DNA of 45,519 bases from a virus (IMGVR_UViG_3300020380_000908:1-45519); one strand, 5' to 3'; positions 1 through 45,519 are shown, counted from the first letter of the stretch. A program made the numbers and translations. Notes: a model not told the origin generated them from the sequence alone.

Positions 1-318
1 CTAGAAACTGGAAAAAAAGTAGACTGTTTCGGTAAAAATATTGAAATCATACACCAACAGTGTAATGACTGCGTTTACGATAACCCTGATTTCATTATAA
101 ATCACTACTCTTTTATAAGTGTAGAGAATATATTTTATAAAACGTTTGAAAGAGGAGAGGTAAATTTTAATAATGACACTAGGAAAATTAAAAAACTAAT
201 AAGAGAGCTAAGTTCTCTTACTAATCAAGAAAAAGTAAAAGAATTTGATTTTAAAAAAAGCCCTCAATATTTGAAGTTTAAAGCTTTTTACGAGAAACTA
301 GGATTTGATTACAAATGA
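1..318 (+). CDS. 5'-truncated ORF, possibly the C-terminus of a glycosyltransferase-like protein
   Basis: Frame 1 is open from base 1 to TGA at 316-318, overlapping the next ATG (ATGA). Contains INHYS. Confidence 0.5.
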   Translation, partial: LETGKKVDCFGKNIEIIHQQCNDCVYDNPDFIINHYSFISVENIFYKTFERGEVNFNNDTRKIKKLIRELSSLTNQEKVKEFDFKKSPQYLKFKAFYEKLGFDYK

Positions 319-986
319 AATTTGATATAACAGACTTTAATACAAAAGTTTTTTTTATAGGGTACAACAAAACCGCTACATCAACTATACACAAAGTCTT
401 TAAGCTCAACGACTTTAAATCTGTTCACAACCCAGACTGGGCTAAGTTAAATCTAAAAAAGTTTCAAATATTTTCTGACACAGGAAATGGATGCGTTCCC
501 AATTTTAAAATAGAAAAAGCATTCGAGAAATACTCAAACAGCATATTTGTTTTAAACACTAGGAGTCTAGATGGATGGTTGCGTAGCAGATGTAAACATT
601 ACTATTGGAGGGGTAAATTTAAAGGATGGAAAAAATATTACCCAGTTACAAATGAACTTATAGAAGAATGGATACTTTATAGAAACGCTTACTACTCTAA
701 AGTTTTAAACTTCTTTGAAAATAAAAAAAATAGATTTCTAATCTTAAACATCGAAGAAAGCGATTGGTTAGAAAATATGTGCAAAAAATTTAATATAAAA
801 TATAAAAACGTGTTTGAAAATAAAAGCTTAACAAACGGAGACAAGTATTTGCAAGTTGAAGGTGAGGTTATCGAAAGCTCGTATTTACAAAAAATAGATG
901 AGTGTATTGAAAAGGCTTACGAGAAGTTAAGCGTTAAAAACCCACAATCGCACTTACTAATCGATTTCACAAAAAATGATACCTAA
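315..986 (+). CDS. Sulfotransferase-family (P-loop-like) protein
   Basis: N-terminal FIGYNKTATST (PAPS-binding-like), followed by LNTR...WLRS. Confidence 0.7.
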   Translation: MKFDITDFNTKVFFIGYNKTATSTIHKVFKLNDFKSVHNPDWAKLNLKKFQIFSDTGNGCVPNFKIEKAFEKYSNSIFVLNTRSLDGWLRSRCKHYYWRGKFKGWKKYYPVTNELIEEWILYRNAYYSKVLNFFENKKNRFLILNIEESDWLENMCKKFNIKYKNVFENKSLTNGDKYLQVEGEVIESSYLQKIDECIEKAYEKLSVKNPQSHLLIDFTKNDT

Positions 987-1617
987 AATATTTCATCATG
1001 TTTGGCTTGGGCCAAAGCCTGTACCCGAAGAAGAGCTAAAATACATTGAGTCTTTTAAGAAATACCATCCTGATTGGGACTTTATGCTTTGGGATGATAA
1101 TAATATATCAACCCTTCAGATGTCTCAAAACTGCCAAGAAGCTTATAATAAAACCGTAAACTGGTATAAGCCGGAGCCTTGTTACGCTTGTCAAGCAGAC
1201 GTAATAAGACAGGTTGCCGTATTAAAATATGGAGGAGTCTATGTTGACACTGATGTAGAGTGCTTTAAATCAATAGAAAATCTTATAGAAAGTGAAACAA
1301 ACTTTATTGGCATAAAACCGCATAAAGGGAATTGGATTACTAACGCATTTTTTGGAGCATCAAAAGGCTTTAAATTAATAGAAAACATTGTAAAAGACCT
1401 AAAGCCTCGTTCTCCTGCACATAATGGGCCTACTTTTTTAACCAACCACCTCTATAAGTTTCTCCTTAAACCAAATCCCGGAATAGATAGTCGAGCCAAA
1501 GTGGAGTCTCTTAGCGGAAAAAATATAAAAATATTAAGTAATGAGATATGGGGTCACAAAAATAAAGACGCTTACATGAAACACTACTTTAAGGCTTCTT
1601 GGATAAAAAAGTCATAA
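976..1617 (+). CDS. Glycosyltransferase, GT32/OCH1-like (DXD sugar-binding)
   Basis: MIPKIFHHVWLG, ADVIR, YGGVYVDTD and GPTFL motifs. Confidence 0.85.
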   Translation: MIPKIFHHVWLGPKPVPEEELKYIESFKKYHPDWDFMLWDDNNISTLQMSQNCQEAYNKTVNWYKPEPCYACQADVIRQVAVLKYGGVYVDTDVECFKSIENLIESETNFIGIKPHKGNWITNAFFGASKGFKLIENIVKDLKPRSPAHNGPTFLTNHLYKFLLKPNPGIDSRAKVESLSGKNIKILSNEIWGHKNKDAYMKHYFKASWIKKS

Positions 1618-2220
1618 TTAAATTCTGGGATAATCAAACACTTCAAAGTCTTTACAATAAAGATTGTTTATTTTCTCAATGTTTTGTTCGGTTAGAAATT
1701 CAGAAACTTTACTGTTATCGTGTCTACTGTTGTCAAAATCGCATTGAATATTTAAATTAAATTTTTCATTTATTGATTCAATATCTTGTTTAAAGTTTTC
1801 AAATCTTATTAAATTAAACTCTCCACCTTCTAGGTATTTATACTGCGGCATATAAAAATACCCTTCTATATCGCCGGATTCCAACTTAAATAAGAATTTT
1901 TCAAAACTCCCGTGTTTATTTTTCCCACCAAAATAACGATATAAAGACACGGCTCTGGGGTAAGGATTCCTTACTATGGAAATTTTAATCAACCGCTGCT
2001 CTTCTGAAACAAAACCATGTTGAATCATTTGTTTGTAAGTTGCATGTTGAAGCATTATCTTGGTTTTTGAATCCCATCCCATTATCTCTTCATAGTTAGC
2101 TCCATATTTTCTTGAGCCACATCTAGGAGGATTATCGTGACCAGTAAATCCCAAGCACTTTTCTAAATGAGTTCCGGCTGTTCTGGGTATATGAACGAAA
2201 AGTATATTTTTAGTTTTCAT
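1618..2220 (-). CDS. Sulfotransferase family 2 protein
   Basis: FVHIPRTAGT, VRNPYPRAVSLY, IRFE and C-terminal DFEVFDY. Confidence 0.8.
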   Translation of the reverse strand: MKTKNILFVHIPRTAGTHLEKCLGFTGHDNPPRCGSRKYGANYEEIMGWDSKTKIMLQHATYKQMIQHGFVSEEQRLIKISIVRNPYPRAVSLYRYFGGKNKHGSFEKFLFKLESGDIEGYFYMPQYKYLEGGEFNLIRFENFKQDIESINEKFNLNIQCDFDNSRHDNSKVSEFLTEQNIEKINNLYCKDFEVFDYPRI

Positions 2221-2221
2221 T

Positions 2222-2821
2222 TCATCTATCTTTACACCAAAGCTCTAGCCTCATTATCAGGGCGAATGTTTTAAATAGAATCCATTTTGGAATTTGAATT
2301 AAGGAAGCAACAGTGAATTTTAGGGCCAAAGCAAATAAATAGATGGGATTTCTTTTTCTTGCTTGCTGAAGCTGCACTTGTTTTTGTATCTTCTTCGCGG
2401 TCTTTTTTCTTGTTGAATTATCTTTTCTGCTAAAATGATCTAGCTCTAATTCTTTTAAGTCTCCCTTAAAAAATAAAGCTTTAAAAATCATTTCATAATC
2501 GTAATCTTTACCGAAAATTTCTGTACCAAAAGCGATTTCACCCGTAAATTCTAGATTAGTTAAACCACCGTCTACCTCTTCAGGAATTAGCTCGCCTTTT
2601 TGATTTCTCTTTAACTCTAAATTAAAAACGTGTTCATAAATTAATCCATCTTCCGAAATGAAATAACTAGACCTTTGAAATTCACTTTCACTAAAGAAAG
2701 AAAAAGTGTCGAACGCTAACTCATCCCACTCGATTCCCTTGAAATCTTCGTTCTCTTCCTCGGCAAGTATTCTTTCCAAGGGTAATTTATATTCACAAAT
2801 TATATTACTAATAGGCGTCAC
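2222..2821 (-). CDS. Hypothetical protein with hydrophobic C-terminus
   Basis: ORF track gives 2222..2929. The in-frame GTG at 2821 is preferred because it avoids a long overlap with the sigma gene. Confidence 0.55.
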   Translation of the reverse strand: MTPISNIICEYKLPLERILAEEENEDFKGIEWDELAFDTFSFFSESEFQRSSYFISEDGLIYEHVFNLELKRNQKGELIPEEVDGGLTNLEFTGEIAFGTEIFGKDYDYEMIFKALFFKGDLKELELDHFSRKDNSTRKKTAKKIQKQVQLQQARKRNPIYLFALALKFTVASLIQIPKWILFKTFALIMRLELWCKDR

Positions 2822-3416
2822 AGTAATCTTTTCTTTTTTCGGCTCTATAAAAAATTTTTTGAGCCTTTTTTCTTGCGTAAAAAAGCCTAGACATAACAGT
2901 ACCCACAGAACATTGCATCGCTTTAGCAATTTCTTCGTAAGATAATTGTTCGACAGCGAAATATCTTAAAACGCTTCTCTGCTCGTAAGAAAGCTTGTCT
3001 AAAACATTGGATAAAAATTCGTTTAGCTCTTTACTTTTAGGTTTCTGCAATGGATCAAATTCAATACTGGCTTCTCTTCTGTATTCTCCAACGCCATCAC
3101 CATCTATATCGATCTCAATACATACCTCAGAACGTTTATCATTTTTTCGTTTTATGTCTATAAATAGATTTCTGGATATACTGCAAACCCAAGTTTTGAA
3201 TTTACTTTCTCCCTTAAACTTGTCTATATTCTTCCACGCTTTTATGGAAGTTATTTGAAATATTTCCTCTGCGAGAAGCTCGTTTTTTCTGCACATCGAT
3301 AGTATCCATTTTTTTAAATATTCTTCACTATCATTTAAAAGAATTTCAAACGCTTTCGTATCGTGATTTCTCGCTAGATTAACCAATTCTTTCTCAGAAA
3401 GATTACAATATTTCAT
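2808..3416 (-). CDS. ECF-type RNA polymerase sigma factor (RpoE/SigW-like)
   Basis: Region 2 AEEIFQ..KAW....F.G.SKFKTW...I.RN; region 4 LSYEEIA..M.CSVGTVMSRL.YAR. ATG at 3416 preferred as start. Confidence 0.9.
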   Translation of the reverse strand: MKYCNLSEKELVNLARNHDTKAFEILLNDSEEYLKKWILSMCRKNELLAEEIFQITSIKAWKNIDKFKGESKFKTWVCSISRNLFIDIKRKNDKRSEVCIEIDIDGDGVGEYRREASIEFDPLQKPKSKELNEFLSNVLDKLSYEQRSVLRYFAVEQLSYEEIAKAMQCSVGTVMSRLFYARKKAQKIFYRAEKRKDYCDAY

Positions 3417-3458
3417 AATTAAAATTAAAAATAATACAGAACTTAGAAAAAACAAGAA

Positions 3459-3734
3459 CTATTTTTTGAAGACTACGGTAACTTTATCATCTAAAGTATG
3501 AATTTCTAAAATTAATTCTTTCAAAACCCCTATTGAATTAGCTGCACAATTCTGCATACAATCGTGGCAAAAAATTTTAGTTCTTTGATCTGGGAGTTTC
3601 ATCTTGAAAAACGCTAACTTTTCGTTATCGTAAAGTATTTTATAATTTTTAGCTGAATAAGATAGACCACACTCAGAGCAGGTAACTCTAGTCTTTCTTT
3701 TATTTGGGTCTATTATTTTCGCTATTATTGTCAT
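3459..3734 (-). CDS. Small zinc-finger-like protein
   Basis: Two CxxC pairs (CSEC, CHDC). Confidence 0.55.
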   Translation of the reverse strand: MTIIAKIIDPNKRKTRVTCSECGLSYSAKNYKILYDNEKLAFFKMKLPDQRTKIFCHDCMQNCAANSIGVLKELILEIHTLDDKVTVVFKK

Positions 3735-3900
3735 TTTCTGCTTTTTGCAATTCTTTTTTTAAAATTTTTAAGTGATGAACCATGAAGCTTTCTCCAATGG
3801 TCTCCGAGGCTTTACCTTTTCTATTTAAAGCCTTGTGCTGTGCGTCTTGTTGTAGTGCTACTTCTAAAAGCTGTTCCGTTAACTCGATTAATTTATTCAT
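3700..3900 (-). CDS. Hypothetical protein
   Basis: Tiles with its neighbours; ATG at 3900 (MNKLIEL) preferred. Confidence 0.5.
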   Translation of the reverse strand: MNKLIELTEQLLEVALQQDAQHKALNRKGKASETIGESFMVHHLKILKKELQKAENDNNSENNRPK

Positions 3901-4186
3901 CGCTTTTATCTTTTTGGGACTCTTGGTTGGTTTTGGGGGAATCAAGCATGGATACAATATGTTTTTCCCATTTTTGATTTACTTCAAAACGCTCTTCATT
4001 TGTCAATTCCTTTGTAATCGAAAAGTTTTCTTGAATGAATTTACCTAAATCAAGTACTGCTTCAGAATCTAAACTAACTGTAGTAGAGTTTGCCTTTTTC
4101 CACAAGGAAATATTCATAGAATCATTTTCTATTTCAAAAAACATACCCTTATCATCACCAACAGACTTTAAAAAAATTTCTTTCAT
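3893..4186 (-). CDS. Hypothetical protein
   Basis: ORF overlapping both neighbours in an operon-like arrangement. Confidence 0.55.
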   Translation of the reverse strand: MKEIFLKSVGDDKGMFFEIENDSMNISLWKKANSTTVSLDSEAVLDLGKFIQENFSITKELTNEERFEVNQKWEKHIVSMLDSPKTNQESQKDKSDE

Positions 4187-4428
4187 TTCACGTTAGAAAC
4201 AAAACTATCAAAAAGATTTCTTTGTTCAAATTGACCTTTTCTGTGTAGGTAGTCCATCTTATTATTTAAATCTCGGACTTGTTCAATAACTTCTTGCTCG
4301 CTTATTACTCCTTCTTCGAAAAGAACCTGTAACTCTTCTACTTCTAATGAAGTTTTTAAACTTTCTTCCCTCCACCAAGCAATACTTTCTTTAAAAAGCT
4401 TTATTTGATTATTTATCTTGGTTTTCAT
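4183..4428 (-). CDS. Hypothetical coiled-coil protein
   Basis: ORF with 4-nt overlaps on both sides. Confidence 0.55.
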   Translation of the reverse strand: MKTKINNQIKLFKESIAWWREESLKTSLEVEELQVLFEEGVISEQEVIEQVRDLNNKMDYLHRKGQFEQRNLFDSFVSNVK

Positions 4429-4574
4429 TTTTCAACTATTCTTAAGTTTTTATTTTTATTTATTTTTCGTAAATATTTTTTAGCTTTATTTTGGCCGTCT
4501 TCGCTGTAGGGGAAAGCACCATATAGTAAATTTTTTTCATCTACTATTAAGTAACACCTCTCCTTTTTTCTCAT
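4425..4574 (-). CDS. Small hypothetical protein (49 aa, not in ORF track)
   Basis: Manual translation MRKKERCYLIVDEKNLLYGAFPYSEDGQNKAKKYLRKINKNKNLRIVEK*; its TGA overlaps the next ATG. Confidence 0.55.
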   Translation of the reverse strand: MRKKERCYLIVDEKNLLYGAFPYSEDGQNKAKKYLRKINKNKNLRIVEK

Positions 4575-4583
4575 ATATATATT

Positions 4584-4763
4584 CTATTGGCTGGGTTTGA
4601 TAATTTCTACTGGAAAATCATCTTTTTTAATAAAGCCCTCTTCGTAGAGATACATGGCTATATTTGCCGCGTCATCCTCACTAAGATCATCTTTAGGATC
4701 AAATATCATGAGCTTATACTTTGTAAGCCTTACAGTAACCCCATTGATAACCATGTTTTTCAT
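4584..4763 (-). CDS. Small hypothetical protein (YLYEEGFI motif; paralog of 42326..42514)
   Basis: ATG at 4763 lies 7 nt downstream of a GTGTAAT motif. The longer ORF-track start runs through a terminator hairpin. Confidence 0.6.
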   Translation of the reverse strand: MKNMVINGVTVRLTKYKLMIFDPKDDLSEDDAANIAMYLYEEGFIKKDDFPVEIIKPSQ

Positions 4764-4770
4764 AATATTT

Positions 4771-4777
4771 ATTACAC
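4771..4777 (-). promoter_or_regulatory. GTGTAAT motif (putative phage-specific promoter)
   Basis: Recurrent motif found shortly upstream of start codons. Confidence 0.55.
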
Positions 4778-4782
4778 TAATC

Positions 4783-4815
4783 AAAGAAAAACGCCCCCGA
4801 ATATTCAGGGGCGTT
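4783..4815 (-). terminator. Rho-independent terminator after clpP
   Basis: AACGCCCC/GGGGCGTT stem with a T-tract on the minus strand. Confidence 0.75.
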
Positions 4816-4848
4816 AGGGTTACGTGACCAAACGCTGATGCCAAGCTA

Positions 4849-5577
4849 CTATCTGTTTTTATGCTCTGGCATCATGCCCCTAATTTCATCAACTAAACCA
4901 AGCTGAACGCATTCATCTGCGTCAATCCACCAATCTTTTCTGTCCCAATTTTTTTTGAGTTTTTGTTTGGTTAGCTTTGATCTAGATGTAAAAATGTTTA
5001 AAATTCTTTCTTCTATTCTCTTAACTAATTTAACTTCATCTTCCACTTCGTAAGTTTTTCCTATAGCCCCAAATGCTGCTCTATGTATCATCACCCAGCT
5101 TTGATGACCAATCCATCTAACGTCACCCGCCTGAAGCAAGATACCAGCCATTGAAGCAGCCATTCCGAGAGAACCTGTGGTAATTTTATGACCTTTTGCT
5201 CTCAATTCTTGTATAAAGTCAAACAATTCAAAACCATCAATTATGCTGCCACCGGGAGAAGAAAAGACTATCTCCATAGAGCACTCCGTATCAATTCTGG
5301 ACCACTCAGTTAATCTACGCATACATTTTTGTACCGAATGTTGAGAGACTTCTGATGAAAATCTATAGAGAAAGTTTTCGTCATCTAAAGCTTTTTCTTT
5401 ACTAACCATCTCTTTTATTTTCTTAAGCTCTAGAGTTGCAGCTTCAGCTTCTGCTTCTGCTTTTATGGCTTCAGCTATAGTTTTTCTTGTCTCAGCATCG
5501 TTCTTTTTGGCTTCGGCAATTTTAATTGCTATATCGGCCTCAACTTCTTTCTTGGTTCTTTTTTCTTCGTCTGCCAT
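4849..5577 (-). CDS. clpP: ClpP-like protease subunit with N-terminal coiled coil
   Basis: SPGGS, GMAASMA (catalytic Ser), MIHR (His), W.DA.E....GLVD. Confidence 0.85.
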   Translation of the reverse strand: MADEEKRTKKEVEADIAIKIAEAKKNDAETRKTIAEAIKAEAEAEAATLELKKIKEMVSKEKALDDENFLYRFSSEVSQHSVQKCMRRLTEWSRIDTECSMEIVFSSPGGSIIDGFELFDFIQELRAKGHKITTGSLGMAASMAGILLQAGDVRWIGHQSWVMIHRAAFGAIGKTYEVEDEVKLVKRIEERILNIFTSRSKLTKQKLKKNWDRKDWWIDADECVQLGLVDEIRGMMPEHKNR

Positions 5578-5597
5578 ATAAACCTCTCTAAATATAT

Positions 5598-5604
5598 ATT
5601 ACAC
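5598..5604 (-). promoter_or_regulatory. GTGTAAT motif upstream of clpP
   Basis: Motif followed by an SD-like GAGAGG and ATG 20 nt downstream. Confidence 0.5.
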
Positions 5605-5612
5605 TTTGACAC

Positions 5613-5645
5613 AAAAAAACGCAGTTTTTTTTACGAACTGCGTTT
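5613..5645 (-). terminator. Rho-independent terminator
   Basis: AAACGCAGTT/AACTGCGTTT stem plus T-tract, downstream of the protease gene. Confidence 0.75.
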
Positions 5646-5666
5646 GATTAAATGTTTTTTAAGAAA

Positions 5667-6587
5667 TCATTTTTTGATAAGGTTTACATTTCTTGGTGTA
5701 ACCTTTAATTGAAAAGGAAACAGTTTCTTAGCAGCCTTAGTTTCTTCTGAATCCTCTCCCTTCTCTTTTGGTTCATTTTCTATAGGCATCTTCTTAATTT
5801 CATCTTCAGATGGCATCTCCAGCTTAGGATTTAAGGCCCACATTATCTTATGTTTTTCGCAGTAATCTTTCATTCTTCTTACGGGAACAATTAAATTAAA
5901 TCCTTCTCCTGCTCCTCTCACAAGCATACCTACATAGCTAGCGTCAGATTTTAAATAAACGCCCCCACCCGAAGACCCCGGAAATGCTGTGCAAGTAGTT
6001 TGATCAAAAACATATTTATTTAAAGACTTAATTAATCTACCATGTTGAGAATAAATGCCATCAGTCATGCTATTTGCGCCCATTTGCCCCAGTAAAGAAC
6101 CAACATGCAAAAGGTCAGTGCCTAACTTTGGTATATCATCACTTAAATTGAATGTAACTGTATCTTCAACGAAATTAAACTTTCTTACGCGAAGCAAAGC
6201 CAAATCATGCCCATCGTCTGCATCGCTGTATTTTAAAACCTCCGCATCCATCTGAAGCCTACCAACGGTTCTACCGTTTTGCCTAATCTCCTTGACTATC
6301 ATTGGGTCTTTAAACTCAACCAAAGTTTTCTTAGAGCCACCAACAAGAATCTCTCTAGTTGATCTCAGGTTATCTATAACGTGCGCTGCGGTCCAAACAA
6401 AATTTACAGTATTTCCTTGAGAGTCTTTTCTGGTGAAAATTACCCCAGAACCTTCCCCGTTGGAAAAGGTTCCTTCCGATCTTATCGTCACGGATACATT
6501 TTGTAAGTGGTCTGCTATATTTTTTTGCTGAGAAAAAGAAGATGTTTGTAGCAGTAAGAAAGTCAATGCGATGGCTATAGTTTTCAT
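5667..6587 (-). CDS. Secreted trypsin-like serine protease
   Basis: Signal peptide; GSGV, TAAHV (His), DLALL (Asp), PGSSGGG (Ser). Confidence 0.88.
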   Translation of the reverse strand: MKTIAIALTFLLLQTSSFSQQKNIADHLQNVSVTIRSEGTFSNGEGSGVIFTRKDSQGNTVNFVWTAAHVIDNLRSTREILVGGSKKTLVEFKDPMIVKEIRQNGRTVGRLQMDAEVLKYSDADDGHDLALLRVRKFNFVEDTVTFNLSDDIPKLGTDLLHVGSLLGQMGANSMTDGIYSQHGRLIKSLNKYVFDQTTCTAFPGSSGGGVYLKSDASYVGMLVRGAGEGFNLIVPVRRMKDYCEKHKIMWALNPKLEMPSEDEIKKMPIENEPKEKGEDSEETKAAKKLFPFQLKVTPRNVNLIKK

Positions 6588-6638
6588 ATCTATATATATT
6601 AAGACAGGTAAACTTAAATAACTAAAAAATAATAAATA

Positions 6639-6815
6639 TTATTCGTTAAAATCTTTAATGTTTGCAAACTTCCTTTCCTGCACTCTAACTGGATAAGTCA
6701 CTACTTTTGTGTTATGTAGGTCACAATAAGCCTCTGCATCTTCTTTTTTCTTAAAGTAGGCTATATTTCTCCAGTGTAAATTATTCAATTGCTCTTGTAC
6801 TTCGTAAAATTTCAT
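6639..6815 (-). CDS. Small hypothetical protein (58 aa, not in ORF track)
   Basis: Manual translation MKFYEVQEQLNNLHWRNIAYFKKKEDAEAYCDLHN...; fills the gap between two genes. Confidence 0.55.
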   Translation of the reverse strand: MKFYEVQEQLNNLHWRNIAYFKKKEDAEAYCDLHNTKVVTYPVRVQERKFANIKDFNE

Positions 6816-6824
6816 GTTAATTTC

Positions 6825-7436
6825 CTATATTAAAAAATGTTTCCAATCTCTATGTAGCACATTGTCTATCATACTGCAAGCAGGTTTTCCTGATGGTTCA
6901 AGGGGAGCCTTGATTAATTTTAGACCAGCTTCTTCTGGGGTTTGATTACTTTTTACAGTGTTTAGCTTTTTTTCGCAATAAACTAAGTTACCCCAAGATT
7001 CATTGCCTCCTCTGGACTTAGGGATAACATGATCTACTGAGCCTTGAGATTTACTAAGTTTTTTGCCGGTGTATTGACAAACGCCTTTATCTCTTTTTCT
7101 TATCCCCTCGGTAGTTGGTCTTAATCTTTTTATTGGCATACCGGAATAACCTTTAGCTATTAAAACTGTAGGTGCTCTAAAAGAAAATTTTGAAGTTCTA
7201 ATTACGTAATCTATATTTCTTACCTCTAGCTTAATCCAATCCCGCCAAAACAAGGGGGTCATATTTATTGGAGAGTTAAAGTTTACGCCTGATGAATCAA
7301 CTTCATACTCTATATCTAGAGCTTGGAAACTGTAATCATATAAACTACAGACAGCTTCTTTAACCGTTTTAGTTTGTATAGGTTGCCAAGCGTTATTTAG
7401 AACAAGGCAGATTTTTTTATCTACAATGCTGTCCAT
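6825..7436 (-). CDS. HNH endonuclease (McrA-like)
   Basis: CLVLN..WQPI N-terminus; RD..VCQYTG, DHVIPKSRGG..SWGNLV, N..K.N.TPEEAG. Confidence 0.85.
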   Translation of the reverse strand: MDSIVDKKICLVLNNAWQPIQTKTVKEAVCSLYDYSFQALDIEYEVDSSGVNFNSPINMTPLFWRDWIKLEVRNIDYVIRTSKFSFRAPTVLIAKGYSGMPIKRLRPTTEGIRKRDKGVCQYTGKKLSKSQGSVDHVIPKSRGGNESWGNLVYCEKKLNTVKSNQTPEEAGLKLIKAPLEPSGKPACSMIDNVLHRDWKHFLI

Positions 7437-7457
7437 GCCAAGAGGTATTACACAACA

Positions 7458-8324
7458 TTAAATAACTGATCTGCCTAAATTGTATTTCCAATCTTCTTCG
7501 GGTCTATCAATTTGCAGATTCCTTGCTTTTGCCGCTTCAAGTATATAGGATTCCATTTGAGCGTCACTCATTTGGAGTTCTAGCGAAGATATATCTTTTG
7601 GAAAACACGTTCCACCAAAACCCTTTTTACCGTCTGGCCCCGGAACTTGAGTATGACTTGAGCCTATTCTTTTATCTATACCAACAAGAGAAGAGACTGT
7701 ATTGTAGTCACAATCTTTTTTATCGGCAAACTCTTTTATTTCATTAAAGAAAGATACCTTACAAGCTAAAAACGAATTTCTAGCTAGCTTGACTAACTCA
7801 GCTTCATTGTTGCTGCAAAAATATTTGTCATCGTGCTTTATTTTGCCGTGTTTTTTTGCAAGCGTAATTAAATCCGTGAATTTATTCTTTACCAATTTAT
7901 TATCAGCATCATGCAAGCCTAAGACCCAAGCATTATTATTTTTAAAATCTAATTTCCAATTTGATTCAGTTAAGAACTCAGGCATAAAGTTAACGGACAT
8001 CGAACTGCAAAACCCAACAGGAACAGTTGATCTTACTATTATATTTTCGTTACTAACTCCAGCAGTTTTAAGATCGTAAATACAGTTTTCAACTATTTCA
8101 GTGTGACATCTGCCATCTGAATTCATTGGAGTAGGAACACAAATAAATACTAGATCGCAATCAAATAAATCTTTTATAGATGTACCAACGGGGGAGCACT
8201 TGCTATCGTCTTTATCATAGGTGATAACCTTCACATCAATGATGGGTGGGCGTCCACACTCAAACAAGCTGGTGGCCTTACCCACAAAACCTGCTCCAAC
8301 TATACCTATTTTCATCATTGTCAT
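7458..8324 (-). CDS. UDP-glucose/GDP-mannose dehydrogenase family protein (no C-terminal domain)
   Basis: GAGFVG Rossmann motif, CVPTP, RSTVPVG, PEFL, K..RN.FLA.K, GFGGTCFPKD. Confidence 0.85.
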   Translation of the reverse strand: MTMMKIGIVGAGFVGKATSLFECGRPPIIDVKVITYDKDDSKCSPVGTSIKDLFDCDLVFICVPTPMNSDGRCHTEIVENCIYDLKTAGVSNENIIVRSTVPVGFCSSMSVNFMPEFLTESNWKLDFKNNNAWVLGLHDADNKLVKNKFTDLITLAKKHGKIKHDDKYFCSNNEAELVKLARNSFLACKVSFFNEIKEFADKKDCDYNTVSSLVGIDKRIGSSHTQVPGPDGKKGFGGTCFPKDISSLELQMSDAQMESYILEAAKARNLQIDRPEEDWKYNLGRSVI

Positions 8325-8331
8325 CTTAAAA

Positions 8332-8418
8332 TGGTAGGGAAGGCGGGACTTGAACCCGCACGAACTAATGTTCGACAGATTTTAAGTCTGTTGTGTCTGC
8401 CAATTCCACCACTTCCCC
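8332..8418 (-). tRNA. tRNA-Leu (UAA)
   Basis: GGGGAAG acceptor stem, anticodon arm ACAGA-CTTAAAA-TCTGT, long variable arm, GTTCAAGTC T-loop, encoded CCA. Confidence 0.95.
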
Positions 8419-8427
8419 TAAAATAAC

Positions 8428-8631
8428 TTAATCATCTAAGAAGGTTTTTAAAGATTCTAAGCAATCTTCCGCGTTAGCTAACTTTTCTAACTGCTTTGAC
8501 ATTTCTTCTACTATTTGTGGGTGTTCTCCTATTCCGGCTGGGTTTTTAAAATAAACTTCCAGCGTAGCTAAAGCTTCGTCTCTTTCTGCTTTGTACTTCG
8601 ATTCTAAGGCTTGATAGAGTTTTTGTTGCAT
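8428..8631 (-). CDS. Small hypothetical phage protein
   Basis: Contains PAGIGEHP; has its own sigma70-like promoter TTGATT-16-TAGTAT. Confidence 0.7.
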   Translation of the reverse strand: MQQKLYQALESKYKAERDEALATLEVYFKNPAGIGEHPQIVEEMSKQLEKLANAEDCLESLKTFLDD

Positions 8632-8698
8632 AGAGTTCTATACTATCATTTCTTTTTAAAAAATCAACAAATAAATTATAATAAATATATCCAAAGGA

Positions 8699-9277
8699 AT
8701 GAATGATGTAGAAAAAAAATACAAAATAGAGCTTGCATCCAACTGGCATCAACCACTTGCGAAAGGGAAAGATAAGTTGTCTAAAGTTATTGATGGAATG
8801 AAGCTGTTCAAACTAGAGCAAAAGGAAGTTCCCTTGATAATTAAATTAACTGAAAACCCCAACTATATTACTTCTAAATTATTTACTGGGGCTGTAAACC
8901 TGTTTTCTCATGACTGCATACATATCTTGCTTGGTAGGGGTTTGTTGCCTAAAGACGAGGCTTTCGTTATTGGGTACACAATGGGTTCTGGTAAAAAAAT
9001 GAAGAGGTGGAGAAGGAATTTATTTCTTTGGGTAACTAAATATCTTTACCCAGAGGGTTATGAATTCACAGAAGAAGAGCGTTACATTTTTTATTCAGGA
9101 GTCATGGCTGGAAGCAAATGTTCTTCGGATTTATCTAAAATAGAATTTAAAAAATTAATTAATTATAAAATAGACCATGTCAGACAGGATTTAGGTATAG
9201 ATAAAAAACTTCTTGAATGTTGTTATTGCACTGAGAAAAAACTTTTCCTAAACAGTAAGGAGAGTCAAAGATTATGA
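8699..9277 (+). CDS. Hypothetical protein with Coq4-like HDxxH motif
   Basis: HDCIHILLG...DEAF. Confidence 0.5.
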   Translation: MNDVEKKYKIELASNWHQPLAKGKDKLSKVIDGMKLFKLEQKEVPLIIKLTENPNYITSKLFTGAVNLFSHDCIHILLGRGLLPKDEAFVIGYTMGSGKKMKRWRRNLFLWVTKYLYPEGYEFTEEERYIFYSGVMAGSKCSSDLSKIEFKKLINYKIDHVRQDLGIDKKLLECCYCTEKKLFLNSKESQRL

Positions 9278-9501
9278 ATATAAGTCATTTGTGGTGGCAA
9301 AAAGCAGGTTGGATTAGCATGGGTTTAATAGTGCTTGGGTATTATTTTAATGCTAATCAGATGCCAGTATGTTGGATAATCTGGTTTTTTGGGAACATAC
9401 TCATGGGTTCTTACTGTTGTTATAAAAAAACTTACCCACCAGCAGTTCTATCTTTTCTAATAGCAATCATGAATATATATGGTTATGTGAGTTGGAGTTA
9501 A
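9274..9501 (+). CDS. Small membrane protein (PnuC/SemiSWEET-like, 3 TM)
   Basis: Three hydrophobic helices, W..W..GN, terminal NIYG...W. Confidence 0.55.
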   Translation: MNISHLWWQKAGWISMGLIVLGYYFNANQMPVCWIIWFFGNILMGSYCCYKKTYPPAVLSFLIAIMNIYGYVSWS

Positions 9502-9576
9502 TGGTAGGCGGTGAGGGATTCGAACCCCCGACAGCCTCGGTGTAAACGAGATACTCTACCGCTGAGTTAACCGCCC
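9502..9576 (-). tRNA. tRNA-Val (UAC)
   Basis: GGGCGGT acceptor stem, anticodon arm TCTCG-TTTACAC-CGAGG, GTTCGAATC T-loop, encoded CCA. Confidence 0.95.
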
Positions 9577-9824
9577 AAATTATCTTTCCACAAAACAAAA
9601 CTCATTGCTATATTTTTAGGGTCTATAGCTTTAGAAACTAAAAGCTCGGAGCATTTTCTTATATCTGCTGCAAGCTTCATGCGATCTTCATCAGTATCCA
9701 TTGGTTTTGCTCTTGCCATTTCACAATAATCGCAAAAATTCATATACGCCATCCTCCACGAAACTTGAGGGTCAGAAGCGTTTTCTAAGAAAACTCTTTT
9801 GTATTCTAGTATTTCATCTTTCAC
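9567..9824 (-). CDS. Hypothetical protein
   Basis: Coupled to the upstream gene; its 3' end overlaps tRNA-Val. Confidence 0.5.
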   Translation of the reverse strand: MKDEILEYKRVFLENASDPQVSWRMAYMNFCDYCEMARAKPMDTDEDRMKLAADIRKCSELLVSKAIDPKNIAMSFVLWKDNLGG

Positions 9825-10504
9825 TTTAGAGTCCTTAAATATGCTGGCATAAGCACTTCGTTAACTAGTTTTATGGCGTATTCATTATCGCTGGGAAAAT
9901 GAACTCCTTCTTTTATTCTAGATAAAGCAACAATGTTTGCCAAATTTAAAAATTCTTTTTCGAGTTGTGGTTTATGGTGGGAGGCTATTTCTGCTGCAAA
10001 ATATGCGGCAGCTGTATGACCGCTTGGGTAAGAAGGCGTAGCAGCGGTTCCGGTCTTTTGCATTTTTTTATTATAATCTATTTCAATATTATGATAATCA
10101 GAAACCTGAAAGGGTCTGGCTCTGCCAAAATGCATTTTCATTTTAATTATGAAAATATTTAAATCCGACATCAAATCTTTAATATTTATTTCTTTAGATT
10201 TAATGGGTGGATTAACTTTATCGTAAAAATCAAACACTACTCCATCTGGATCATCGTCGCACCTCATTAAAAGTTCTTTAGAGGGATTCCATTGATTCTG
10301 TAAGGCGGATATTTTTTCTAATTCTTTTTTTGTTTCTAGGCTAGAATTTTTAAAAGGAGAAATCATGGGTGCTTTAGTAAAATCTATACTTAAGACCTTA
10401 TAATTATCTTTAGCTTGTTCTGAATACTCCTTTTTAGTGTTTTCAAAATAAATTTTATCAACCTCTAAGGCGAGTATTTCTTTGGAAAAGTCTACATTCA
10501 TCAC
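9821..10504 (-). CDS. PAP2-superfamily phosphatase
   Basis: K..F.RARP, PSYPSGH and SRIKEGVHFPSD motifs. Confidence 0.85.
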   Translation of the reverse strand: MMNVDFSKEILALEVDKIYFENTKKEYSEQAKDNYKVLSIDFTKAPMISPFKNSSLETKKELEKISALQNQWNPSKELLMRCDDDPDGVVFDFYDKVNPPIKSKEINIKDLMSDLNIFIIKMKMHFGRARPFQVSDYHNIEIDYNKKMQKTGTAATPSYPSGHTAAAYFAAEIASHHKPQLEKEFLNLANIVALSRIKEGVHFPSDNEYAIKLVNEVLMPAYLRTLK

Positions 10505-10528
10505 TCAATGTTATTACACTTTTTAAGA

Positions 10529-11008
10529 TTATTTTAAAAAATCAAATTGCTCTTTTAACTTTTTAGTATCGTGAGAAAGATGTTGATAGTTTTCAGTTAA
10601 TTCCTCGCCCTTTTTAATATCCTTTATCGCTATAAAATTGGCGTATTGATAAGGGTTGGTGTTTTTGCCCATTTCAATTCTTATATTGGGATCATCGCTA
10701 TGATTTAAATAATAACCTAGATTTATATTATTTAAGCCGTTTTCATGAAGCGCGTAAGTCCCTAAATGACTGATGGCTGTGTAGCTTTTAATCAGGCTAA
10801 CAACCTCTTCGCCTAAAGAGGAGACCTCTTCTTCGGATATATCTACAAGTTCATCTCTTTCGGGGAGGTAATTAGATAAATTAAAAACCAACGTGCCTTT
10901 TTTAATATCTCTTATCGCTATGAGACCTACTCCATGTATGTCTGACCTACCAACTCTGCAAAAAATATGTTTATTTAAATTATCAAGTAATTCTTGTTTT
11001 CTAGTCAT
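10529..11008 (-). CDS. SET-domain protein-lysine methyltransferase
   Basis: S.IHGVGLIA.RDIKKG, YLNHSDDPN, IKKGEELT.NY. Confidence 0.9.
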   Translation of the reverse strand: MTRKQELLDNLNKHIFCRVGRSDIHGVGLIAIRDIKKGTLVFNLSNYLPERDELVDISEEEVSSLGEEVVSLIKSYTAISHLGTYALHENGLNNINLGYYLNHSDDPNIRIEMGKNTNPYQYANFIAIKDIKKGEELTENYQHLSHDTKKLKEQFDFLK

Positions 11009-11306
11009 CCTTTTCTTTTCTCCATCCTTGTTTGTATAAAATTGCTGTTACTGTATTAGCAAATTTAGTAACTTCTCTTTCTGATTTATCCCAAAAAAAG
11101 GCGTGACAAATTTCATGTATAATTGTATTAAGTTCAGTCTTTTTAGTTAACCCTCTGTTGATGTATATTTTAGGATTGTTCTCGTTTGGGTCCACGCATA
11201 AGCCATGTAAATCTTCTCCTTGAGCTTTATGTGGTTTCATAAAATACACCTCATACTCCACACCCTTGGCATTTTTAAATTTAAAAACTGGCTTTGGCCA
11301 ACTCAT
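11001..11306 (-). CDS. Small HEXXH zinc metallopeptidase-like protein
   Basis: GLC...IYI...TIIHEICHA...E. Confidence 0.65.
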   Translation of the reverse strand: MSWPKPVFKFKNAKGVEYEVYFMKPHKAQGEDLHGLCVDPNENNPKIYINRGLTKKTELNTIIHEICHAFFWDKSEREVTKFANTVTAILYKQGWRKEKDD

Positions 11307-12034
11307 TTTAATGCCCCCTTTTTTGAATTAACAAAGTTCAGAAGTTCCAGCTTGTTTTCTAAACCTTTAGCCCAATTAGCGTGATGAACTTTTAAGTCCT
11401 TCACGATTAACATATCTTCTCTTTCTTTATCACTTTTATTTTCCCACCATAATCCCGCTTGATTGTGTTCTGTAAAATCTTTCAAGCCGTCTGTGTAAAG
11501 GCCGTGAGTATAGTATCTTGGTGGAAGATATTTCCATTTTACATCGGTTCTCTTGTTTAAGACCGCATTTATTGTTTGTTGCTCTGATGATTCAAATGAG
11601 GTTGGCGAATTTGGGTCGAAGGATTGTAGAGTTGACAAAACTTCAGAAAAAACTTCTCTGATTTTATCTGTAGACCTCAATACAAAAAACCCGCCGCATC
11701 TTCCAACGGTATCTGAGTTATGATCTTTCATGAAAGCTATATCAGCTTCAGCTAAAGATTCAATTAAATCATTTTTAATGTTACCATAAAATCTTATGTC
11801 AACATCAGAAAAAACCAATATCTCATCATAAAAAAAAGTTTGTAAGTTTTTATTTATAAACTTTTGCTTTTCTATCATCTGATCCCTCCACCCAGAAGAA
11901 AAAAGACCTCCTTTGCATTTTTGAGGCATTTTTTCTACCACCAATGACAAGCCTTCTTCAAATGGAAAAGACTTTATGAAATGCTGTTCAAAAAATGGGG
12001 TATGTAGGTCTGTGTATGTCGTGCAAACCCTCAT
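11303..12034 (-). CDS. Nucleotide-diphospho-sugar transferase (GT77-like)
   Basis: FSDVDI (DXD), CGGFF, EQ..IN, HHANW..G...K. Confidence 0.75.
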   Translation of the reverse strand: MRVCTTYTDLHTPFFEQHFIKSFPFEEGLSLVVEKMPQKCKGGLFSSGWRDQMIEKQKFINKNLQTFFYDEILVFSDVDIRFYGNIKNDLIESLAEADIAFMKDHNSDTVGRCGGFFVLRSTDKIREVFSEVLSTLQSFDPNSPTSFESSEQQTINAVLNKRTDVKWKYLPPRYYTHGLYTDGLKDFTEHNQAGLWWENKSDKEREDMLIVKDLKVHHANWAKGLENKLELLNFVNSKKGALK

Positions 12035-12055
12035 ATTAATATAATAATACGCTTA

Positions 12056-13120
12056 TCAATTTAAATCTAGCTTTTTAGAGGATAATTTAATTATATTAGA
12101 AATTCTATCTTTATTTCTGTTGGGGTAATAAAACGCTATATCAGAAGCTAAATTATAAACTTCTGTATACATATGCCTAGATTTACTTAAACTACCTCCG
12201 TAGCCATTATGATAAGAGAACTCTTCTAAGTTGGCTGAGTCTAATTTTCCGGTTAAATTGTAAAACATTATGTCAAAAGACTTTTTAGTTACTCTCGTTG
12301 TCTCTACAGGCAGTTTAGTCGCTGGATCAATAATTGTAACTCTTGGAGGCTCCACAACAACGGGGTTGGCAATCATTGGGGGTTTTTTCATTGGCTTATA
12401 AGCCGCGCTGTTTGCTCCAAGTAAATCAACACATAGGTTGTAGCCGATCCTGTCTTTATAGTATAACCATTTTGAGTTTGGAGGACGCACGTAAGAGGGA
12501 TCGTAGCCATCTTTCAACAAATAAGCCGTAGAAATTTCTGCCCAATACTCATGGAAATTATGAAAAGCATAATCACTGTCTTTGTAGTTTTTATTTCTTG
12601 AAGCTTTCAAAAACGCATCCCTTATTTTCCAGTTGTATTGAAAACCGATTACTTCCATGTGGTAAATATGCATAACTTCATGGAGTAGGTAAGGGAAAGT
12701 TGCGTAGCGCGACATCATGGATTGTTCAGCGCCATAAATAGTTCTGCAAACTACTATGCTTCCATTGGTGAAAGAATTATGTCTCTTGTCCCAATTACTC
12801 TGGGTTTTAGAAATTACTTCAAAGCCATTGCATTCTTCCTCTAGCAGAAGAATTTTATATTTTTCACTTTTTATTCTATCTATTGTTTTGGGGGTCAGTT
12901 TATTGATTTCTCTAAAGAACGAGCCATAAGTTCTAATTACGAAATCTACACTATCTTTCCCATGTTTGGTAACTTTAGTGTGAAGATAAAAGTCAATCCC
13001 ATCTAAAGTTACTTTACGGTAATCCTTTGGGGTGTATGAAACCGTCGAGTAAGGAAGTATAACTGCCTCTAAGCCTAGAATAAGACCCAAGTAAACTACT
13101 ACCAATGATGTAACCTTCAT
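12056..13120 (-). CDS. Secreted gluzincin-like zinc metallopeptidase
   Basis: Hydrophobic N-terminus; LLHEVMH and YA..N.HEYWAE. Confidence 0.65.
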   Translation of the reverse strand: MKVTSLVVVYLGLILGLEAVILPYSTVSYTPKDYRKVTLDGIDFYLHTKVTKHGKDSVDFVIRTYGSFFREINKLTPKTIDRIKSEKYKILLLEEECNGFEVISKTQSNWDKRHNSFTNGSIVVCRTIYGAEQSMMSRYATFPYLLHEVMHIYHMEVIGFQYNWKIRDAFLKASRNKNYKDSDYAFHNFHEYWAEISTAYLLKDGYDPSYVRPPNSKWLYYKDRIGYNLCVDLLGANSAAYKPMKKPPMIANPVVVEPPRVTIIDPATKLPVETTRVTKKSFDIMFYNLTGKLDSANLEEFSYHNGYGGSLSKSRHMYTEVYNLASDIAFYYPNRNKDRISNIIKLSSKKLDLN

Positions 13121-13156
13121 AATACATTTATAAAGGTTTTTTTAAAAAAGTCAAGA

Positions 13157-13471
13157 CTAAATTAATAAAATATGTTCATCGTCTTGCTTGAATTCTATTG
13201 AATCTACAGAAAGGGCTGTCTTGCAAAAATTAATTAAATTATGGTTTTGATCGGCAAATATTAAAGGTATGTTGTTTTTATAGACTGTCTTAGCGGAATC
13301 TTTCCTTTTTTGCAAATTACAACCGCACCCACCTTTTGTGTTCTCATAGCTATTCAGTATAGCAGTTACATTTTCGTGAAGTGACGAATCACAGTTATCT
13401 AATACATCCTGAAGGTTTATCTTTATAAACACTCCAAAATCTACATAACTGTTAAAAATCATTGAATTCAT
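13157..13471 (-). CDS. Hypothetical protein (GCGC motif)
   Basis: ORF coupled to the upstream gene. Confidence 0.55.
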   Translation of the reverse strand: MNSMIFNSYVDFGVFIKINLQDVLDNCDSSLHENVTAILNSYENTKGGCGCNLQKRKDSAKTVYKNNIPLIFADQNHNLINFCKTALSVDSIEFKQDDEHILLI

Positions 13472-13815
13472 TGAGCTTTGCTAGATAAAAAATTTAAAGT
13501 TAAGAACAAGAATAAAGTTAACCATATATTTATTATTAAAAATACAACGTTTTGATGGTAAGAAAAAGTTGCTAAATTCAACCAAAAACTAACACAATAC
13601 GGACAAGAAATTAACTTTCTTATAAAGTTCCTCTTTTGGAATGTCAAATAAGTCCAGTAATCTCCTTCTCCCACTGTATCCAAAAACTTTTCATACTTAT
13701 CAATCTCAAATACTTTTTCAAGCCTAAACAGTTTAACGTACTCTACGAAAGCATCAGTTTTGTAAAGAAAAAACAAAATACTAGCATTTAAAAAAGAGTA
13801 AACTAAACTTTCCAT
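13468..13815 (-). CDS. Membrane protein, DUF1360-like
   Basis: LISCPYCVSFW motif flanked by TM segments. Confidence 0.55.
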   Translation of the reverse strand: MESLVYSFLNASILFFLYKTDAFVEYVKLFRLEKVFEIDKYEKFLDTVGEGDYWTYLTFQKRNFIRKLISCPYCVSFWLNLATFSYHQNVVFLIINIWLTLFLFLTLNFLSSKAQ

Positions 13816-13837
13816 ATATAGTATTTTATACTTAAAC

Positions 13838-14263
13838 CTAATTTACTTCAAAAATATTTGTCACACTTATATTGTAGAATTTAAATATATCCAAAGCTTT
13901 CTCATCCTTTTCGTAGATTTCAGAAAAAACCACTTTTTTAACGCCATAAGCAGCTATTAATGTGGCGCAGTATGAGCAAGGTAAGAGAGTTACTGCTAGT
14001 AAATCCACTTCCCCCTTCTTGCAAAGAGATAAACAATTGGCTTCAGCGTGTATCATGTATGGCCTACGCCCATCTCTATCTTCCCAAAAAACGTTCGAGA
14101 CTTCTTTACCTGAAGCTAAACCATTGTAGCCAACCCCAACAACCATATTAGAGCTATTTAAAGCGCAAGCCCCCACCTTACGGTGAGGGTCTTCGCTTCT
14201 GAGTGAGGCGGTATATGCTATTTTTAAAGCATACTCGTCCCAAGAAATTCTTGGTGAATTCAT
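13838..14263 (-). CDS. dCMP deaminase
   Basis: RS.DP..KVGAC, GYNG, HAEAN, PCSYC. Confidence 0.92.
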   Translation of the reverse strand: MNSPRISWDEYALKIAYTASLRSEDPHRKVGACALNSSNMVVGVGYNGLASGKEVSNVFWEDRDGRRPYMIHAEANCLSLCKKGEVDLLAVTLLPCSYCATLIAAYGVKKVVFSEIYEKDEKALDIFKFYNISVTNIFEVN

Positions 14264-14326
14264 TTGAGGGCAAAAAAAGCTGTCTGAGCAATATACCAGA
14301 CAATCAGTAGAGTTAGAAATTCCATT

Positions 14327-14593
14327 TTAGTAATAGGTTTGAATTTCTTGATTTACTGAGCCTGTTGTTGTATTCTTTTTGTAAGTTACTCTGGGACGAC
14401 CATTTTTAGTCTTAACTTTTCCCACGATAAGGAGTTCACCTCTATCCACAGCGGCATTAAGCTTGCTATGAATAGTAACTCTTGACACGTTTTCAGTGCA
14501 GGTGTTAAAAACGTCTTGAGCGGTAAATTCTACATCAGGCCAAGGGATATTAACTGGTGGCCTACCTCTTGTGACTTTAATTTTGTTATTCAT
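14327..14593 (-). CDS. Small DNA-binding protein (winged-helix with AT-hook-like RGRP motifs)
   Basis: TRGRPP and NGRPR flank an HTH-like segment. Confidence 0.6.
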   Translation of the reverse strand: MNNKIKVTRGRPPVNIPWPDVEFTAQDVFNTCTENVSRVTIHSKLNAAVDRGELLIVGKVKTKNGRPRVTYKKNTTTGSVNQEIQTYY

Positions 14594-14602
14594 ATTAGAA
14601 AT

Positions 14603-14630
14603 ATAATATCATTTTTTTATACCGAGTCAA
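14603..14630 (-). promoter_or_regulatory. Sigma70-type promoter
   Basis: TTGACT-16 bp-TATTAT with TG extension; ATG 9 nt downstream. Confidence 0.7.
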
Positions 14631-14672
14631 CCTTTTTTTGAAAATAAATGTTAAATAATTTAAAATAAAAAG

Positions 14673-15077
14673 ATGACAATTTTAGACGTAAATAATTTAC
14701 TGTTCGATTGGTACACAAATAACAGCACCTTTAAAATGGATAGAGATTTTAAGAAAATAGTGCCAATCTACGAAGATGAAGATGAAGTTAAAAAAACCAT
14801 AGAACTAGCTTTAGATCAACTAATTGAGGCCAATTTAATTTTACCCTGTAAAGAAAAAGAATATTACATTCTTACAAAACCATTCTCAGCATATCAACAA
14901 ACTTTAGAAATTAACTCTTGGGTTTCGGCGTATGTAGCATCTCAAATAAATGATTTCTGTAGTCTCATAGGGGATGACCAAGATAAATGCGATGCCTCTA
15001 GCTTAACTGAAAAAGACCTTAAAAACTTATGTCATATAATAGATTACTACAAAGATGCTCTTTCTAAAAAAGAATAG
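14673..15077 (+). CDS. Hypothetical protein
   Basis: ORF with TTGAAA-17-TAAAAT ending 6 nt before the ATG. Confidence 0.65.
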   Translation: MTILDVNNLLFDWYTNNSTFKMDRDFKKIVPIYEDEDEVKKTIELALDQLIEANLILPCKEKEYYILTKPFSAYQQTLEINSWVSAYVASQINDFCSLIGDDQDKCDASSLTEKDLKNLCHIIDYYKDALSKKE

Positions 15078-15078
15078 C

Positions 15079-15106
15079 TTGCTATTAAAAAAAAATATCA
15101 TATACT
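15079..15106 (+). promoter_or_regulatory. Sigma70-type promoter upstream of the putative ncRNA
   Basis: TTGCTA-16 bp-TATACT; the first helix begins 7 nt downstream. Confidence 0.65.
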
Positions 15107-15111
15107 ATTCA

Positions 15112-15520
15112 AAGTTCTTTAGTGCGGTGATATCGTGGTAACTAAAAAGAAACCTCAAAGCCCGTAAAAAGACACTGATTGAATAGGCCCAATAAGCCTT
15201 ACGTTACTGCGGGAGCACGAGGCGTTTGAAATCAGATCAGCAACATAAGTTGCTGGCCAGATACTTAATCCTATACTATGGGAAAAGGAAGGCTGGTTTA
15301 TAAGTCAAAAAATAAGTTCCTCCGCAGAACTAAAGAACGTAATTTAAAACCGAAGACTGTTGCTCATGAGCTAGGCTAAAAGTGGCCGAAACTAAATGCG
15401 ACGAACTGAAGTGGGAGCAGTCTTTTTGAATAACTAGCGAAATTCAGCTAGATAGGACACCATTGCTTAATGCCTAAAACTTGGGAAAATTTTAAAGGAA
15501 GGCTGGATTTTTTTAGTTAA
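15112..15520 (+). ncRNA. Putative large structured non-coding RNA (three domains)
   Basis: 490-nt gap with no ORF-track ORF, GC-richer than its flanks. Long-range helices 15114-15127/15322-15338, 15353-15361/15416-15424 and 15431-15449/15501-15519, plus local hairpins. G-U pairs favour the + strand. Confidence 0.7.
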
Positions 15521-15567
15521 ATTGTTTTTCAATCGTTAATATTATTAACTATATATTTGAATGTTTT

Positions 15568-16167
15568 ATGAATAGAATCATAGGTGTATCAGGTGTAGCG
15601 GGAGTAGGTAAGGATACTTTTTTCCAACTGCTTTCGGAAGTTATTCCTTGTAAACGTTACGCTTTAGCTGATGAACTTAAGAAAGAAGTTCGCCAATGGA
15701 CAAAACTTCATTACGGAATAGATTCATTTGATTGCACCATTGAAGAAAAAAACTTAATAAGACCCTTTTTAGTTGAACACGCTGGATTAAAAAGAAAGTT
15801 CAGCAAAGGTAGACACTGGATCGAAAAGATTCATGATTCCATTATCACCGATAAATTTGACGGACTTAAGATTATAACAGACTTAAGGTTCGATGAATTT
15901 GAGAAAGATGAAGTTTACTGGCTAAAAAACGAACTGAACGGTGTATTAGTTCACATTTCTCAGTATCGCCTAGAAAATAGACTCAACCATAATAACGTAA
16001 AAGTATTCAGGCAACCGGCCAATCTCGAAGAATCTAAGAATGATCCAAAATTAAAGCAAAAAAGTGACTTTCAAATTGAATGGGAATATCTTAAAAATGG
16101 TCATATCGATGAACTTAATATTTATATTAAAAATTTCATCGGATGGCTCGACCAAAGAAAAGAATAG
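15568..16167 (+). CDS. Deoxynucleoside monophosphate kinase-like protein
   Basis: GVAGVGKD P-loop, ALADELK, IITDLRF..E. Confidence 0.75.
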   Translation: MNRIIGVSGVAGVGKDTFFQLLSEVIPCKRYALADELKKEVRQWTKLHYGIDSFDCTIEEKNLIRPFLVEHAGLKRKFSKGRHWIEKIHDSIITDKFDGLKIITDLRFDEFEKDEVYWLKNELNGVLVHISQYRLENRLNHNNVKVFRQPANLEESKNDPKLKQKSDFQIEWEYLKNGHIDELNIYIKNFIGWLDQRKE

Positions 16168-16772
16168 AAGAACTTTGTGATAATTCTCTAGTTAAGAGAG
16201 TTAAAAAAGATGGCTGTAATAGGTCATTTAAAGAAATCCTGAATCGGCACGAAAAATTATTTTACAAAATATGTCAAAACTATATGTCCATACTAGAATC
16301 CAAAGGGCATAAAAGAGAGGAAATAGTATCAGAGGTGTGCTTCGTGTTATTTAAGGCGGTCAATTCCTACAATACAAATAAAAAAACTAAATTCTCCACT
16401 TGGATAGGTAATTGTTCTAAGTACTATTGTTTAAGTTTAATTAATGTTAAAAATAGATTCATCGACGCAGACGAAGAAGTTATAGAGTTTTATGTAAACA
16501 ACAAGTCAAAAGAAAGCTTTTACCTCGAAGAAACTCAAAATGAAAACAAAGAATTTGTTTTTGAAATACTCAAGCAACTTAAAGACCCTAGAGTTAAGAA
16601 GGTATTTCAACTAAGGTACTTTGATCAAGATAAAAAAAACAAAAAACCGACTTGGAGCGTTATAGCAAAAAAAATAAAAACCAGCACCCAGACCGCTATC
16701 AACCTGCACCAAAGAGGAATTAGAATATTAACTAAAAAATATAAAACAAATTTTTATTCCGACAAAATTTAA
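16143..16772 (+). CDS. Sigma-70 family RNA polymerase sigma factor (phage-type)
   Basis: Region 2 KAV.SY...K.TKFSTW; region 4 VFQLRY...TWSVIAKK...STQT. Confidence 0.75.
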   Translation: MARPKKRIEELCDNSLVKRVKKDGCNRSFKEILNRHEKLFYKICQNYMSILESKGHKREEIVSEVCFVLFKAVNSYNTNKKTKFSTWIGNCSKYYCLSLINVKNRFIDADEEVIEFYVNNKSKESFYLEETQNENKEFVFEILKQLKDPRVKKVFQLRYFDQDKKNKKPTWSVIAKKIKTSTQTAINLHQRGIRILTKKYKTNFYSDKI

Positions 16773-16774
16773 CA

Positions 16775-16802
16775 TTGACAAATATAAAATATATGATATC
16801 CT
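16775..16802 (+). promoter_or_regulatory. Sigma70-type promoter (extended -10)
   Basis: TTGACA-16-TATCCT with TGn; ATG 7 nt downstream. Confidence 0.7.
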
Positions 16803-16809
16803 TAATCAA

Positions 16810-17118
16810 ATGAGTGAGACAAATAATAATAAAAATGAATGGTCCGAAAGAGAAGTAGGAGCACTGTGGTTAAAGCAAAGCCCAAACCAAAAATACTTTT
16901 CAGGACATGTAACTGTTGAAGATGAGTTTGGAGATGAAAAGAAGCTCCAAGTGGTTGTTTTTAGAAATAAAAATAAACAAAAAGACAATCACCCTGACTT
17001 CAGAATCTATAAGTCAGTACCCAGAAACACAAGTGGCCAAAAACCACCAACAAATGAAGAAGCACAAGAGGCTGTTTCTTCAGGTGTTCAAGAAGTCCAA
17101 GAGGATGAATTGATTTAA
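16810..17118 (+). CDS. DUF736-like protein, possible ssDNA-binding protein
   Basis: EVGALW....KYFSG....VVFRN..K...HPDFRIY with an acidic tail. Confidence 0.6.
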   Translation: MSETNNNKNEWSEREVGALWLKQSPNQKYFSGHVTVEDEFGDEKKLQVVVFRNKNKQKDNHPDFRIYKSVPRNTSGQKPPTNEEAQEAVSSGVQEVQEDELI

Positions 17119-17137
17119 CCACACACCACCCAACCAG

Positions 17138-17176
17138 AAACTCCCCTATTCTGTCATTTAGTAGGGGAGTTTTTTT
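17138..17176 (+). terminator. Rho-independent terminator
   Basis: AAACTCCCCTA/TAGGGGAGTTT stem plus T-run. Confidence 0.85.
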
Positions 17177-17214
17177 CTTTACAAAAAAGACTACAAATAC
17201 TATAATTAACAAGT

Positions 17215-17586
17215 ATGCCATTTTACCTTTTTCAAAACCCTAAAACCCAAGAAGTAATAGAAATCATGCAAAGCATGAAAGCGGATCATGTCTACATAGA
17301 CGAAAAAGGTGTGAAGTGGAACAGGGTATTTACTGTACCTAACGCCGCGATAGATTCTGGAAGCATAGACCCGTATTCCAAAGAAGACTTCCTTAAGGCT
17401 ACTGAAAAAAAAGGCATAACCTGCGGAGAAATGTTCGATCTATCTGCCGAAATGAGCCAAAAAAGAGAATCCAAAGACGGCAAAGACAAGGTGAAAGAAA
17501 AAACTCAAAAAGATTACAAAAAGAAAACTGGCAAAGCTCACCCAGAAGTAATTAAAAAAAGAAAAAATAAAACTCTAGAATTATAA
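17215..17586 (+). CDS. FmdB-like small regulatory protein (lacks the zinc cysteines)
   Basis: MPFY.F.N....E..E..QSM...RVFT.P pattern. Confidence 0.55.
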   Translation: MPFYLFQNPKTQEVIEIMQSMKADHVYIDEKGVKWNRVFTVPNAAIDSGSIDPYSKEDFLKATEKKGITCGEMFDLSAEMSQKRESKDGKDKVKEKTQKDYKKKTGKAHPEVIKKRKNKTLEL

Positions 17587-19103
17587 TGAAAATTTCAGTA
17601 TTCACTCCTTCACACGATCTAAAACATATAGACCGCCCACTTGAAAGCCTCAAAAAACAAACCCTTAAGGATTTTGAATGGATTATTCTCCTAAACGGAA
17701 AAGCAATAAACGAAAAAGACGATTTAGAGAGTAAGTTAAATGAGGCTAATTTAAATTATAAAATAATTATTCACTCGTTTCAAGACTTACTAGCAAGTAA
17801 ATCTCTGTCAGGCGAAAAAGTAATCCTGTATAAAACAGAAAGCTGCCCTTGGTGCGCGGAGGCTAAAGCTCTCCTCCAAAAACATAAGATTAATTTTGAA
17901 GAAAAAAATGTTGGCGAAGAAAAATACGCTCAAGAACTGCAATCCAAATTACAATCTACTGGAAAAAAAGCTGGAGGCGTACCTGTTACAGATTTTGACG
18001 GCGTCTTACTCTCTGGATTTAAAGAGCTTAGTGATATTTTCGAAAATAACATAGGGGCTTTAAAGAAAAAGTGTTGCGAGCAGTCAAGTGGTGAAATTTT
18101 AGTGGAATTAGATCATGATGACGAACTAACTGAAGACTGTCTGGAAAAGGTTGCTAAGACTTTTGAAGAACATAATTGCGATTTCTGCTTTAGCGATGAT
18201 TACATGATAAGAAACGGAGAATACGTAGCTCCGTTTGGTGAAGCTCACGGTTGGACTAAAAAATATGACTCTCAAAACAATGTATATCACCCAGCGCATG
18301 AACCCGATGCTCTGAGTTTTTCTTATATATGGTACGCACCAGATCACGTAAGAGCTTGGAGAAAATCCTTTTATCAAGTTATCGGCGGTCACGATGCGTC
18401 ACTGGATGTTTGTGATGATTATGATTTGGTTTGTAAAAGTTATATACATGGAAATGTAAAAAGAATCCCTGAACCCTTGTATAAATATCATATTCACGAA
18501 GAAAATACTTCATCAAATGAAAAGAATGAAAAAATACAAAAACTTACTCACGACCTTCACGACAAATACATTTTAGAGCTAGCATCTAAATGGTGTGACC
18601 TAAATCAACTCAAAAAAGTAGATTTATGTAGTTGCAACAATAAACCTGCGGGTTTTATTGGGGTGGATAAAAGAAAACTGAATGACGAAGATATAGAATT
18701 CGATCTAGATCAACCTAACTGGCCTTTTGAAAATGGATCAGTAGGAGTGTTCAGACTGCAAGACGCGCTTGAACATATGAGAGACCCAATTAATACTATG
18801 AAAGAAATGCATAGATGTCTTGTTGATTTTGGGTGGGTGATAATAGACGTACCGAGTACAGATGGTAGAGGAGCTTTTCAAGACCCTACTCATGTTAGTT
18901 ATTGGAATAGTAACAGCTTCTGGTATTATACGAAAGCTAATCAAGCTCATTTCATTGGTACTCCAGTTAAATTTCAATTAAATAGAATAGATAATTACTT
19001 CCCCTCTGAATGGCATGAGTTCCATAATATTCTATACACTAAAGCTCATTTAGTTAAACTCCCAGATAATGGAGTTGTTCCTCCTCACGGAAGAGAAATA
19101 TAA
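17586..19103 (+). CDS. GT2 glycosyltransferase with inserted glutaredoxin domain and C-terminal methyltransferase-like domain
   Basis: GT2: ISVFTP, Q...FEWII, ELDHDD, GG.D....DDYDL. Grx: YKTESCPWC...K.LL...VP...DG..L.GF. MTase: LEH..DP...M.E..R.L...G...I.VP...A.QDPTH. Confidence 0.8.
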   Translation: MKISVFTPSHDLKHIDRPLESLKKQTLKDFEWIILLNGKAINEKDDLESKLNEANLNYKIIIHSFQDLLASKSLSGEKVILYKTESCPWCAEAKALLQKHKINFEEKNVGEEKYAQELQSKLQSTGKKAGGVPVTDFDGVLLSGFKELSDIFENNIGALKKKCCEQSSGEILVELDHDDELTEDCLEKVAKTFEEHNCDFCFSDDYMIRNGEYVAPFGEAHGWTKKYDSQNNVYHPAHEPDALSFSYIWYAPDHVRAWRKSFYQVIGGHDASLDVCDDYDLVCKSYIHGNVKRIPEPLYKYHIHEENTSSNEKNEKIQKLTHDLHDKYILELASKWCDLNQLKKVDLCSCNNKPAGFIGVDKRKLNDEDIEFDLDQPNWPFENGSVGVFRLQDALEHMRDPINTMKEMHRCLVDFGWVIIDVPSTDGRGAFQDPTHVSYWNSNSFWYYTKANQAHFIGTPVKFQLNRIDNYFPSEWHEFHNILYTKAHLVKLPDNGVVPPHGREI

Positions 19104-19160
19104 TTTTTTTCTTCCATTTTTAAAAATAAATAGTACTATGTATAGACACGAAAGAAGAAG

Positions 19161-21641
19161 ATGAACAAGGAATCTATAAACGTAAAAAAGAGGAACGGAA
19201 GACTTCAAGAGCTAGACACAAACAAAATTAATCTCTGCGTTGAAAGAGCCTGTGAAGGACTCGATGAGGTTTCTGCTAGTGAAGTAATACTGGATGCTCA
19301 CGTTCAATTATACGATAAAATCACAACGAAAGAAATTGACTCAGCATTAATAATGAGTGCGAGGCAAAAAATAGAAAAGGAACCTAACTATTCTTATGTA
19401 GCGTCAAGACTCCTTCTCGCTACAATTCATAAAGAAGTCTTCGGAGAAAGCAGAGATAAAGACGCATTTGATCATCAGTATAGACTTTCTTTCATAAAGA
19501 ATATAAAAGCACTCGTAAAAGCTGACATACTTTCTGATAAGCTTTTAAATTTTGACTTGAAAAAACTTTCAGAGAATCTTGTTCTTGATAGAGATTTTAA
19601 TTTTAAATACCTAGGTCTTCAAATCATAAAAGACAGATATCTCCATCATATCGATGGAAGAAGAATGGAAACCCCTCAAGCCTTTTGGATGAGAGTCGCT
19701 ATGGGATTAGCTTTGGAAGAAGATAATCCTGAAGAAAGAGCTATTGAGTTTTACAATGCACTTTCTCAGTTTTACTTGTGCTGCTCAACACCCACTTTAT
19801 TTAATAGCGGTAGCACTCATAGCCAACTTTCCAGTTGCTACCTAAATACCTTTGACGATTCGATTGATGGAATCTTTGAAGGGTTATGGCAAGAGGCTAG
19901 AAAATCAAAATATGCAGGAGGCTTAGGTTTTGATGTTACTAACTTTAGAGCCGCAAACTCTTACGTTAAGGGTACTAATGGTAAATCTTCAGGCTTAATT
20001 CCTTGGCTTAAAATTTATAATGATACCCTCATCGCTGTGGACCAAGGAGGAAAAAGGCCCGGAGCGGGATGCGCTTATATTGAGCCTTGGCATTTAGATA
20101 TAGAAGATTTCCTCGATCTTAAAAAGAATACTGGCGACGAACGCAGAAGGTGTCATGACATGAACACCGCAAACTGGCTACCTGATCTTTTCATCCGTAG
20201 TGTTCAGAAAGATGAAGATTGGTATTTATTTTCTCCGTCAGATGTGCGCGACCTCCATGAATCATACGGAGAAGATTTTGATAAAAAATATAAAAAATAC
20301 TGCAAACTCGCAGACAAAGGCGAGATGCCTAATTATAAAAAGGTAAAAGCTAAAGACCTTTGGAAAAAAATGTTAAGAGTTTTGTTTGAGACAGGCCATC
20401 CTTGGATGACCTTCAAAGACAATTCTAACCTCAGATACTCAAACTCCCATGAAGGAGTTATTCATAGTTCAAATCTTTGCACCGAAATTTTCTTACACAC
20501 AAAACCATCTCAGTTTAAAGATGGAGAAAAAGTAGAGGTAGGTGAGACTGCTGTATGTAATTTAAGCTCTGTAAATTTAAAGCAACATCTAAAAGAGAAT
20601 GGTAAGCTAGATTTTAAACTCCTAGCTAAAACCATAGAAACTCAAATTAGAATGTTAGACAATGTTATAAACTTAAACTATTACCCAACTAAAGAAGCTC
20701 ACAAAGCTAATATGAGTCATAGACCCATAGGTGCAGGTAGCATGGGTTGGGCAGATGTTTTTAACTCTTACAAAGTTAACTTCTCCAGTGATGATGCAGT
20801 TAAGTTTTCTGACGAACTTTACGAATTCATTTCTTATCATTGTATTTTAAACTCAAGTAAGCTAGCCAAAGAAAGAGGCACTTACTGCACCTACGAAGGG
20901 TCTTTGTGGAGCAAAAACATTTTACCCATTGATACTTACAAAAATCTAATGGATTACTTGGAGGAAAAGCCAATGATCCATAGAGGTAAGAAATTTTGCC
21001 CTGAATTAGATTGGAAAATTACAAGGGATCACATCAGGGATCACGGCATGAGGAATAGTAACACTATGGCTATAGCCCCCACTGCCACTATCTCCTACAT
21101 TCAAGGTTGCTCCCCTTGTATTGAGCCAGATTTTTCCACGCTTTTCGTATACGAAAACAAGTCTGGCAACTTGACTATCACAAATGAATGGTTTGTTAAA
21201 GAGTGCAAAGAGCTTGGTATATGGAACGCTAACTTTGTGGAAATTATGAAATCTGTTAACGGAGACGTATCCTTGATTGATAACCAAATTCTTTCCGCTG
21301 ACATTAAAGACAGATACAAAACAGCCTTTGATCATGATCAATTTAAGCTAATAGACTCAGCTGCGGCAAAACAAAAATGGATAGACATGGGGCAAAGCTT
21401 AAATTTATTTAATAATAAAAGTTCCCTAAAGTTCTTGAATGACCTGTATATTCATGCTAGAAATTCCGGTCTTAAAAGCACTTATTATTTAAGAAATAAA
21501 TCAGCAAGTGAAATTGAAAAGTCAACAAAAATTGAAAAGGTGGACGACACTAATAGTAGTAACCCAGATACTTCTAATGATAATCTATCTGATGTCAAAG
21601 CTTGCTCAATCTTAGACCCAACCTGTGAAAGCTGCCAATAA
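19161..21641 (+). CDS. nrdA: Ribonucleotide reductase class I alpha subunit with ATP cone
   Basis: VKKRNG ATP cone, TPTLFN, QLSSC, SNLCTEI, CNLSS, APTAT, K..YY, C-terminal CESCQ. Confidence 0.97.
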   Translation: MNKESINVKKRNGRLQELDTNKINLCVERACEGLDEVSASEVILDAHVQLYDKITTKEIDSALIMSARQKIEKEPNYSYVASRLLLATIHKEVFGESRDKDAFDHQYRLSFIKNIKALVKADILSDKLLNFDLKKLSENLVLDRDFNFKYLGLQIIKDRYLHHIDGRRMETPQAFWMRVAMGLALEEDNPEERAIEFYNALSQFYLCCSTPTLFNSGSTHSQLSSCYLNTFDDSIDGIFEGLWQEARKSKYAGGLGFDVTNFRAANSYVKGTNGKSSGLIPWLKIYNDTLIAVDQGGKRPGAGCAYIEPWHLDIEDFLDLKKNTGDERRRCHDMNTANWLPDLFIRSVQKDEDWYLFSPSDVRDLHESYGEDFDKKYKKYCKLADKGEMPNYKKVKAKDLWKKMLRVLFETGHPWMTFKDNSNLRYSNSHEGVIHSSNLCTEIFLHTKPSQFKDGEKVEVGETAVCNLSSVNLKQHLKENGKLDFKLLAKTIETQIRMLDNVINLNYYPTKEAHKANMSHRPIGAGSMGWADVFNSYKVNFSSDDAVKFSDELYEFISYHCILNSSKLAKERGTYCTYEGSLWSKNILPIDTYKNLMDYLEEKPMIHRGKKFCPELDWKITRDHIRDHGMRNSNTMAIAPTATISYIQGCSPCIEPDFSTLFVYENKSGNLTITNEWFVKECKELGIWNANFVEIMKSVNGDVSLIDNQILSADIKDRYKTAFDHDQFKLIDSAAAKQKWIDMGQSLNLFNNKSSLKFLNDLYIHARNSGLKSTYYLRNKSASEIEKSTKIEKVDDTNSSNPDTSNDNLSDVKACSILDPTCESCQ

Positions 21642-21913
21642 TGAGTGATAAACTGCAAATCAAAACTCCAAAAGAAAAAATCGAAGCTCTCGCTGAAGAG
21701 TTAGAAAAAAACCCGCAAACCGAAGACCTGTCTGTTGTACTGTTTATAGTAGCTGGCACTACTATTTTAGGTAAAGAAGCGCAAAAATCTTTAGCTACTT
21801 GGTGTGCTACTTGGGCTAATAGTGTAATTAACGAGGTGGAAGCCATTAGAGAGGAAGAGACCGTCGATGAGCTTTCTAAGAAAATAATCGAAGGAGATAA
21901 TAAGAATGAATAA
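21641..21913 (+). CDS. Hypothetical protein between nrdA and nrdB
   Basis: ORF overlapping both neighbours. Confidence 0.55.
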   Translation: MSDKLQIKTPKEKIEALAEELEKNPQTEDLSVVLFIVAGTTILGKEAQKSLATWCATWANSVINEVEAIREEETVDELSKKIIEGDNKNE

Positions 21914-22919
21914 AAAGGATGGATTACTATTAGGAGAAAATATAGCGGGGGTGAATCAGATTCTTCCCCACAAACACGCATTTGCTTGGGACTTGTTTCA
22001 AAAAGGAGTAGCCAATAACTGGTCTCCATCTGAAATAAATATGTCTGATGATATTAAACAATGGAACAATGGTTCGTTGTTAGATGATGAAAAATTACTC
22101 GTTAAAAGATGCCTTGGCTTTTTTGCTGGAAGTGAGTCCTTGGTTGGCAATAATTTACTTCTTAGCGTCGCAAAATGGATAACTGATCCAGAGTGCAGAC
22201 AATATATATTAAGACAGGCTTATGAAGAATCCTTGCACAATTGGACAGTAGTAACTTGCTGCGATAGCTATAATCTTAAAGTTAGCGAAGTATACGAAGC
22301 TTATCTGAATATACCTTCCATTAAAGCTAAAGATGATTTTCTGATGAACATAACGTCAGATGTCAATAGGCAAGATTTTAGTACAAAAACTGTAGAAGGA
22401 AAAAGAGAGTTTTTGAGGAACTTAATCACATACTATGTAGTATGTGAGGGAACGTTTTTCTTTAGTGGTTTCGCAATGCTGCTAGCTCTAGGTAGACAGA
22501 ACAAACTTCCGGGGCTTTCTGATCAAATTAGATATACTCTTAGAGATGAGAGCTTGCATATACAATTTGGCACATACTTGATAAACACAATTAAAGAACA
22601 ATATCCATCGGTGTGGACGAAAAAATTCGAGAACGAGACAACCGAGCATATCAAAAAAGCTGTTGAGCTAGAGGTTCAATATGCTGGTGATGTTCTACCA
22701 AGGGGTATATTGGGTCTCAACGCTGATATGTTTGTCGATTACATGCAGTACATCGGCAACAGGCGACTCGAAGGAATTGGCATTGACTTCCGTTTTGACA
22801 GCGATCAGAATCCATTTCCTTGGCTTTCTGAAGTCGTTGATACGGGAGCAATGACCAATTTTTTTGAAAGAAAAGTTAAAGATTATCAAAATTCAGGGGT
22901 TTTGGAAGACGATTTCTAA
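21906..22919 (+). CDS. nrdB: Ribonucleotide reductase beta subunit, class Ic-like
   Basis: FFAGSESLVGNN, EESLH, EGTFF.SGF, RDESLH, NFFE...DY. Confidence 0.95.
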   Translation: MNKKDGLLLGENIAGVNQILPHKHAFAWDLFQKGVANNWSPSEINMSDDIKQWNNGSLLDDEKLLVKRCLGFFAGSESLVGNNLLLSVAKWITDPECRQYILRQAYEESLHNWTVVTCCDSYNLKVSEVYEAYLNIPSIKAKDDFLMNITSDVNRQDFSTKTVEGKREFLRNLITYYVVCEGTFFFSGFAMLLALGRQNKLPGLSDQIRYTLRDESLHIQFGTYLINTIKEQYPSVWTKKFENETTEHIKKAVELEVQYAGDVLPRGILGLNADMFVDYMQYIGNRRLEGIGIDFRFDSDQNPFPWLSEVVDTGAMTNFFERKVKDYQNSGVLEDDF

Positions 22920-22966
22920 AAAAATCATGAATACAATGGCGAATTCTTATTCTAAATACAACAAAA

Positions 22967-23245
22967 ATGAGTACAAGTAAAACAACGAAAACAGGGTCGG
23001 CTAAAACGGCCAAGAGAAAATCAGCTAAAACAAAAAAGTCAACAAGCTGCTCAAGTAGTGGAGCATCATGCAAAGAAAAACTATATGTGAGGCTTTGTAT
23101 CCTACTGCTGGCACTTAACTTTGCTTTAACTGGTTATGTGGTTCACAGTGTTTTGGAAATCCAAGATCAACTTACTACAGATGATTCATCTCAAACAACC
23201 ACAGCAACAACCACAACAACAGAAGAAACTGAAACAACTGAATAA
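22967..23245 (+). CDS. Small membrane protein with Lys-rich N-terminus and Thr/Glu-rich tail
   Basis: Basic N-terminus and a single TM segment (LCILLLALNFALTGYVV). Confidence 0.6.
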   Translation: MSTSKTTKTGSAKTAKRKSAKTKKSTSCSSSGASCKEKLYVRLCILLLALNFALTGYVVHSVLEIQDQLTTDDSSQTTTATTTTTEETETTE

Positions 23246-23258
23246 TTTGTTAAGAAAA

Positions 23259-23453
23259 ATGAAAACACTAGCAACAGTAACAGTAGGGATGCTGCTTTTT
23301 GCAGCGTCAGGATGTACAAGTACACTAACAGTAGGCCCACAAGCTAACACAGACGCCGTCATTGGCGGTGATGTTAGCACTGAGTCTGCATCAGTAACAC
23401 TACCTCTTGTCAAGGCTACTCTTGGAGAGGCGAAAGGTGGTGGTAAAAAGTAA
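23259..23453 (+). CDS. Small lipoprotein
   Basis: MKTLATVTVGMLLFAASG-C lipobox; ATG at 23259 preferred. Confidence 0.65.
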   Translation: MKTLATVTVGMLLFAASGCTSTLTVGPQANTDAVIGGDVSTESASVTLPLVKATLGEAKGGGKK

Positions 23454-23474
23454 TCAAGGCTACCCAACCCTTGC

Positions 23475-23507
23475 AAACCCCTTAGATTAACTTCTGAGGG
23501 GTTTTTT
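23475..23507 (+). terminator. Rho-independent terminator between convergent genes
   Basis: AAACCCCTTAGA/TCTGAGGGGTTT stem plus T-run. Confidence 0.8.
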
Positions 23508-23508
23508 A

Positions 23509-24021
23509 TTAGAATATTACCTTACCATGTATTTCCTTTAAAGAAACTAAACCATACCAAGAAGATTCCCTGTTATCTCCTATTACCCAAATATATCCTT
23601 TAGGAATCTCAATCTCACCCTCATTTTCGTTAAAAAATAAATTCATCTCTTCATCCAAATAAAATATGATTCTAGCGTTAGAAAAATCATCTTTTACTTC
23701 TTTATTATTTACAAATATCTTACCCCACTTTATCTGAACTTTTTCTCCAGACACAGCGATGACTCTCTTAACTAACTCATCTCCTTCTTCATCGGGGTCT
23801 CCTAATATAATTATTTCATTTTTTTCAGGTAAGAAAAATTTATAAGTCCATTCATCCACTAAAAGCTTTTGTCCGTCTTTGAAAGTCGGGTACATACTGT
23901 CACCTCGCACCTCTGACCAAGAATACCCTTGATGAAAAACAACAGCAAACACGCAGAATAAAGTAAATATTCTTACTTTTCTACTGAGATTTTTAACGCT
24001 GAAGAAACTAAAATCCACCAT
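23509..24021 (-). CDS. lepB: Signal peptidase I (S26)
   Basis: TM segment, then GDSMYPT (Ser), LVKRV (Lys) and GDNR..S. Confidence 0.88.
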   Translation of the reverse strand: MVDFSFFSVKNLSRKVRIFTLFCVFAVVFHQGYSWSEVRGDSMYPTFKDGQKLLVDEWTYKFFLPEKNEIIILGDPDEEGDELVKRVIAVSGEKVQIKWGKIFVNNKEVKDDFSNARIIFYLDEEMNLFFNENEGEIEIPKGYIWVIGDNRESSWYGLVSLKEIHGKVIF

Positions 24022-24349
24022 TTATTATAATGGTTTCTTGAATTTTTTTATAAAATTGAATCACCTTATACTGAAATATGTTAAGAGCCAGACTCACCCC
24101 AAATAAAACTGCAAAAATTATATTCAGCCAATAAGCTTTACTTTGTAGCCAATTCTCTACTTTTTGAAAAAAAGATATTTTTGGAAAGAAACAATTGCTC
24201 ATTTTTTTGTCTTTTTTTACGGTTTTAGCGGGTTTAGCGGGTTTTTGCTTCTCCTTCTTTTCCTCTTCTTCGAAACCTATTATCCAAGTCCCATTCCTGT
24301 ACCTTAGCAATTTACCTCTCTTCATTATACGCCCACCCCGCAGTTCCAT
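24008..24349 (-). CDS. Hypothetical membrane protein
   Basis: One C-terminal TM segment; the true start may be the internal MKRGK. Confidence 0.5.
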   Translation of the reverse strand: MELRGGRIMKRGKLLRYRNGTWIIGFEEEEKKEKQKPAKPAKTVKKDKKMSNCFFPKISFFQKVENWLQSKAYWLNIIFAVLFGVSLALNIFQYKVIQFYKKIQETIIINGGF

Positions 24350-24758
24350 TCTGTGTTGAATAAAGCCTTTTACTCAACTCTTCTATGATTTTCTTTTGTT
24401 CGTTTATAAAATTCTCAGCTTTATGTAGCATAATTCCTTGGTCTCGAATTATTTTTTGCAATTTAACATTATTTTCTTCAAGATTTTGGCAAACCTTATA
24501 TAAAGCATTATAATTTGTTACCAGCATAGAGTGTTCGGTTTTTAACTTAGTATGTTTTTCGGTGTCTTTTACTTCATCTATGCCCCAAACCGACACCCAA
24601 AACAAAGAAGTAACTAAAATAGCGGTTAATAAATTCTTATCACCGAATAATTTAGTTTTAATAGAACGGAATATATTTTTAATTTTATTCACTCTACAAT
24701 AGATTACACCCTTTAAAGCATCTATTTTAATATCTTTTCTTAAAAAAGAGTTTTTCAT
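24312..24758 (-). CDS. TM plus coiled-coil protein
   Basis: LLTAILVTSLFWVSVW followed by a coiled coil. Alternative GTG start at 24692 follows a GTGTAAT motif. Confidence 0.55.
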   Translation of the reverse strand: MKNSFLRKDIKIDALKGVIYCRVNKIKNIFRSIKTKLFGDKNLLTAILVTSLFWVSVWGIDEVKDTEKHTKLKTEHSMLVTNYNALYKVCQNLEENNVKLQKIIRDQGIMLHKAENFINEQKKIIEELSKRLYSTQNGTAGWAYNEER

Positions 24759-24840
24759 GGAAGATTAACTACACTCAACAAGCGCTCAATAGAAATATTT
24801 TATTTTCTGAAAAAACAATTAATAAAGTGTAATTGTATGT

Positions 24841-25119
24841 ATGAGCACACTATTAAACTTTAAAAATATGGTTTTAAATAAATGTAAAAGAAACTGTAAA
24901 TGCTCTTATTGTAGGGCTAAAAAATGGCTTAAATCATCATTGTCTTCGCTATGGTCATTTGTTAAGGAAGTTATGACTGAGCCAGAGCTTATCAAGTCTC
25001 TTGGTTTAATCGCTTCGGTTGGCGTACTTGCAATTACGGGGGATGTGAAATGCTTTCTCGGAACAGTTGCTTTAGGTTTAGCCTTTATTAACCTATATGA
25101 ATATTTCAGATGGAGATAA
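24841..25119 (+). CDS. Small membrane protein with Cys-rich N-terminus
   Basis: GTGTAAT 7 nt upstream; two hydrophobic segments. Confidence 0.55.
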   Translation: MSTLLNFKNMVLNKCKRNCKCSYCRAKKWLKSSLSSLWSFVKEVMTEPELIKSLGLIASVGVLAITGDVKCFLGTVALGLAFINLYEYFRWR

Positions 25120-25143
25120 CTTTAAACTAGTGTAATAAATGTT

Positions 25144-25434
25144 ATGGACATAGATTTTCAATTCTTTTTAAATGTCGTAATAGGTATTGTTACCTTTTTC
25201 GGGGGATGGATTCTGAAAACTTTTTGGAGCAGGATGAATGACCTAGAAGAAGAGCAGCAGGAACTTTACGAGAAACAAACCGAGGATATGAAAGAGCAAA
25301 GCAAAGAATTGAATCTTCTCGCATTAAGCTTACCGGAAAAATACGTTTCAAAAAGTGACTTCGACAATCTAGTAAAGGTAGTTCATCACAGATTCGATAG
25401 ATTAGAAGAAAAGCTAGATAAAATGAAAAAATAA
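25144..25434 (+). CDS. TM plus coiled-coil protein (holin-like)
   Basis: N-terminal TM, LPEKYVSKSDF...RLEEKLD; GTGTAAT 7 nt upstream. Confidence 0.55.
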   Translation: MDIDFQFFLNVVIGIVTFFGGWILKTFWSRMNDLEEEQQELYEKQTEDMKEQSKELNLLALSLPEKYVSKSDFDNLVKVVHHRFDRLEEKLDKMKK

Positions 25435-25435
25435 C

Positions 25436-25463
25436 TTGATTTTTCAAAAATATCTATTATACT
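25436..25463 (+). promoter_or_regulatory. Sigma70-type promoter
   Basis: TTGATT-16-TATACT; GTG start 6 nt downstream. Confidence 0.65.
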
Positions 25464-25469
25464 TCTAGT

Positions 25470-25850
25470 GTGGCTAAATTCGGCAAAAAAGAATACAGTA
25501 TTCTTGTTAAACTCTTTCTAAAAGAGCCAGTAAAGATTAATTATCCAGAGCAATATGGCGTTGCAAAAAAACTTTTAACTCATTACCCAAACATAAAGTT
25601 CTGGCAGTCTTCCGCTCTTTCAGAAAAAAAGTCCAGACTGAACTCTTTGGCTTGGTTTTTAACAGAGGATGGAGTAAACTTTCTAGAGGACTCATATAAT
25701 TATTTTGTAAAAATTCAAAAACTTGACAAGAATGTCTTTGTCAATCAATCAATACCACTACAAGAAAAGCCTGTTGGTGAAAGCGTAGGTCTTAAAACTA
25801 ACAAAAAGAAATCATTAATGGAATTTATAAAAGATGCCGAGAAAAAGTAA
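25470..25850 (+). CDS. Hypothetical protein
   Basis: First ORF of the recA operon. Confidence 0.6.
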   Translation: MAKFGKKEYSILVKLFLKEPVKINYPEQYGVAKKLLTHYPNIKFWQSSALSEKKSRLNSLAWFLTEDGVNFLEDSYNYFVKIQKLDKNVFVNQSIPLQEKPVGESVGLKTNKKKSLMEFIKDAEKK

Positions 25851-26934
25851 AACTGACGCAGGAGAAGGTGTTTCACCAGTTGATCAAATCCAAGCTTATC
25901 TTGAGCAAAATAAAGGAGATCACTATAACTTTGAGGAAGAACGTAGCTACGTTGTTTCAAGCGGTAGTCTTTTAATGGATATTGAAATGGGTGGGGGCAT
26001 CGGCCCCGGAGTTATAAGAGCCTCTGGAATAACAGAGGGAGGTAAAACCTCTTGTGCTTTAGCCTTTGCTAAAAACTTCCAAAAAATGGACAACGCAATG
26101 GTTGTTTATTTTAAAGCCGAAGGAAGGCTCACTAAAGAAATGGTAAAAAGAGCAGGTATTGACCAAGACCCCCTCAAGTGGAGAGAGATAAAATCCAATG
26201 TATATGAAACAGTTATAAACTTAATGAGGCAGCTTGTTCAAAACAATGATAGAAATTTTAAATATATGTTTATCATAGACTCTATGGACTCTTTGGTTCC
26301 AAAGGCTGATTTAGAAAAAGGCCCAGAAGAAGCCAACAAGGTCGCTGGAGGAGCATTACTAAGCTCAGACTTCTTAAGAAAGATGGCCCTAGGACTCTCT
26401 ACTAGAGGTCATATCTGTTACATGATTTCTCAAGTTAGAAGTAATGTCTCAATTAATCCATATCAAAAAGGAGACGCAAAAGTAACAAACGCCTCTGGAG
26501 GCAATGCCCTACTACACTACAGTGATTGGATTCTGGAATTTCAAGAAAGACACCTAAATGACATCATATCCTCAGAACCTAGGGGTAAAGGAGACATATA
26601 TGGTCATTGGTGTAAAATTATTTTCAGAAAAACACCCAATGAGAAAACAGGTACACTGGTCAGATACCCAATTAGGTACGGCCAGCAAGATGGAAAAAGC
26701 ATCTGGGTTCAATATGAAGTCGTAGATATGCTTTTAGCATTTGATATGGCCAAAAAAGCTGGAGCTTGGGTTACCATCTCTGATGACCTCATAGAAGAGG
26801 TTGACAAGGAACTTAAAATAGAGTTCAAAAAACAGCATCAAGGCATAGATAACCTTAAGAAATACTTTGAAGAAAACGAAGAGATAGGAAAATATCTCTT
26901 CAATAAATTCAGAGAAACCTTAAAGAAGAGTTAA
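25834..26934 (+). CDS. RecA/UvsX-like recombinase
   Basis: SSGSLLMD..MGGG, G..EGGKTS (Walker A), IIDS (Walker B), ISQVR, SGGNAL.HY. Confidence 0.88.
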   Translation: MPRKSKTDAGEGVSPVDQIQAYLEQNKGDHYNFEEERSYVVSSGSLLMDIEMGGGIGPGVIRASGITEGGKTSCALAFAKNFQKMDNAMVVYFKAEGRLTKEMVKRAGIDQDPLKWREIKSNVYETVINLMRQLVQNNDRNFKYMFIIDSMDSLVPKADLEKGPEEANKVAGGALLSSDFLRKMALGLSTRGHICYMISQVRSNVSINPYQKGDAKVTNASGGNALLHYSDWILEFQERHLNDIISSEPRGKGDIYGHWCKIIFRKTPNEKTGTLVRYPIRYGQQDGKSIWVQYEVVDMLLAFDMAKKAGAWVTISDDLIEEVDKELKIEFKKQHQGIDNLKKYFEENEEIGKYLFNKFRETLKKS

Positions 26935-26944
26935 GGTATCCAGC

Positions 26945-27508
26945 ATGAAAAAAAAGATAAATGCCAAATACTATAGAGATTGGTATAAATCTTTGTCTGC
27001 CGAAAAAAGAGAAAAAAGACTCAAACAAAAAAGAGACTACTACCACCGCACTAAAGATAAACCAGAGCAAATAGAAAGAAGAAAAAAATACTATCAAGAG
27101 AATAAAGAACAACATTCCAAAAACGGAAAGCTTTGGAGGAGAAAAAATAAGAAATACGCATCTGAACACCAAAAAGCTTACCGCAAGGCTAACCCACACA
27201 TACAAGCGAATCTAGCAGCAAAAAGAAACGCGCAGAAAAAAAACGCTACGCTCCCTAGCACGGATTTAGATTTAATAAAGGAAATCTACAAAGAAAAAAG
27301 CCGCATGAACGAGCAGGGCAAAACAGAGTACCAAGTAGACCACATCATACCTATATCTATCGGTGGAGCGCACCATCAAGATAATCTTAGAATCATAACT
27401 GCTAAAGAAAATAGGAAAAAACATGGGAAATACATCCCGGAACTCGGCGGCGTTTGGGCTGATAATGATTTAGCAAAAGAAACTAAAAGAAAGCTTGGCA
27501 TAAAATAA
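26945..27508 (+). CDS. HNH endonuclease, probably homing-type
   Basis: Lys/Arg-rich helical N-terminus; YQVDHIIP...GG.H...NL.I.....N..K. Confidence 0.8.
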   Translation: MKKKINAKYYRDWYKSLSAEKREKRLKQKRDYYHRTKDKPEQIERRKKYYQENKEQHSKNGKLWRRKNKKYASEHQKAYRKANPHIQANLAAKRNAQKKNATLPSTDLDLIKEIYKEKSRMNEQGKTEYQVDHIIPISIGGAHHQDNLRIITAKENRKKHGKYIPELGGVWADNDLAKETKRKLGIK

Positions 27509-27924
27509 TGAGACTATATAATGTCAACGGCAATCTACAAAAGAAAAATGTTTCTAAGTATTTGATAGATTGGGATAAAAAAAGCCGATCTAAGATACAA
27601 TTCAAAGTTAAGAAATTTTTAGAGCCTTTTTGGAAAGGCCATATAGTATTTGAAGAGTTTCCTGTTTATGGTTCAAAACTCAAGGTTGACATACTTAATG
27701 CTAGTAACAAAGTTGCCATAGAAGTTCAAGGAAACCAGCATAATTCTTTTAATAAGTTTTTTCATAGTGACTCTAGGTTGAAATACCTTGAATCCATTAA
27801 GAGAGATGTAATGAAAGCTGAGTGGCTTGAGAAGAATAATTTCAAGCTAATAGAGATCGAAGAGTCCGAAATCAATTCCATTTCCAAGGATTTCTTTAAA
27901 AACAAATTTGGCCTAACTCTTTAA
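27508..27924 (+). CDS. PD-(D/E)XK endonuclease (DUF559/Vsr-like)
   Basis: EEFP...VDIL....AIEVQG.QH...RD..K..W. Confidence 0.7.
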   Translation: MRLYNVNGNLQKKNVSKYLIDWDKKSRSKIQFKVKKFLEPFWKGHIVFEEFPVYGSKLKVDILNASNKVAIEVQGNQHNSFNKFFHSDSRLKYLESIKRDVMKAEWLEKNNFKLIEIEESEINSISKDFFKNKFGLTL

Positions 27925-27930
27925 TTTTTT

Positions 27931-27993
27931 TTGCCAAATAACCGAATATAACCGCATATAAGCGCACATAAGGCCACATAAGGCCACATGAGC
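27931..27993. repeat. Degenerate 10-bp tandem repeats upstream of dnaB
   Basis: ACCGAATATA ACCGCATATA AGCGCACATA AGGCCACATA AGGCCACATG. Confidence 0.8.
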
Positions 27994-28012
27994 TTGCGAC
28001 GGTATTTTTTTG

Positions 28013-28040
28013 TAGATTTTATAAAAAGAAATTGTATACT
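28013..28040 (+). promoter_or_regulatory. Sigma70-type promoter for dnaB
   Basis: TAGATT-16-TATACT. Confidence 0.5.
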
Positions 28041-28057
28041 AATTTTAACGAATAAAA

Positions 28058-28075
28058 GACGAAGACGAAGACGAA
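28058..28075 (+). repeat. (GACGAA)3 in the dnaB leader
   Basis: Three exact hexamer copies ending 10 nt before the ATG. Confidence 0.8.
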
Positions 28076-28085
28076 GGAAAAATAT

Positions 28086-29573
28086 ATGGAATCAATATAC
28101 TCAATACAGATAGAAAAACATGTTTTAGGTGGATTAATTAAAGACCCAAAAGTTTTACCAGATATAGAAAGGTTTATCTCTGAAAAAGATTTTGTTAATG
28201 AAGTTCATCAAACAATATATTGTGTTTTAAAGAATGCATTTTTCAACAATGAAACAATAGACTCTGTTGTTCTTGCTGAGAAAATTAAAAATATAGGAAT
28301 CTCATTTAAAGATGATATAAACATTTATGATTACCTTGAAGCTATTTCTTTTAATACAATTAATAAAAAGGGCATCATTGAGGCTTGCAGAGAACTGGCA
28401 AAGTTAACTGTAAGAAGGAAGCTTTACCACAAGTGTGATGAAATTAAAAAGTTTCTCCAAGAGAGTGGAGATAAAGCTATAGATGAGATTGTGTCAACTT
28501 CAGATCACCTATATGGAGACTTAATCAGAGATTTTGAATGTGTTGACAGTGAGCCAGAAGACTTGTTTGAAGGTTTGCCTGAGATGATAGAAGAGTCAGG
28601 AGAAAACCCAACAGAAGATTTTGGATTCACAACACCTCATGATGAATTTAACAGATTGTATGGAGGGCTTCGGCCCGGAAACCTTTATGCTGTGGTCGCA
28701 AGACCCGGACAAGGTAAGTCAACATTCATTGCAGACCTTTGCAGAAAGACAGCAAAAATTCACAACATCAAATGTCTCATCTTGGATACAGAGATGGACA
28801 CAAAAGATGTTAAGTTCAGAATTGCATCAGCAATTTCAGGGGTTTCACTATGGCATCTTGAAACTGGTAATTGGAGGAAAAACCCAGAACTAGTAAATAA
28901 AGTCAGAGACTCTTACTCTGAATTAAAACAACAAGATGTTTATCATTTTTCAGTAGGAAACAAAACAATTGATGAAATCTGTTCATTGGTTAGGAGATGG
29001 TATTACTCTGAAGTAGGCAGAGGTAATCCATTTATCCTAGGTTATGACTATGTAAAGCTAACAGGAGAAAAAGTTGGAAACAACTGGGGTGAACACCAAG
29101 CTGTTGGTGAAAAAATAGACAAGCTTAAAAAGCTTTCAGAAGAACTCAACTGCCCAATTATAACAGCGATGCAAATGAATCGCTCTGGGGAAAATCATAA
29201 CAGAAGAGGTAATGCAGTTATTGATGACAGTTCTGCAATATCCCTTTCAGACAGAATTCAATGGTTTGCTTCTTTTGTTGCAATCTTTAGAAGAAAGACT
29301 GTTGATGAAATAGCTGAAGATGGTGAAGACTTTGGTACTCACAAATTAGTACCACTTAAAACTAGATTCCAAGGTAAAGATGCTGCTGGGCATCATGATC
29401 TTGTAAGAAGAGTTAGGCCAAATGGTAATGTGAGTTTTCAAAACAATTTCTTAAACTTTAATGTAAGAAATTTTAATGTCACAGAGGCAGGGTCACTGCA
29501 AAACATTATTGATGCACAAATGGATCAACATCTTTTGGATGATTCAGCATCAAATGATGGAGAAGTGATGTAA
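28086..29573 (+). CDS. dnaB: Replicative DNA helicase
   Basis: E..VLG N-domain, ARPGQGKS (Walker A), DTEM, YDY, QMNR, K.R. Confidence 0.92.
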   Translation: MESIYSIQIEKHVLGGLIKDPKVLPDIERFISEKDFVNEVHQTIYCVLKNAFFNNETIDSVVLAEKIKNIGISFKDDINIYDYLEAISFNTINKKGIIEACRELAKLTVRRKLYHKCDEIKKFLQESGDKAIDEIVSTSDHLYGDLIRDFECVDSEPEDLFEGLPEMIEESGENPTEDFGFTTPHDEFNRLYGGLRPGNLYAVVARPGQGKSTFIADLCRKTAKIHNIKCLILDTEMDTKDVKFRIASAISGVSLWHLETGNWRKNPELVNKVRDSYSELKQQDVYHFSVGNKTIDEICSLVRRWYYSEVGRGNPFILGYDYVKLTGEKVGNNWGEHQAVGEKIDKLKKLSEELNCPIITAMQMNRSGENHNRRGNAVIDDSSAISLSDRIQWFASFVAIFRRKTVDEIAEDGEDFGTHKLVPLKTRFQGKDAAGHHDLVRRVRPNGNVSFQNNFLNFNVRNFNVTEAGSLQNIIDAQMDQHLLDDSASNDGEVM

Positions 29574-30487
29574 TGGACTTCAAAAACATACTGCTTGATT
29601 TAGGTTATTCTAATATCAAAGATAACGGTAGAGAGCTTCGCATGAGGCCACTCTACCGTGATTCTAATAATGATACGGTACTTTCTGTTAGGAAAGATAC
29701 TGGTCATTTTATTGATTTTAGCAAAAACGTAAGTGGTTCATTTGAGTATTTAGTTCAATTAACTCTTGGATTAGAAAATGTAGATCAAGCCAGAGTTCAG
29801 TTAAAAGAAAAATATTCTATAACTGAAATAAAGCGGGAACATAGACCCAAAGTTAGCGGTACAAAGACTTTCCCCAGAGAATATCTAACCAAGCTAAAAC
29901 CAGATCATTCTTATTGGCTGGGTAGAGGGGTGTCACTTGATACTTTAAAAACTTTCGGTGGAGGTCTTGTTGAAAGCGGGACAATGGCAAATAGATACGT
30001 TTTCCCTATTTTAGACGAAAAACAAAAACTAGTAGGCGTTACCGGAAGATACACTAAGAATATAACAAGCAAACGAATGCCTAAATGGCTTCACAAAGGT
30101 AAGGTTTCTGAGTGGAACTACCCCTTCCAGCTTAACAAAGAGATTATAACTGAAAAAAAAGAAATAATAATGGTTGAAAGCATAGGCGATATGCTTGCTC
30201 TTTGGGATTGCGGAATCAAAAACATTTTAGTAGTTTTTGGTCTTAATTTATCGCCTAAAATGATCAGCTTGCTAATAAAAGCTGATCCACGTATAGTCTA
30301 TATAGCATTTAACAATGACTCGTTAGACAATTCAGCGGGTAATGAGGCGGCTGAAAAAGTAAGAAATAAAATATCTAAATACTTTGACATAAATCAGGTT
30401 AAATTAGCTCTTCCCAATAAAAACGATTTCGGGGAGATGAACAAAGAAGAGATACTTGGATGGAAAAAACAGTATGGAGTATCATAA
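29573..30487 (+). CDS. dnaG: DNA primase (TOPRIM)
   Basis: RYVFPI.D....VG..GR, PKW, VESIGD, FNND...AG, DFGE. Confidence 0.82.
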   Translation: MDFKNILLDLGYSNIKDNGRELRMRPLYRDSNNDTVLSVRKDTGHFIDFSKNVSGSFEYLVQLTLGLENVDQARVQLKEKYSITEIKREHRPKVSGTKTFPREYLTKLKPDHSYWLGRGVSLDTLKTFGGGLVESGTMANRYVFPILDEKQKLVGVTGRYTKNITSKRMPKWLHKGKVSEWNYPFQLNKEIITEKKEIIMVESIGDMLALWDCGIKNILVVFGLNLSPKMISLLIKADPRIVYIAFNNDSLDNSAGNEAAEKVRNKISKYFDINQVKLALPNKNDFGEMNKEEILGWKKQYGVS

Positions 30488-30740
30488 AGTTAAAATAATT
30501 ATTAAAAATAATTCAGGTCTACATGCTAGACCCTGTTCTGCCTTCGTTAAGACTGCAAACTCCTTTGAATCTAAAATAAAGGTTAAAAAAGGAGAAAATT
30601 CTGTTGATGGCAAAAGCATAATAGGACTAATGACTCTGGCAGCTGCATTTGGAGACAGGATAACTATAGAGGCCAGTGGCCCAGACGCAAAAAAAGCGGT
30701 GACTGCGCTCGAAAAAATTGCAATTACTAGTTTTGACTAG
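30474..30740 (+). CDS. ptsH: HPr phosphocarrier protein
   Basis: GLHARP (His15 site) and DGKSIIGLMTL (Ser46 site); ATG at 30474 preferred. Confidence 0.92.
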   Translation: MEYHKVKIIIKNNSGLHARPCSAFVKTANSFESKIKVKKGENSVDGKSIIGLMTLAAAFGDRITIEASGPDAKKAVTALEKIAITSFD

Positions 30741-30751
30741 TATTATAATAT

Positions 30752-30979
30752 ATGGCAAAAGACCCGTGTCAAGAGGCTCTTTCAACCATAAAAGAACTGA
30801 AGCCTCATGTAAGTCAAATACTAGAATTACTTAATATTCATGAGAAAGAAATGTATTTTAATTTTTTAAGATATAAGCAAGGAGAAGAGGATTATAATAA
30901 ATTGGGTGAATTTAAAAAAGTAAAAAATTTAATAGAATATCTACTTACGATTGACGAAGATAATAATTACTCAAAATGA
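30752..30979 (+). CDS. Hypothetical protein
   Basis: ORF coupled to the next gene. Confidence 0.55.
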   Translation: MAKDPCQEALSTIKELKPHVSQILELLNIHEKEMYFNFLRYKQGEEDYNKLGEFKKVKNLIEYLLTIDEDNNYSK

Positions 30980-31548
30980 GATTAGATCACATAGCTTATA
31001 GAGTAAAGGATAGGCATAAAACTGCTGAATTTCTTTATAATTGTTTGGGCTATTCCGTGGCTTTAGAATTTGATTTAAAATTTGATGACGGCTCAACAAC
31101 CGACTGTTTAGCTATGACCCCTCCCGAAGAAAGACCTGTTGACGTATTAGAGTGGGACATTTTACTTGCTGACGCTGATGATATAGGAAAAGCTAAATTT
31201 CATTCATATCATTGCCCCCCAGAAATCTTTGTTTCCGATGGCCCAAAAGGCTCTATCGTGGGCGATTGGGTTAAAGAGCGTGGAGGTATTGGAGGAATAC
31301 ATCACTTAGCTTATCAAGTTGAGGATGTTGAAAAAACGATGAATGATTGGAGTGAAAAAGGTTATGCGGAATGGTACTCTGAAAAACCTTTAGTGTGCAA
31401 AAAAACTAAATTAATTCAGGTATTTTCTAAACCCTCTGAACTTACTGGAGTCATATACGAACTAATAACACGCGGAAAGGATAGCAAAGGTTTTTGCGAA
31501 ACAAATGTAAAATCTTTAATGGAAAGCACAAGAGACTTGAAAGGATAA
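30976..31548 (+). CDS. VOC-superfamily metalloenzyme, HPPD/HglS(DUF1338)-like
   Basis: LDHIAYR, GIHHLAY, LIQVF, YELITR, GF...N.KSLMEST, giving a His-His-Glu triad. Confidence 0.7.
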   Translation: MRLDHIAYRVKDRHKTAEFLYNCLGYSVALEFDLKFDDGSTTDCLAMTPPEERPVDVLEWDILLADADDIGKAKFHSYHCPPEIFVSDGPKGSIVGDWVKERGGIGGIHHLAYQVEDVEKTMNDWSEKGYAEWYSEKPLVCKKTKLIQVFSKPSELTGVIYELITRGKDSKGFCETNVKSLMESTRDLKG

Positions 31549-33086
31549 TGATGAGAGATTTTGAGGGAAGAAATTATATTGATGGTCAATGGAGGGAAAC
31601 TCCTGAGATGTACACAAAAATTAATCCCGCTACCGGAAAAGCGCAAGGAGCCTTTCCTGTCAGCGATAAAGATGAAGTAAACAAGTCTGTTCTTAGTGCT
31701 AGAAAAGCTTTCAAAAAATGGAAAAAAGTTAGTCGTTTTGTACGATCTGACTACATGAACAGAGTGGCTCAATTAATTGAAAGAGACAAAGAAAAATTAG
31801 CCACAATTATCTCCCTAGAAACTGGAAAAAATTATAACGAGAGTGTTGCGGAAGTTAACGAAGCCCTACATATGGCTCAGTTTGCGTTTGGCTCTGGCCG
31901 CTACAGTCATGGCGAAGCTGTTTCTTCTGAAATTGAAGATAAAGACGCCTACATGCTTAGAAAGCCCAAAGGAGTAGTAGCAATTGTAACTCCATTTAAT
32001 TTTCCACTAGCTATTGGTATGTTTTGGAATGCGGCTCCCGCTTTAGTGGAAGGAAATACTATAGTAATTAAACCAAGCGAAGATGCCCCAATGTCAACCC
32101 AAGCCGCCGTTCAGATTTACGAAGAAGCTGGTATCCCGCATGGCGTTATTAATTTAGTGCATGGACATGGGCAAACTGGAGATTTTTTAGTACGCGATGA
32201 CGTTGATCATATTTGTTTCACGGGTTCAGCTGATGTTGGACAACATATTCGTAAAGTTGCCGCTGAATCTTGGAACAAAACAACATCTTGCGAGCTAGGT
32301 AGTAAGTCAGCCTGTATCGTTTTTGATGATGTAGAAATTCCTCTTGCTTTAGAAGCTTGTGTAGCTAGTGCATTTAAACTGTCTGGGCAAAGATGTGTGT
32401 CTTCGGGTAGAATTTTAGTTCAAAGAACAATTTACAATGATTTTGCAAAGAGGTTTGCCGAAGAAGCGTCTAAATTGAAAACAGGTAATCCATTTAAAAA
32501 GAACAGTGGAACCTGCGGTACTCCCGCTGCCGTTTGCTGGGATGAGATTGTACCTAATGAAGAAATATATTACGGGCCAATCATAAATCAACAGGGATTT
32601 GATAAAATAAGGTATATGAATAGCTTGGTGGCTTCGGACCCCAAATCAGAAATATTACTTAACCCCACTTATACAGGAACAGGCAAATCTTACTATTCCA
32701 CACCAATGGTATATAAAAGAGAGTGGTCAAATTGTGATGCAGGATTTTTAAGGAACGAAGTATTTGGACCCCATGTTGCAATTATTCCATTTGACACAGT
32801 TGAAGACGCAATTCGAATTTACAACGATACTGAGTATGGTTTAGCTGTTGGCATTTTAACTAACGACTTCAGAAAAGCCAGAATTATGAGGGATGAATGT
32901 GACGCAGGTATGATTTACTGGAATGGAGGTTCTATCGCTGCTGAGTCTCATTTAGCCTTTGGTGGCGTTAAAAAATCTGGTAATGGATTTCCTAGCGCAG
33001 CCAGAACCTTTAGGGCAGTTACTCATGAAATTAGCTGGACAGTAAATCATGCAGATAAACTTACTTTTCCACAAGGAATGAAATGA
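31548..33086 (+). CDS. NAD-dependent aldehyde dehydrogenase
   Basis: TPFNFP, KPSE, FTGS, ELGSK, GQRC (catalytic Cys), EVFGP, FGG.K.SG.G; ATG at 31548. Confidence 0.93.
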   Translation: MMRDFEGRNYIDGQWRETPEMYTKINPATGKAQGAFPVSDKDEVNKSVLSARKAFKKWKKVSRFVRSDYMNRVAQLIERDKEKLATIISLETGKNYNESVAEVNEALHMAQFAFGSGRYSHGEAVSSEIEDKDAYMLRKPKGVVAIVTPFNFPLAIGMFWNAAPALVEGNTIVIKPSEDAPMSTQAAVQIYEEAGIPHGVINLVHGHGQTGDFLVRDDVDHICFTGSADVGQHIRKVAAESWNKTTSCELGSKSACIVFDDVEIPLALEACVASAFKLSGQRCVSSGRILVQRTIYNDFAKRFAEEASKLKTGNPFKKNSGTCGTPAAVCWDEIVPNEEIYYGPIINQQGFDKIRYMNSLVASDPKSEILLNPTYTGTGKSYYSTPMVYKREWSNCDAGFLRNEVFGPHVAIIPFDTVEDAIRIYNDTEYGLAVGILTNDFRKARIMRDECDAGMIYWNGGSIAAESHLAFGGVKKSGNGFPSAARTFRAVTHEISWTVNHADKLTFPQGMK

Positions 33087-33736
33087 ACACTTTAATTATT
33101 GATTCATCAGCTTCGAGAACAGACTTGTGTGAAGCGGGAAAAAAATACGGTACAGATAAATCGCCCTACCACGTAGGTACGCCTGATTGCCCCCACTCGC
33201 ATCCTTATACCGCAATCTACGACTTACTATTTGCACCCTTGAGGCACAAAGAAGTCAAGTTGGGAGAAATAGGTATCGCTCGGCTGGCCTCCATGAAATG
33301 TTGGAGAGAATATTTCCCTTACGCAAAATTGCATGGATTCGAGTTTGATTCTAATTTATTAGAGCGTGGCATCAATGAAAACATGGATAACGCTAGCTAC
33401 TCATTTATAAATGTTGAAGACACAAACTCCATAGACACTGCGCTGTCAGACGCTGGTGGAGACTTTGACATATTAATAGACGACGCATTACATAATGTCG
33501 CCTGTAACTCGAACGTAATAAATACTGCTTACAAATACTTAAAAACAGGAGGACTTTTAATTACGGAAGACATCTTTCGCGCTTATTCTTGTGAAGAATA
33601 TATGTCAGCGATAGAACCTGTTACTAAATATTTTTCGTTGACGACTTTTATTACTACCGAGCATGATTTAAGAAACTCAGAAGGCTGGGATAATGATAGA
33701 TTGCTGGTGTTAGTTAGAAACGATACAAAGGAATAA
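33083..33736 (+). CDS. Class I SAM-dependent methyltransferase
   Basis: YGTDK..H.Y, LGEIG, FDILIDD..H, LK.GG...ED. Confidence 0.75.
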   Translation: MNTLIIDSSASRTDLCEAGKKYGTDKSPYHVGTPDCPHSHPYTAIYDLLFAPLRHKEVKLGEIGIARLASMKCWREYFPYAKLHGFEFDSNLLERGINENMDNASYSFINVEDTNSIDTALSDAGGDFDILIDDALHNVACNSNVINTAYKYLKTGGLLITEDIFRAYSCEEYMSAIEPVTKYFSLTTFITTEHDLRNSEGWDNDRLLVLVRNDTKE

Positions 33737-33740
33737 AGTA

Positions 33741-34856
33741 ATGAATGATCAAAAAAGAGTTTTAATTTTCGGCATGGGAAGAATGGGTAAAGCTATATCT
33801 TGGTGTATGTCTAAGTTTGGCAATCATATAATTTCCGTTGATAAAGATATAGATACGTCTCACGGTTTAGATGTTCCTTTGGATTTTTTAGTCGCAGAAA
33901 ATGAAAACGACTATAAAAGGACGATGGAATTGTGTAGTCCCGATTTAGTAATTTCTTCTTTACCTTATTTCCTGAATGAATCAATCGCCATGATGGCTAT
34001 AGAAAAAGGTATACCTTACTGCGATTTAGGAGGAAGCGTTCCTGTTTCTGCTACTATAAATAATCATGCCGAAGTTCATGCTAAAAAACCAGTTATTACA
34101 GACTTGGGGTTAGCTCCGGGATGGGTAAATATATTAGCAGAAGAAGCTTGCGATTCTTTTAATGAAAAAATTGTAGAAGTAAAAACTATGGTAGGAGGCT
34201 TGCCGGTTTATAAACATAACCCTCCATTTAATTATACGATAACTTGGTCTATAGATGGCTTGATAAATGAGTATATAGATGACTGCCAAGTCTTAATAGG
34301 CGAACAAGTTTCCAATCAATACGGAATGGAAGGCTTAGAAGATGTTTATTGCAGATCGATAGATGAAGAGTTGGAAGCGTTTTACACAAGCGGAGGAGCC
34401 TCTCATAGCATTAAATCAATGCGTGATAGGGGGGTAGAAAACTTTTCGTATAAAACTTTGAGATACAAGGGTCACAATGAAATTATAAAACTCTTACTTA
34501 GAAGTAAAATAGATAAAAGCTGCGTAAAAGAAACCATTCAAAAAATTTGCACCCCTAACGATCCTTCTTCGTATTTTGATTTTGTAATAATTAAATGCAT
34601 AGCAATTGGTCAATCTGGAAAAACTTGGGATAAAGAACTGAAAATAAAAGGAGGAAATGTTGGTAAAAATAGTTTTTCATCCATGCAGAAAGCAACCTCG
34701 TTCGGTATATCCTGCGTAGCAGAACAAATAGTAAAAGGAGATATTGAAGGCGGTAAGTTGGGGTATAAAGATGTTCGTTACGATAAGTTTAATGAATACT
34801 TAAATGTATTAAAGGAAGCTTGGCGTGATGAAGATTACGAAATACCATTAAAATGA
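33741..34856 (+). CDS. Saccharopine dehydrogenase-family / lysine 6-dehydrogenase-like oxidoreductase
   Basis: GMGRMG, YCDLGG, GLAPG, WSIDGLINEY, EAFYTSGG, YKTLRY.GH. Confidence 0.85.
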   Translation: MNDQKRVLIFGMGRMGKAISWCMSKFGNHIISVDKDIDTSHGLDVPLDFLVAENENDYKRTMELCSPDLVISSLPYFLNESIAMMAIEKGIPYCDLGGSVPVSATINNHAEVHAKKPVITDLGLAPGWVNILAEEACDSFNEKIVEVKTMVGGLPVYKHNPPFNYTITWSIDGLINEYIDDCQVLIGEQVSNQYGMEGLEDVYCRSIDEELEAFYTSGGASHSIKSMRDRGVENFSYKTLRYKGHNEIIKLLLRSKIDKSCVKETIQKICTPNDPSSYFDFVIIKCIAIGQSGKTWDKELKIKGGNVGKNSFSSMQKATSFGISCVAEQIVKGDIEGGKLGYKDVRYDKFNEYLNVLKEAWRDEDYEIPLK

Positions 34857-34981
34857 GATTTTTAAAAGATTTAATAGGTTTAATTTATGTAATAGCTCTT
34901 GCAGTTTGGTTCTTTTTTTCTGCTATTTTTGGTGGAATTTTTCTTGACTTAAAAGAAAGATTTGGTAAACTGTTTAAGTAG
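34853..34981 (+). CDS. Small membrane peptide (42 aa, not in ORF track)
   Basis: MRFLKDLIGLIYVIALAVWFFFSAIFGGIFLDLKERFGKLFK*; ATGA overlap with the upstream gene. Confidence 0.5.
   Translation: MRFLKDLIGLIYVIALAVWFFFSAIFGGIFLDLKERFGKLFK
34944..34971 (+). promoter_or_regulatory. Sigma70-type promoter
   Basis: TTGACT-16-TAAACT with TGn. Confidence 0.6.
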
Positions 34982-34994
34982 ACTTTTGGTGGTT

Positions 34995-35972
34995 ATGGGA
35001 AAAGTATTATCAGCATCTAGAATTGGCACTTTTGAAAAATGCTCTTGGTCTTATTGGTGTAATTACCACCTTAAAGTGCCTCAACACGGCAACGATGGCG
35101 CACATAGAGGAACTGTGTGCCATTTAGTTTTTGAACTTCTTTTAAGGAAAAAACATAAACATCACTTTGATTCAATCATAAAAGATGGAACTGTTATAAA
35201 CAATAAAGCAATAGTCAGACTTGTTGAAAAGAATTTAAGAAAGCTAAAAGCATACAATGAAGGTAACTTTGATTTATGCATGAAAATGATCCTAGTTGGA
35301 TTAAATCATGAATTCTATGGTAATGGATCAGAGATAGAAGAGCCAGTTTCAGAGCTAGAGTTCCTCTTGGAAAGTAAAAACCCAGAATACAAAATAAGAG
35401 GTTACATAGATAAAGTCTTCAAGTATGAAAGCAAAGTAAAGATTGTAGACTATAAATCTAGTAAAAAGAAATTTAAGGGAGAAGAACTCAGTGCAAACCT
35501 ACAAGCAATGGCTTATACTCTTGCATCCAAGAAACAAATATTTAAAAATATTAAAGATGTTGAAGTTGAGTTTCTGTTTTTAAAGTTTCCAAGACAACCC
35601 GCTCAACAAGTAATAGTTACAGATGAACAGTTGAAAGGGTTTGAGCATTACTTGGAACATGTGTATAAATTAATTAACAATTTTTCTGTAAAGGATGCGA
35701 GAAGTAATTTTGCCTCCGACAACCCAAGTACTAGATGGATGTGTAAAGCTGGTGCTACTTGGCAATGTCCATATTATGAAGAAGTAGAATACTTCGCTCT
35801 TAAGGATGAATATGATGACACCTTAAAGACAGCCTTTAAAAAAGAAGATTTACCTAAAGCCAAAAAAGGCCAAAGAATTGTAAAATTAAGATATGAAGGA
35901 TGCCCCGCGCACTCTTATGCGCGTTCCTCGACGCCTTCTGATGGCGAAGATGATGATATATTTAATATATAA
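34995..35972 (+). CDS. PD-(D/E)XK exonuclease, Cas4/AddB-like (possible Fe-S cluster)
   Basis: LSASRI..F.KC, GT..H, IRGYID, IVDYKSS, Q..AY, C-terminal C....CPY; ATG at 34995 preferred. Confidence 0.8.
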   Translation: MGKVLSASRIGTFEKCSWSYWCNYHLKVPQHGNDGAHRGTVCHLVFELLLRKKHKHHFDSIIKDGTVINNKAIVRLVEKNLRKLKAYNEGNFDLCMKMILVGLNHEFYGNGSEIEEPVSELEFLLESKNPEYKIRGYIDKVFKYESKVKIVDYKSSKKKFKGEELSANLQAMAYTLASKKQIFKNIKDVEVEFLFLKFPRQPAQQVIVTDEQLKGFEHYLEHVYKLINNFSVKDARSNFASDNPSTRWMCKAGATWQCPYYEEVEYFALKDEYDDTLKTAFKKEDLPKAKKGQRIVKLRYEGCPAHSYARSSTPSDGEDDDIFNI

Positions 35973-35985
35973 CCAAAGTTAGTTC

Positions 35986-36013
35986 TTGACTTTATTAAAA
36001 AAAGTCGTATTAT
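35986..36013 (+). promoter_or_regulatory. Sigma70-type promoter
   Basis: TTGACT-16-TATTAT; ATG 6 nt downstream. Confidence 0.7.
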
Positions 36014-36019
36014 ATTCTT

Positions 36020-36772
36020 ATGCATGAAATATTGCCACTGTTTAAAACTCACTATAGTTTAGGCAGATCAATTTTAAATTTAAATATAGAAGATAATCAG
36101 CCCGATGAAGCTGATTCCGTATTTTCCATAGCTAGGGAGCAAGACTTGAAAGAGCTTGTGCTCGTTGAAGACACTATGACGGGGTTTTTGGAAGCGTATC
36201 ACAACTGCAAAGAAGCTGGCATTAAATTAGTATTTGGATTAAGAATGCGAGTATGTATAGATGCCCTTGAAAAGAATGAAGACTCTAGAAAGACTGAAAG
36301 TAAAATTATAGTCTTTCCCAAAAACATAGACGGATATAAAAACTTAATTAAAATATCTACATTTGCATCAAGGCAAGGATTTTATTATTACCCAAGAGTG
36401 GACTATAAAACTCTTAAAAGTTTTTGGAATGATAAAGATTTAAAATTAGTTATACCATTTTACGATTCTTACGTGTTCAATAACACCTTATACAATAACC
36501 TTTGTGTACCTGAATTAGATTTCACAGAACCAGTTTACTTTCTGGAAGACAATGACTTACCCTTCGATGAATTAGTAGCTAAAAAGATTAGTAATCTAAC
36601 TAGTAATATTCAAAAAGCGCAAAGTATATTTTATAGAAATAAAAAAGACTTTAAAGCGTATCTTACTTATAAATGTATTAATAATAGAAGTAGCTTAGAT
36701 AAACCAGAGCTTGATCACATGGCTAGTAACGAGTTTTGTGTGGAATCTTGGAGAGAAAAAAATAATGGATGA
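36020..36772 (+). CDS. Stand-alone PHP domain of DNA polymerase III alpha
   Basis: THYSL, ED.M.G, GIKLVFG, KN..GYKNLIKI.T, FYYYPRVD. Confidence 0.8.
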   Translation: MHEILPLFKTHYSLGRSILNLNIEDNQPDEADSVFSIAREQDLKELVLVEDTMTGFLEAYHNCKEAGIKLVFGLRMRVCIDALEKNEDSRKTESKIIVFPKNIDGYKNLIKISTFASRQGFYYYPRVDYKTLKSFWNDKDLKLVIPFYDSYVFNNTLYNNLCVPELDFTEPVYFLEDNDLPFDELVAKKISNLTSNIQKAQSIFYRNKKDFKAYLTYKCINNRSSLDKPELDHMASNEFCVESWREKNNG

Positions 36773-37403
36773 AGATTTTTTAAGATTTAGTAGAGATAAA
36801 GAGTACGTTTTTCTTGACTGCGAGACATTTAATTTATGCTTAAATTCTTGTCATAACTTACCTTGGCAGATAGCTATGATTAAGGTTAAAGGAGATGAAA
36901 TAATCTCTGAAAAAGATTACCATATAAAGTGGGATACTCATTTGTCAATAAGTGCAGATGCAGCTAGGATAACTAAATTTAATCCCAAACTATATGAGAA
37001 AAAAGCCTTACCCGTCGAAGAAGTATTTCCAACGATTAAAGATTGGTTAGATAAATGTGATTACTTAATAGGCCACAACTTTCTTGGGTTTGATCTTTAC
37101 CTCATTAAAGACCTTTACGCATACATGGGAGAATCTTACAAACCGTTAGTAAATAAAATTATTGATACAAATTGCCTTGCTCGCGGTATCAAAACAGACA
37201 ATAGATATACTCAAGACCAAAATTTACTTGAGTACCAATACAAAATGTACCACACAAGAGTTAAAGGAGTCAGAACTAATCTATCTTCTTTAGGTAAGGA
37301 GTATGAAATAGATCATGACTACGAAAAACTACATGACGCTCTAGTAGATTTACAATTAAATATTAAAGTCTGGAATAAAATTAAATGGCAGGTTGACTTA
37401 TGA
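36765..37403 (+). CDS. DEDDh 3'-5' exonuclease (DnaQ/epsilon-like)
   Basis: FLDCET, GHNFLGFD, IDT, LHDALVD; ATG at 36765. Confidence 0.85.
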   Translation: MDEDFLRFSRDKEYVFLDCETFNLCLNSCHNLPWQIAMIKVKGDEIISEKDYHIKWDTHLSISADAARITKFNPKLYEKKALPVEEVFPTIKDWLDKCDYLIGHNFLGFDLYLIKDLYAYMGESYKPLVNKIIDTNCLARGIKTDNRYTQDQNLLEYQYKMYHTRVKGVRTNLSSLGKEYEIDHDYEKLHDALVDLQLNIKVWNKIKWQVDL

Positions 37404-39937
37404 GTTTTGTTGAAGATTTCCAAGATATAAACCTCAATATGCACGGGGTAAGACTTCCGTCTTTTGAAGTCGCTTTGAAAGACAAAAGAAGCCTTGGCGT
37501 AAGCGAAGATATAGGTAATGAGGAATTCTTAAAAGCCCTTTGCGAAAAAGGTATGGAAGACCTTGGTTTGGAAGGAGAAAAGTATCAAGAAAGGTTTGAC
37601 TATGAGTTTAAAACTGTAAAAGAATTAGGATTTATAGATTATCTTTTATTGGTTTGGGAAGTGGTAAACTATTGTAAAAAGGAAGACATACCCACTGGAG
37701 TTGGCAGAGGCTCCGCCGCAGGATGTTTACTACTTTACTCTATGGGCGTTACTAAAATCGACCCAATTAAGTATGAGCTTTTCTTTGAAAGATTCATCTC
37801 TAAGATAAGAGCTAAAAAAACTATAGTAGATGGAATAACTTATTTAGATGGTTCTTTGATGATGGATGTAGATTTAGATATTTGTTACTACAACCGTCAA
37901 AAAGTTCTTCAATATTTGGAAGAAAAATTCGAAGGCAAAACTTCAAAAATCTCCACTCTCAACACCTTAAGCGGAAAACTTTGCATTAAAGAATGTGGCA
38001 AGGTTGCTGGTGCAAAAACAGAAGTGGAAATGAATAGGATTTCATCAATGATTCCTAAAGTTTTTGGTCAAGTTAAAGACCTGAAAGAAGCTTACGCTGA
38101 AGAAGAAGAATTCAGAAATTGGTGTGATGAAAATAGAGAAACTTATGATATTTCTTTAAAGATAAAAGGCTTAAATAAAAATAAGGGAGTTCACCCTTCA
38201 GCTATATCTTTATCTTACGAATCAATGGAAGATAGCTGCCCCACAGAACTTACTTCTGACAAAAAAAGCTTTGTGTCATCTTATGATATGAATTGGGTTT
38301 CTATGTTTAACGTAAAGTTAGATATTCTAGGGCTTAGGGCTGTATCAGTTGTTGATGATGTTTGCAAAAGCATTGGTATAGATGTTTCCGACGTTGATGT
38401 AGATAGTGATTTAATTTACGACAATCTACAAAACCTAAGAACTCCACATGGTCTTTTTCAAATAGAGGCTGAAACCAACTACAGGGTATGTCAAAAAGTT
38501 AAACCTAAGAACTTAGAGCAGTTAAGTGGCGTTCTAGCCTTGGCTAGACCGGGAGCTTTAGCTTTCGCTAATCAATACGCTGAATACGTTAATGATGGTA
38601 AATACGAAGCCATCCACCCGTTCTTCGACGACATCCTTTCCTCGACAGGTGGTGTGGCTTTATACCAAGAGCAACTTATGAAAATGGCTCATAAAATAGG
38701 ATTCACTCTTGATGAGTCTGAAATCTTAAGAAGGATTGTGGGCAAAAAGAAAGTTTCTGAAGTACGTAAATGGAAAAAGAAAATTAAAGATAAGGTAAAA
38801 CAAAATAATTTAGATGAAGAAATAGGAGATATTCTTTGGGGTGTTTTAGAGGATTCAGCTAATTATTCTTTTAATAAGTCTCACTCTATTTCTTATGCCA
38901 TGCTGGCAGCTATTACTATTTATCTGAAGTTTAAGTACCCAAAACAGTTTTTCTTGAGTTTATTGAAAATGACTCGTCATGAGCCAGACCCAATTCAAGA
39001 AATATCAAAAATACAAAGAGAAATGCATAATTTTGGGGTAAAACTTTTGCCCCCTCACATTATTAAATCTCAAATGGATTTCTCAGTAGAAGGTGATGAT
39101 ATAAGATTTGGATTATTATCTATCAAAGGAATATCTGAAAAGTCTATTGAAAAATTAAATAATTTTAAAGATAATTACTCTACAAAATTTGAAGTTTTCG
39201 AGGGAGCTAAAGAGTCTGGTTTAACTATTGGGATTCTATCAGCATTGATACAGGCTGGAACATTTCAGGGCTTTCAGATGTCTAGAAGCAAAATTGTCTA
39301 CGAAGGTCAACTTTGGAACATCTTACTCAAGAAAGAAAAAGCTACTGCCTTAAAGCTAGGTGAAAAATTCGACTACGACCTAGTTAAGATAGTAAAACAT
39401 ATGTGCGGCATGAAAAATGATAATGGTAAACCAATTATAAAAGAAAGCAGACTACAAACCATTAAAAAACGCACGGATGCCTACAAAGAAATTTACCACA
39501 AGAATAATAGCTCGGAGTCATTTGCTAATTGGTTTTATGAAAACACCTTACTTGGCTACACCTATGGTAAAAGGTTAATTGACATTTTTCGTGAAAAAAC
39601 AAACGGGTTAATGAGTGTCGCCTCCTGTGAGGAAGCAGAAGTAGATGAAACCGTGGCTTTCGTTGGTACTATCGAAGATAAGCCCTACTTTGGTAAGTCT
39701 AGAAATGATAACGAATACATGAAAGTCTTTGTTAAAGATGAAACTGCTGCCATAAAAGTTATGATCTTTAATAATAAGTTAGCTAAAATGATTACGGAAA
39801 ACGGCAGCAAGCACCCAGAGCAAGGCAATATAGTAATTGTCAGAGGCGTCAAGAAAGATGAGGTAGTATTCGCTGACCAAATAGCCATTCAAACTAATAA
39901 AATATACACCAAGCTTTCAGACCTTAAAAGTGCTTGA
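37400..39937 (+). CDS. dnaE: DNA polymerase III alpha catalytic subunit (PHP-less)
   Basis: GRGSAAG, FERF, DVDLD, GVHPS, KLDILGL, FQ.E, RPG, YQEQ.M, YSFNKSHS..Y, IRFGL..IKG, C-terminal OB fold. Confidence 0.95.
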   Translation: MSFVEDFQDINLNMHGVRLPSFEVALKDKRSLGVSEDIGNEEFLKALCEKGMEDLGLEGEKYQERFDYEFKTVKELGFIDYLLLVWEVVNYCKKEDIPTGVGRGSAAGCLLLYSMGVTKIDPIKYELFFERFISKIRAKKTIVDGITYLDGSLMMDVDLDICYYNRQKVLQYLEEKFEGKTSKISTLNTLSGKLCIKECGKVAGAKTEVEMNRISSMIPKVFGQVKDLKEAYAEEEEFRNWCDENRETYDISLKIKGLNKNKGVHPSAISLSYESMEDSCPTELTSDKKSFVSSYDMNWVSMFNVKLDILGLRAVSVVDDVCKSIGIDVSDVDVDSDLIYDNLQNLRTPHGLFQIEAETNYRVCQKVKPKNLEQLSGVLALARPGALAFANQYAEYVNDGKYEAIHPFFDDILSSTGGVALYQEQLMKMAHKIGFTLDESEILRRIVGKKKVSEVRKWKKKIKDKVKQNNLDEEIGDILWGVLEDSANYSFNKSHSISYAMLAAITIYLKFKYPKQFFLSLLKMTRHEPDPIQEISKIQREMHNFGVKLLPPHIIKSQMDFSVEGDDIRFGLLSIKGISEKSIEKLNNFKDNYSTKFEVFEGAKESGLTIGILSALIQAGTFQGFQMSRSKIVYEGQLWNILLKKEKATALKLGEKFDYDLVKIVKHMCGMKNDNGKPIIKESRLQTIKKRTDAYKEIYHKNNSSESFANWFYENTLLGYTYGKRLIDIFREKTNGLMSVASCEEAEVDETVAFVGTIEDKPYFGKSRNDNEYMKVFVKDETAAIKVMIFNNKLAKMITENGSKHPEQGNIVIVRGVKKDEVVFADQIAIQTNKIYTKLSDLKSA

Positions 39938-39961
39938 CATTTTAAAAAAAACAAGTAACAT
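39934..39961 (+). promoter_or_regulatory. Sigma70-type promoter
   Basis: TTGACA-16-TAACAT; ATG 6 nt downstream. Confidence 0.7.
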
Positions 39962-39967
39962 ATACTT

Positions 39968-40555
39968 ATGATTAGTTTTTACAAACCTACCCCGAAAGTT
40001 ACAGGCACAGCCTTGTCCTTCTATCTCAACAAAAGAGACAATGCATTTTTTTCAGAGCTACTCAAGCAAGCTTCTTGGGATGCTAGCACTAGAAGGGCAA
40101 ATTTTCTTTCAAACAAAAAAGTAGAAGGTAAAAATGTTAATATTAAATTTAGCCAAGCCGAAATTGCTTCTTTCATAGATGCAATGGAAAGGAATGTTGA
40201 ATTTACTGGTTACCACGGAAGTAATCAGGTAGTAAAATTTTCTTTTGGCCCATACACACCCAAAACCAAAGATGAGCAGGGAAACTGGGTGGAAGGAACA
40301 GTGCAAAAGGGCTACTCCTTCAGAGTAACAAGAGAATCTAAAGAAGACTCCACAAATAAAGCTGGATTTCTTATTGGCTTAGATTATGGAGAAGCCCTCT
40401 TACTCAAAGAACATCTCAAGTACCTACTTCAACAAAGCTTTGAGATTGCAGATACAAGGTTGGAAGAAAAATTCAAAAACAACTATAAACAACAAAACAC
40501 TCCTCAACAACAAGACTCCCAGCCTATTGAAGTTGAAGAAGATGATCTGTGGTAA
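39968..40555 (+). CDS. Putative ssDNA-binding protein, Whirly/PC4-like fold
   Basis: Motif spacing resembles Whirly; acidic-aromatic tail EVEEDDLW; replication-cluster context. Confidence 0.55.
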   Translation: MISFYKPTPKVTGTALSFYLNKRDNAFFSELLKQASWDASTRRANFLSNKKVEGKNVNIKFSQAEIASFIDAMERNVEFTGYHGSNQVVKFSFGPYTPKTKDEQGNWVEGTVQKGYSFRVTRESKEDSTNKAGFLIGLDYGEALLLKEHLKYLLQQSFEIADTRLEEKFKNNYKQQNTPQQQDSQPIEVEEDDLW

Positions 40556-40558
40556 AAT

Positions 40559-41260
40559 ATGAAACTCAAAAAAATTAAAAGAAATGACAATGGCCTAATC
40601 TCTGGCAGTTCAGTTGATTATGTTTACAATGAAGATGGTTTTGTTGATTGGAGGAAGATGGTCAAGACTGATCACCTTGTCCCAAACAAGCAAAAAACAT
40701 CAGAGACAGATGTATCTAAGCTTGAAGACCATCAGTTAATTATTCTTCTGGCTGGCATTAAAGAGCTTGCTCAAATCAGAGGCTATACCAATGTCAGATA
40801 TGAAGTCACTAGCCCATCTCCAGAATATGTTGTTGCAACTTGCAGTATTGATTGGATTCCAAACTATGAGACAGAGGATCGCGCCGTAACGTTTTCGGCA
40901 ATAGGTGATGCCTCTCCACATAACACCCAGAGTTTTGCTAAGTTTTTCTTGGGGCCAATAGCAGAAAACAGAGCGTTTGTACGCTGTGTAAGAAACTTTT
41001 TGAAGATTAACATTGTTGGTCAGGATGAGCTTGGTCAAGCAAAGATAGCTTCTGATCCACATGATCAACCAGAAACACAAGCTAGTCCAGTTTCCCTGCT
41101 GAAGAACACCATGAAAGAGAAAGGGGTTACATTTGACAAGCTAAAAGCTCGGCTAGAAGCCGAGAAGTATGAGAAGGTTGATAAAATCAACACCCTAGAA
41201 GATATCCCAAAGGTTAAAATTTTTGAACTAATTGAAAGACTGAAGAAGATAAAGAAATAA
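40559..41260 (+). CDS. Putative single-strand annealing protein (Rad52/Sak-like)
   Basis: V.ATC.I...F...GDA...N....AE.RA..R..R pattern; lies next to the SSB-like gene. Confidence 0.5.
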   Translation: MKLKKIKRNDNGLISGSSVDYVYNEDGFVDWRKMVKTDHLVPNKQKTSETDVSKLEDHQLIILLAGIKELAQIRGYTNVRYEVTSPSPEYVVATCSIDWIPNYETEDRAVTFSAIGDASPHNTQSFAKFFLGPIAENRAFVRCVRNFLKINIVGQDELGQAKIASDPHDQPETQASPVSLLKNTMKEKGVTFDKLKARLEAEKYEKVDKINTLEDIPKVKIFELIERLKKIKK

Positions 41261-42084
41261 TGAATGAGTTGAATGGCAACCATATTACAGTAAATTATCT
41301 TAATCAATATTTTGAAAATGAAGCAAGAATGTTCATTGAACATTATGATAAAGAAGATTACAAAGATACTGTATTCGTTTTAGGAACAAATGTTTTTAGC
41401 TCTATTTCTTCTTTAGAAGAATCTCATAAAAATAAAAAAATAATTATCTGGCAAGCTGAACAACTTTTTGTTGAAGAAAACCCCACTTACCCTAGTTTTC
41501 ATAATCCATACAGAATATCTGAAACACTCAAGGGTCTTGATAAAAGTAGCGGTCACGAAATATGGGACGTAGATTACATGAACGCCGCCTTTTTGGCCGC
41601 AGAGGGCGTCTCAGTCGATAAGGTAGCTCCCGTTAAATTTACTGAATCTCTAAGAGAGCTAAACACTCTTCGCGGTCAAGAAGAAATAGATGTACTTTTT
41701 TGTGGCAATGTAAACGCTAGAAGGGCAAATGTTTTTAACACACTATGTTACGAGCTTTTTTATGAAAACGTAAATATGGTTTTTAATTTCAACATGAATC
41801 TTCAAACCCAAAAGAAATATATAGAAAAATCTAAAATTATTTTAAATATTCATCATACGGGTCAATACAACAGGCAAGAACAGCCTAGGATTTTTTATCC
41901 TCTTATAAACAAAAAGTGCGTGTTAAGCGAAACTAGCCAACACAATTATTTTGGAGAAGCTATTGTAGAATCTGATATATCCAATATGCGTAATGCAATA
42001 CTGGCCTTAATACAAGACGATAACTACATAAAGCAAGGAGAAAGAGGTTTTCAAATTTTTAAAGAAAAAGGAGCAATTTATTAA
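41260..42084 (+). CDS. Glycosyltransferase-like protein (GT-B C-terminal type)
   Basis: IDVLFCG.VN.RR, SKIILNIH, E.PRI....N.K.VLSE. Confidence 0.6.
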   Translation: MNELNGNHITVNYLNQYFENEARMFIEHYDKEDYKDTVFVLGTNVFSSISSLEESHKNKKIIIWQAEQLFVEENPTYPSFHNPYRISETLKGLDKSSGHEIWDVDYMNAAFLAAEGVSVDKVAPVKFTESLRELNTLRGQEEIDVLFCGNVNARRANVFNTLCYELFYENVNMVFNFNMNLQTQKKYIEKSKIILNIHHTGQYNRQEQPRIFYPLINKKCVLSETSQHNYFGEAIVESDISNMRNAILALIQDDNYIKQGERGFQIFKEKGAIY

Positions 42085-42086
42085 AT

Positions 42087-42305
42087 TTAACCGAACATTG
42101 AATCTCTTTTAGTGATTTCTTTTAAGAGTTCTTTTTTTATTTTCAAAGCGGCCATCGCTCCGTATCTGCCAACTTTTTGTTCGTGAGGATTAGTTTTATT
42201 TTTAAGCATAAGATTATATTCGTTAATTACTTCATTAACGATATCTAAAACTTTTTCAGTTGGCAAATAAGGGACTTTCATACACAATCCCTGTTCCTTG
42301 TTCAT
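42087..42305 (-). CDS. Hypothetical protein
   Basis: GTGTAAT motif 8 nt upstream of the ATG. Confidence 0.55.
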   Translation of the reverse strand: MNKEQGLCMKVPYLPTEKVLDIVNEVINEYNLMLKNKTNPHEQKVGRYGAMAALKIKKELLKEITKRDSMFG

Positions 42306-42325
42306 GTATAAAGATTACACTGATT

Positions 42326-42514
42326 TTATTTAATTTCATAATTAATTCTTCTGTCAGGTATAAAGCCTTCTTCGTATAAATAATTAATAATATCTAAAGC
42401 TTCCCATGAAGTAGCATCTGGTTTGAGTATCCAGACTTCGCTATCTTTCCAATTTTCTTCTTCATAATTAAGAACGATTGGGATTTTGTTTATTATTAAA
42501 TCGATTTGTTTCAT
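42326..42514 (-). CDS. Small hypothetical protein (YLYEEGFI motif; paralog of 4584..4763)
   Basis: ATG at 42514 (MKQIDL) preferred. Confidence 0.6.
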   Translation of the reverse strand: MKQIDLIINKIPIVLNYEEENWKDSEVWILKPDATSWEALDIINYLYEEGFIPDRRINYEIK

Positions 42515-42515
42515 T

Positions 42516-44636
42516 TTATAAATCCGCTTCGCAAGCACCGCAGTTTATATGAATATCATTGTTATCTTCTATCGTAAGGTTAACTGCTCCGGGAACATCG
42601 GCGCTATCAAGTACATCGCCGGGGCTATAGCTAGTTCCAGTGGATGATCCATAGTAAGCTACAAATCTTACGCATATTTTATTACAACTGTTATTTATTT
42701 CTTTAACCTTTATGGCTCTGTTGGTATTAGTTGTAGTAGCTGTAGTATCACCGTCATTTCCATAAGCAAACGACACGGTTCCATCTCCTCCGCAGTAAGT
42801 TATTGCATATACATCAGTGCCACAATTACAGCAGGGATCAGGAGTGGTTGTAGGATCAGGAGTGGTGGTATTGTCGGCTGTATCTTGAGTTGTAGTTGTA
42901 GGCGCAGCAGTTGTAGTTGTGCAAGAACAGCAAGAACAATCCCCAGAATCATCTAAGTAAGGAAACATAGCTGCTTGAGCAGGAGCGCAAGTAGTAGTGG
43001 TAGAGGTGGTAGTAGTTGTGGCGCAGCCATCAGTACAGCATGAATCATGCGAACTTTTACGATGCCAAAAACCGCCATCACAAGGGTCTTCTGATCCAGC
43101 GTTAGTCGAACCATCGGTCCAAATGTAAGCCCGACAACCGTTTCCATCGTCGCAGTCTCGGCATACAATTGAATTCAGACCATAACTACCCGGACTCCAA
43201 TCTACCGGATTGGAGACACTACAATCAGGTGTAGTGGTTGTAGGTGCAGCAGTAGTACTAGTAGTGGTGCTAGTGGTAGTGCTAGTAGTGGTGCTAGTGG
43301 TGGTACTGGTAGTGGTACTAGTAGTACTGGTTGTTGTATTTTCTGATTCTGAAGCGCCCTCCGAAATATTAACTAAGTGTGTAGTACCTCCGGGGTTTCC
43401 TGACGGCAGCGTTATTGCAGAATTGCCATATTGTGATGACGGATTGGACAGAGTAATAATAAAAGTTTGCCCATCGTCATGAATAGTATCTCCAATTATA
43501 GTTACGGATATACTATTCGTGGCTTGACCATCGTTAAAACTCAAAGTTCCGCTTGTTGCTACATAGTCCGGGTTCGATCCGGATGACGTAGCTGTAACAT
43601 CGCTTGTAGCGTAATCTATAGTCGCAGTACCGTTGGTATCACTTCTGGTAACATCTACTGAGTGTGTAGATGTGCCTGAATCACCTTCTGGCGCATTACT
43701 ACTAGAACTACTAAATGAAAAGTTTGATGTATCATCGTTAGTAATGGTAACTACGTGGGGGTTTGTTCCGGTTATGGAAACAGAACCTAGTGTTTGAGTT
43801 GGGTTAGATAAAGTTACATTAAATCCTTCGTTATTTTCATTCAGGGTGTCTCCAGTGATAGTTATAGATATGGTTTGAGAAGTAACGCCGGGACCAAAGC
43901 TTAAAGTTCCGCTTGTTGCTGTGTAGTCAGAGCCAGCTGTAGCTGTACCATTACTCGTAGCGTAATCTACAGTCGCAGTTCCACTGGCGTATCCAGCACG
44001 GTTAACAGTAATAGTGTGAACTGATGTTCCTGAGTTTCCTTCTGTTATAGAAGAAGTTCCTGACGCAAAAGATAAGGTTGTGCTACAGTTACTACTACAG
44101 CATGAATCATGCGAACTTTTTCGATGCCAATAACCGCCATCGCAAGGGTTGCCGCTAGAATTAAATAAACCATCAGTCCAAGTATAAGCTTGGCAACCAC
44201 TTCCGCAGTCGTGGCATACAATTGCACCCACGCCATAAGAACCCCCAGCCCAATCGCCAATGAAATTATAACTACAATTAGGTGTAGTGGTGGTTGGTTC
44301 CGATGTGGTAGTTGTCGTGCTAGTCGTCGTGCTAGTTGTGGTACTAGTAGTTGTGCTAGTTGTCGTGCTAGTTGTGGTGCTAGTTGTGGTGCTAGTCGTC
44401 GTGCTAGTTGTAGTACTAGTGGTGGTGCTAGTTGTCGTGCTAGTTGTGGTACTAGTAGTGGTGCTAGTTGTCGTGCTAGTTGTGGTACTAGTAGTGGTGC
44501 TAGTTGTCGTGCTAGTTGTGGTGCTAGTCGTCGTGCTAGTTGTTGTAGTGGTAGGGTCGGGGGTAGTGGTTGTTGTGCTACTAGTGGTCGTACTACTAGT
44601 TGTTGTACTACTAGTTGTTGTGCTAGTTGTGCTCAT
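42516..44636 (-). CDS. Thr-rich mucin-like protein with two Calx-beta domains and two Cys-rich repeats; probable virion surface protein
   Basis: (TTTS)n tracts; two TV.R......TVDYAT...TA..G.DY.ATSGTLSF...D...E/D..F...LSNP domains; two DW..GSY....IVC...CDGG.WHRKSSHDSCC modules. Confidence 0.8.
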   Translation of the reverse strand: MSTTSTTTSSTTTSSTTTSSTTTTTPDPTTTTTSTTTSTTTSTTTSTTTSTTTSTTTSTTTSTTTSTTTSTTTSTTTSTTTSTTTSTTTSTTTSTTTSTTTSTTTSTTTTTSEPTTTTPNCSYNFIGDWAGGSYGVGAIVCHDCGSGCQAYTWTDGLFNSSGNPCDGGYWHRKSSHDSCCSSNCSTTLSFASGTSSITEGNSGTSVHTITVNRAGYASGTATVDYATSNGTATAGSDYTATSGTLSFGPGVTSQTISITITGDTLNENNEGFNVTLSNPTQTLGSVSITGTNPHVVTITNDDTSNFSFSSSSSNAPEGDSGTSTHSVDVTRSDTNGTATIDYATSDVTATSSGSNPDYVATSGTLSFNDGQATNSISVTIIGDTIHDDGQTFIITLSNPSSQYGNSAITLPSGNPGGTTHLVNISEGASESENTTTSTTSTTTSTTTSTTTSTTTSTTTSTTAAPTTTTPDCSVSNPVDWSPGSYGLNSIVCRDCDDGNGCRAYIWTDGSTNAGSEDPCDGGFWHRKSSHDSCCTDGCATTTTTSTTTTCAPAQAAMFPYLDDSGDCSCCSCTTTTAAPTTTTQDTADNTTTPDPTTTPDPCCNCGTDVYAITYCGGDGTVSFAYGNDGDTTATTTNTNRAIKVKEINNSCNKICVRFVAYYGSSTGTSYSPGDVLDSADVPGAVNLTIEDNNDIHINCGACEADL
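44286..44633 (-). repeat. Degenerate 12-bp tandem repeat encoding (TTTS)n
   Basis: GTGCTAGTTGTC/GTGCTAGTTGTG-type units; a shorter copy lies at about 43230-43340. Confidence 0.9.
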
Positions 44637-44637
44637 T

Positions 44638-45519
44638 TTACGGTCCCGGTGTAGTAGTTACGCAACCCGTCTTAACTAAGAATGTATATGTCGTAGTACT
44701 ACCTCCTTCGCAAATTGAAATACATTTAGGAGTGTATCCCGCCGAAGAACCATCATTTCCTTGATATCCTTTATGTCCTTGATACCCTTGGTGTCCTTGA
44801 TACCCTTGGTAGCCTTGATGCCCTTGGTGTCCTTGATACCCTTGATACCCTTGATAACCTTGGTAGCCTTGGTAGCCTTGGTAGCCTCTCAAGCAAAGAC
44901 TTCTATCAACCTCAGTAGTTGTACCATTACCCCCAAGACTAGAACATTCTGTAGAAGCTAAATCAGATAAAGTGTAAACGTAGTGCGGTGTAGGCGATCC
45001 TCCATCAAAATCGCACAAATAACAACTTGGAGTCTCTGCTTGATGACCTTGATATCCTTGATGCCCTTGATAGCCTTGATAGCCCTGATATCCCCTCAAG
45101 CAACAGGCTCCATCTTCCGCTGTATTTTCTGTTCCGCTTATGTTGCCAACTATAGGGTAGTGACTCATGGTGTTATAACACCAATCTTCCGCCTCCGATT
45201 TTAAGCCGTGAAATGCTTGATATCCACAAGGAAAATCTGAATCAGCGTATGGTGTTGGAGGCTCTTCATCACTCAAGCAAACCCAACACTGAGGCGACTC
45301 TCCCTGATGACCTTGGTGTCCTTGATAACCTTGGTAGCCTTGGTAGCCTTGGTATCCTCTTCCTTGGTAGCCTTGATACCCTTGGTATCCTTGATACCCT
45401 TGATACCCTTGGTATCCTTGATAACCTTGATAACCTCTTCCTTGGTAGCCTTGATACCCTTGGTGTCCTTGATAACCTTGGTAACCTTGATAACCTTGGA
45501 ACCCTCTTCCTTGATAGCC
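44638..45519 (-). CDS. 5'-truncated collagen-like protein with G-Y-Q/G-H-Q repeats and Cys-rich spacers
   Basis: The frame stays open beyond the ORF-track TTG at 45276 to the window end (...[19 protein letters not shown]...). Three 9-bp-unit repeat blocks. Confidence 0.8.

Follow-up and report, generated by a model that had tools for sequence, protein, structure and literature searches.

The question raised by this locus is why a small set of recombination and replication genes in one small marine phage lineage has lost most of its CG dinucleotides, unlike the primase gene adjoining one of them. The window, i.e. the whole stretch of 45,519 nucleotides that was analysed (IMGVR_UViG_3300020380_000908), represents ~29% of the genome. 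The following features, numbered from its first letter, are referred to throughout:

16810..17118, plus strand: DUF736-family gene encoding an acidic tail (Atlas scores of 0.95-0.96 to DUF736 clusters)
25834..26934, plus strand: recA/uvsX (PHROG 97, Pfam RecA), a partial desert with its core at ~26120-26934
27938..28085, plus strand: region upstream of dnaB, containing CG and unpurged
28086..29573, plus strand: dnaB-type replicative helicase gene (Pfam DnaB, DnaB_C), the strongest desert, TA-poor and CA/TG-rich
28665..28708, plus strand: pair of predicted hairpins, one with a UUCG and the other with a GCAA tetraloop, containing four of the six dnaB CGs
29165..29184, plus strand: perfect stem of 6 bp, containing the remaining two dnaB CGs
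29573..30487, plus strand: primase gene, the internal control, whose start overlaps the dnaB stop codon
34995..35972, plus strand: PD-(D/E)XK exonuclease gene (Pfam PDDEXK_1) with a desert tract at 35125-35664
39968..40555, plus strand: gene for a predicted Whirly/MRP-fold single-stranded nucleic acid binding protein with an acidic tail (AlphaFold and Foldseek)
40559..41260, plus strand: gene for a probable Sak-like single-strand annealing protein (Atlas feature scores of 0.88-0.89 to SSAP_Sak clusters)

Under the codon usage of the genome, 41.3 ± 5.7 CGs were expected for the DnaB protein, and 6 were found (28671, 28676, 28697, 28706, 29167 and 29181). At codon junctions, CG occurred 3 times, compared with 22.3 after within-gene synonymous permutation (p = 0.0005, the floor of 2000 permutations), and the depletion thus survives control for codons and amino acids. 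None of 42 two-fold sites carried CG, and the loss spans two reading frames. The desert is bounded by the ORF, with 11 CGs in the preceding 300 nt, none in the first and last 300 nt and 7 in the following 300 nt. CG-free gaps extended over 664 nt (40216-40880), 599 nt (28072-28671), 501 nt (35099-35600), 461 nt (28706-29167), 445 nt (29181-29626) and 437 nt (16845-17282); these six gaps of at least 430 nt compare with a mean of 0.04 and a maximum of 1 in 200 codon-resampled windows. Together, resampling and permutation rule out chance or composition as the cause. An assembly artefact was likewise rejected, as the desert is kept by independent contigs at 96% identity; the stretch was present in 20 of the 24 listed runs (12 studies), one of which is possibly its source. 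The preliminary description had located deserts in dnaB, the nuclease gene and the SSB/annealase region, and its coordinates and CG positions agreed with our recount, as did its figure of about 15 CGs for the first 600 bp of nrdA (19161-19760: 5 + 6 + 2 + 2 = 15). It had overlooked the gap at 16845-17282, the DUF736 gene and a depletion of TA.

Six genes are purged: dnaB, recA/uvsX, the PD-(D/E)XK nuclease gene, the Whirly-fold SSB gene, the Sak-like gene and the DUF736 gene. After amino-acid control, junction CG amounted to 29 against 79.0 in five of them (picked post hoc) and to 601 against 601.0 in all remaining genes. The primase gene is normal (23 against 19.4 CGs); like dnaE and nrdAB it is a replication gene that is unpurged, which counts against the explanation favoured below, and two tail genes are unpurged as well. 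CG is low in four recA alleles (10-15 CGs), and the 5' part of recA is rich in hairpins. For the nuclease, the CG-free tract described earlier was recovered, but the gene as a whole is not distinct (14 CGs; junctions 8 against 13.5). ORF 39968 contains 3 CGs instead of 11.5; its AlphaFold model (pLDDT 90.6) and Foldseek matches to MRP1/MRP2 and WHY1-3 (E 1e-5 to 5e-4, TM ~0.5 by query) predict a Whirly-type beta-sheet/helix fold and nucleic acid binding. ORF 40559 gave no match in Pfam or among PDB sequences and is probably a Sak-like annealase, a weak assignment in which the Atlas score serves as a lead only; its 5' half is CG-free, and its 9 CGs are grouped in three predicted hairpins. The DUF736 gene contains 1 CG against 7.7 (3 in allele L053), and its product, to which fold searches assigned no clear fold, may bind single-stranded DNA. 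An Rfam scan of the fragment returned two tRNAs and nothing else.

The loss extends to all flanking contexts, 16 of 16 having CG rates at or near the lower side (several with few sites), and the products TG and CA are in excess. TA is also low (342 against 417, all-frame); an independent TA effect at junctions alone was rejected, since redistribution accounts for it, yet the all-frame deficit stays, and no greater pairing was seen at residual TA. The purged genes show the highest use of C in non-G contexts and low TTA/ATA. Avoidance of a restriction site, which would concern a word of at least four bases throughout the genome, was discarded because CG is lost in nearly all contexts and in six genes only.

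Loss of CpG through methylation and deamination of 5mC is established, e.g. for M.MpeI of Mycoplasma penetrans (as cited in PMC11282364), and resembles the present case in that CG is down and TG and CA are up on both strands. Such decay should affect the entire genome, irrespective of ORF limits and hairpins; here, the other genes have a junction O/E of 1.00, and genome-wide decay was therefore rejected, given also the normal primase. A targeted form, in which a CG-specific deaminase or 5mC decay acts on single-stranded loci and hairpins act as shields, is very unlikely in our judgement. It would account for the TG and CA excess. It would also explain why depletion is weakest among Arg CGN codons (ratio 0.52, p = 0.09, against 0.38 and 0.34), as a mutational model predicts for codons that cannot be eliminated by transitions. 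In NCG codons, moreover, CG is retained more often if the opposite-strand C is paired (7/41 versus 4/91, p = 0.035). However, it requires both strands to be exposed exactly over one ORF and, by a rough estimate from allele variation, a ~30-fold raised decay; it also leaves the lowered TA and the raised C elsewhere unexplained. On the dnaB branch, there is no excess of C>T or G>A (24 T>C and 16 C>T substitutions) and no clear CG-type amino-acid change.

The preliminary description had looked to orthologues from related phages for the same pattern, which would have made it a general phenomenon, but it is absent outside one narrow clade. Orthologues below ~93% identity lack the trait, and a family-wide trait was thus rejected. 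The sister dnaB, with 93% protein identity and the same base composition, contains 29 CGs, and the same families in relatives have a junction O/E of 0.94-1.00, with a mild TA deficit in several of them. Among 2963 ORFs from 198 loci, the dnaB of the clade is the most CG-depleted. No other word was seen to be avoided by these genes in other lineages (38 loci), and searches for close alleles of the ssb, Sak-like and nuclease genes, for further clade alleles and the remaining genome, and for cultured relatives found none.

Maintenance of the deserts today was assessed for dnaB, recA and, weakly, DUF736. In dnaB, 2 of 136 CG-creating synonymous sites are variable, compared with 46 of 321 others (p = 4e-6); the corresponding fractions are 14/59 and 100/243 in recA (p = 0.009) and 2/22 and 17/65 in the weak test on DUF736 (p = 0.08). 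In the primase gene, they are 6/55 and 19/210, with about five CG gains and two losses across the same alleles as dnaB. Both CG gains in dnaB adjoin or lengthen a stem, one being paired and the other placed in an internal loop. The loss is thus gene-specific, context-independent, restricted to one clade and, in dnaB, maintained at present, unlike in the adjoining primase gene.

These comparisons also bear on a mosaic origin, i.e. that the tracts were acquired from, or are relicts of, a lineage purged of CG genome-wide, with interacting proteins travelling together. Such marine phages exist (L193, L195 and L200, O/E 0.20-0.32), recombination occurs among these phages (in L034, recA is CG-poor but dnaB and the nuclease gene are normal), and several deserts span part of a gene only. 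We nevertheless regard this origin as quite improbable. The dnaB gene occupies its expected place in the tree, as sister to L034 and without a long branch, and no CG-free relative of the purged genes was found among 198-206 loci. It has stayed CG-free over a synonymous divergence of 0.12-0.14, whereas the linked primase, at 0.06-0.09, is gaining CG and is CG-normal in every clade contig.

All pairing in this analysis is predicted. The preliminary description had proposed that residual CGs lie mostly in hairpins, and every hairpin that it quoted is present. In five depleted genes, 12 of 47 CGs lie wholly within perfect stems of at least 5 bp, compared with 24 of 907 elsewhere; 300 codon shuffles at fixed CG count gave a mean of 0.68 and a maximum of 6. 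These 12 CGs derive from five hairpins, most of them outside the emptiest tracts, and clearly unpaired exceptions occur at 26001, 40216 and 40890. In the 3' part of the nuclease gene, the coding-strand C is paired at 10 of 10 synonymous-site CGs. The stems of the two dnaB hairpins at 28665..28708 are disrupted in the sister lineage L034; in alleles L002/L033, a new C lengthens the second.

Across the purged genes, CG is retained at 28 of 172 sites at which the coding-strand C is paired and at 7 of 162 at which it is open (p = 3e-4). Neither pairing of G (21/171 versus 16/142) nor pairing of the opposite-strand C (19/132 versus 20/224, p = 0.12) is predictive, and in a joint model the sense C alone is significant (z = 3.0). 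In ten orthologous genes, the values are 137/345 and 79/231 (interaction z = 2.7). At non-CG sites of the purged genes, C is likewise more frequent when paired (126/248 versus 82/229), with an extra effect at CG of z = 1.66. As the purged genes favour paired C in general, the CG-specific part of the hairpin sparing is suggestive only, and the data also fit a cost of CG that does not depend on pairing and is offset by a benefit of structure in general. Paired sites are themselves depleted about twofold. The residual CGs are therefore more paired than shuffled controls, as proposed, but protection specific to CG does not follow with the same clarity.

Differences between strands were limited. 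GNRA/UNCG loops on stems of at least 4 bp number 5 in sense (1.6 expected, p = 0.03) and 1 in antisense (0.8 expected), an excess lost at stems of 3 bp (8 versus 5.9, p = 0.26). Mean accessibility shows no strand asymmetry (0.206 sense, 0.207 antisense), the folding energy of dnaB gives no sense-strand advantage (z = -2.7 sense, -4.9 antisense), and G-U versus A-C changes in stems (42:38) carry no RNA-strand signal. No excess structure was detected in ssb, the Sak-like gene or the L002 recA allele, and RNAalifold on four recA alleles found changes on both sides in 1 of 42 pairs. The earlier proposal of selection against single-stranded CG in transcripts thus draws support from the codon-controlled depletion, the maintenance in dnaB and the pairing of coding-strand C, but not from the wobble changes.

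The lack of wobble or folding asymmetry between strands would suit a reader of CG in DNA that acts early, either as a host defence or because the phage modifies its own CGs in a way that hinders transcription; the purged genes would be those that have to function on the incoming DNA ahead of replication or counter-defence, and the hairpins a separate benefit. As a palindrome, CG is lost from both strands at once, which a DNA target would explain equally well. Also in line with it are the genome-wide CG-poor marine phages and the promoter-like sites directly upstream of three purged genes; the region ahead of dnaB (27938..28085) combines such a site with 10-bp direct repeats and short tandem repeats preceding the ribosome-binding site. 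A DNA reader is nonetheless unlikely, because neither the dnaB leader nor the transcribed sequence preceding the recA core is free of CGs, desert limits track the ORF, and retention is better predicted by pairing of the coding-strand than of the template C. The promoter-proximal PHP gene and ORF 17215 are unpurged, and promoter proximity as a common cause was rejected on account of these two. A C5 methyltransferase (PF00145) is absent from the fragment (29% complete).

Ordinary selection on translation or mRNA structure in highly expressed genes, extreme in the host of the clade and without a dedicated CG reader, would explain the high use of C in non-G contexts, the low TTA/ATA and the mild TA deficit among relatives. 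Ribosomes unwind short stems, and a dependence on pairing is thus unexpected under such selection. Conserved codon-pair preferences, which avoid nnUAnn, nnCGCn and UUCGnn and prefer nnCAnn (available text of PMC2585594), point in its direction, but they concern particular pairs across whole ORFeomes, whereas the loss reported here is near-complete, clade-specific and confined to chosen genes. Given that it is seen in two reading frames and in virtually every context, that the same families are normal in relatives and that the clade's dnaB is so extreme, we consider this explanation improbable.

The preliminary description had postulated a CG-specific ssRNA nuclease or binding protein; none was found in the fragment. 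Among its 59 proteins, PHROGs and Pfam gave no match to a RegB or RelE-fold endoribonuclease, a CmdT-like gene was not found, and a PADLOC search with the 26 unannotated proteins gave one weak match. The host search (three genome contigs with unrelated labels; HPr homologues) provided no usable lead. In the literature searched, with most subscription journals outside its scope, no description of gene-restricted CG loss in phages was found.

Precedents for short-motif, structure-sensitive mRNA enzymes are T4 RegB and CmdT (available parts of PMC3014915 and PMC11618068). RegB recognizes GGAG/U, mostly in translation initiation regions, and spared messages keep the motif (PMC3014915, same part); here, by contrast, it is a dinucleotide, CG, that has been removed over entire ORFs, and in part of the replication set only. 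CmdT of CmdTAC, an mRNA ADP-ribosyltransferase that belongs to a host toxin-antitoxin-chaperone locus and leaves a covalent adduct on mRNA, is an anti-phage enzyme that is dinucleotide-specific on ssRNA, inactive on dsRNA and blocks translation, and a CmdT-like enzyme would yield ORF-limited, pairing-sensitive selection as seen here. However, CmdT modifies GA, which is undepleted in the six purged genes (425 against 406.5 expected), and it aborts infection globally; the escape described is via an inhibitor, and recoding of phage genes is not reported in the available part of that paper (PMC11618068).

In animal RNA viruses, UpA suppression is linked with CpG suppression. The purged genes share this signature, with CG strongly down, TA mildly down and CA and TG up. 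The sensor of CpG in those viruses, ZAP (PMC8844275, available part), is eukaryotic and its effect genome-wide, whereas the present case concerns six genes of a dsDNA phage in one clade.

On balance, we tentatively favour, at a little under an even chance, that the purged genes are kept CG-poor by selection against a putative factor that would attack mRNA, cleaving or chemically modifying CG wherever it is unpaired. Six recombination and replication genes of one phage clade would have lost most CG steps through selection rather than mutation, the substrate would be the coding-sense single strand, and base pairing of the C would reduce the cost. With paired C being cheaper, CG would be kept mainly in local stems, and paired C gained elsewhere. 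The cost may be highest for the purged genes because their proteins are required in large amounts, or as homo-oligomers, during the period of factor activity. In our view, the factor is more likely a host defence enzyme than a phage timer encoded in the remaining 71% of the genome, since the trait arose along a single short branch, as would be expected if the host had changed. A broader reading, which we consider less likely than not, is that marine bacteria monitor mRNA for unpaired CG in a ZAP-like manner. The clade would then be escaping gene by gene, with recoding and folding limited to the messages that encode its machinery for single-strand recombination and replication.

The locus points to an activity that reads CG, present in bacteria or in their phages, and it provides a precise natural readout of this activity: CG as the motif, unpaired coding-sense C as the likely substrate, and the genes that matter, with the adjoining primase gene and the CG-containing sister dnaB as matched controls. 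If the RNA reading is true, this would be a bacterial counterpart of the CpG surveillance of viral RNA, and escape from it would proceed by synonymous recoding of selected genes.

The fragment was linear and about 29% complete, came from a large uncultured marine phage, and encoded UvsX/RecA, DnaB, primase, a split DnaE polymerase, NrdAB, two sigma factors and two tRNAs. Its G+C content was 35%, with 1009 CG (observed/expected ratio, O/E, 0.71). The phage also carried genes for HPr (30456-30740), signal peptidase I (23509-24021), a ClpP-like protease (4849-5577) and a SET-domain protein (10529-11008), and, at 30976-34856, for a VOC-fold protein, an aldehyde dehydrogenase and a saccharopine/lysine dehydrogenase-like protein, with a methyltransferase gene inserted among them. 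The dnaB stretch was present in 20 of 24 listed runs (12 studies; all labelled ones marine), and dnaB had no match among annotated phage records.

The CG deserts placed in replication genes by the preliminary description were correctly located at all coordinates checked. The window contained six CG-free gaps of at least 430 nt, compared with an average of 0.04 and a maximum of one in 200 codon-resampled windows. When CG counts were tested per gene in 64 ORFs, the following were outliers:

16810..17118, plus strand: ORF 16810, 1 CG (7.7 expected)
25834..26934, plus strand: recA, 15 CG (27.0 expected)
28086..29573, plus strand: dnaB, 6 CG (41.3 expected)
39968..40555, plus strand: ORF 39968 (ssb), 3 CG (11.5 expected)
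40559..41260, plus strand: Sak-like ORF 40559, 9 CG (18.7 expected)

A two-state model returned seven CG-poor tracts, five strong or moderate (16847-17223, the recA core, the whole of dnaB, 35125-35664 and 39973-40858) and two weak (one each in nrdA and dnaE); dnaE showed a mild deficit at codon junctions (38 vs 50.7, p 0.005). Junction CGs, spanning two codons, numbered 29 vs 79.0 expected when pooled over five genes chosen post hoc, and 601 vs 601.0 in the remaining genes. A milder CG-low/CA-high signature was seen in four small genes (22967-23453 and 8699-9501), none significant singly. The dnaB desert coincided with the ORF, as the preceding 300 nt held 11 CG, the first and last 300 nt of the ORF none, and the first 300 nt of the primase gene, directly beyond it, seven.

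Upstream of dnaB, the stretch 27938-28080 contained direct repeats of 10 bp and a tandem repeat of 6 bp, which varied in copy number among alleles, were missing from the sister dnaB lineage (L034) and could represent a replication origin. Sigma-70-like promoters were located at 16774-16812, 17180-17217, 25436-25472, 30718-30754, 35986-36022 and 39934-39970 and upstream of 12034(-) and 14593(-). Their spacer was mostly 16 bp, and because the second hexamer lay only 5-9 nt ahead of the start codon, their messages are probably leaderless.

The outliers and the PD-(D/E)XK nuclease gene made up the six purged genes. Against a context-aware codon null, these contained 48 CG vs 129, 342 TA vs 417, 364 CA vs 279 and 336 TG vs 286. 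Since CG was reduced in nearly all 16 flanking contexts, the avoided motif is the dinucleotide. Relative to the L034 dnaB (93% protein identity, nearly equal base counts), the window dnaB had 6 CG vs 29, 91 TA vs 128, 113 CA vs 72 and 113 TG vs 86. TA in the purged genes was still polymorphic and not more often paired, and relatives showed a mild TA deficit in some of these families, so CG is the clade-specific component.

DnaB, RecA and the nuclease were identified with Pfam and PHROGs. The fold of the ORF 39968 product resembled Whirly and MRP1/MRP2 proteins, and ORF 40559 was only weakly assigned as Sak-like. ORF 16810 belonged to the DUF736 family; a structure search gave no conclusive fold match, and its acidic tail suggests binding of single-stranded DNA. 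The evidence supports four of the six products as single-strand DNA proteins, and the other two probably belong with them. Primase and polymerase, which likewise contact single-stranded DNA, were unpurged.

Among relatives (rows include duplicates), the four lowest of 74 dnaB rows (O/E 0.13-0.23; next 0.64) belonged to the window and to contigs sharing 96-100% identity with it, and the four lowest of 88 recA rows (0.28-0.38; next 0.53) were 97-100% alleles. The window was lowest of 34 rows for ssb, of 27 for the Sak-like gene and, narrowly, of 54 for the nuclease (0.49 vs 0.53). Its dnaB was the most CG-depleted of 2963 distinct ORFs from 198 loci. Extreme codon-pair selection is rather improbable as the cause; junction O/E in non-redundant relatives was 0.94-1.00 across all six families. 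A tree placed the dnaB loss on a branch about 0.13 substitutions per site long. In L034, recA was depleted but dnaB and the nuclease gene were normal; judging from the tree, this recA is probably an exchanged allele.

Synonymous positions at which a transition creates CG were compared among four dnaB alleles (window, L002, L033 and L045), and 2/136 were variable vs 46/321 comparable sites. The corresponding values were 14/59 vs 100/243 for recA and 2/22 vs 17/65 (p 0.08) for the DUF736 gene, with 6/55 vs 19/210 for primase and 61/132 vs 213/466 for nrdA as controls; nrdB, classed as normal, gave a weak signal (18/60 vs 82/185, p 0.03). Over the same alleles, primase gained about five CG and lost two. 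Together, these data argue for a force now acting on particular genes and against a single past import; a mosaic origin of the purged genes, with which an exchanged recA would agree, is judged distinctly improbable. Relative to three sister alleles, the window recA had 23 private T>C vs 5 C>T changes and far higher predicted structure; outgroups suggest that many of its private Cs are ancestral. An optional HNH gene follows recA (26945-27508), missing in L002, skipped in contigs of two runs and replaced by divergent HNH genes in loci L034 and L053. Some alleles (L002:3499-4125; L033:1934-2560) have an insertion precisely where dnaB meets primase: a CG-normal 209-codon ORF that likely encodes a free-standing homing nuclease.

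Surviving CGs had been described as lying mostly in hairpins. Of these, 12/47 lay wholly inside perfect stems of at least 5 bp (null with CG count fixed 0.68, maximum 6 in 300), and 29 touched a 4-bp stem or its tetraloop (null 6.6); sense-strand GNRA/UNCG loops showed a small excess (5 vs 1.6) that varied with the stem cut-off. One recA hairpin existed in three distinct paired versions across four alleles, and the dnaB stems were broken in L034. In three loci of another phage group that were CG-poor genome-wide (O/E 0.20-0.32; L193, L195 and L200), 2/52, 2/113 and 7/65 CGs lay in perfect stems. Excess structure was absent from ssb, the Sak-like gene and one recA allele, from which CG therefore appears to have been removed, not hidden. 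Mutation targeted to the purged loci would yield fewer CG and more CA and TG, would have to spare hairpin stems, and is very improbable.

In a counterfactual test of the purged genes, CG was present at 28/172 sites where the coding-strand C would pair and at 7/162 where it would be open; pairing of G or of the opposite-strand C did not predict its presence. Control genes gave 98/292 paired vs 66/253 open, and ten orthologous genes 137/345 vs 79/231 (interaction z 2.7). Counting against a CG-specific effect on the coding strand, C was also favoured at paired non-CG sites of the purged genes (126/248 vs 82/229), the added effect at CG had a z of 1.66, and strand asymmetry was absent in accessibility, folding energy and wobble counts. 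A CG reader acting on DNA before replication, with which this lack of asymmetry would agree, is unlikely.

The loss of CG is gene-specific, clade-specific and current, and the survivors are biased to predicted stems. CmdT is described as modifying mRNA at GA, but not dsRNA, thereby halting translation (PMC11618068), RegB as acting on mRNA at GGAG unless blocked by structure (PMC3014915), and Can2, which prefers CA, as evidence that single-strand nucleases can be dinucleotide-selective (PMC10783487). The purged genes behave as if avoiding a CmdT- or RegB-type enzyme, but the avoided word matches neither enzyme's motif. Methylation decay and restriction-site avoidance would be genome-wide, unlike this pattern. 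No gene-restricted CG loss in phage was found described in the literature searched, with its limited coverage of subscription journals, and no candidate CG-reading factor was found within the fragment. CG purging is real and unexplained by known systems.

The CG-specific single-strand RNA factor proposed in the preliminary description is tentatively retained. Selection would act on the message, and the ORF-shaped limits, the CGs kept in the dnaB leader and the link between retention and pairing of the coding-strand C fit gene-specific selection against a factor attacking unpaired CG in mRNA, a reading given slightly less than even chances. An enzyme cutting or modifying such CGs would thereby stop translation. 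The choice of genes is the weakest step: their codon use resembles that of highly expressed genes, and their products are probably required in large amounts or as homo-oligomers.
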